A DNA stretch of 38,202 nucleotides from contig JAYTSD010000048.1 in NCBI GenBank assembly GCA_043745805.1, forward strand, positions 1 to 38,202. The letters run 5' to 3'. The stretch comes from Fibrobacteria bacterium. Lineage in GTDB: Bacteria; Fibrobacterota; Fibrobacteria; UBA11236. This document shows positions 1-38,202 of the stretch, one piece after another (the stretch's first letter is position 1; each line of letters begins with the position of its first letter). The notes below the pieces were generated by a model, which worked only from the letters and a program-made list of their open reading frames with translations, had not been told where the DNA came from and made no database searches. A program made the translations under genes and the position numbers.

Positions 1-98
1 GTGATAGCTGCTGTTAAGCTTGTCTTACCATGATCCACGTGACCAATGGTTCCAATGTTTACATGCGGTTTCTTCCGCTCAAATTTCGCTTTAGCCAT
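1..98 (-). CDS. tuf: Elongation factor Tu, N-terminal fragment (runs off window)
   Basis: Reverse strand from ATG at 98 reads [33 protein letters not shown] (EF-Tu P-loop GHVDHGKT). SD-like GGGAGG at 116-111. Lies downstream of a Thr-Tyr-Gly-Thr tRNA cluster. Confidence 0.98.
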
Positions 99-256
99 GT
101 TATTTTAGAACCTCCCGTTCGGTTTTCATTGAGAAAAAAATTTTAGAGCAGTAATTTATAGTAATATTCCTAAGATCTTTCACTACTTTTCATCGTAATT
201 TGTTTAAGCTCACTCACTTAGGCTTTCATAAAACCCAAATGACCTTCGCTCTTTTA

Positions 257-331
<75 letters not shown>

Positions 332-373
332 ACAAATTTTTTCAACTATTTATTTACGGATGCACGGCTAGAA

Positions 374-449
374 TGGAGCGAGCTAACGGACTCGAACCGT
401 CAACAGCCACCTTGGAAGGGTGGTACTCTACCAATTGAGTTAAGCTCGC
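374..449 (-). tRNA. tRNA-Gly(TCC)
   Basis: GCGAGCTTAACTCAATTGGTAGAGTA-CCACC CT TCC AA GGTGG-CTGTTGACGGTTCGAGTCCGTTAGCTCGCTCCA; CCA encoded. Confidence 0.97.
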
Positions 450-499
450 TCGGATTCTTTTCCATGTATATGCTTTAGTTGCAAGCATATTTTTTAAAC

Positions 500-581
500 T
501 GGGCCGAGGTGGGTTCGAACCACCGTAGGCGTAGCCAGAGGATTTACAGTCCTCCCCCATTAACCACTCGGGCATCGACCC
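500..581 (-). tRNA. tRNA-Tyr(GTA), CCA not encoded
   Basis: GGGTCGATGCCCGAGTGGTTAATGGGG-GAGGA CT GTA AA TCCTC-long variable arm-GGTGGTTCGAACCCACCTCGGCCCA, then GTT rather than CCA. Confidence 0.96.
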
Positions 582-615
582 AGTTTTATTTTTCCGTCCC
601 TTTTTTAAGCATTAG

Positions 616-691
616 TGGAGCCAACGATAGGAGTCGAACCCACGACCACCTGATTACAAATCAGGAGCTCTACCAACTGAGCTACGTTGGC
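616..691 (-). tRNA. tRNA-Thr(TGT)
   Basis: GCCAACGTAGCTCAGTTGGTAGAGCT-CCTGA TT TGT AA TCAGG-TGGTCGTGGGTTCGACTCCTATCGTTGGCTCCA; CCA encoded. Confidence 0.97.
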
Positions 692-776
692 TCGAATACT
701 GCTGCCCAATGATTGCTAACATGTTCTTTTTTCAAGAAATACACGAAAGCCTTCATTTTTTTCAAAGAGAGCGAGA

Positions 777-806
777 AATTTAGCAATTGGCACGATTTTT
801 TGTCAA
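777..806 (-). promoter_or_regulatory. Candidate sigma70 promoter of the tRNA-tuf operon
   Basis: Minus strand TTGACA (806-801, overlapping the upstream gene's TGA), 18 nt, TAAATT (782-777), about 85 nt before tRNA-Thr(TGT). Confidence 0.55.
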
Positions 807-2071
807 GCTTTGAGCGCGATTCTTGCTAGTGCCGTCATTCTCTCCAAAATTGTGGGGTGAGAGTAATAAAAGGCGCTGTACCAAGGGTGAGGGGTGAGGT
901 TTGAGAGGTTTTTTTCCGCTAATTTGAGCAAAGCATTCTGCATTGATTCTCGATCTTTGCATAAACCAGCCGAATATGCATCTGCTTCATATTCATGTTG
1001 CCGAGAAATACGGTTTCTCCAAGGAGAAATTAAAATGGAAAAAACCGAAATACTTGTGAAAAAAAGAAATAGGCCCATCGCATGGGAAGCTTTTTCTAAA
1101 CCGAAGGCTTGATAAAGGGGCAGCCAATGCAATAATAAAGAAAACAAATAAAGCAGCAAGCCCATTCCCACAAAATAAAAGGCCAAAGATTTATAAATAT
1201 GTTTTTTCTTATAATGCCCAATTTCATGGGCTAAAACGCTGACCAATTCGGGAATCGTCATTTGATTCACCAAGGTATCGTATAAAACAATACGTCGCCA
1301 TTTTCCAAAACCAGTAAAATACGCATTGGAATGGTTACTGCGGCGACTACCGTCCATCACATAAATATCTTGCGTGGGGAAATTCGCCTTCTCTGCCATG
1401 TCCAACAGGGCCTGCTTCAAAGGCCCGTCGGCTAAGGGTTTGAAGCGATTAAATAAAGGAGCTATCCACAAAGGATAAGCCACCATCAAAAATAATTGTA
1501 GGCCCGAAACAAACAAAAATATCCATAGCCACCAATATTTTCCCGTGCTTTCAATAAAGGCTAAAATTGCATATAATATGGGAACAGCGATCACAAGTGT
1601 TAAGAGCGCTCTCTTAAGCATATCTACAATATAAAGCTTCCAGGTCATGGTATTAAAGCCATAGCGGCCTTCTAGATGAAAGGTGGAATAAATTTCAACT
1701 GGAATTTGGGTAATACTTTGCAAAACAATTAACGTGAGAAGAGTTATAACACCTTGGGTTAAAGGGCTAATTGACAAAATAGACAAATGAGTAAATGCCC
1801 CATTTAAGGCCGGTAATAATCCGGAGAATAAAATTATTAAGCTCATGGCATTGCCATAAAATAAAGAAAACAAATCAAAACGCAAATGTTCTAATGCATA
1901 AAGTCGGCTTTTGCTAAAAGTTTCTTCTGTCATTTTCCCTTGGAAGAATTCCGGAAGACTCGCGCGGCGATAAATAAATTTTTGGTTCAATAAATTCAAG
2001 ATCACATGCAGCGCTAAGCCAATCAGGAATAAAGCCAGAAAACCATAAAGAAACCCTTGAGAAGAAATCAT
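803..2071 (-). CDS. M48 family Zn metallopeptidase (Ste24/HtpX-like), integral membrane
   Basis: HEIGH zinc motif, HSNAYFTG, EYEAD and YSHP motifs; multiple TM segments. Confidence 0.93.
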   Translation of the reverse strand: MISSQGFLYGFLALFLIGLALHVILNLLNQKFIYRRASLPEFFQGKMTEETFSKSRLYALEHLRFDLFSLFYGNAMSLIILFSGLLPALNGAFTHLSILSISPLTQGVITLLTLIVLQSITQIPVEIYSTFHLEGRYGFNTMTWKLYIVDMLKRALLTLVIAVPILYAILAFIESTGKYWWLWIFLFVSGLQLFLMVAYPLWIAPLFNRFKPLADGPLKQALLDMAEKANFPTQDIYVMDGSRRSNHSNAYFTGFGKWRRIVLYDTLVNQMTIPELVSVLAHEIGHYKKKHIYKSLAFYFVGMGLLLYLFSLLLHWLPLYQAFGLEKASHAMGLFLFFTSISVFSILISPWRNRISRQHEYEADAYSAGLCKDRESMQNALLKLAEKNLSNLTPHPWYSAFYYSHPTILERMTALARIALKA

Positions 2072-2135
2072 AAAAGAACCTAGGAAAATGGGGATAAAAG
2101 CAGGCAGGTGAAGATCATCTAAGTAAATTTACTTT

Positions 2136-2405
2136 ATGATTAAAGTTTTTCCCGTCGCTTTACTGCTTTGTGCTTGCAGTGCCGTCCCCTTAAAATTTCA
2201 TTGCGAAGAATTACGCATGCGCATGGACAATACAAGTTTAAGTGGCGATCAATTACGTTTCGCTAAAGACGAATTAACAGAATGTGAAAAAAATTTAAAG
2301 CAGGCTGAATTAAAAGATTCCCTTAAAGTGGAACAGCTAAACGATACCTTCACGCCAGCGGATAGCTTAAGTCCAGCGGAATCTACTACTCATGCTAAAC
2401 CCTAA
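2136..2405 (+). CDS. Small hypothetical lipoprotein
   Basis: Short hydrophobic N-terminus with LLLCAC lipobox-like motif; overlaps the cca start, suggesting an operon. Confidence 0.6.
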   Translation: MIKVFPVALLLCACSAVPLKFHCEELRMRMDNTSLSGDQLRFAKDELTECEKNLKQAELKDSLKVEQLNDTFTPADSLSPAESTTHAKP

Positions 2406-3810
2406 AATTGCCCAAGCCGAAATTCTTCCTTCCTGCTTATTGCAGATCGCCGAAAAAATTAATGCTAAGGGCGGTGCTATTTATTTAGTCGGGGGCTGGG
2501 TGCGTGATTTGATTTTAGGGAAAACCTCGCATGATTTTGATCTGGAAGTTTATGGATTGGAAATGGACCCTTTACTTAAGCTGCTCCAGCCTTTTGGTAA
2601 ACCTAATTTAGTCGGTAAAGCTTTTGGGATTATTAATATGCGTATCGACAATCAACAGTTTGATTTTGCTTTTCCGCGTACTGAAAAAAAAACCGATGCG
2701 GGACATAAAGGCTTTGCGATAAACTCCGATCCTTTTTTAACCTTTGAAATAGCCTCCTCGCGACGTGACTTTACTTTGAATGCTATGGGTATTCGTATTC
2801 CTGATATGGAATTAGTGGATTATCATGGCGGTTATGTCGATTTAAAAGCAGGGATATTGCGGCATGTCTCTCCCGCTTTCGCCGAAGATCCTTTACGCGT
2901 CATGCGCGCCGTACAAATTGCCGCACGTTTTGAATTTGATATTGCTCCCGAAACTCAAGAATTATGTCGTTCCTTACCTTTGGAAGAATTACCGCCTGAA
3001 CGTATTTATGCGGAAATCAAAAAACTTTTATTAAAAGCGGATAAGCCTTCCATTGGATTGGAATGGATGCGCAAATTGGATTTGCTCCGTTATTTTCCTG
3101 AGTTAGGTGATTTGATTGGCGTGCAACAAGAGCCGGATTGGCATCCCGAAGGCGATGTTTGGATACATAATAATATGGTGATAGACGAAGCCGCCAAGTT
3201 ACGGTATCCGGAAGAAGATGAATTCGAAAATATGGCTTTGATGTTGGGTGCGCTTTGTCATGATTTTGGCAAACCTATTTGTACGGTGTTTTCCGAAGGA
3301 CGATGGCGCAGTCCCGCTCATGATGTACGTGGCGAAAGACCTACGCGAAATTTTTTAGCACGCCTCACGCAAGAATCCGCCTTGGTAGAAAGAGTGGTCG
3401 CCTATGTACGCGAACATTTACGTCCTGCACTTTTATACAATGCTCGCGAAGATGTAAAGCCTAGTGCTTTTCGTCGCTTGGCTTTACGCGTGGATATTGA
3501 AAAATTAATTCGCGTGGCGCGTGCAGATCATTTTGGACGTACCACTCCCGATGCTTTAGCAAGGGAGTTTCCTGCTGGGGAATGGCTTTTGGAACAAAGT
3601 CGATTGCTTAATGTTTTGGATGAAAAACCTAAGCCTTATTTAACCGGAAAATTTCTTTTGAGCTTAGGTCTACCGCCAGGCCCACAAGTGGGAGAAATTA
3701 TTCGCGAAAGTTTTGAATTACAGTTGGAAGGGGAATTGGCTTCTCTCGAAGCTGCGGAAGCTTGGGGTAATTTGAAGGTTACTGCGCTTTTAAAGGATAA
3801 CCCTAAATAA
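2392..3810 (+). CDS. cca: tRNA nucleotidyltransferase (CCA-adding, class II) with HD domain
   Basis: VGGWVRD..DFD, RRDFTLNAM and EDPLRVMR motifs; HD domain HPEGDVWIH...LCHDFGKP. Confidence 0.88.
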   Translation: MLNPKIAQAEILPSCLLQIAEKINAKGGAIYLVGGWVRDLILGKTSHDFDLEVYGLEMDPLLKLLQPFGKPNLVGKAFGIINMRIDNQQFDFAFPRTEKKTDAGHKGFAINSDPFLTFEIASSRRDFTLNAMGIRIPDMELVDYHGGYVDLKAGILRHVSPAFAEDPLRVMRAVQIAARFEFDIAPETQELCRSLPLEELPPERIYAEIKKLLLKADKPSIGLEWMRKLDLLRYFPELGDLIGVQQEPDWHPEGDVWIHNNMVIDEAAKLRYPEEDEFENMALMLGALCHDFGKPICTVFSEGRWRSPAHDVRGERPTRNFLARLTQESALVERVVAYVREHLRPALLYNAREDVKPSAFRRLALRVDIEKLIRVARADHFGRTTPDALAREFPAGEWLLEQSRLLNVLDEKPKPYLTGKFLLSLGLPPGPQVGEIIRESFELQLEGELASLEAAEAWGNLKVTALLKDNPK

Positions 3811-3852
3811 AATAATCTTGGAACTAATTTTTTTAAAGAATTAAATAGAGGG

Positions 3853-4686
3853 TTAAATCTCGCAAAAATATTTTCCGGCATATTTAGCAAAGCGATTATG
3901 TATAGCTTCAACAACTTGTTCCGGATTAAGGTTTTGTAGGTCTTCCATATCCTTATTCCAAGGCAATCTTTGCAAGCGATCGGGTTTTTGCAAATACCCT
4001 TCGACATAGATTTCCGTTAAGGAGCGTTTAGTTCCTTGAAAGATTTTTTGCGGAAGCAAAAAAGCATTGTTGTATTCTAGTCCCACTATAACATAGTCAA
4101 AGCGTAAGGCCAGCATTTCTAACATGGCTAAACTATGGCCGTAAAAATGATCACCAGTCCAACGGAAATTTTCATCCCATTGCACGCTGAACTTAATTGG
4201 CGGAGGAATTTTTTCATTGATTTCAATGCATAATAAACTGGGTTGATACTGTTCTAAAATTTTTTCGAGTACGAAATAATCATAGCTGTCGATGTCTAAA
4301 CTAAGGAAACCAAAATTTTGCGGGACTTCAGCACTTTGTAAAAGCGCCTGCACATTTTGCGGGGTAACACGTGACCTACTCAACCTCACCGAGGGATAAA
4401 TAGCGTATTTATAGGCTAAGCGGGAAAATTTTTCACCATCCCATTCCAAGGCTAGGCCCGCCCAACCTTCATGGAATAAGGCGCAGGAGTTGGAAGTCTT
4501 TTCGCCATCCCCTGCTCCTATGTCAATACAAAATCGATGCTTAGGAGGGTATTGGGTTAAATATTTTGCAATAAGCTCTTGCTCATTGAAATTGGAAAAC
4601 TTGGATTTTATTGCTGCGGCACGAAAACGACGAAATTCATAACCATAAGCGTGCAAACCTTTTTGAATTTGCTGACGTATTCCCAT
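3853..4686 (-). CDS. FkbM-like SAM-dependent methyltransferase
   Basis: IDIGAGDG SAM-binding motif and FLSLDIDSYDY; start overlaps the upstream stop by one base. Confidence 0.7.
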   Translation of the reverse strand: MGIRQQIQKGLHAYGYEFRRFRAAAIKSKFSNFNEQELIAKYLTQYPPKHRFCIDIGAGDGEKTSNSCALFHEGWAGLALEWDGEKFSRLAYKYAIYPSVRLSRSRVTPQNVQALLQSAEVPQNFGFLSLDIDSYDYFVLEKILEQYQPSLLCIEINEKIPPPIKFSVQWDENFRWTGDHFYGHSLAMLEMLALRFDYVIVGLEYNNAFLLPQKIFQGTKRSLTEIYVEGYLQKPDRLQRLPWNKDMEDLQNLNPEQVVEAIHNRFAKYAGKYFCEI

Positions 4687-5147
4687 TAGAGTTCGAGTAG
4701 TATTCCTGCACGTGCAAAATAGGCGCCGACTCCGCCCAGTTTTTCATAACCCCCTAAAAATAGCAGGCTAGAATATTTTCCGTTCTTGCAATCCAAACCG
4801 CCACCGCCACGCCAGATATACCCGCTAGGAGGACCATTCACCGCATAACCGACTTCGCCTTTAAATACCGGAAGTATCACGCGTCCTAAGGGAAGCCGAA
4901 TATAGGCGCTGCCTAAAATGGGAACGGTTTTGGAATTGGCATAACAGCCTTGGCCCGACTCCATACCCAAGAGGACCATTTCGTCAAATTTATAATAACC
5001 ACTCACTGCATAGGAAAAATGTGTTTCTTTAAAATTTCCACGCATAGTAGCACCCAAGGTACCCGCAAGCGCAGCCCCTTCAGCATTTACAAAAGAACAT
5101 AAAAATAAAGCAAGGGTTAAAAATTTGAGCAGGAATATCATTGACAT
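4686..5147 (-). CDS. Hypothetical exported protein, probable small outer-membrane beta-barrel (start reassigned from 5222 to ATG 5147 or 5141)
   Basis: Signal peptide MIFLLKFLTLALFLCSFVNA, Gly/aromatic alternating strands, C-terminal strand YFARAGILLEL; the later start avoids overlap with the upstream GT2. Confidence 0.6.
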   Translation of the reverse strand: MSMIFLLKFLTLALFLCSFVNAEGAALAGTLGATMRGNFKETHFSYAVSGYYKFDEMVLLGMESGQGCYANSKTVPILGSAYIRLPLGRVILPVFKGEVGYAVNGPPSGYIWRGGGGLDCKNGKYSSLLFLGGYEKLGGVGAYFARAGILLEL

Positions 5148-5151
5148 TCGG

Positions 5152-6333
5152 TTATGCAGGGGGAGTCGCGGGAGCATTGCTTTGGGTCGCATTCCGTTCA
5201 ATACGATTCCACATTCCTCCACTAGTTCCCGTCCAGGCTTTAAGCATACCCATTAATAATGCCACATTCATGGAGACAAAGTAAAAGGGAATCAAAAATA
5301 TTTTTGATTTTTTTCCTTTCCCATTTTGCATCGCGCCAATTCCCGCCAATCCATACAGCAATCCTTGCATGGCAAAGGCCAATAAATAAATGGAGCCGGC
5401 ACCTAATAAAATTGCATTAGAGAAGAAGCAGGCCAGCATAAATAACGGCGCCGTCCAACGCAATAATTTATGGGAAAAAAAACTATAAGCCACCAATCCA
5501 AAGCGTGGATTCAATAAGGGTAAGTAATTTTTGATTTGATTAAAGTTGGCTTGGCTAATCCGTACTTTACGGTGAAATTCTCCGAAGGTTTGTGCCGAGG
5601 TTTCTTCGCTTCCAATAGCTTGTGGTTCATAAATAGCCGCATTTCCCGTTTCCAAAACTTGGGTCGTGACAAAAAAATCATCCATGGTAGTTTTCGTGAC
5701 CGGAATTTGTTTAAACAATTCTTTGCGAATAGCATATATGCCACCGTTCGCGCCAATCACCACACCCAATTGGCCTTCCATTTTTTTGATTTCGCTTTCC
5801 AAATTCCAATAAATACTTTCACCTATCCCTAGTGCCGAAGTTCCTGCATCATGCAAAATAAGTCGTCCGCAAACACATCCCACGGAATCATCTTCAAAGT
5901 GCATGAGTAATTTTTGCAAAGCATTTTTAAGTAGCATGGTATTGGCGTCACAAAAAACCAATATATCACCTGTAGCCTTAGGTACCAAATGATTTAATAC
6001 GGCCGCTTTACCACCGCGTGGCGTGCAAATCACTAAGCGTACTTCGTCTTTATACTTATTAACTATTGCATGAGTGGCATCGGTAGATGCATCGGAGCCT
6101 ACTAAAATTTCCAGCTTGTCGCGCGGAAAATCAATATCGAAACAATTTTTTATTTTTTCTTCAATGATTTTTTCTTCATTATAAGCCGCTATAATTATGG
6201 AAACTTTATACTTACCGGGATCACCTGTTCTACGCCGATTGGAAAAAAATATACGGAGTATAGGTAAGGAAAGGGGATAAAAAAAATAGGTGTGAAACAA
6301 AAGTCCCACGCTTAACCAAAAAATGATTTCCAT
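5152..6333 (-). CDS. Family 2 glycosyltransferase, membrane-bound (CESA-like)
   Basis: IIAAYNEE, SDASTD, GGKA, FCDAN, GANGGIYAIR, DDF and RKVRI motifs; N- and C-terminal TM helices. Confidence 0.92.
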   Translation of the reverse strand: MEIIFWLSVGLLFHTYFFYPLSLPILRIFFSNRRRTGDPGKYKVSIIIAAYNEEKIIEEKIKNCFDIDFPRDKLEILVGSDASTDATHAIVNKYKDEVRLVICTPRGGKAAVLNHLVPKATGDILVFCDANTMLLKNALQKLLMHFEDDSVGCVCGRLILHDAGTSALGIGESIYWNLESEIKKMEGQLGVVIGANGGIYAIRKELFKQIPVTKTTMDDFFVTTQVLETGNAAIYEPQAIGSEETSAQTFGEFHRKVRISQANFNQIKNYLPLLNPRFGLVAYSFFSHKLLRWTAPLFMLACFFSNAILLGAGSIYLLAFAMQGLLYGLAGIGAMQNGKGKKSKIFLIPFYFVSMNVALLMGMLKAWTGTSGGMWNRIERNATQSNAPATPPA

Positions 6334-6339
6334 ACTTGA

Positions 6340-6822
6340 TTAGGCTTTTTTAAGAAAGTCCTCAAAGGAAATATTTTTTTCCCTGGCACCGGAGGAGATA
6401 TAGGTGAGCAATTTAAGCATGAGATCCGCTTCCGCATAAGAGGGAAAGGTTCCAATTACTTCGCCTTTAGAATTGAAAAAAAGTAAAGTAGGAAAACCCG
6501 TTACACCCCAACGTCCCACTAATTCGCGAGCACTTACGGATTGACCTTTCCAATGCACTAGGTCTTCGCTTTCAGCATTGAGCTTTATGCTAACAAAATT
6601 TTTACCTAGTTCTCCGATGACGGTTTTTTCTTTGAAAGTTGTTTCTTCCAACTTACGGCAATAGCCACACCAATCGGTGTAAACACTGACGAAGGTGTAT
6701 TTTTTGGAAGAAAGCGCTTCTTGCATTCCCTTGTCAAAATTTTTCCATTGAATGGCATTACTATTTAGAGCAAAAAGGTTTTGCCCTAAAACAAGTATTA
6801 ATGCAATCAGTAGTTTTCGCAT
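6340..6822 (-). CDS. Exported thioredoxin-fold protein (SoxW/DUF255-like)
   Basis: Signal peptide; YTDWCGYC CxxC motif; GFPT cis-Pro loop. Confidence 0.85.
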   Translation of the reverse strand: MRKLLIALILVLGQNLFALNSNAIQWKNFDKGMQEALSSKKYTFVSVYTDWCGYCRKLEETTFKEKTVIGELGKNFVSIKLNAESEDLVHWKGQSVSARELVGRWGVTGFPTLLFFNSKGEVIGTFPSYAEADLMLKLLTYISSGAREKNISFEDFLKKA

Positions 6823-6834
6823 ATTAGCACCTAA

Positions 6835-7164
6835 TTAGAAAGAGCTTTCTAATTTCTCCGTGATTTTGGTTTTAGGATAAGCTCCCACTAATTGTTGCAC
6901 AACTTCCCCGTTTTTAAAGAACAAAAGCGTAGGAATACTGCGAATACCAAAGCGTCCCGCAATGTCCGGTGCATCATCGGTATTAAGTTTAGCCACTTTA
7001 GCTTTGCCTTTATAATCCTTGGCGATTTCTTCTACAATAGGCCCTACCATGCGGCAAGGTCCACACCATGGCGCCCAAAAATCCACTAAAACGGTTCCTT
7101 GAAAACTGCCCACTTCGGCTTCAAAATTTTGACTGGTAATTTCTACAACATTTTCACTGGCCAT
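6835..7164 (-). CDS. trxA: Thioredoxin
   Basis: DFWAPWCGPC and GIRSIPT; 109 aa. Confidence 0.97.
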   Translation of the reverse strand: MASENVVEITSQNFEAEVGSFQGTVLVDFWAPWCGPCRMVGPIVEEIAKDYKGKAKVAKLNTDDAPDIAGRFGIRSIPTLLFFKNGEVVQQLVGAYPKTKITEKLESSF

Positions 7165-7510
7165 TTTTTACTCCTTTATATTTTTTTTCAAACTCATCAA
7201 TTTTAATAAGTACCGCATTCTGAAATACTTTCCAGCTATCGGGTTCTGCCATAATTAATTGGCTTTGTTCATGGAATTTTTCGGGGCTGTATTGATATTG
7301 GGCAAGAATTACTCGCCTCGTTTCACTCACCTTTTCCAGATTGTCGCCATAAGCAACGGTTGCAATCTTTAACTCCACATATAAATCTACAAATTTACTG
7401 TCCCATTTTTTGGGTTGTGGCACGCAGGCCAAAAAAACCGTCAGAAGCAAAACCAGCCCTGCAATTTTTAGTTTACTGCCGCTTTGAAACTCTGTCAATA
7501 CGATTTCCAT
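7154..7510 (-). CDS. Hypothetical lipoprotein (helical, DUF4296-like)
   Basis: Hydrophobic stretch ending FLAC (lipobox); overlaps the trxA start; exact start uncertain. Confidence 0.6.
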   Translation of the reverse strand: MEIVLTEFQSGSKLKIAGLVLLLTVFLACVPQPKKWDSKFVDLYVELKIATVAYGDNLEKVSETRRVILAQYQYSPEKFHEQSQLIMAEPDSWKVFQNAVLIKIDEFEKKYKGVKNGQ

Positions 7511-7587
7511 TCTACCATTAACCTACAAAGGGCATGCCAAAAAAAACCTAGCCACTGTGCTAAATTCCAAATGCCTAAATTTAGAGC

Positions 7588-8502
7588 TTAATTTGTTTCA
7601 TCCTTAAAAAATAATCCTTGTACATACTCTTTTTTGGAAAATGGGACGAAATCATCCAAACCTTCTCCAACACCCAGCCAAGCCACGGGAATTTTAAGTT
7701 CGCGCACTATGCTTAGAACTGCACCACCTTTAGCGGTACCGTCAAGTTTTGTAACAACTAAACCGTCTAGTTTTACAACCTCTTCAAATCCACGCCCTTG
7801 CGCAATGGCATTTTGCCCAGTATTTCCATCGATAACTAGCAAAGCTTGATGCGGAAGAGTTTCATCGTGTTTTTTTAATACCCGAATTATTTTTCTTAAT
7901 TCATCCATCAAATTATTTTTGGTATGTAAGCGACCTGCTGTATCCACAATAAGAATATCTACGTTACGAGCCTTCGCCGCCGCATAACTATCAAAAATAA
8001 CCGCCGCCGCATCAGCGCCATCGCCATGTTTAATCATATCCACACCAACTCGTTTCGCCCATACCTCGAGTTGCGCTACTGCACCTGCACGAAAAGTATC
8101 GCCAGCGGCGAGCAGTACGCTTTTGCCTAAGGATTGATAATAATGCGCCAGCTTGGCAATGGAAGTCGTTTTGCCCGCTCCATTAACACCAATGAGTAAA
8201 ATCACAAAAGGCTTAGCAGCCAAGGGTGGCAAGGTATAGTCGGGGAGTAACTCCGAGGTTATTTCGGCTAGCCAATGCAAAAGTTGATCTTGGTCAATTT
8301 CTAAACCCCGTGCCTTTTTGCGCACGCCGTCAATGATTTGATGGGCTACGGCATATTCAATATCCGCAGAAATAAGTTTTTCTTCGAGCGATTCGAGAAT
8401 GTCTTCGGTTAATTTGCCTTTGCCAAAAACCCCTTTGATTTCTTTAACGAAGGATTCTCGAGTTTTACTTAAGCCAGCGGCGATTTTTTGAAAAAGTCCC
8501 AT
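7588..8502 (-). CDS. ftsY: Signal recognition particle receptor FtsY
   Basis: GVNGAGKTT, DTFRAGA, DTAGR and TKLDGTAKGG motifs. Confidence 0.97.
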   Translation of the reverse strand: MGLFQKIAAGLSKTRESFVKEIKGVFGKGKLTEDILESLEEKLISADIEYAVAHQIIDGVRKKARGLEIDQDQLLHWLAEITSELLPDYTLPPLAAKPFVILLIGVNGAGKTTSIAKLAHYYQSLGKSVLLAAGDTFRAGAVAQLEVWAKRVGVDMIKHGDGADAAAVIFDSYAAAKARNVDILIVDTAGRLHTKNNLMDELRKIIRVLKKHDETLPHQALLVIDGNTGQNAIAQGRGFEEVVKLDGLVVTKLDGTAKGGAVLSIVRELKIPVAWLGVGEGLDDFVPFSKKEYVQGLFFKDETN

Positions 8503-8619
8503 TTGTCTTTCGAATTATTCCGATTATGTAATCGAATAGATGGAGTGGAATATAAATAATCCCTCGCCCAAGGTCATAAAGAAAAGGAAATCGGGATTTA
8601 ACCAGAGGAGGAATTTTGT

Positions 8620-9471
8620 TTAAGCCGTCAAAGCACTTCCATAGGCTTGAATATTATCCCTTTGTTGCGAAATCCAATCCCCAAATACCAATAGTTGTTC
8701 AATGGGTATGCGTACATCCTGTAAATATTTTTCATCTGTTTCCGGAGCTTTTTCATGAGCGGAGATGGTGATTTTAAAACCATGGCAAACCATGTCGGCT
8801 AAATGCACAGGAATCACTTTGGAGCTATAATCGCCTGTTAAATCGGGTCGATGATGTTCCGCCATAGCATGTAAAAGGTCACCGGGAAAACCCCACTTTT
8901 TTGCAATGACTTCGCCTAATTGTCCGTGGTCGAATCCTAATAAAGCTCTTTCCGCGTCTTCCAAGGTACATTCATGGACCAATGTATATTCGTTCAAAGC
9001 CTTAAAATCACCAGCAGAAATTTCTACGAGTACACCAATATCATGTAATAATCCCATACTGAAAAATTCTTCTTGTTCTTGGCGACTGTAAATCTTCATG
9101 TACTCCGCAATATGACGAGACAGTAGGGAAACCGCTACCGAATGAGACCAAAAGGGCATCCAAACATTTGTGGCAGGCGTAGAAAGTGAAGTGGCTAGAG
9201 CAATGCGTGCAATATTTTGATTGCCCAAACGAACAACCGCTGCTTTTAGCGAGCTAATAGATTTGGGATTGCCATAAAAGGCCGAATTAGCCACACGCAA
9301 AATTTTTGCAGAAATTCCAGGCTCTCGCTCCAAAATCTGCACTAATTTTTCGGCATCACAAACGGGATTATTTAAAACCGCAAGGGTTTCGGTGATTATG
9401 GCTGGGTTTTTAAAGGTGTTTTCGTATTGCCCAAAATAGGCAGAAGGATTGCCAAAAAACGCCGCATTCAC
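8620..9471 (-). CDS. HDOD domain protein
   Basis: KILRVANSAFYG, FWSHSVAV, GLLHDIG and KWGFP motifs; GTG start. Confidence 0.9.
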   Translation of the reverse strand: MNAAFFGNPSAYFGQYENTFKNPAIITETLAVLNNPVCDAEKLVQILEREPGISAKILRVANSAFYGNPKSISSLKAAVVRLGNQNIARIALATSLSTPATNVWMPFWSHSVAVSLLSRHIAEYMKIYSRQEQEEFFSMGLLHDIGVLVEISAGDFKALNEYTLVHECTLEDAERALLGFDHGQLGEVIAKKWGFPGDLLHAMAEHHRPDLTGDYSSKVIPVHLADMVCHGFKITISAHEKAPETDEKYLQDVRIPIEQLLVFGDWISQQRDNIQAYGSALTA

Positions 9472-9476
9472 GGAGT

Positions 9477-10379
9477 TTAATTCGCCTCTATCAAGGCAAA
9501 GAAAGGTTCCGCTTCTTGAATTTGCTTATCTATTTCCGCTGCGAGTTCTTCGTCAGTAACGCCAAGATTGAGTAAGGCTTTTACTTCTTCAATTAAGGGT
9601 TGATAAATTTCATTAGTAACACAGCCGCTACCTCGAGTGTGACATAAATAATTTGCATAATGCACAATGGCTGCAACATCCCCATGTTCTTTAGCCTCTA
9701 ATGGAGAATGATGATGGATAATAGGGATTTTTAATTCGTCGGGCATTTGCCATTTTTCTACTAACATACCACTCACATCTGCATGCGTGAGCCCTAACAT
9801 TTCTTTTTCCACAATCACATTAGGGAGTTGTTTTTCTTTAGCTTTTTCTAAAACTGGAAGATAATCTTCATGAGCACATTGCTCTAAAATTAATTTGCCA
9901 ATATCATGCAAAAGGCCCGCACTAAAGGCTATTTCTAAATCAACCATTTTTCTTTTGCGATAAAATTGCGCTAAGCTGCGCGACACCACACCCACCATAA
10001 ATGAATGTTTCCAAAAGGCTTTTCTATCGAAGCCTGACACGCCAGGACGGCTAGGGAAAACTTTTAATACCGATGCTGAAAGCACTAAACTGCGAATGGT
10101 ATTAAAACCCAAAATCACAATGGCTGAATTTACCGAAGAAATAGAACGCGGTATGCCATAAAAGGCTGAATTAGCTAAACGCAAAACTTTAGACGTGAGT
10201 GCTAAGTCTCGTGAAATGAATTTTGCAACATCGTCCGCACTAGAGTGTTGATCATTAACGATTTGCATCACTTTAGCCGCAATAGTAGGCATAGTGGGAA
10301 TTTGGCCCAAATCCTGAATAATACGGGCATAACGTTTTTTAGGATCTTCGGTAGCTACACTTGTTTTTAATAAACCCAT
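9477..10379 (-). CDS. HDOD domain protein
   Basis: IPTMP, KVLRLANSAFYG, FWKHS, GLLHDIGK and KWQMP motifs. Confidence 0.92.
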   Translation of the reverse strand: MGLLKTSVATEDPKKRYARIIQDLGQIPTMPTIAAKVMQIVNDQHSSADDVAKFISRDLALTSKVLRLANSAFYGIPRSISSVNSAIVILGFNTIRSLVLSASVLKVFPSRPGVSGFDRKAFWKHSFMVGVVSRSLAQFYRKRKMVDLEIAFSAGLLHDIGKLILEQCAHEDYLPVLEKAKEKQLPNVIVEKEMLGLTHADVSGMLVEKWQMPDELKIPIIHHHSPLEAKEHGDVAAIVHYANYLCHTRGSGCVTNEIYQPLIEEVKALLNLGVTDEELAAEIDKQIQEAEPFFALIEAN

Positions 10380-10550
10380 TCCTCGATTTTAGCATATGGA
10401 TTTTAAAAAAGAAACGAATTTTTATGCAAATCTCGTAATTTATTCGATTTTGAAGAGGCATTAGAGTATTTATCTCCAAGCATTTAATATTTTTTCTCTT
10501 AAAGATCATAGAGACTCTCTCGTTTTCTTTCCCTTTTATTAAAGGACTTT

Positions 10551-13500
10551 ATGCAAAAGGCCTGTTTTTATTTTGTCCTCTCTCTCAGTATTTTTTGGCT
10601 TTCCTGTAACTTAAATGAGGCAGGCAAAAAGGCCCAAAATAAAAATGTCGAATTAGCTACGCCCATTTTAGATAGCTTACTCTTAGATTTTTCCAAACTA
10701 CAAATCGAACTTCTCGATAGCTCCGGTCATTCGCTTTCTCAGATTTATAATGATTCGCTTAAATCTTTATCCGCTTTAGAAGGGCTGTCCCTTGCTGAAA
10801 ATAAAGCGCAAGCCGTTCGGTTGCAAGTAAAGGGCTATGTGGACTCACAGCTTTGCTATTCCATTGTGTATCAATACGACAATATAAATATTGTGAAAGC
10901 CGATACCATAGTTTATCCGGGTAAGAATTTACAAGTTACCCTTGTGGGTGACTCAGTAAATCAACTTTCGCAAGAATTCAATCTCCAAGTTATAGCCAAG
11001 CAAAAACCGGGACTCATAACCTTGGTTCAATTGGATAGAAATGGGGATGGAACTTGGGAAGAAGAAATTACCAGTAAGCGGAAAGACTCCCTCATTACTT
11101 GGAATGCCAAGCCTTTTCGTTTTGATGATATTGGCCGCTATTCAACTAAGGTTCGCATATGGGCAGGTAAACGGATTTTTAAACTCGTGCAAATGAAAAT
11201 AAACGTTCTTGCCGACACGCTTCTTCCCAGCGAAAAACCTTTTTTACTTTCCCAATTAAATTTGTTTCCGGGTATACTCACCCCATCTTTTGCGCCGGAA
11301 GTTTTTGCGTATCAAATGAGGGTTCCATTCACGCAAGCTGACTTTCACTTTGCAGCAAAGCCCAGTGATTCCTCAATAAGCTTTATTTTAAATGGCCAAA
11401 GTCTTAATATTAATCAAGATACTCTTTTACCTTTAATCGTTGGCAGCAATGCTTTTAGTTTAGTCTTAAAGAAGGGCAATGTTGGCTCAGCCTATACTTT
11501 TAAAATTATCCGTGATAAAAGTGCGGATAATACTTTAACTAATCTTAATGTTTCTACCGGAAATCTTTCCACTCCTTTTGTATCCGAAATCATGCATTAT
11601 AAGTATATCATTCCCCCTTTTGACAGTAACTTTTATATTACCCCAGTGGCTCATGATAGTGATGCGGTCATTAAAATTAATGGGCTAACGCTTTTTAAAG
11701 GTGCAAAATCTATAGACTTCAAACCTATGCGCGGAAAATCTGATACTTTGTACGTGCAAGTCATTGCGCCCAATGGATCCGCAACCGGTTACGATATTGA
11801 ATATACACAAGAACTCTTACTCTCTTCAAAGCTCTTAAGCCTAGCTGTTTCGGCAGGAACGCTTTCGCCCGTATTCGATTCTTCAACTTACAGCTATGCA
11901 TGTGCTGTGAATTTTGCCGATAGTACTTTACAAGTTACTCCAAAAGCCATCGACACCTTAAATATTCTTACCATAAATAATGACACGGTAATCTCTGGTC
12001 AATCTGCGAAGCTATTCCCATTAAAAATCGGTGAAAACTACCTTCGTATTGAGATTCTAACTCGTCAAGGAGCGAAAAGGACTTATTCCTTATTTGTAAA
12101 ACGAAATAATCAAGCTGCACTCGCTAGTCTTTTACCTTCGGTAGGAAATTTATCTCCCAGTTTTGACAAAGACACTCTCAACTATACGGCAAATGTTGCC
12201 AACAATGTGGGCTTTATACGATTTACGCCCAAAGCCCTGACTAATGGATCCACTATTCGTATTAATACTCAAATTATTGCTTCGGATACGCCTTCGGATA
12301 ATTTTCCTTTAGATTATGGACTTAACACCTTCACATTTAATGTCACTACCTTGGATAGCTTGCAAAAAACTTATACTGTAAAAGTAAATCGCCAAATTAG
12401 TAGGAATAATAATTTATCCGCCTTAACTGTTGCAGAGGGATTTATTTCTCCTGTTTTTGCGGCAATCGATACCGAATACACTATATCTCTTCCCTATCCT
12501 GTGAGTACTACCACTATTAACGCGGGGGTCGCCGATGTGAAAGGGAAATTAACGATCAATGGCGTTTCCATAGCCTCGGGAGCGCCAGCACCCGTTTCAT
12601 TAGCCATTGGTGCGAACATTATTCCTATTGAAGTTATGGCGCAAGATAGCAGCAAAAAAACTTATCGCATTACCCTTACTCGCGCCGCACCCAGTACTAA
12701 TACTAAGCTCGCTAGTTTAGCATTTTCCGCTGCTGGATTATCACCCGCATTTAATGCCGATTCACTGGCCTATACTTTAACGGTGCCCATTGATTCCGCT
12801 TCGATTCAATTAATTCCCACTGTGCAAGACAGTACGGCTACTTTAAAAATCAATACGGTAACAAGTGTCTCGGGATCCTCGAACATATTCGCCTTGCATG
12901 TCGGAGAGAATTCAATTGTTGCCTCGATTACAGCACAGGATGGATCAGTTAGGAGTTATAAAATGAATGTTTTTCGGCAAGCTTCTCCTTCTCCAAGATA
13001 TGCGTATTTATGGTCAAATGATTCGACTTCCGCAAGCTATGTGGCTAACAATGGATGGGTATATAATCCCACAGGTAACATAGAAGTCACGCACACCGGA
13101 CAGGGGACCTATTTGGTAAAATTTACGGGATTAGGGGGAGGTTCCTTTAATGGCGGAAATGTACAGGTCGCGGCATACGGCGGAAACTCGACTTATTGTA
13201 CCGTGGGAAACTGGAATGCAAGTGGTGCCGATTTTATCGCTACAACCAATTGCTATAACATAACGGGATCACCCGTGAATTCACAATTTAGCATGTTGGT
13301 CAATTGGCCACGAAATGCAAATACTGGCGGCAATGCCTTTGCCTTGGTTGATGATACATCTGCAGTAAGTATTCCTAATACAACTTTCGCTTTTAATTCC
13401 GGAAATGCCTCAGATACGGCGAAGTATTTTAATTCCGGTGCATATGCCAATACCGTAAAGTTTATGAATTTAAATCTTTCTAGTATTGGCGGAAATATTT

Positions 13501-13979
13501 TGGTCAATGCTGTAGGATCGAATAATCACTGTTCCGTTTATACTTGGAATGGCACCGATTTTACTACCTATGTTAATTGTGTTACCCCAGCAGGGGCAGC
13601 CATTAATACGCCTTATCAGGTTCTGGTAAATTTACCCAAAGCAAGTTCTGCGGGACATAGTGGTTATGCTTGGCTTAATAATGCAGCTCCTGCATTAGCC
13701 ACGCCGTATACACCAAGTGCCACGTGGTCCTATAATTCCGGTGGCGGCGCTATTACCGTTACTCGCACCGGTATAGGTGTCTATAATACAGTATTTGCTG
13801 GGTTGGGAAACAAGGGGTCGACTGGCGGCAATGCACAAGTTTCGGCCTACCAATTTGATGGGATTTGTAAATTAACTTCATGGTATGGTGGAGGAACGGA
13901 CTATAGTGTTAGTACGCGCTGCTTTGACAAGACAGGTGTACCGGCTGATGCAAAACAGAATATTTGGGTGACTTGGTGA
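10551..13979 (+). CDS. Large surface lipoprotein with six cadherin-like beta-sandwich repeats and a C-terminal triple-repeat domain
   Basis: Lipobox WLSC (Cys19); six ~95-aa units opening LxxL.v..G.LsP.F......Y and closing Y.i.v.R; three Cys-pair repeats at the C-terminus. Confidence 0.85.
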   Translation: MQKACFYFVLSLSIFWLSCNLNEAGKKAQNKNVELATPILDSLLLDFSKLQIELLDSSGHSLSQIYNDSLKSLSALEGLSLAENKAQAVRLQVKGYVDSQLCYSIVYQYDNINIVKADTIVYPGKNLQVTLVGDSVNQLSQEFNLQVIAKQKPGLITLVQLDRNGDGTWEEEITSKRKDSLITWNAKPFRFDDIGRYSTKVRIWAGKRIFKLVQMKINVLADTLLPSEKPFLLSQLNLFPGILTPSFAPEVFAYQMRVPFTQADFHFAAKPSDSSISFILNGQSLNINQDTLLPLIVGSNAFSLVLKKGNVGSAYTFKIIRDKSADNTLTNLNVSTGNLSTPFVSEIMHYKYIIPPFDSNFYITPVAHDSDAVIKINGLTLFKGAKSIDFKPMRGKSDTLYVQVIAPNGSATGYDIEYTQELLLSSKLLSLAVSAGTLSPVFDSSTYSYACAVNFADSTLQVTPKAIDTLNILTINNDTVISGQSAKLFPLKIGENYLRIEILTRQGAKRTYSLFVKRNNQAALASLLPSVGNLSPSFDKDTLNYTANVANNVGFIRFTPKALTNGSTIRINTQIIASDTPSDNFPLDYGLNTFTFNVTTLDSLQKTYTVKVNRQISRNNNLSALTVAEGFISPVFAAIDTEYTISLPYPVSTTTINAGVADVKGKLTINGVSIASGAPAPVSLAIGANIIPIEVMAQDSSKKTYRITLTRAAPSTNTKLASLAFSAAGLSPAFNADSLAYTLTVPIDSASIQLIPTVQDSTATLKINTVTSVSGSSNIFALHVGENSIVASITAQDGSVRSYKMNVFRQASPSPRYAYLWSNDSTSASYVANNGWVYNPTGNIEVTHTGQGTYLVKFTGLGGGSFNGGNVQVAAYGGNSTYCTVGNWNASGADFIATTNCYNITGSPVNSQFSMLVNWPRNANTGGNAFALVDDTSAVSIPNTTFAFNSGNASDTAKYFNSGAYANTVKFMNLNLSSIGGNILVNAVGSNNHCSVYTWNGTDFTTYVNCVTPAGAAINTPYQVLVNLPKASSAGHSGYAWLNNAAPALATPYTPSATWSYNSGGGAITVTRTGIGVYNTVFAGLGNKGSTGGNAQVSAYQFDGICKLTSWYGGGTDYSVSTRCFDKTGVPADAKQNIWVTW
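11243..12977 (+). repeat. Six degenerate protein-level cadherin-like repeats
   Basis: LSQLNLFPGILTPSF, LTNLNVSTGNLSTPF, LLSLAVSAGTLSPVF, LASLLPSVGNLSPSF, LSALTVAEGFISPVF, LASLAFSAAGLSPAF; boundaries approximate. Confidence 0.85.
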
Positions 13980-14017
13980 ATTAATCTTGAGCTCATTTTA
14001 ATGATTACTTAATTCAC
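13976..14017. other. Inverted repeat joining two convergent stop codons
   Basis: GTGAATTAA (13976-13984) / TTAATTCAC (14009-14017) with inner TCATT-tt-AATGA; AT-rich, so a weak hairpin. Confidence 0.35.
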
Positions 14018-14466
14018 TTCATTCGTTTTAATTCCGCCACATCAGCCAAATCTTTGGGTCGATTCGCCGCTATCTTGCTTTTTATCAAATCCTCTCTTGA
14101 TATTACTTTTACAGTAATGCCATCGAACTTTATAGTTTTTTTTCTCTTGTAGCATTTTTCAAAATCTATTCCCAAAGCCATATTCAGAATGTCGATTCTT
14201 AAAGGAGGACGTCCGATTTTGAAAGTGTTATCCTGCTTTTTAAAAAATTCTTTTTCTACGCCTTTAATACCAAAATCAGATAATGCGGACATTAACCTCA
14301 AAATGTTTTTTTCTTCTACGCCTATTAAAAAATCAATATCGGCTGTTAATCTTGGATTAGCATGAATTCCCACAGCCCAACCGCCGATTAATAGATATTT
14401 AACTTTGTGAGAATTTAGAAACTTCAAAAATTCTTTGAAGTCTTCCGGTAGTTGCCTTTCGACCAT
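14014..14466 (-). CDS. Minimal nucleotidyltransferase (DUF6036-like)
   Basis: YLLIGGWAVGIHANPRLTADIDF (GG...DxD Pol-beta-type motif), RIDIL and K..A.RPKDLAD motifs. Confidence 0.85.
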   Translation of the reverse strand: MVERQLPEDFKEFLKFLNSHKVKYLLIGGWAVGIHANPRLTADIDFLIGVEEKNILRLMSALSDFGIKGVEKEFFKKQDNTFKIGRPPLRIDILNMALGIDFEKCYKRKKTIKFDGITVKVISREDLIKSKIAANRPKDLADVAELKRMK

Positions 14467-14596
14467 AGAAACATTCCCTAAGATAAGTTATGGTACTCGA
14501 TTTTTTTTGATAGCTCATTTTTTTTAAAGCCATTGCTTCAGACTTTTCTGCTTCTGCAAAACTTTCAAATCCCCAAATTTTTTTGTCGATTTTCAT
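14399..14596 (-). CDS. Small basic hypothetical protein, partner of the nucleotidyltransferase (start reassigned to ATG 14596)
   Basis: 65 aa MKIDKK...SFAEAEK...YLRECFYG..TTGRLQRIFEV; overlaps the NTase 5' end by 68 bp. Confidence 0.65.
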   Translation of the reverse strand: MKIDKKIWGFESFAEAEKSEAMALKKMSYQKKSSTITYLRECFYGRKATTGRLQRIFEVSKFSQS

Positions 14597-14640
14597 ACTT
14601 GAAAAGATAAACACATTTACTGTTTTAAATCCTAAAACAA

Positions 14641-14667
14641 AAAAAGCCTCGCAAAGCGAGGCTTTTT
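14641..14667 (-). terminator. Rho-independent terminator after clpP (bidirectional-capable)
   Basis: AAAAAGCCTCGC-AAA-GCGAGGCTTTTT perfect stem with A/T tracts on both sides, 18 bp after the clpP stop. Confidence 0.9.
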
Positions 14668-14685
14668 AATCAAAAACAAAATGAT

Positions 14686-15291
14686 TTAAATTTTGTTTTC
14701 CACAATATCGACTAAACCATATTTCTGTGCCTCTTCGGCGGTCATAAAATTATCCCGATCCGTATCATTTTCAATTTGATCCATGGATTTACCAGAATGA
14801 TCGGCTAAAATTTTATTCAATGCGGCGCGAATACGTAGCATTTCTTCGGCTTGAATTTGAATATCCGATGCCGGTCCAAACATATGTCCAGAAATTAAAG
14901 GTTGATGAATCATCACGCGAGCATTTTTCCAAGCATAGCGCTTGCCTTTAGCACCTGCCGCTAATAATACCGCACCCATACTGGCCGCTTGACCACAAAC
15001 TACAGTGGCTACATCGCAAGGAATGGATTGAATACAATCATAAATAGCCAAGCCTGAAGAGATTACTCCACCTGGGCTATTGATGTATAAAGTGATATCG
15101 TCTTTACTCACCGAGCTCAAGTAAAATAATTGCTTGACGATTTTTTCGGCGACAGTGTCATCCACTGGCGACCATAAAAAAATCTTGCGGCCTTTAATAA
15201 ACGATTCGGCGATTTCTTTCGCTAGGCCGCCGCCTTCGTCTTTTTCTTTTTCCTTGTCTTTTTCTTTTTCTTTTTCTTCAAGAACCTGCAT
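14686..15291 (-). CDS. clpP: ATP-dependent Clp protease proteolytic subunit (likely start ATG 15291 rather than TTG 15324)
   Basis: YINSPGG, AASMGA (Ser), MIHQP (His), DRDNFM (Asp) and YGLVD motifs. Confidence 0.96.
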   Translation of the reverse strand: MQVLEEKEKEKDKEKEKDEGGGLAKEIAESFIKGRKIFLWSPVDDTVAEKIVKQLFYLSSVSKDDITLYINSPGGVISSGLAIYDCIQSIPCDVATVVCGQAASMGAVLLAAGAKGKRYAWKNARVMIHQPLISGHMFGPASDIQIQAEEMLRIRAALNKILADHSGKSMDQIENDTDRDNFMTAEEAQKYGLVDIVENKI

Positions 15292-15388
15292 TTGATTTCT
15301 TTCGGTTGAATGGAACTTCTGCAAAATTATCTTATACGTTACAAAATCCTGAGCCTTAGTTGCAAGCTCAGAAATTTATTTAAGCATT

Positions 15389-16813
15389 TTAAATTTTTTC
15401 CCAAGTGGTGCTTTCGGTATTGTCTTTTAATACATACCCACGGGCTTTAAATATGTCGCGAATTTCATCGCTTCTTTTGAAGTCGCGATTTTGCCGCGCT
15501 TGCAAGCGTTCCGTAATCAAACGCTGAAGATCCTCTTCAAGATCCGCATTAAGTGTTGTAACTTGGGCTTCATCTAAACCTAATCCTAAAACACGATCAA
15601 AATCGAATATTAAGCCAGCCTTTTCGCTTTCCAAAAGATCGATATCTTTGAGCATAGTATTTAGGACCGCTAAACCTTGTGACATATTCAAATCATCGAA
15701 TACTGCTTTACAAAATTTATTTTGCCATTCAATGGCGACTGAACTTTCAAAGTTTCCATTTTTGCCCGTAAAATTTTCGGTGCGCTTGCGTAAATTACGC
15801 AAGGATTCACGCGCGGTATTTAAACCTTCCCAACTGAAATGCAAATAGTTGCGATAGCCGGCGGTTAAACAATAATAGCGATAGTCCATGGCTGTATAAC
15901 CTTTTTGCAAAAGCACATCAAGCGTGATAAAATCGCCGGATGACTTAGACATTTTTCCCCCGCCACTCTCTTCATCGCCTTGCTCTAAAAGCCAGCCACC
16001 ATGCAACCAAAAGCGTGAAAATTTTTCGCCTGTGGCGCATTCGCTTTGCGCAATTTCATTGGTATGATGCACGCGAATATGATCGACGCCTCCGCAATGA
16101 ATGTCGAGTGTATGTCCTAAATGCTTCATCGCCATGGCAGAACATTCTATATGCCAACCTGGAAAACCTTTACCCCAAGGGCTAGGCCATTCCATCGCAC
16201 GTTGTGTATCCTTGGGAGAAAATTTCCATAAAGCGAAGTCCGTAGGATTACGTTTACTTTCCAACATTTCAATACGCGCACCAGCCTGTAAGCCTTCAAT
16301 GTCTAGGCCAGCAAATTCACCATAACGAGGAAATTTTGAAGTGTCAAAATAAATTCCATCGTCAGCGCGATAAGCAAATTCTTTGGCCTCCAAAGTTTGC
16401 ACTAAAGCAATTTGTTCCGCAATATGATCGGTGGCTTTTGTCCAGAGTGTAGGCTCTAACAAACGTAAACGCATCCAATCTTTTTGAAAAGCTTCAGTAT
16501 AATACTGCGCAATCTCCCAAACGCTTTTGCCTTCGCGTAGTGCGCCTTTTTCCATTTTGTCTTCGCCGGTATCGGCATCGGAAGTGAGATGTCCAACGTC
16601 CGTAATATTCACTACATGATTGACTTGCCAGCCGGCATATTCCAAAGTGCGGCGCAAAAAATCTTCGAAAACATAAGTGCGTAAATTGCCGATATGCGCA
16701 AAATGATAAACCGTAGGGCCGCAGCAGTAAAGATTAACTATACCTGGATGCAAGGGTTCAAAGACCTCTTTGCGTCGTGTGGCGGTATTATAAAGAAAGA
16801 CTTCTGGTTTCAT
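15389..16813 (-). CDS. cysS: Cysteine--tRNA ligase
   Basis: CGPTVY, HIGN, DFALWK, PGWHIECSAM, DIHCGG and KMSKS motifs. Confidence 0.98.
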   Translation of the reverse strand: MKPEVFLYNTATRRKEVFEPLHPGIVNLYCCGPTVYHFAHIGNLRTYVFEDFLRRTLEYAGWQVNHVVNITDVGHLTSDADTGEDKMEKGALREGKSVWEIAQYYTEAFQKDWMRLRLLEPTLWTKATDHIAEQIALVQTLEAKEFAYRADDGIYFDTSKFPRYGEFAGLDIEGLQAGARIEMLESKRNPTDFALWKFSPKDTQRAMEWPSPWGKGFPGWHIECSAMAMKHLGHTLDIHCGGVDHIRVHHTNEIAQSECATGEKFSRFWLHGGWLLEQGDEESGGGKMSKSSGDFITLDVLLQKGYTAMDYRYYCLTAGYRNYLHFSWEGLNTARESLRNLRKRTENFTGKNGNFESSVAIEWQNKFCKAVFDDLNMSQGLAVLNTMLKDIDLLESEKAGLIFDFDRVLGLGLDEAQVTTLNADLEEDLQRLITERLQARQNRDFKRSDEIRDIFKARGYVLKDNTESTTWEKI

Positions 16814-16850
16814 AATTCCATATTAATAGAATGGGGAAAAGTAGCAAAAT

Positions 16851-18311
16851 TCACCTATTATCCGGCACGCCCACCAAGGTGATATAAATCACCGCATGGG
16901 AAAGTGGCAGTTTCAAAAGTTCATTGGCTTGATCATCGAAATAGCCACCGATACCACTAGAACCTAAATGCAAATGATCCGCCATCAAATTAATGCGCTC
17001 ACCCACTTGGCCCGCATCTAAACAAACATAACGATAACCTCTATCACCATAAGTCTCCGCTAATTTAGCCAAGTCTGCTGTATATACTAATGCGAAAGCG
17101 CAATCCGAAGACAATTCCTGACCGAGGCACATATAAAAACATTCGGATTTAAAATTTCCTGGCTTGGTTAAATTCCAATCTATTGCTTCCGTGTCCACTT
17201 GATAAACTCCTGGTTGCAAACCGTCCACACGCAAGGCCACAAGATGTGCTTGCCAATGGCCTGGAGCTAAGGCCCAAGGACAATTTTCAATATTGCGAAA
17301 TGCGAAACCTAAAATTTCTTTGAGTTGATAAGTTGAAATTGCCTGCCCATTAAATTGCCTGCAACTACGGCGGGTTAATATACCGCGCAGGGCATTATAA
17401 TTTCCAATTTCAAAGGGAGGGAAATGCTGGAAGTCCGATACAATAGGACGTGCCGGAGTTACTGAGTCAATTCTTTCACAGCAATTTTGTTGCACTTGCA
17501 TGGGATCTTCACTCTGCACTAATTTGGCTGCGGCTTCGGGTTCGGCACTGGGCCTTTGTCCTTGCGCTGCTAAAACTTGTCCTAGTTTTCCAATAGCTAC
17601 GGCCAATAAAGGCATTTCTTCTTTGGCCGTTAAAAAAAGCAACTCTTCCAAGCCTTGATCCATAAAGCTCGCCAACAATGAAAAAGGTAAGCCTTCGTAC
17701 TCACAGATTTCCAATAAATTTCCTAAGGCATGACCCGTATCAAGCAAGATACGCCTATAGGCTCGTTCCTTATAACGCCAAGCACTACGACCATAAATAC
17801 CCGTGAAAAGGATAATGCAATCGCATTCCGCTACGGCAGGATGTTGTAAAAAATAATGTTGCAACTCCGCCCAAAAATCCCCTTGCCATACAGGAATCAA
17901 AGCGTTTTTTTTGGAATGATAATGATAAAAGCCATCAGAAATATTTTCTTGCCGACGTAAAGCCACATAAATCTCGGTAGGATAAAGGCCACCTGCTGAG
18001 GGAGCCGCACGAAAGAAAAAATCCGGACCGCCCTCGGTTTCCATTTTTCCCGTAATACCCAAGGTGAAATGTAAAAGCTCGGCTAAGCCTTCGAGCCCTC
18101 CTGGCCATGTCGGTTTCTCAAGCGGTGCAATAGCGGCAGGCTGTAATTTCTCAAAAATCTTTTCTAAGGGTTGGGTTAAAACAATCTTTTCATTGGATTG
18201 AATTTCTTTAAACGGCAATGGCTGTTGCGACCAAAAAACCGGCCCCAATTTATCAATGGTTTGCGGGTTGTATTTGGTAAACTCGTGATATCGTTCAGTA
18301 AAACTGGCCAA
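16851..18311 (-). CDS. SagB/ThcOx-family dehydrogenase with two nitroreductase-like domains
   Basis: RAAPSAGGLYPTEIY, WRYKERAYRRILLDTGH, then second domain RRSCRQF, YGDRGYRYVCLDAG, GIGGYFDD; TTG start. Confidence 0.88.
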   Translation of the reverse strand: MASFTERYHEFTKYNPQTIDKLGPVFWSQQPLPFKEIQSNEKIVLTQPLEKIFEKLQPAAIAPLEKPTWPGGLEGLAELLHFTLGITGKMETEGGPDFFFRAAPSAGGLYPTEIYVALRRQENISDGFYHYHSKKNALIPVWQGDFWAELQHYFLQHPAVAECDCIILFTGIYGRSAWRYKERAYRRILLDTGHALGNLLEICEYEGLPFSLLASFMDQGLEELLFLTAKEEMPLLAVAIGKLGQVLAAQGQRPSAEPEAAAKLVQSEDPMQVQQNCCERIDSVTPARPIVSDFQHFPPFEIGNYNALRGILTRRSCRQFNGQAISTYQLKEILGFAFRNIENCPWALAPGHWQAHLVALRVDGLQPGVYQVDTEAIDWNLTKPGNFKSECFYMCLGQELSSDCAFALVYTADLAKLAETYGDRGYRYVCLDAGQVGERINLMADHLHLGSSGIGGYFDDQANELLKLPLSHAVIYITLVGVPDNR

Positions 18312-18377
18312 GAGGAAAATGAATTTAATAAGACCTAGATATTTTGTACACTATTACGATTCTCAACAGGATGATTT

Positions 18378-21300
18378 GTGACCATCAAACCCATATTATT
18401 TCGGGCTCGCGCTTCAATATTAGGCCTTACCCTTGCTTCGACATTAATTCCCCCTTCCGCAGCCGCTTATTCCTTTAACCGCAATCAGGCGCATATTAAA
18501 TGGAAAGTTTCGGAAACCGAACATTTTCGCTTTAATTATCCCGCTGAAATTGAACCCGTAGCCGATTATGTGGCGGGTATTGCTGAAAGCGTAGCGGAAG
18601 ATAAACTCAAACGCTACAATATTCATTTCGATAATAAAGTTGAATTTATTTTGCGCGAAGATATTTTTTCCAATGGCTGGGCTAATTCTTTACAGAATAC
18701 CATGAATATTTGGATTACGGACTGGGATTTTCCCATTCGCAGCACGCATAATTGGCTTAAAGATGTCGTGACGCATGAATTTTCACATTTGGTTTCTATT
18801 CAAAGCAGCAGTAAGCTTCCCAGTTGGTTGCAAGGCTTATTCATTGGTTATCAGGATTTTTATAATGAAGCGAATCAAGCGTCTTTAGCCACCATTATTC
18901 CTTTTACTTCCCAGCCGGATTGGTTTGCTGAAGGCGTCGCACAATATGAAAGCGAACGTTCCGGCTTCGATGCTTGGGACTCCCACCGTGATATGATTTT
19001 ACGCATGGCTGTTTTGAACAATCAACTGATTGGCTTTGATCGCATGGGTAGTTTTGTCGGGTCAAGTTTACAATATGAACAAGGACCTTATACACAAGGC
19101 TTTGCGCTCACACGTTATATCTCTAGCAAATATGGTGATGAAGCCATGATTAAATTGTGGGCGGAAAATGCACGCATTCATCGACAAACACTCTCCGGTT
19201 CCATGCAAAGAGTTTTAGGAAAAACCGGCGATGAAGTGTGGGAAGATTGGAAAAATGAAATCACCAAAACTTATACCGAACAAGTTAAAGATTTAGGTCC
19301 ACAAATTACCGGACAAAAATTAACCAGCGGATGTTTTTATAATTATTACCCCAAATGGGATTCTAAAGGCCAGAGTCTGTTTTTTGTTTCGAATCAAGGT
19401 CGCAAAGATTTTCGCAGTGCTTTATATAAATACACCTTAGCCGATAGTAGTAAACCCGAAAAGGAACGTGACACCTTGGTTACGGCGGGTTTACGCAATT
19501 ATTTTGATGTCAATAAGGACGATAGTACTTTTTTGTTTTTTTCTGCCAAAGAAGAAGATAAAAATGGATCGCATAAATTCGACATTTATCAAACTAATGT
19601 GAGGCGTGAAGCGCCCTTTTTGGAATTCACCGACAAAACCGAAAAACGCTTTACCGAAAACTTAAATGCTGTACAAGCCAGCTACAATAAAGAAAAAAAC
19701 CAAATCGTTTTTATCAAACAAGTACAGTCCAATTTTCAACTCTGCACTGCTCCAGTTCCCGAGGGTAAAAAATTAAATGCCGAGGAGGTAAAAACCATCT
19801 TTCCATCCGATAGCATTTTACAAACTCGTTTTGGTTTTAATATTTATACACCGCGCTTTTCCCCCGATGGCAAAAATATTTTATTCTCTTATTTTGATGG
19901 CGCTTCGCGCAATATAGGCATGGTTCAAAGTGATGGCAAAAACTTCTCGCCATTGCTCGCCCAAACTTATGATGAACGCGATCCGGAATGGACCGCCGAT
20001 GGAAAGGCTTTTTATTTCTCTTCCGATAGTACCGGCATTTATAATATTTATCGCTATAACTTTGAGGCTAAAACTATTGAGTCTATTACTAATGTCGCCG
20101 GTGGCGCATTCTCTCCTGCCATTGATTCATCGGGACAAAAATTGGCCTACATCAATTATGATCAAGATGGATTTTCACTGTACTTGATCAAAGATTTAAA
20201 ACCTTCACTTAATGCTCCGCAAGCGCGCAAATGGGCGCATCCTGAAACGGCCACCATTGAAGCCATTGATTTAAGTAGTAAAAGTGAAAATTATATGGGA
20301 ACACCTAATCGTTACATCGTCAGCCCTTTATTAATCGGATCCGAAATGTCTTCCACGGATAGAACCGCTACTCAGGGCGAATTAAAATGGTTAGGTGGCT
20401 TTAATGGAATGATCAATGATCCGATAATGAAAAATGAAGTGTCCGGTGCTTTGCTCTTAGAATTGGGCAATGGTATTGATTATATAGGGCATAATAGCGA
20501 ACTTCTTTCCCCAGATAAAGAAAGTCAATTTTATTTAGGCATTGTGAATAATTCATTTCCGGTTTCCATAGGCGCACAGTTTTCCCGCGCGAATATTGCA
20601 TCGCATGATACTGTGCGTATTCAAAGCGCTACCGCCGATGATAAAGATCGTATTGAAAATCAAAACTATGCCGTAATCCTAAGAAATGCCGAAGCGCATT
20701 TACATTATAATTTATTCGATGCCTCCTCGACCGGTGAAAGCGAACAATCCAGTTATTTGCATTTAGCAGCAGGTTATAGTTGGAATGATTTTAATTTTTA
20801 TGATCTCGAATCGGGATCTTTTGCTTTCACCTATTTTAAAAACAATTATTATTCGGCACTATTACATTTTTATAGTCCGGTTTATTCCGATAAAGGAGAT
20901 GTGGCTCCGCTTGGCCTTGCAGCGTTTGCATCCTACATTTTCAATCAATCGCAATTACAAAGGCAAGGAACTTTTTTAGAAACCTTTGTTTTTTCCAATG
21001 GTGTTATCACCCCTTTATATCGCAATTATAATATTCAGGAAATGGATTTAGGCGCAAGTTATGCCTTGCCTTTACCTTGGTCGAAGTATAGCTCCGCTTT
21101 AATTACCGGATCGGCAGGAAGTATACTGGATTGGAAATACACTAATCGAGCGAATGCAATCGATACCTTGGATTCCTTTTTTTCGAAAGGTTTATTTCTT
21201 AGAGGTTACCCCTATTTACGCAATAATGAAAATCTTCAATTTCGTGGAGAGCATGTTGCCAAATTGAGTGTGGATATTAATCAAGCCTTAATTCCCAATA

Positions 21301-21719
21301 TTTATCAAGGCTATTGGATTTTCTTTATCGAGGACATATACGCCCATTTGTTTTGGGAAATGGGTCGCGCTTGGAATGGTAACTTATATGATACTCGTAT
21401 TTTTAACCCTACTTATTATGATGAAAATAAAAGGGCCGATAGCTGGGTACAAAGTTTAGGCTGGGGTTTAAAACTCAATGCCAAAAGCTATCACAATTAT
21501 CCTTTCCTTGTTTATTTAGAAATGGCCACGGGTCTGAATCGTGTTTTAGCTTCCGATGGAAAAGCTTTGGAAAAATTGGAAAGCATTAAGGTTTTATCCC
21601 TAGAAACTTTTGCGACACGCATTCGTTTTGGAATTTCTTTTGGTTTGGATAATGGTTTATTGAATCGTCCCAAAGCCGCCGTTCCTACGCAACGCAGCAA
21701 ACCCTTTTTTGCACATTAA
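18378..21719 (+). CDS. Exported protein: HExxH metallopeptidase-like domain, TolB/PD40 propeller and Omp85-like C-terminal barrel
   Basis: Signal peptide; VVTHEFSH and PDWFAEGVAQY; PRFSPDGK / PEWTADGK / PAIDSSGQ repeats; C-terminal LRGYP, LFWEMGRAW and SLGWGLK. Confidence 0.8.
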   Translation: MTIKPILFRARASILGLTLASTLIPPSAAAYSFNRNQAHIKWKVSETEHFRFNYPAEIEPVADYVAGIAESVAEDKLKRYNIHFDNKVEFILREDIFSNGWANSLQNTMNIWITDWDFPIRSTHNWLKDVVTHEFSHLVSIQSSSKLPSWLQGLFIGYQDFYNEANQASLATIIPFTSQPDWFAEGVAQYESERSGFDAWDSHRDMILRMAVLNNQLIGFDRMGSFVGSSLQYEQGPYTQGFALTRYISSKYGDEAMIKLWAENARIHRQTLSGSMQRVLGKTGDEVWEDWKNEITKTYTEQVKDLGPQITGQKLTSGCFYNYYPKWDSKGQSLFFVSNQGRKDFRSALYKYTLADSSKPEKERDTLVTAGLRNYFDVNKDDSTFLFFSAKEEDKNGSHKFDIYQTNVRREAPFLEFTDKTEKRFTENLNAVQASYNKEKNQIVFIKQVQSNFQLCTAPVPEGKKLNAEEVKTIFPSDSILQTRFGFNIYTPRFSPDGKNILFSYFDGASRNIGMVQSDGKNFSPLLAQTYDERDPEWTADGKAFYFSSDSTGIYNIYRYNFEAKTIESITNVAGGAFSPAIDSSGQKLAYINYDQDGFSLYLIKDLKPSLNAPQARKWAHPETATIEAIDLSSKSENYMGTPNRYIVSPLLIGSEMSSTDRTATQGELKWLGGFNGMINDPIMKNEVSGALLLELGNGIDYIGHNSELLSPDKESQFYLGIVNNSFPVSIGAQFSRANIASHDTVRIQSATADDKDRIENQNYAVILRNAEAHLHYNLFDASSTGESEQSSYLHLAAGYSWNDFNFYDLESGSFAFTYFKNNYYSALLHFYSPVYSDKGDVAPLGLAAFASYIFNQSQLQRQGTFLETFVFSNGVITPLYRNYNIQEMDLGASYALPLPWSKYSSALITGSAGSILDWKYTNRANAIDTLDSFFSKGLFLRGYPYLRNNENLQFRGEHVAKLSVDINQALIPNIYQGYWIFFIEDIYAHLFWEMGRAWNGNLYDTRIFNPTYYDENKRADSWVQSLGWGLKLNAKSYHNYPFLVYLEMATGLNRVLASDGKALEKLESIKVLSLETFATRIRFGISFGLDNGLLNRPKAAVPTQRSKPFFAH

Positions 21720-21733
21720 AACTTGGAAAAAAC

Positions 21734-22612
21734 ATGCCTGTGAATAAAACTTTCGCTTATGTGAATGGCAAAATTTATCCCGCCGAAAAAGCTTCGATTT
21801 CGGTTTTTGATCGTGGCTTGGTTTTGGGAGATGGTTTATTCGAAACTTTGCGTACGGTGAATGGCCATCCTCAATTTTTACCTTTGCATTTTGAGCGCTT
21901 GCGAAAGTCCGCTAAAAAATTATTGATTAAAATTCCCTTTTCGCTTTTAGAATTAGAAGACATCATCCAGTCTCTTTGTCGCAAAAGCCATTTACAGGAT
22001 GCCACCACACGCATTACCGTAACACGCGGAAAATATTTAGGGGGCTTAGGTATTGACTCGACTATTGTCCCTTCGCTGATTATTACAGTGTCTCCTGTTC
22101 ATGGACTCGGCGAAGCGATTTATAAAAAAGGCGTCCCCATCGCGATCAGTAGTATCAATAAAACCGCCGCATCCGGTTTAGATTCTAAAATTAAAAGCAT
22201 AAATTATTTAGCCAATATTTTTGCTAAAGCCGAAGCGGATAAAAAAGGGTGCTATGAAAGTATCTTACTGGGACCAAACGGTGAAATCGCCGAACTCAGC
22301 ACCGCCAGTTTTTTTGCCGTGTGGAATGGTGAAGTCGTTACACCCGCTATTGATACGGGAATATTACCGGGAATAACTCGACAAGTGATTTTAAAAATTC
22401 TTAAAAAAAATCGCATCCCTTTTCGCGAAGGTGAAATATTTCCCGAACAAGTTGCCGAAATGTCCGAAGCCTTTTTAAGCTCTTCCGTGCGCGGTATTGT
22501 GCCAATTACGCGTATTGAAAAGCAAAAAGTGGGAAATGCTAAGGTGGGTCCAGTATTTTTGCAGTTACGTGAACTTTATGCACAGGCTTGTGCTGATGAT
22601 TCACTTTCCTAA
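21734..22612 (+). CDS. Class IV PLP aminotransferase (IlvE/PabC/Dat-like)
   Basis: DRGLVLGDGLFET, HFERL, KIKSINY (PLP Lys) and ILPGITR motifs. Confidence 0.93.
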   Translation: MPVNKTFAYVNGKIYPAEKASISVFDRGLVLGDGLFETLRTVNGHPQFLPLHFERLRKSAKKLLIKIPFSLLELEDIIQSLCRKSHLQDATTRITVTRGKYLGGLGIDSTIVPSLIITVSPVHGLGEAIYKKGVPIAISSINKTAASGLDSKIKSINYLANIFAKAEADKKGCYESILLGPNGEIAELSTASFFAVWNGEVVTPAIDTGILPGITRQVILKILKKNRIPFREGEIFPEQVAEMSEAFLSSSVRGIVPITRIEKQKVGNAKVGPVFLQLRELYAQACADDSLS

Positions 22613-23509
22613 AATTTGTTTTAAAGCATCTTCCAATTTTGGGTAATGAAAATGATACCCTAGGCGAGCCACTTTTTCCGAAGAAACTCTTTGACTATCT
22701 ATGAGAATGGCGCTCATCTCACCAAATATTATTTTTAAAATAAAAGTGGGTAGCCTTAAAAACAAAGGTCTTTTTAATATTTTTGCCAATTCTATACTAA
22801 ACTCCTTATTGGTTAATGGAGATGGAGTACAAGCGTTTACAACACCTTTAACTTCCTTGTTTTTCAATGCAAAGAGGATTAGGCCTATCGCATCTTCCAA
22901 ATGCAACCCACTCATATATTGCTGGCCATTACCCAAAATGGCTCCGAGCCCAAATTGAAAAGGGAAAAGCATTTTTGCCAAAGCCCCGCCATCGCCTAAT
23001 ACCACACCATTGCGTAAAGCCACTACACGAAGCCCTAAGGATTCAGCCGCAAAAATTTCTTTTTCCCAAGCCTCAACTACTTCAGCTAAAAACCCATTTC
23101 CTCGTGGTGAAGATTCAGTAACCATAGAGTTACCCGTATCTCCATAAAAACCAATTGCCGAAGCGGAAATAAAAATTTTAGGGGGTACCAACAACCTAGC
23201 TATAGCTGACACCAAAGCTCGGGTAGAGTTTATTCGACTATTGAAAATTTTTTCTTTACGCTTTTTTGTCCATCGACCCTCTCCTACATTTTCGCCGGCA
23301 AGATGAACAATTGCCTCTACGTTTTCCAGCGCTTCGCTAGGAATAGTTCCTTGCTGGCCATAAAGAAAAGCTTTTGTGCTGGAGGGGAAAGTTCTTTTGG
23401 CTTTAGCTAAATCACGAGTTAACACCCACGTTTCATGGCCCAAAGCCTGAAGGTGAGAGATCAAGGGTTTACCTATAAAACCCGTGCCTCCCGTTACTAA
23501 TACGCGCAT
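22601..23509 (-). CDS. TIGR01777/YfcH-family NAD-dependent epimerase-like protein
   Basis: VTGGTGFIG, HLAGENV..RWT, ISASAIGFYG and LRNGVVLG motifs; 12-bp convergent overlap with the aminotransferase. Confidence 0.92.
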   Translation of the reverse strand: MRVLVTGGTGFIGKPLISHLQALGHETWVLTRDLAKAKRTFPSSTKAFLYGQQGTIPSEALENVEAIVHLAGENVGEGRWTKKRKEKIFNSRINSTRALVSAIARLLVPPKIFISASAIGFYGDTGNSMVTESSPRGNGFLAEVVEAWEKEIFAAESLGLRVVALRNGVVLGDGGALAKMLFPFQFGLGAILGNGQQYMSGLHLEDAIGLILFALKNKEVKGVVNACTPSPLTNKEFSIELAKILKRPLFLRLPTFILKIIFGEMSAILIDSQRVSSEKVARLGYHFHYPKLEDALKQILGK

Positions 23510-23514
23510 ATTAT

Positions 23515-24693
23515 TTACACTAGTGGCGTGGTCGGAATTTTATATTCATGTACACGCACTTCGAGTTGGCCATTATCAATGAGCATATGGCGATGGGATT
23601 TGAGATGCAAAGCTTTTTCCCAAAGCGGATCTGCCATGAGTACATACGTCTTGGAACCGGGGCAACGGCTTTTTAAGAACATGCCTAAATGCGCATAAGT
23701 GGTTTCCAGTAACTTAGGATTTTCGCCTTCTAAACGCAGACCATAAGGAGGATTAGAAATAACTGTCGTGTATTTCTGAAACTTTTCCCATTTTTTAAAA
23801 TCTTGTTTAAAAATTTGGATTTGATCGGCAAAAGGAGTTCCCGATAAATTTAAAATACTGGCTTCCACCGCTTTTGGATCATTGTCTCCGCCTTGAATTA
23901 ATTTATGTGGCAAGGGAATAATCGCGGCATCCATTTCGGTTTTAACCTTTAACCATAACTCTTCATCAAAATCGGGAAGCCCTTCAAAACCTTGGCGTGT
24001 GCGGAAAAAGCCTGCCGGTGTTTTGGTGTAAAGCATGGCCGCTTCAATTAAAAATGTACCGCTGCCACAAAAGGGATCCACCAATGGTGTCACGCCTTTC
24101 CATTTTGCGAAGCGCAAAACAGCAGCTGCTAAATTTTCTTTCATGGGAGCAGAAACCGCTAGTTTACGGTAACCTCGGCGATGCATCACGCCATCGGAAT
24201 AATAGAGACTGATTTTTGCTACGTTATGAAAAATCACTAAATCAAAACGTAAATCGGGGCTGTCCATTTCCACATTGGGACGCTCAACCTCTTGATCACG
24301 AAAATGATCGACAATCGCATCTTTTAATTTAAGCGCGGCATATTGACTATGATCGATGGTTGAATAGGCGGTATGCGCGGATATGCGAAAGGTTTGTCCG
24401 GATTGAATAATTTGCGTCCATGGCAAACTATAAGCGTATTCATAAAGTTCTTCGGGATCGCGACATTCAAATTCAGCGATGGGACGCAGTAAACGGGAAG
24501 CAATTCGAGATCCGTAAACTACGCGATACGCTTCTTCTAAGGATAATTCCACCTCCGCACCCAAATGACCTGCTTTGGCGCCCTCGATACCCATTTCCAA
24601 TAATTCTTCAAGTAATAAAGGCTCTAGATGGCGAGGTGCACTGATAAAAAACGGAGACCGGGATACGCTATTATTTTCGATTATTTCTGACAT
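23515..24693 (-). CDS. THUMP-domain RNA methyltransferase (RlmL/YpsC-like); start ATG 24693 or 24714
   Basis: LKDAIVDHFR, HRRGYR, APMKENLAAA, DPFCGSGT and SNPPYG motifs. Confidence 0.92.
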   Translation of the reverse strand: MSEIIENNSVSRSPFFISAPRHLEPLLLEELLEMGIEGAKAGHLGAEVELSLEEAYRVVYGSRIASRLLRPIAEFECRDPEELYEYAYSLPWTQIIQSGQTFRISAHTAYSTIDHSQYAALKLKDAIVDHFRDQEVERPNVEMDSPDLRFDLVIFHNVAKISLYYSDGVMHRRGYRKLAVSAPMKENLAAAVLRFAKWKGVTPLVDPFCGSGTFLIEAAMLYTKTPAGFFRTRQGFEGLPDFDEELWLKVKTEMDAAIIPLPHKLIQGGDNDPKAVEASILNLSGTPFADQIQIFKQDFKKWEKFQKYTTVISNPPYGLRLEGENPKLLETTYAHLGMFLKSRCPGSKTYVLMADPLWEKALHLKSHRHMLIDNGQLEVRVHEYKIPTTPLV

Positions 24694-24771
24694 AGGGCAA
24701 AAATAGAAAAGCATCTGAAGATTAGAACCTACAGATGTGAAAGATTCGCGTTTAAGATTTAGATCTTTTTG

Positions 24772-24791
24772 CCCATCCCCAAAAGGATGGG
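24772..24791 (-). other. Stem-loop immediately 3' of the RRM gene
   Basis: CCCATCC-ccaaaa-GGATGGG, 10 bp after the stop; no U-tract on the coding strand, so a stabilising hairpin or atypical terminator. Confidence 0.5.
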
Positions 24792-24801
24792 TTAAAGAAG
24801 A

Positions 24802-25188
24802 TTAGTAATTACCGCGATTTGAGCGTACCGGATTCGAATTTTCGCGAGGTCCGCGATCGTATCCACGATTACCACCGCCGCCATTGCCACCGCTATGACC
24901 GCCTTGACCACCACCATTATCGCCGCCGCCATTACCGCCGCCTTCTTCACGAGGTCTGGCTTCGCGCGCATTGATTTTGCGACCAAGCAATTCTCCACCA
25001 TTCATTCCCTCAAGTGCTTTGCGGGCATCATCGTCGCTGTCCATTTCGACGAAGCCAAAGCCTCGAGATTTCCCAGTCTGTCTGTCTTTGATAATACGTG
25101 CAGAGCTTACTGTGCCATAGGCACCAAAAGCTTGGCGTAAATCATCTTCGGATGTTTGATAGGGAATATTGCTGACATAAATATTCAT
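24802..25188 (-). CDS. RRM RNA-binding protein with Gly-rich tail
   Basis: RNP2 IYVSNI and RNP1 RGFGFVEM; GGN/GGQ low-complexity C-terminus; AAGGA SD upstream. Confidence 0.96.
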   Translation of the reverse strand: MNIYVSNIPYQTSEDDLRQAFGAYGTVSSARIIKDRQTGKSRGFGFVEMDSDDDARKALEGMNGGELLGRKINAREARPREEGGGNGGGDNGGGQGGHSGGNGGGGNRGYDRGPRENSNPVRSNRGNY

Positions 25189-25283
25189 GTGACTTTCCTT
25201 TTTTTAATTCAGCCATATTTCTCCGTCCGAGAAATCGGCTCATTCTTTTTTAGGGACGGATTAATAAAAGCCCAAAAAAGCCG

Positions 25284-25313
25284 ATGGTAGGAAAATATAA
25301 TATCGAATGTCAA
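25284..25313 (-). promoter_or_regulatory. Candidate sigma70 promoter of the RRM gene
   Basis: Minus strand TTGACA (25313-25308), 18 nt, TACCAT (25289-25284). Confidence 0.5.
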
Positions 25314-25552
25314 GAAATGGATAGATTTTCTGGAGGGTCCTTAAATATATATAAAACTTAGTGATTCGTCAATTTAGCCTATTCACAACTTGCAAGTAAG
25401 CATCATAACCCTTTTATTTTCAGCTACTTAAGCGTTCCGAAAGGTACACTTTTATTCTTCGTTTTCTAGGACAAGGATCTTTCTTTCCTCCCCTAAATAA
25501 GTTATGATATTCTCAAGTTTTGGAATATTAGTTCCTTTCCCTCGGAGTTATT

Positions 25553-28500
25553 TTGAAAATAAACTGTTTTACTCCTAAATGGATTTTCCATTTTAATGCT
25601 GTTTGTATCGCTTTTGTTTTCATTACTTTGCTTACGGGTTGTGCTGACAAAAAGCAAATTGGAGAAGATTTTGCGAGTAATCGCATACAAGGTGTGCGCT
25701 TCGATCCTTCTTACTATTACAATCTTAAGCAACCTTTAGATAAATTCGCAGATTCAGCCATTGCCGTTTGGCAAGCACATGGCATTAACACGATTTTCTT
25801 TAAAGCCTATGATCCGCAATATGGCGCAGTATACAAAACCGGTTATAAATACAATGTGGAAACAGGATACAGTAAAAAAGATTTATTAAAACATTTTATA
25901 GACGCCTCCCATAAGCGCGGTATAAAGCTTATTGCTTGGCTACCCGTTTTTGAGCATAAGGGCGTATGGGAAAAGCGACCTGAATGGCGCATGAAAAATG
26001 CTGACGGGAGCGATTTATCCCCCTATCCTGATCAGCATTTTCTTTGCGTACGTCAGCCCGGATTTATTATTTGGTGGGAAGGTTTTTTAAAAGATATTTT
26101 AAAGCATTATCCCGAAATCGATGGCGTTGATTTTTCGGAGCCAACTATAGTTTGGAAAAATAAATTTGCTTGTCATTGTGATGTTTGTCGCAAAGAAATT
26201 GCAGAAGATACTCATGCTTTTAGCCCTGAAGCTATTGTAAAAAGAAGCCAAGGTCTAACGGATTTATTGCTGAGATCTTCCAAAATAGTGAAAGCCGCTC
26301 ATAAAATTGCTTGCCTTACATTTATTGCTACCGCAGATGCTCAGGCCAATCTTATGCCTTTTTCCAAACAAAAAGAATTAACCGGATTAGATTTGGATAA
26401 GTTACTGGATTCACAAGATAAACCTCAATGGCTATCTGCAGAATTAATGTGGCAACAATGGGCTAATATATATGAAAACCCAGCCACTTTTAAACCAGAC
26501 TGGACACAAAAGGCCGTTGAGCAAACCTTAGCGCAAATTAATAATCGTGTGCATTTACTAGCGCACGTGGAAATCACTCCGCTTGGAGCAGTTGAAGTTA
26601 GTCCGAACGAATTAGTAGAAAGCATAGTGGCCGCACGACGTGGTGGAGCACAGAGTATTGAGTTTTACGATACCCATTTAGCCGACAGCATGCAAGCGTG
26701 GTCTATTTTAGCCAAAGCTTGGCAAACACAAAGTGAACGTAAAGTTATGGTATATCATGATTCTTCGGGTGAAGGTGTCGCCATGCAAGTCGCTACGCTT
26801 TTCGGCCATTTTTCCATGGAAACCCATGTGTTACCCGTAGATTCATTTAATCTTAGTCAACTAAAACTAAATGACGTTGTGGCTTATGTGGGGACCTCAG
26901 AAACTGCTATACTCCCTGCTGATTTTTTAAACTTTGCACGACATCCTCAAAACAAATTATTTTGGCTGCATTTTAATTTACGACAATTGGAATATCCTTT
27001 AGCCGATAGCGAAAGAGCCCGTAAACCTGGCGACACGTCAAGGTTACATCTAGACACGACAAAATCTTTGGGAGCTTTTGCCAATTTAGGTTTTAAACAA
27101 GACGGCGTTTTGCGATCCAGCGAATTCAATACGGTGCTATATAACCATCAACAATTATTTAAAACGGATTCGGTATTTAACCTGATTAGCTTATTAGATA
27201 GCAATAGAGCCAAAATTCATGCCTATGCCAAAAGCCAAGCCGGAATATTGCGGCCCTATATTTTACAAAGCGGAAATTTTTGGTATGTGGCGGATTGCCC
27301 AACAGATTATATCACAGAAGGAGGTCGAGACATTGCCTTTGCCGATTTGCTTCATGAATTTGTTGGTGAAATTCATCCAGAAAAACACACGGGTTTAGTG
27401 CGTATTGAAGATGTTTGTCCGCTTAGTGATCCTCAATCGATCCGTCACCTTGCCGATATTCTTGCTTCGGAGGGTGCGCCATTTTCCATTGCGCTTGTTC
27501 CATTTTATGTCGATCCCGATGAAAATGTGGCCTATAGTTTAACTGACAAACCCGACTTAGTGAATGCGATCCATTATGCTATAAGTAAAGGGGCAAGCAT
27601 TGTCATGCATGGAACTACGCATCAATATAGAGGTCGTTCCACGCATGATTATGAATTTTGGGATGCTTTACATAATACGCCTATTTTTGAAGACTCCAAA
27701 GAATATGTGCGACTGCGTTTACGTAAAGGTATTGAAGAAATGCATCGCAATGGCATTTATCCTTTAGTATTCGAAACACCGCATTATGCCTGTTCCAATT
27801 TAGATTATTCGGTGATTGATCAATTTTTCAATGTGGAATACGGGCGTCGCCAAGTAATCGATAAAACCGGTTACGATCAATTGGTTCCTTATTTTATTGG
27901 GCGTCATCCTTCAGGCAATTCGATTATTCCCGAAAACTTAGGTTATGTGCCCAATGACAATCAAGACGCAACCCCTATTATCCGTTTTGCGCAAAATAAT
28001 TTAGCGGTACGCGATGGATTTGCCAGTTTCTTTTTTCATCCTTGGATTAAATCCAGTGTACTTAAAGAAATTGTACGAGGCTTAAAAAAGCAAGGCTATG
28101 TTTTTTCGGATATTCGCAATGTGCCTTTACGCATGACTTCCCCAGGTATTGTACAGGTTACTGGAAACCAAAATGTTACCTTTAAATCCAGCGGCCAATT
28201 TTTACACACTTTCTTCCTAGATCGAGAAGGAAAAAAACAAAAAGAATGGTATTCCGAAGCTCCCGTGGAGAGAGAATATAAACAAAACATAAGTTGTCCT
28301 CCGGGTTGGTCCTTTGTAGTAGAAGGGGTGAATAATAAACCGAAATGGTATTCTGGAATTTCTATTCCAAAATTCGCTTTCGCGCATACCTTGCGAGAAA
28401 AAATATTTGCCACGCCTCCCTTAGCTTTAAAACATGGGGCTCCTGCAAAACCTGTAATTCTCTGGCCTACCCAGGATAGTAATTTTGATGCTCAAACTTG

Positions 28501-30655
28501 GGCCAAGGCTTTTAAAATTTGCGGTATTGAAACCGATTCCTTGCCAGCCAATCAATTTTTAGATGTTCCCCAAGAAAACAATTTAGTGATCGTGCCTCAT
28601 CAAAGTGCGGCTCAACTTAGTACGCAACAAACCCTATTGCTTGCCCAGGCGATTGCCCAAGGGAAAAATATAATTCTTGAAGGAACTTCACCTCTTGCGG
28701 TGCAACTAGGTATACGCCCAATTAATTCTTCTAAAAAAACCAGTGACATTCGCGACGAATATTTACCGCAAGTAAAAATTCGCTTCCGTAGTCCTTTGGT
28801 CTATCAGCCTTTTGAAGCCGATGTGCAATATGTTGACCAATACGTTACCCCAAAAGGTGAACCCTTGGTGGCGGGTGGAGAATATGGAGAAGGTAAATAT
28901 CTTTATTTTGCAACTGATTTTGCGAACCCTATACAAGACACTAGTATAGATGGGAAAAGTGCTACACCCTATCGCTTTCCATTTTTCTTGGATTTGCTCG
29001 AAAGACAATTCGATTTGCATCCCGCTATACGTAATCCCAACTTAGAAGTCTATTTTGATCCCACTGGCCGGGAAAATATTCCGCTAGAAGAACTAGTAAA
29101 TTTATGGCATAAAAATGGAGTGCGGCTTGTACATGTGGCTGGCTGGCATGATTTCAGTACCTATACCTTTGAATATGGTTATTTCATAAATCTGTTACAT
29201 AAAAATGGCATCTCAGCCTATGCTTGGATTGATTTGCCTTATGTTTCCGAGCGCTTCTGGGAGGAGCATCCAAATTGGCGAGAAAAAACGGCTGCCGGAA
29301 AAGAAGCTGGGCTGGACGCTGGTAGTGGCTGGAAACTTTTCATGAATGTTACGAATGATACCGCTCGGGCCGGTGCATTTCATGCTATTAAGCGATTAAT
29401 CCTAATGGGACCTTGGGATGGTGTGAATTTAACTGGCAGTATTTTTACTGGAAATAATCCTGACTCCACAAAATATATTACTCCGTTTAATACCTCTTTC
29501 CGAGCTCAATACCAACGCGATAAAGGTTATGATCCTCAAGAAATATTTTCACCGGGTGACGCACACTGGTATAAATCTTCTGCAAAATACTGGAATGAAT
29601 TTCAAAATTATCGCGATTCCATTGCGCAATCTATAACCCATGAAGCGATTGTTTTTTTAGAAAAGCAATCGCCATTTCAAAAATCTGGATCGGAAATTAT
29701 TTTAACGCGCCGACTCGATAGCACAACTACGCGTGCGGATTCATTATACCGAGAATTATTAGAAAAAGATTCTGTGGTGGTTTTACAAGCAGAAATGAGT
29801 CACACTTCCAAAATGAATGCTTTTCTTTTAAATCAAAAGATTGAAACCATAAAAAATAAATTTCCAGCCTGGAAACCTATGTTGGAAATAAATATGGACA
29901 AACAAAAACCTGCGAGTGAGGAAACGCCGCAACTTTGTGGAATGGAATTAATGGACATGATGGCGACTGCGGGAAAATGGGGGCGCTTGTCTCTGCGCAA
30001 TGAAGACAATGTTTATGATGTTGATTTTCATAATTTGGCTTTTGCCACCGCTGTACCCGTTCAAGAAAATTATACTCAAGAGGGTTGGACCATAAATTCC
30101 TCGAATAGAAGTTGGTTGGACTTGAGTGAAGTGAAGAATCCCGAAGTTATGCTGGATGGTCGTATTTGGCCCGTATATGAAAAAGGCCATTTATTATTGC
30201 CCGAAGGAAAACATTTTATAGAAGGCTGTTCCAAATTTACTAGTTGGAAAACTCTTTTGCTTTCGCCTGTCGAAGTCACTCAATTCAATGGCATTATCCA
30301 AGATGCTCAATCCACTTTGCAGGGATTAAAATTAAATTATCGCGCCATAGGGGTAGCTTCTTTGGTACTGTCACAAAATCCAAAAGAGGTCTATTTAGAT
30401 GGCCTTCCTTATTTGACAGAATCTCCTGCACCGAATAATACGCAAACCCTACTGAAAGATGGCGTATTAGAACTACCAGCTGGTACTCATGAAGTGGAAA
30501 TTCTCACACGTACTTTAGGGCATTCGATAATGAGGCAAGCCAGTATTGGTTTATCCGCTTTAATTATTGGAATTAGTTCCCTCATGGTTTCAGCCTTCAC
30601 TTTATTATATCTGGGTGGGCTTATCAAGCGCCTCTGGCATGGAGCTACTCGATGA
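25553..30655 (+). CDS. 1700-aa multidomain polysaccharide-modifying lipoprotein: GH-like TIM barrel, DUF2334 (YdaL/PssB-like) deacetylase, second GH-like barrel, C-terminal TM helix
   Basis: TTG start with GGAG SD; lipobox LTGC (Cys30); GINTIFFKA..HKRGIKLIAWLP..DGVDFSE; LVRIEDVCP..MHGTTHQY..FETPHY..FFFHP; HKNGISAYAWIDLP..WDGVNL; hydrophobic C-terminal helix followed by KR. Confidence 0.85.
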   Translation: MKINCFTPKWIFHFNAVCIAFVFITLLTGCADKKQIGEDFASNRIQGVRFDPSYYYNLKQPLDKFADSAIAVWQAHGINTIFFKAYDPQYGAVYKTGYKYNVETGYSKKDLLKHFIDASHKRGIKLIAWLPVFEHKGVWEKRPEWRMKNADGSDLSPYPDQHFLCVRQPGFIIWWEGFLKDILKHYPEIDGVDFSEPTIVWKNKFACHCDVCRKEIAEDTHAFSPEAIVKRSQGLTDLLLRSSKIVKAAHKIACLTFIATADAQANLMPFSKQKELTGLDLDKLLDSQDKPQWLSAELMWQQWANIYENPATFKPDWTQKAVEQTLAQINNRVHLLAHVEITPLGAVEVSPNELVESIVAARRGGAQSIEFYDTHLADSMQAWSILAKAWQTQSERKVMVYHDSSGEGVAMQVATLFGHFSMETHVLPVDSFNLSQLKLNDVVAYVGTSETAILPADFLNFARHPQNKLFWLHFNLRQLEYPLADSERARKPGDTSRLHLDTTKSLGAFANLGFKQDGVLRSSEFNTVLYNHQQLFKTDSVFNLISLLDSNRAKIHAYAKSQAGILRPYILQSGNFWYVADCPTDYITEGGRDIAFADLLHEFVGEIHPEKHTGLVRIEDVCPLSDPQSIRHLADILASEGAPFSIALVPFYVDPDENVAYSLTDKPDLVNAIHYAISKGASIVMHGTTHQYRGRSTHDYEFWDALHNTPIFEDSKEYVRLRLRKGIEEMHRNGIYPLVFETPHYACSNLDYSVIDQFFNVEYGRRQVIDKTGYDQLVPYFIGRHPSGNSIIPENLGYVPNDNQDATPIIRFAQNNLAVRDGFASFFFHPWIKSSVLKEIVRGLKKQGYVFSDIRNVPLRMTSPGIVQVTGNQNVTFKSSGQFLHTFFLDREGKKQKEWYSEAPVEREYKQNISCPPGWSFVVEGVNNKPKWYSGISIPKFAFAHTLREKIFATPPLALKHGAPAKPVILWPTQDSNFDAQTWAKAFKICGIETDSLPANQFLDVPQENNLVIVPHQSAAQLSTQQTLLLAQAIAQGKNIILEGTSPLAVQLGIRPINSSKKTSDIRDEYLPQVKIRFRSPLVYQPFEADVQYVDQYVTPKGEPLVAGGEYGEGKYLYFATDFANPIQDTSIDGKSATPYRFPFFLDLLERQFDLHPAIRNPNLEVYFDPTGRENIPLEELVNLWHKNGVRLVHVAGWHDFSTYTFEYGYFINLLHKNGISAYAWIDLPYVSERFWEEHPNWREKTAAGKEAGLDAGSGWKLFMNVTNDTARAGAFHAIKRLILMGPWDGVNLTGSIFTGNNPDSTKYITPFNTSFRAQYQRDKGYDPQEIFSPGDAHWYKSSAKYWNEFQNYRDSIAQSITHEAIVFLEKQSPFQKSGSEIILTRRLDSTTTRADSLYRELLEKDSVVVLQAEMSHTSKMNAFLLNQKIETIKNKFPAWKPMLEINMDKQKPASEETPQLCGMELMDMMATAGKWGRLSLRNEDNVYDVDFHNLAFATAVPVQENYTQEGWTINSSNRSWLDLSEVKNPEVMLDGRIWPVYEKGHLLLPEGKHFIEGCSKFTSWKTLLLSPVEVTQFNGIIQDAQSTLQGLKLNYRAIGVASLVLSQNPKEVYLDGLPYLTESPAPNNTQTLLKDGVLELPAGTHEVEILTRTLGHSIMRQASIGLSALIIGISSLMVSAFTLLYLGGLIKRLWHGATR

Positions 30656-30697
30656 AAAAATCTTTTTGCCATTTGATGTTATTAATTTCACAGTCTA

Positions 30698-32014
30698 ATG
30701 TTTTTTGTCCTCGGAGGCAACTTGCCATATTCTAGTCCTATTTTAGAATTTCTCTTTCTTTTCTCAGTTATCATTATATGGGGTATGATTGTCTTCAATC
30801 TTATTTTAACATGGGGAGGCTATGTCTATCGTCGCAAGTTTTATAAAGGCGATCATGAAATCTTAGCGACGGATGACGAGTTACCTGCAGTATCCGCCAT
30901 GATACCTGCGCGTAATGAAGAAATGGTGATTGAAAAAACCGTACGTGCCCTTTTAGCCATGGACTATCCTAAGGATAAATTCGAAGTCATTGTTATCAGC
31001 GATAAGAGCACAGATAAAACCACGGAAATTGTCGACCGTTTAGCTTTAGAAGATCCCCGCGTGCGCTGTTTGTCTTGGCCTCCTGCCGAAAGAGGCAGTG
31101 GCAAGCCATATGCTCTAAACGAAGGGCTGAAACTTTGCCGTTACCCCGTCATCGCTATATATGATGGTGACAATAATCCCCGACCGGAATCTTTACGTAT
31201 ACTTTGCACTCGAATGGTGCGCAATGCAAACCTTACTGCTGTACTGGGTAAATTCCGCTGTATCAATCGCAATAAAAATCTTTTAACACGTATGATAAAT
31301 ATTGAAACCCTAAGCTTTCAGTGGATGATACAAGCTGGACGTTATTGGTTTTCCAAGTTCGCTATTTTGCCTGGCACCAATTATATCATCAAGCGCGAAG
31401 CTCTCGATGCAGTGGGAGGCTGGGATGAAAAAGCGATCACCGAAGATTCCGAACTTTCCGTACGTTTACAAATGGAAGGCTATGAAGTGCAATTTGTGCC
31501 GACGGCTGTGACTTGGGAACAAGAACCGGAAACGCTAAAGGTTTGGATTAAGCAGAGAACACGCTGGGTGCGTGGTAATAATTATGTTTTGAAAAAATTT
31601 GCCAAACCCGCTTTAAAATTTAAGAACCGCCATCTAACGACAGAATTTCTCTACATGTTTGGATTATATTATCTCTTCCTCACATCGACCGTACTCTCCC
31701 ATTTGATTTTTATTTTAAGTGCCTTTGGTGTTATTAGTCTGGATATTCCTGGACCTTATACCGCAGTTTGGATATCTGCCTATGCTATGTATCTCGCCGA
31801 AATTTTCTTTGTGCTTTCGTATGAGCGAGAAGATACTTTTGGTAACCTACTCGTTACTGCCTTAATGTATTTTACTTATTGCCAACTGTGGATTTACGTG
31901 GTATTCAAATCGCTATGGATGGATTTCACTCGCAATCGCGTCGGTGTTTGGGATAAAACAGTGCGTTTCAAAACGGATGCAGCACCTGTGCCTGAACCGG
32001 GAACAAAGGCTTAA
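30698..32014 (+). CDS. Processive family 2 glycosyltransferase, YdaM/PssC-like polysaccharide synthase (alternative start TTG 30722)
   Basis: D,D,D,QxxRW signature (DKSTD, YDGD, TED, QRTRW); GKFRCIN..LLTRMINIETLSFQW, PGTNY, TWEQEPETLKVW, MYFTYCQLW and WDKTVR recall YdaM; GGAGG precedes TTG 30722. Confidence 0.92.
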   Translation: MFFVLGGNLPYSSPILEFLFLFSVIIIWGMIVFNLILTWGGYVYRRKFYKGDHEILATDDELPAVSAMIPARNEEMVIEKTVRALLAMDYPKDKFEVIVISDKSTDKTTEIVDRLALEDPRVRCLSWPPAERGSGKPYALNEGLKLCRYPVIAIYDGDNNPRPESLRILCTRMVRNANLTAVLGKFRCINRNKNLLTRMINIETLSFQWMIQAGRYWFSKFAILPGTNYIIKREALDAVGGWDEKAITEDSELSVRLQMEGYEVQFVPTAVTWEQEPETLKVWIKQRTRWVRGNNYVLKKFAKPALKFKNRHLTTEFLYMFGLYYLFLTSTVLSHLIFILSAFGVISLDIPGPYTAVWISAYAMYLAEIFFVLSYEREDTFGNLLVTALMYFTYCQLWIYVVFKSLWMDFTRNRVGVWDKTVRFKTDAAPVPEPGTKA

Positions 32015-32024
32015 AGGTCTCGGG

Positions 32025-33218
32025 GTGAGAAAAAATATTTTTTGCTTTTTAATTTTAGGCTGTAGTATTTTAATCCAAGCCCAAGTTGGATTAGAGGATC
32101 CCGAAGAGCCCGAAATTACCCCATCAATGGTGCAAGATTCTTCATCAGCTACAAACTCAGCTGAGGTAACTGCACCATTACTATGGATGGATCTTTATTC
32201 CGAAGGCGTTTATGATAAAGAAGAAGAAAGAAACACTTCCGGGTTTATGGCCATGCAATTGGGTAAACGTTTCGACTTTTTTTTGCCCATCGATATATAT
32301 GGAAAAGCCCATTTTGACCGGGATATACAAAATAAGTATTGGAATAATCGTACAGATTTAGGCTTTGGTTATCGCATTTCTTTCCTGCAAAAAATGTCTT
32401 TACAGTTTTTCCAAGAAATTCGTTGGGGACAATATTTGCGCAAGGATAACACTCAATTGTCTTTGCAATCCGTGCAAAATAATTCTGGAAAAATTCGTGA
32501 GACCATCGCCAACATGGAGAATCAGTATCGCAGCCTTGAACAACAAAATTTTTATTTGAATAGCCTCGGTATCCCAGTTGAAGGAAAAGCATTACAACAA
32601 AGTTTAGATTCTTTGAAAACAGCATTTTCTCATGTCAATAGTTCTTTGGATAGCCTAGATGCTGCCAAAGATAGCTTGCAACAAGTAGCGGACAGTATTG
32701 CCTTGATTCCTACGGGAACTTTCATGGACATTAAAACTGGTTTGGTATTTTGGACGGGTTGGGGAAAAAATGGCGTATTTAATAATTGGATTGGATTTCC
32801 CTTTCGTTTTTGGGGAGACGTTTATGCCGAAGGAATTTTTTCCTTTCATACTCGAAAAGTGCTGCAACGCAATGCACAAAATAATTATCAAGATAGTAGT
32901 ATTAGATTAATGAATTTTGTGTTTTATGTGAACCCCGATTTAGGTTTTGTGATGGCAGAAGGTAAATGGGGGATGTTAATTAATTATGCCACGGCTTATG
33001 CTTCTTATGACACACATCGTGACTGGTGGAATCGCAAAATTATGGGCGGTCCGGGAATACGCTGGGAGCCAGCGAGTTCTTTAAATTTTGCTTTGTGTGC
33101 TGAGTATTTGTGGGGAAATTATTTTGGAGAAAATCGCACAGAAGATCCAAACCCAAATGATAAACAATTTACTGATTTACGCCTTTCCGCAAACTTTTGG
33201 TATGGACTAGGCATTTGA
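32025..33218 (+). CDS. Predicted outer-membrane beta-barrel with internal two-fold repeat and a coiled-coil insertion (start reassigned to GTG 32025)
   Basis: GTG with AAAGG upstream gives signal peptide MRKNIFCFLILGCSILIQA; aromatic-rich amphipathic strands; ends LRLSANFWYGLGI. Confidence 0.7.
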   Translation: MRKNIFCFLILGCSILIQAQVGLEDPEEPEITPSMVQDSSSATNSAEVTAPLLWMDLYSEGVYDKEEERNTSGFMAMQLGKRFDFFLPIDIYGKAHFDRDIQNKYWNNRTDLGFGYRISFLQKMSLQFFQEIRWGQYLRKDNTQLSLQSVQNNSGKIRETIANMENQYRSLEQQNFYLNSLGIPVEGKALQQSLDSLKTAFSHVNSSLDSLDAAKDSLQQVADSIALIPTGTFMDIKTGLVFWTGWGKNGVFNNWIGFPFRFWGDVYAEGIFSFHTRKVLQRNAQNNYQDSSIRLMNFVFYVNPDLGFVMAEGKWGMLINYATAYASYDTHRDWWNRKIMGGPGIRWEPASSLNFALCAEYLWGNYFGENRTEDPNPNDKQFTDLRLSANFWYGLGI

Positions 33219-33231
33219 TCTTGGAGGATAT

Positions 33232-34674
33232 ATGTTTCGCTTGCTTGTGACTTTTGTTTTTTTTACAACTGTATTGATAAATTCCATCTTCGCAAAACCT
33301 GGAGATGAGCTTTGGAGGTTTGCCGCGGACTCCGTATTATTAATTCAGGCGTCATCAGATATTTCTGCTCCCAGTAATGGTGGTCAAGATCTCATCGTAG
33401 GTAGCGGCTATGATACTCTCTATATGGTAGAAGGTCGTGGAAATGCGTCTGGTGGACAATTATGGTCTATTCCCTTTTTAGCCTCAATTAGTGCCACGGA
33501 AGCAATACCCGATATTAGCGGAGATGGTCGCGCCGATGTGGCCGCAGGCGACGAAAGAGGTTTAATCACCATGGTATCTGGTGGCAGTGGTCACGCTTTT
33601 TGGAAATACTTAACCTTCGTTGAAGGAACCATTTTAAGTATTATACATATACCTGATATCAACGGCGATGGCAAGGAAGAGATAGTATTCGGAAGCCAAA
33701 ACGATACCGTTTATTGTTTGTCGGGAGCTATCAATGGAATGACCGAAAATGATGCCTTTCCAAAATTAGGACAAGTGCTTTGGAAATTTTCCACCTTTGA
33801 TGGTAAAGTACATGGGAAACCTAAAATAGCCGCAGCCCCTCCCAGTACCGCAATAGCAAGCGGTGCAAATAGCTTGTCCTTAATTCATCAGGGAAATACA
33901 AGTTACGGTATAGCCATTGGTAGCAGTGGTGGCGATTCATTATTTTTAATTAAACCTGATGGAAGCAGCGTGTTATGGAAAAAACAAATGCCCGGCGATG
34001 TATGGAAAGTAAAAGCTTTTCCTGATGTAGATAATGATGGTGGCGAAGAAGTATTAATTGCGGACGGTGCCGATTCGGCTTATTTATTTTCCGGTTTAAC
34101 CGGTAATTTACTTTGGTCTTTACCAGTAACTTCCGGAGCAACAGCAATTGCGATTGCTGGAGATATTAACGGGGATGGGAAAGCCGATGCTTTTGTAGGA
34201 GATGGAAATGGTAAAGTGTATGCGGTATCGGGAGCCGCACGTGGCCACGGTGTTACCTCATTATGGATCTATGATTTTTTAGATGGAAGTACTATAACCG
34301 CATTGGCTGCATTGCCAGATGTCACGGGAAATAGTTTTTCGGAATGCGTTGTAGGTACTTCTTCTAACTTACTTACGGTTCTAAATGATACCGGAAAGAA
34401 GTCCTGGTCAGTAAATATGGGTGGTACTGTTAACGCTGTAACCGCCCTAGCGGCTCCCGCCGATAACGGCTTTGCCACAGTAGTAGCCGGAACCAATATG
34501 GGCTTTGCCGCAGCCTATCAAGGAGGCGATGGAAAACCCTTATCCATATTCTCTGTTTCAAAATCATATTCTTCCCAACAAAAAAACAAACGCCATAATT
34601 TGTTAGGCCAGAATCTTGGACTGATTAATACCAAGTCAAAAGCCGTTGGAAAATATTTCTCAACTTCCCATTAA
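33232..34674 (+). CDS. Secreted FG-GAP/PQQ-like beta-propeller protein
   Basis: GGAGG SD; signal peptide; repeated DISGDGRAD, DINGDGKEE, DVDNDGGEE, DINGDGKAD Ca-binding loops and G..LW motifs. Confidence 0.85.
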   Translation: MFRLLVTFVFFTTVLINSIFAKPGDELWRFAADSVLLIQASSDISAPSNGGQDLIVGSGYDTLYMVEGRGNASGGQLWSIPFLASISATEAIPDISGDGRADVAAGDERGLITMVSGGSGHAFWKYLTFVEGTILSIIHIPDINGDGKEEIVFGSQNDTVYCLSGAINGMTENDAFPKLGQVLWKFSTFDGKVHGKPKIAAAPPSTAIASGANSLSLIHQGNTSYGIAIGSSGGDSLFLIKPDGSSVLWKKQMPGDVWKVKAFPDVDNDGGEEVLIADGADSAYLFSGLTGNLLWSLPVTSGATAIAIAGDINGDGKADAFVGDGNGKVYAVSGAARGHGVTSLWIYDFLDGSTITALAALPDVTGNSFSECVVGTSSNLLTVLNDTGKKSWSVNMGGTVNAVTALAAPADNGFATVVAGTNMGFAAAYQGGDGKPLSIFSVSKSYSSQQKNKRHNLLGQNLGLINTKSKAVGKYFSTSH

Positions 34675-34687
34675 AAAGAAAGCTATC

Positions 34688-35815
34688 ATGGAAAAACCCA
34701 ATATTGCTGTTGTTTTTGGTACTCGTCCTGAAGCCATTAAAATGGTCCCCGTTATTCAAGCCTTAAAACGTGAAAATCAATTGCGTGTTACCGTGGTCTC
34801 TACGGGACAACATCGACAAATGTTGCATCAAATTTTACAACGCTTTGAAATCGAAGTTGATTATGAAATGGACTTAATGGAGCCCAATCAAAGTTTATAT
34901 CGTCTAAGTAGCAAAGCCATTGCTGCTTTCGAAAAAGTTTTGCAAGAAAGTAAACCGTCCATGTTACTAGTGCAAGGTGATACCACTACCGCTTTTTTAG
35001 GAGCACTCTGCGCTTTTTATGCCAAGGTTCCGGTAGGTCATGTGGAAGCGGGTTTGCGCACAGATAATAAATATTTTCCTTTTCCCGAAGAAGTGAATCG
35101 TCGGCTAATTACGGTTTGTGCCGATCTTAATTTTTGTCCCACTGAAGGCAATCGCCAAAATTTAATTACGGAAAATGTTCCGGCAAAAAGTATTTTTGTT
35201 ACGGGCAATACGGGTATCGATACTTTATTATTAGCTACACGCACTTCAGCTGCCGTAGCATTTCCTTTTCCCGAACTTGATTTGCATGAAAAGCGTTTGG
35301 TTTTGGTCACCATTCATCGTCGCGAAAGTTTTGGAGAACCCTTAAAAGAAATTTTTCTCGCGGTACGTGAACTGGCACAGAGCTATCCCGATTTAGTCAT
35401 TGTTTATCCCGTGCATTTAAATCCTAATGTACAACAACCAGCACGCGATATTCTAGGCGATGTTCCCAATGTACATTTGGTAGCACCTTTGGATTATTTT
35501 GATTTTGTGCAAGTGATGAATCGCGCTTATCTTATTCTTACCGATTCAGGTGGTGTGCAAGAAGAAGCACCCACATTAGGAGCACCCGTATTAGTATTGC
35601 GAAATGAAACGGAAAGACCGGAAGCTGTGGAAGCCGGCACCGTTCGTTTAGTAGGCACTAAGCGCGAAAATATTTTGTTGCATGCTAAAATGATTTTGGA
35701 AAATGAGGCTGAGAGAAATAAACTTTGCAGCGCTTCCAATCCTTATGGCGATGGAAAAGCCTCCCCTAAAATTGTGAGCGAAATTCTGAAATACTTTGGA
35801 TTAAACAAAGCCTAA
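34688..35815 (+). CDS. wecB: UDP-N-acetylglucosamine 2-epimerase (non-hydrolysing); start reassigned to ATG 34688
   Basis: FGTRPEAIKM, TGQHRQML, VQGDTTT, HVEAGLRT, PFPEE, TIHRRE, TDSGGVQEEAP, TERPE and NPYGDG motifs. Confidence 0.97.
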   Translation: MEKPNIAVVFGTRPEAIKMVPVIQALKRENQLRVTVVSTGQHRQMLHQILQRFEIEVDYEMDLMEPNQSLYRLSSKAIAAFEKVLQESKPSMLLVQGDTTTAFLGALCAFYAKVPVGHVEAGLRTDNKYFPFPEEVNRRLITVCADLNFCPTEGNRQNLITENVPAKSIFVTGNTGIDTLLLATRTSAAVAFPFPELDLHEKRLVLVTIHRRESFGEPLKEIFLAVRELAQSYPDLVIVYPVHLNPNVQQPARDILGDVPNVHLVAPLDYFDFVQVMNRAYLILTDSGGVQEEAPTLGAPVLVLRNETERPEAVEAGTVRLVGTKRENILLHAKMILENEAERNKLCSASNPYGDGKASPKIVSEILKYFGLNKA

Positions 35816-35820
35816 TTGTT

Positions 35821-35851
35821 TGCGGGCTGAAATTTCCGCATTCAGCCCGCA
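35821..35851 (+). terminator. GC-rich hairpin after wecB (possible atypical terminator or processing site)
   Basis: TGCGGGCTGAA-9 nt-TTCAGCCCGCA perfect 11-bp stem 5 bp after the stop; no U-tract follows. Confidence 0.55.
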
Positions 35852-35881
35852 CTACAAATTCAAATAGCACAAAGAAAGCGG

Positions 35882-35977
35882 CATTTTTGTTAAAAACAAA
35901 AATGTGAAGCGCTTGCGCAAATGGCTTTCCAGGGAATAGCATACATGAGGGTTATGTATGCTAATTTTGTTAAAAAC
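35882..35977. promoter_or_regulatory. Two perfect 10-bp inverted repeats plus a 13-bp direct repeat; candidate operator region
   Basis: CATTTTTGTT-3-AACAAAAATG (35882-35904); TAGCATACAT-7-ATGTATGCTA (35937-35963); TTTTGTTAAAAAC at 35885 and 35965. Confidence 0.5.
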
Positions 35978-36006
35978 CTTGTCTGCTTTGTGTGCTTAGA
36001 GACTTT

Positions 36007-38085
36007 ATGCATTTAAGCCGCTCTGTACTTATTGTTAAACGCGCTATGGATATTAGCATAGGATTTTTTGGATCCTTATTTTTTATTTCAAGTTACCCCC
36101 TTATCGCATTATTCATCAAACTGGAATCTAAGGGTCCTGCACTTTATAGTCAAGAGCGCATTGGCATGAATGGACGTACTCCCCGCCGACGTAACAAAGG
36201 CGGCACGGAAAATGCCGATCCCTATTCCGTCTTGCGTAAAAAAGACGTAGGTGGCAAGCCTTTTATTATTTACAAATACCGCAGCATGTTTACCGATGCC
36301 GAAAAAAATGGACCTCAGTTAGCGGGTAATGGACGTGATCCACGTATCACTACCATTGGCTGGTGGCTGCGCGCTTTGCATCTCGATGAATTGCCCCAGT
36401 TCTGGAATATTTTAAAAGGCGATATGAGTTTTATTGGACCGCGTCCCGAAAGAGCTTATTTCACGGTGCAATTTGCGGAAAGTATTCCGCATTATAAGCA
36501 ACGTACTTTGCATATTCGTCCCGGATTAACAGGCCTCGCACAAATTAATTTGGGCTATGATGATTCTTTAGCGAGCGTAGTGCGCAAATCTTTTTATGAC
36601 TATTCGTATCGCGCTTCTTTTTGTTCCTTTAAAGCGTGGATTCGTTTAGAGGGATGGATAATATGGAATACTTTTGGCTATCTTCTTAAGCCGCCTAAAA
36701 AAGAAGGGGAGGTACGCGACCTCGAAACCTTAAAGCGCGCCAAAGCCTTGCCCTTTTCGGCACGTTCATCGGAAAAAGAAGGCGCTAGCAAAAAAAATTC
36801 TGTGGTTAACTTGCAAGATACCTCATTGTCTTCCACACTTTTTTCCACACACTCTTCAATTTTGGAAATCAAAAAATCAAATTCCTTTGCGAGTAAATTG
36901 GATGTGCAATTTCGCGGACATAAACATTTAGAAGTTTCCTTTACCCCAGATGTGAATTTTGATCTGGAGGACTTAGGTTTTTTAATTGAGGTGGCGCAAA
37001 AAGTAAAAAGTATTGGAGGAGCTATTAGCATTAAAAATTGTTCCTCTACGGTACGACATATGTTGGAAGAAATTCATCTCGATAAAGTGATTGAAATTAA
37101 ACGTCCGCATCGACCTGTGCAAAATTTTATGACTATAGATGTAGAGTGCTGGTTTCATGCTTTTAATATGCAAGGACAATCGCCGGCATCGACTTGGCAT
37201 CAACAGGAAACGCGCATCATTAATAATATCGAACGCATTCTCACTATGTTGCGCAAACATAATACCGAAGCCACCTTTTTTATTTTAGGTTGGGTGGCGG
37301 ATCATTTTCCCGAAGTGGTGCGCATGATTGATAAAGAAGGTCATGAAATTGGCACGCATGGTTATTATCATAAACTCATCACCGATATGACTCCATCTGA
37401 ATTCGAAGCGGATTTAATGAAATCGTTGGAAGCTATTTCTCGCCATACTTCCCAAAAAATATTAGGGCATCGCGCTTCCAATTTTAGCGTTGTGGAAAAA
37501 ACTTTATGGTCCTTAGATATAGTAGCGCGTAATGGCTTAACTTATGATTCCAGCATTTTCCCTATTCAACGCGACCGTTATGGCATTCCCCATTATCCCA
37601 ATCGCTTGCCTCATCGGATTCTATTATCTGACAATCGTCAACTCGCGGAATTCCCTATGTCTACACTGGGTGTGGGTAAAAAATTTATGCCCTTAACCGG
37701 CGGTGGTTATTTACGGCTGTTTCCACATACCGTAACCGAGATGTTTCTGGAAATGAAAAACAAAAAACATCAGCCCGTGATGATGTATTTTCATCCTTGG
37801 GAATTAGATGTAGAACAAGAACGTCACAATTTAGGCATGCTAAAAACTTTTCAACATTATGTGAATTTGCATACTACGGAATGGAAATTGGAAAGATTAT
37901 TAGAAAAATTTTCTTTTACTTCGATTCGTAGAAATATGGAAACCCGTTCTGTGGCCGCGATGTTAAATCGAAATCCCGTGCGTATACTGGATGAAATTTC
38001 TTTGAATCAACAAGAGCGGCCAATGGCTAAGCCTTTGCTTAATTTTCCGAAAAAAGATTTAGGCGAAGTGGGGATTAATATTTAA
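36007..38085 (+). CDS. Fusion: bacterial sugar (phosphoglycosyl) transferase, STAS-like domain, DUF3473-type polysaccharide deacetylase (start ATG 36007 or GTG 35992)
   Basis: KRAMDI, KYRSM, DPRIT, LDELPQFWNILKGDMSFIGPRPE; LGFLIEVAQKVKSIGGAISIKNCSSTVRHMLEEIHLDKVI; TIDVE, ATFFILGW, HEIGTHGYYH, YDSSIFP, GGGYLR, YFHPWELD. Confidence 0.9.
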   Translation: MHLSRSVLIVKRAMDISIGFFGSLFFISSYPLIALFIKLESKGPALYSQERIGMNGRTPRRRNKGGTENADPYSVLRKKDVGGKPFIIYKYRSMFTDAEKNGPQLAGNGRDPRITTIGWWLRALHLDELPQFWNILKGDMSFIGPRPERAYFTVQFAESIPHYKQRTLHIRPGLTGLAQINLGYDDSLASVVRKSFYDYSYRASFCSFKAWIRLEGWIIWNTFGYLLKPPKKEGEVRDLETLKRAKALPFSARSSEKEGASKKNSVVNLQDTSLSSTLFSTHSSILEIKKSNSFASKLDVQFRGHKHLEVSFTPDVNFDLEDLGFLIEVAQKVKSIGGAISIKNCSSTVRHMLEEIHLDKVIEIKRPHRPVQNFMTIDVECWFHAFNMQGQSPASTWHQQETRIINNIERILTMLRKHNTEATFFILGWVADHFPEVVRMIDKEGHEIGTHGYYHKLITDMTPSEFEADLMKSLEAISRHTSQKILGHRASNFSVVEKTLWSLDIVARNGLTYDSSIFPIQRDRYGIPHYPNRLPHRILLSDNRQLAEFPMSTLGVGKKFMPLTGGGYLRLFPHTVTEMFLEMKNKKHQPVMMYFHPWELDVEQERHNLGMLKTFQHYVNLHTTEWKLERLLEKFSFTSIRRNMETRSVAAMLNRNPVRILDEISLNQQERPMAKPLLNFPKKDLGEVGINI

Positions 38086-38144
38086 AACCCCAACCGTACC
38101 TACAGGTGTTGTCCGGAATTATGTTTACAAAATTCGGAGACATA

Positions 38145-38202
38145 ATGAAAGAACTGGTCAATCAGCGAAATTTTACCGAAGAATTCAAACGGTTTGTGGT
38201 AT
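38145..38202 (+). CDS. Start of next ORF (partial, unidentified)
   Basis: GGAGA SD then ATG, MKELVNQRNFTEEFKRFVV, open to the window end; an in-frame ATG also at 38121. Confidence 0.55.
   Translation, partial: MKELVNQRNFTEEFKRFVV

Follow-up and report, generated by a model that had tools for sequence, protein, structure and literature searches.

A putative synthase-dependent operon for a surface ManNAc polymer in a Fibrobacteria bacterium

Introduction

What would a five-gene operon from an uncultured member of the Fibrobacteria make, and how far does its machinery depart from known exopolysaccharide systems? The window, the whole stretch of DNA analysed here (38,202 nucleotides, contig JAYTSD010000048.1), contains such an operon (Table 1), which a sequence-only reading had presented as an undescribed diderm counterpart of the Listeria Pss and Bacillus subtilis Yda systems. 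On balance, we favour a synthase-dependent operon for a surface, partly de-N-acetylated ManNAc polymer. What is new is probably the gene layout, with a giant protein in place of separate parts; the kind of machine is already known.

Results

Operon structure and distribution

All five ORFs are free of internal stops, share one strand and are separated by gaps of 42, 10, 13 and 13 bp with the start calls of Table 1, which agrees with the earlier description of co-oriented, tightly packed genes (gaps of 10-42 bp). The ORF scan found no spare ORF inside the operon. The same five-gene order recurs in genomes G249, G252, G253, G040 and G248, which places the locus beyond chance. A hairpin had been proposed to close the operon. 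One does follow the wecB stop (-21.8 kcal/mol, z -5.1, matched by none of 200 shuffles), but it has no U-run and is not among the hits of the terminator scan, which picked up the second hairpin with its T-rich tail (z -5.0). We rejected recent transfer of the locus into the genome in view of its GC (0.38-0.43 against 0.40 for the genome) and of flanking genes shared with relatives. The sugar-transferase/deacetylase gene at 35992 was rejected as a part of the system: it adjoins the GT2 in only one of 84 loci and has a paralogue on C8.

Table 1. Features of the five-gene operon and its 3' flank, in window coordinates.
Feature	Coordinates	Strand	Basis or remark
Large exported multi-domain protein, 1700 aa	25553..30655	+	Pfam/NCBIfam, profile and fold work
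Signal peptide, lipobox LTGC (Cys30)	25553..25642	+	read by eye
N-terminal PgaB/GH153-like TIM barrel (GHL6/GHL10)	25685..26722	+	profiles
YdaL/PssB-like module: accessory domain and DUF2334	26729..28147	+	putative metal-dependent de-N-acetylase
Alpha/beta domain	28430..29032	+	GH42 trimerisation / class I glutamine amidotransferase-like in homologues
Second PgaB/GH153-like TIM barrel	29030..30052	+	fold match
C-terminal membrane helix	30515..30637	+	predicted packing on GT2 helices 14-42 and 350-379
Processive GT2 synthase, PssC group, 438 aa as called	30698..32014	+	probable start 30722
PgrG-family outer-membrane beta-barrel, 397 aa from GTG	32025..33218	+	predicted structure, profile matches
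FG-GAP beta-propeller, signal peptide, 480 aa	33232..34674	+	probable T9SS cargo, accessory
WecB, non-hydrolysing UDP-GlcNAc 2-epimerase, 375 aa from ATG	34688..35815	+	TIGR00236
G+C-rich hairpin right after wecB stop, U-run absent	35821..35851 (core, about)	+
Second hairpin, T-rich tail, terminator-like	35937..35963	+

Relatives from the Fibrobacterota keep the full gene order, as do KSB1-like genomes; in Ignavibacteria, Bacteroidota and Acidobacteriota a reduced form is seen, with just the large protein and the GT2. Immediately 5' of the GT2, 79 of the 84 loci encode a homologue of the large protein; in the other five the GT2 sits at a contig end. The view that the gene set is conserved together thus stands for the order in relatives, but only these two parts are universal; the barrel, the propeller and wecB are variable.

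The synthase belongs with PssC

The GT2 carries DxD, TED and QRTRW motifs, and the longer motifs quoted in the sequence-only reading are present both in this protein and in Listeria PssC. Since its relatives start at residue 9 and the TTG at 30722 has a GGAGG 4 nt ahead of it, this codon is probably the true start, rather than the one at 30698. PssC is the best characterised match (348 bits, 43.5% over 416 columns); the corresponding values are 260 bits and 34.8% for Acinetobacter PgrC, E 1e-33 and 27.8% for PgaC, 23% for BcsA and 21% for NfrB. The curated PgaC model scores 166 bits against a cut-off of 422.3, the CelA cut-off is likewise not reached, and the domain scan found no MshEN domain in the 438-aa protein.

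In two trees that leave out YdaM, IcaA and roughly 500 further GT2 hits, the window GT2 group lies beside PssC with modest support (83/81 in the first, 78/77 in the second), the sister relation being unstarred in either. AU tests reject a grouping with PgaC (p 0.0017) and with BcsA (p 0.034), and marginally reject one of the window GT2s with PgrC (p 0.047). The expected placement on the PssC side, away from PgaC and BcsA, is therefore borne out. A clade of PssC, PgrC and NfrB reached 91/85 in the first tree and was gone in the second, so we do not claim it.

WecB and the product sugar

WecB passes the TIGR00236 cut-off clearly (472 against 210 bits); the genome has just one other 2-epimerase match, and WecB may serve other pathways. 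Both the Acinetobacter PGR glycan (PMC12507263, accessible text) and the Escherichia coli NGR glycan (PMC8669472) depend on WecB, and Pss is described as a Gal-branched polymer of beta-1,4-ManNAc in the available part of PMC13492145. The gene wecB is found, either upstream or downstream, in 13 of the 15 fully flanked long-form loci and in 14 of the 38 fully flanked short-form loci.

Its absence from the remaining 24 short-form loci leaves room for the same machine to work on another sugar, yielding a GlcNAc-, GalNAc- or Gal-containing polymer with wecB as a passenger or the feeder of a side branch. Such a product would suit the TIM barrels of the large protein, which are like the PNAG hydrolase of PgaB, and the matches of its C-half model to PelA and Agd3. 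It would also suit the B. subtilis Yda polymer, to which alpha-Gal and/or GalNAc is ascribed from lectin binding (PMC13274460, in the part available), and GT2 kinship is a poor predictor of sugar, as has been said of PssC itself (PMC4125290). We nevertheless consider another sugar unlikely, although it is the strongest of the alternatives: wecB is retained beside the locus in varied positions and orientations across phyla, the nearest characterised GT2s, PssC and PgrC, are ManNAc-linked in the accessible parts of their sources, and a grouping with PgaC is rejected.

A giant protein as proposed co-synthase and modifying scaffold

Searched whole with phmmer, the 1700-aa protein gave chance hits only. 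Its lipobox-type Cys is present, by eye, in the Fibrobacterota rows of the alignment and mostly missing in other rows. The first TIM barrel, unnamed in the sequence-only reading, matches GHL6/GHL10 at aa 76-339 (Pfam/NCBIfam) and is restricted to the 1650-1800 aa form of the protein. Its profile matches E. coli PgaB (E 5.4e-5), and Glu196, aligned with the proposed catalytic acid of PgaB, is invariant in 19 of 19 rows. The second barrel has the PgaB GH domain as its top fold match (Z 21.8, rmsd 4.4, 307 aligned), tied with GH35/GH42, and matches PgaB weakly by sequence (E 0.03). Because Gly1295 stands where 51 of 56 rows carry Glu, this barrel is probably non-catalytic and, in this lineage, probably serves as a binding groove.

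DUF2334 lies between the barrels (aa 615-843, E 1.4e-49, Pfam/NCBIfam). The supposed kinship of this module with PssB and YdaL is upheld by a profile match to PssB (HH E 4.8e-7) and by relatives that carry the JGI name 'YdaL'; a profile search of the PDB found no solved relative at E<=1. E619-D620, H686, H690, E741, H744 and H829 are invariant in all 56 rows, which are otherwise just 34-64% identical to the window protein. E619-D620, H686, H690 and H829 may represent the Asp-His-His metal triad, together with the neighbouring catalytic acid and His, of metal-dependent polysaccharide deacetylases with a CE4-like fold. These motifs, together with look-alikes scoring under 0.9, suggest a putative metal-dependent de-N-acetylase.

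Alternatively, the ManNAc polymer might remain fully acetylated, with DUF2334 and the TIM barrels binding or chaperoning it, or with DUF2334 performing other chemistry. Seven putative metal or catalytic residues kept without exception in such divergent rows make this improbable. However, the metal residues are lost in Listeria PssB, so Pss-type polymers need no DUF2334 deacetylase activity, and acidic residues are gone from the second TIM barrel in the window lineage. Our literature search, conducted mostly without subscription papers, found neither a DUF2334 enzyme nor a paper joining DUF2334 with exopolysaccharide.

A co-fold of the GT2 with aa 1495-1700, a check proposed in the sequence-only reading, passed with a score of 0.70 (best control 0.00), the pass mark being one reached by 116 of 157 solved pairs and 2 of 215 mismatched pairs. 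At least 93% of contacts are shared between runs and the partner pLDDT is at least 69; the model may have passed through likeness to BcsA-BcsB. We propose the 1700-aa protein as a co-synthase and polymer-modifying scaffold.

Outer-membrane barrel and propeller

The 32025 protein had been called a membrane barrel, and the predicted structure agrees: 12 strands (pLDDT 86.6), strands 5 and 6 being separated by a helical hairpin of 85 residues, and no TPR in the domain scan. The two Acinetobacter proteins match its profile over positions 24-326 of 330 (E 4e-28 and 4e-24), pointing to the PgrG family. Ralstonia NfrA is matched weakly (E 5e-4), E. coli NfrA is not matched (E 0.31), and 5 of 29 barrel homologues weakly match NfrA_C (best E 8.8e-5). 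A barrel of this type was found in 7 of the phylum's 296 genomes, each of them among the eight that hold the GT2, and homologues are found in Planctomycetota, Sumerlaeota and others. The fold search returned generic barrels of 12-14 strands (the best at Z 13.1, rmsd 6.1 and 225 aligned), among which no polysaccharide porin stands out, and Atlas gave unnamed barrel clusters only, with low recognition.

Barrels of 12 strands have narrow pores. That the product is instead a periplasmic or membrane-bound glycan or a short oligomer, with the barrel and propeller as optional neighbours and no export route, would accord with this, with the two-protein universal core, with the 21 of 38 fully flanked short-form loci that have neither tested barrel nearby and with spare barrel copies apart from any GT2 in G248 and G256, but is very hard to maintain when three unrelated barrel-like proteins take the slot 3' of the GT2 in different lineages and when PgrG, the homologue of the barrel, belongs to a locus that, in the accessible account, makes a phage receptor.

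The propeller matches FG-GAP/PQQ_2 families (Pfam/NCBIfam). Its KSB1-like homologues terminate in T9SS sorting domains, and on this ground we reject a BamB-like periplasmic role; rather than belonging to the periplasmic scaffold where it had first been placed, it is probably secreted T9SS cargo.

Relationship to known systems

Listeria monocytogenes Pss (pssABCDE, pssZ), which contains the nearest characterised GT2, likewise has a DUF2334 gene immediately 5' of the GT2 and a DUF2334 protein anchored C-terminally. In the window this module is fused into the 1700-aa protein and intact, whereas PssB is degenerate; Pss and Yda hosts are monoderm and the window host is diderm. The likeness to Yda is taken from the available parts of published descriptions and from JGI names, with PssC as the compared sequence. 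Pss and Yda (ydaJKLMN) also have a BcsB-like PssD/YdaN, a degenerate GGDEF receptor (PssE/YdaK), the membrane protein PssA and the PssZ/YdaJ hydrolase, no counterparts of which were found at the window locus. The BcsB-like family PF03170 has no match in the host genome (G000, 99% complete), E. coli and B. subtilis controls being positive, and PssD, PgrD and BcsB queries gave no match among 2807 ORFs of the 84 loci. No GGDEF family was found on the window proteins scanned, the seven GGDEF matches of G000 all sit on other contigs, and single-sequence queries, which are insensitive, gave no GGDEF-type receptor at the other loci. PssA and the Enterococcus GH8-like neighbour gave no match in the loci or in G000.

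The Acinetobacter baumannii PGR locus (pgrA-G), reported in 2025 as the phage StAb3 glycan receptor locus, is diderm and combines WecB with a PssC-like GT2 and a barrel from the family of the 32025 protein, as far as the accessible text goes (PMC12507263). The claim of an undescribed diderm counterpart therefore falls. We took Acinetobacter locus L095 as PGR by gene order and annotation, with its locus tag unmatched. By the same account PGR lacks DUF2334 and has a BcsB-like PgrD, a degenerate cyclase-like PgrA and a barrel that carries TPRs; the window locus has a single 1700-aa protein for these separate parts, a barrel without TPR and an added propeller, and no PgrD- or PgrA-like protein was found there. 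PgrE is described in that text as having a domain like the C-terminus of PgaB (DUF4434). The window TIM barrels are PgaB-like by fold, and a profile comparison with PgrE gave no match (E 0.4).

E. coli NGR (nfrB-nfrA-ybcH plus wecB) similarly yields an exported, WecB-dependent glycan, but its GT2, NfrB, is distant and carries an MshEN c-di-GMP domain, and NfrA has long TPRs. In Ralstonia, an nfrB-nfrA-wecB-DUF2334 locus (L104) pairs NfrAB with WecB and an intact DUF2334 protein that is 31% identical to aa 406-857. With this locus and the PGR precedent, a 'diderm Pss-type system' is nothing new. PNAG (PgaABCD), Pel and cellulose share the layout of processive GT2, periplasmic deacetylase/hydrolase (PgaB, PelA) and outer-membrane barrel, and the helix anchor of the 1700-aa protein resembles that of BcsB. 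The locus was said to be distinct from known gene sets: queries for PgaA, BcsB, BcsC and YaiO indeed gave no match at it, but that comparison had left out PGR and NGR. We did not find the window architecture in the literature, searched mostly without subscription papers and with the epsSMASH list of 28 known clusters outside its scope.

Discussion

In the synthase-dependent operon that we favour, WecB would supply UDP-ManNAc, and the PssC-group GT2 would polymerise a chain that contains ManNAc, most likely joined by beta-1,4 bonds as Pss is, and move it across the inner membrane. The 1700-aa protein would dock on the GT2 through its C-terminal helix, replacing the BcsB-like PssD/PgrD; its DUF2334 would strip some N-acetyl groups, its first TIM barrel would trim the chain and its degenerate second barrel would guide it. 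Given its homology to PgrG, the 12-stranded barrel could then pass the chain through the outer membrane. In the weakest step, the T9SS might export the propeller, which might bind polymer or surfaces.

A more ambitious reading is possible, though we hold it with considerable doubt. An as yet unrecognised branch of ManNAc-polymer synthases, spread over FCB-group phyla and Acidobacteriota, would have its type locus here. It would make a poly-mannosamine that is cationic and partly de-N-acetylated, with no c-di-GMP switch encoded in the operon. A single protein would act as co-synthase, deacetylase and hydrolase, held in Fibrobacterota by an N-terminal lipid and a C-terminal inner-membrane helix and spanning the periplasm instead of a TPR scaffold. 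Pss/Yda, PGR and the window locus would then be one family built from interchangeable parts, and DUF2334 the first poly-ManNAc de-N-acetylase.

Through shared parts, the locus ties together the separately described Listeria Pss, Acinetobacter PGR and E. coli/Ralstonia Nfr systems; the main text of the PGR paper, in its accessible part, is silent on Listeria (PMC12507263). The basic scheme of synthase-dependent export is unchanged by it. Its minimal two-gene core offers a way to study a PssC-type synthase without BcsB, and DUF2334 gains a testable function. For phyla that are largely uncultured, the locus also points to a candidate polymer of the matrix and a candidate receptor for phages; in one of these phyla it was found in 29 of 151 sampled genomes.

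Relationships of the GT2 synthase

ORF, start and domain-family analysis bore out what the sequence-only reading proposed for the five ORFs, for the distances between them and for the families to which they belong. Two strong hairpins lie 3' of wecB, and the GC content of the operon is that of the genome whose contig C48 is the window (G000; 3.95 Mb, 99% complete, closest relatives labelled Fibrobacterota), in which genes 1-4 are each single-copy by tblastn, distant GT2s aside.

The DxD, TED and QxxRW motifs of the GT2 are invariant or almost so in 38 rows. Its best match, in annotated plasmid-collection records, is Listeria PssC within the pssABCDE context, the glycosyltransferase of Pss (PMC4125290), with 43.5% identity, compared with 35-37% for the Acinetobacter enzymes, 27.8% for PgaC, 23% for BcsA and 21% for NfrB. 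LG+G4 trees of 31 and 22 rows, with few outgroups on long branches, place the window group next to PssC (support 83/81 and 78/77, neither starred). In AU tests, grouping of the window GT2s with PgaC was rejected (p 0.0017); rejection was weaker for BcsA (0.034), the Acinetobacter pair (0.047) and NfrB (0.049). The expected separation from PgaC and BcsA held, and the proposed kinship with YdaM and PssC was compared using PssC.

Both Pfam families, DUF2334 and GT2, occur in the 929-aa protein P0222, in which the two core parts may have fused naturally. At 34-36%, the GT2s of the Bacillus cereus group and of Priestia belong to the same broad group; they lie behind a degenerate cyclase-like gene, with no adjoining DUF2334 or BcsB, and the Priestia gene neighbours a GH8-like gene.

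Domain structure of the large protein

The large protein begins with a signal peptide; by eye, a lipobox-type Cys is seen in the Fibrobacterota rows and in two more, and one of the rows, L010, may belong to the unpublished genome. Residues 45-390 and 1160-1500 of the large protein form two TIM barrels that are homologous to each other (HH E 8.5e-18). A profile of the first hits E. coli PgaB (E 5.4e-5); by fold, the second is most like the hydrolase domain of PgaB (Z 21.8), a match tied with GH35/GH42. As modelled (pLDDT 90), residues 960-1700 comprise an alpha/beta domain, the second TIM barrel, a pair of beta domains and, at the C-terminus, a long helix. In profile alignment, the conserved Glu of a DGxxxxE motif aligns with E. 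coli PgaB D466, which, from the HD motif, we take to be equivalent to Bordetella D474. The latter is the probable catalytic acid (PMC5933820). Because this Glu (E196) is invariant in the first barrel (19/19 rows) and in the second, where 51/56 rows keep it, is Gly in the five Fibrobacterota rows including the window, the window protein appears to have an active first barrel and, in the second, a binding groove.

In 56/56 rows the DUF2334 module keeps seven putative metal/catalytic residues; these have been lost by PssB, with which the module aligns. In many relatives JGI calls it YdaL. Its closest look-alikes outside the family, taken as leads only, are polysaccharide deacetylases.

Co-folding, a test suggested by the sequence-only reading, placed the C-terminal 206 residues on the GT2 via the membrane helix with a score of 0.70 (best control 0.00), a mark reached by 116/157 solved and 2/215 mismatched pairs; contact agreement was at least 93% and partner pLDDT at least 69. 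The model is supporting evidence, short of proof, for binding of the C-terminus to the GT2, and it may reflect likeness to BcsA-BcsB.

Barrel and propeller

The 32025 protein, anticipated to be a membrane barrel, is modelled as one, of 12 strands (pLDDT 86.6); strands 5 and 6 are separated by a helical hairpin, which is missing from the homologues of about 290 aa. By fold it resembles autotransporter barrels and small porins. In two Acinetobacter loci its profile hit the TPR-barrel gene (E 4e-28 and 4e-24); PgaA, BcsC, YaiO and E. coli NfrA gave no match. Since propeller homologues in KSB1-like loci end in FlgD_ig/Por_Secre_tail domains and G000 has SprA, the window propeller is probably T9SS cargo; we only infer this, because its own tail is just short and basic.

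Behind members of a second, unrelated barrel-like family, with weak SlipAM matches and a conserved GKGKG loop, there is often a YCF48-type propeller that carries a T9SS tail. In Acidobacteriota loci, the place between GT2 and wecB is taken by a third, small, beta-rich protein with a signal peptide; its terminal strand is aromatic-alternating, and the two scanned had no Pfam match.

Conservation of the locus

The GT2 is present in 8 of 296 genomes of the phylum, G000 and the unpublished G254 counted, and the barrel in seven of these eight and nowhere else among the 296. The gene set does recur elsewhere: the full order is kept in five Fibrobacterota relatives (G249, G252, G253, G040, G248), and in G256 the locus is interrupted by a contig end. 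A GTDB scan gave at least 586 relatives; the best 80, together with the window, L002, L004 and L006, form a set of 84 loci (three duplicates removed), whose rows are kin rather than independent events. The large protein is found in 79/84, the other five having the GT2 at a contig end; 33 loci have wecB, 25 the barrel and 24 the propeller. Barrel and propeller are present in all 15 fully flanked loci with the long form of the large protein (1650-1800 aa; Fibrobacterota and a group inferred to be KSB1-like from record names), wecB in 13 of them. Among 38 fully flanked short-form loci (about 1310-1400 aa; labelled Ignavibacteria, Bacteroidota, Acidobacteriota and others), wecB occurs in 14, and 17 carry the second barrel-like gene close to or following the GT2; none has the window's barrel. 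In two further phyla, 29/151 and 18/301 of the sampled genomes held a relative, centres included.

Spare barrel copies in G248 and G256, one with wecB, lie near rlmL-like/epimerase genes, the genes that flank the window's operon, with the GT2 on another contig; the G248 site also has an orthologue of the 35992 gene. This suggests rearrangement around an old site.

Relationship to described systems

The sequence-only reading regarded the operon as a candidate new diderm counterpart of Pss and Yda. Such a diderm system, combining a PssC-type synthase, WecB and a barrel of this family, has already been described and so is not new: the Acinetobacter gene set is that of PGR, with GT2 PgrC, BcsB-like PgrD, PgrE, WecB PgrF and porin PgrG, which is required for phage StAb3 adsorption and whose proposed product is a glycan containing ManNAc (PMC12507263). 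The window locus probably works like Pss and PGR and is a member of neither, because it lacks the BcsB-like subunit and GGDEF-type protein that are part of both definitions; BcsB was not found in G000 or in the loci examined. Pss and Yda both require an operon-encoded c-di-GMP receptor (PMC4125290, PMC5422440), whereas the window operon has no such gene and seven GGDEF matches lie elsewhere in G000. Its architecture was not found in the literature searched, coverage of which was incomplete.

Gene content, family membership, residue conservation, co-occurrence and homology are established here, and the barrel, the C-terminal half and the docking are modelled; with substrate, linkage, enzyme activities, localisation and regulation putative, one scheme is most likely as a whole. 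WecB would supply UDP-ManNAc, the putative substrate; the GT2, held in the model by the helix of the large protein, would polymerise and extrude the chain, its linkage and regulation being presumptive; DUF2334 would partly de-N-acetylate it; the TIM barrels may trim and guide it; the modelled 12-stranded barrel would export it, and the propeller, presumably outside, would bind it. Pss is a beta-1,4-ManNAc polymer (PMC13492145); against a ManNAc product count the lectin reading of the Yda polymer as alpha-Gal and/or GalNAc (PMC13274460) and the often unlinked wecB.

The PGR glycosyltransferase is 38-39% identical to PssC versus 28-29% to PgaC, and PGR looks like a diderm relative of Pss; the main text of the PGR paper does not mention Listeria (PMC12507263). 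E. coli NGR is also WecB-dependent (PMC8669472); the epsSMASH main text mentions neither Pss nor NGR. A Ralstonia megaplasmid locus that holds nfrB, nfrA, wecB and a DUF2334 gene, intact and standing alone, with a GGDEF gene nearby, is an NGR variant with a probable deacetylase; DUF2334 matches occur in 136 Ralstonia records.

Coordinates of the operon and of other features in the window and related loci
Feature	Location	Strand	Description
Large protein	window 25553-30655	+	1700 aa
GT2	window 30698-32014	+	
Barrel	window 32025-33218	+	
Propeller	window 33232-34674	+	
wecB	window 34688-35815	+	
35992 gene	window 35992-38085		fusion of bacterial sugar transferase, STAS-like stretch and XrtA-system polysaccharide deacetylase
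Peptidase MA protein	window 18378-21719		1113 aa; PD40 repeats, barrel-like C-terminus
Probable lipoprotein	window 10551-13979		1142 aa; five cadherin-like repeats, repeated C-terminal domain
HDOD proteins	window 8620-10379	-	two, tandem, stand-alone
Spare barrels	L106:3483-4682; L107:6185-8448		G248:C169; G256:C165
PGR loci	L095:4405-12325; L093:5350-14116		
Ralstonia locus	L104:2946-11396		nfrB-nfrA-wecB-hypothetical-DUF2334-hypothetical
B. cereus-group and Priestia GT2s	L094:5174-7227; L096:5276-8240		
Second barrel-like family	L040:11271-12575; L057:11263-12537; L053:11209-12555; others		420-500 aa
Third beta-rich protein	L084:11190-12047; L062:2865-3692; L042:11268-12041		260-285 aa

Other genes in the window

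The 35992 gene has a 54% paralogue on contig C8 and was rejected as a part of the five-gene operon.
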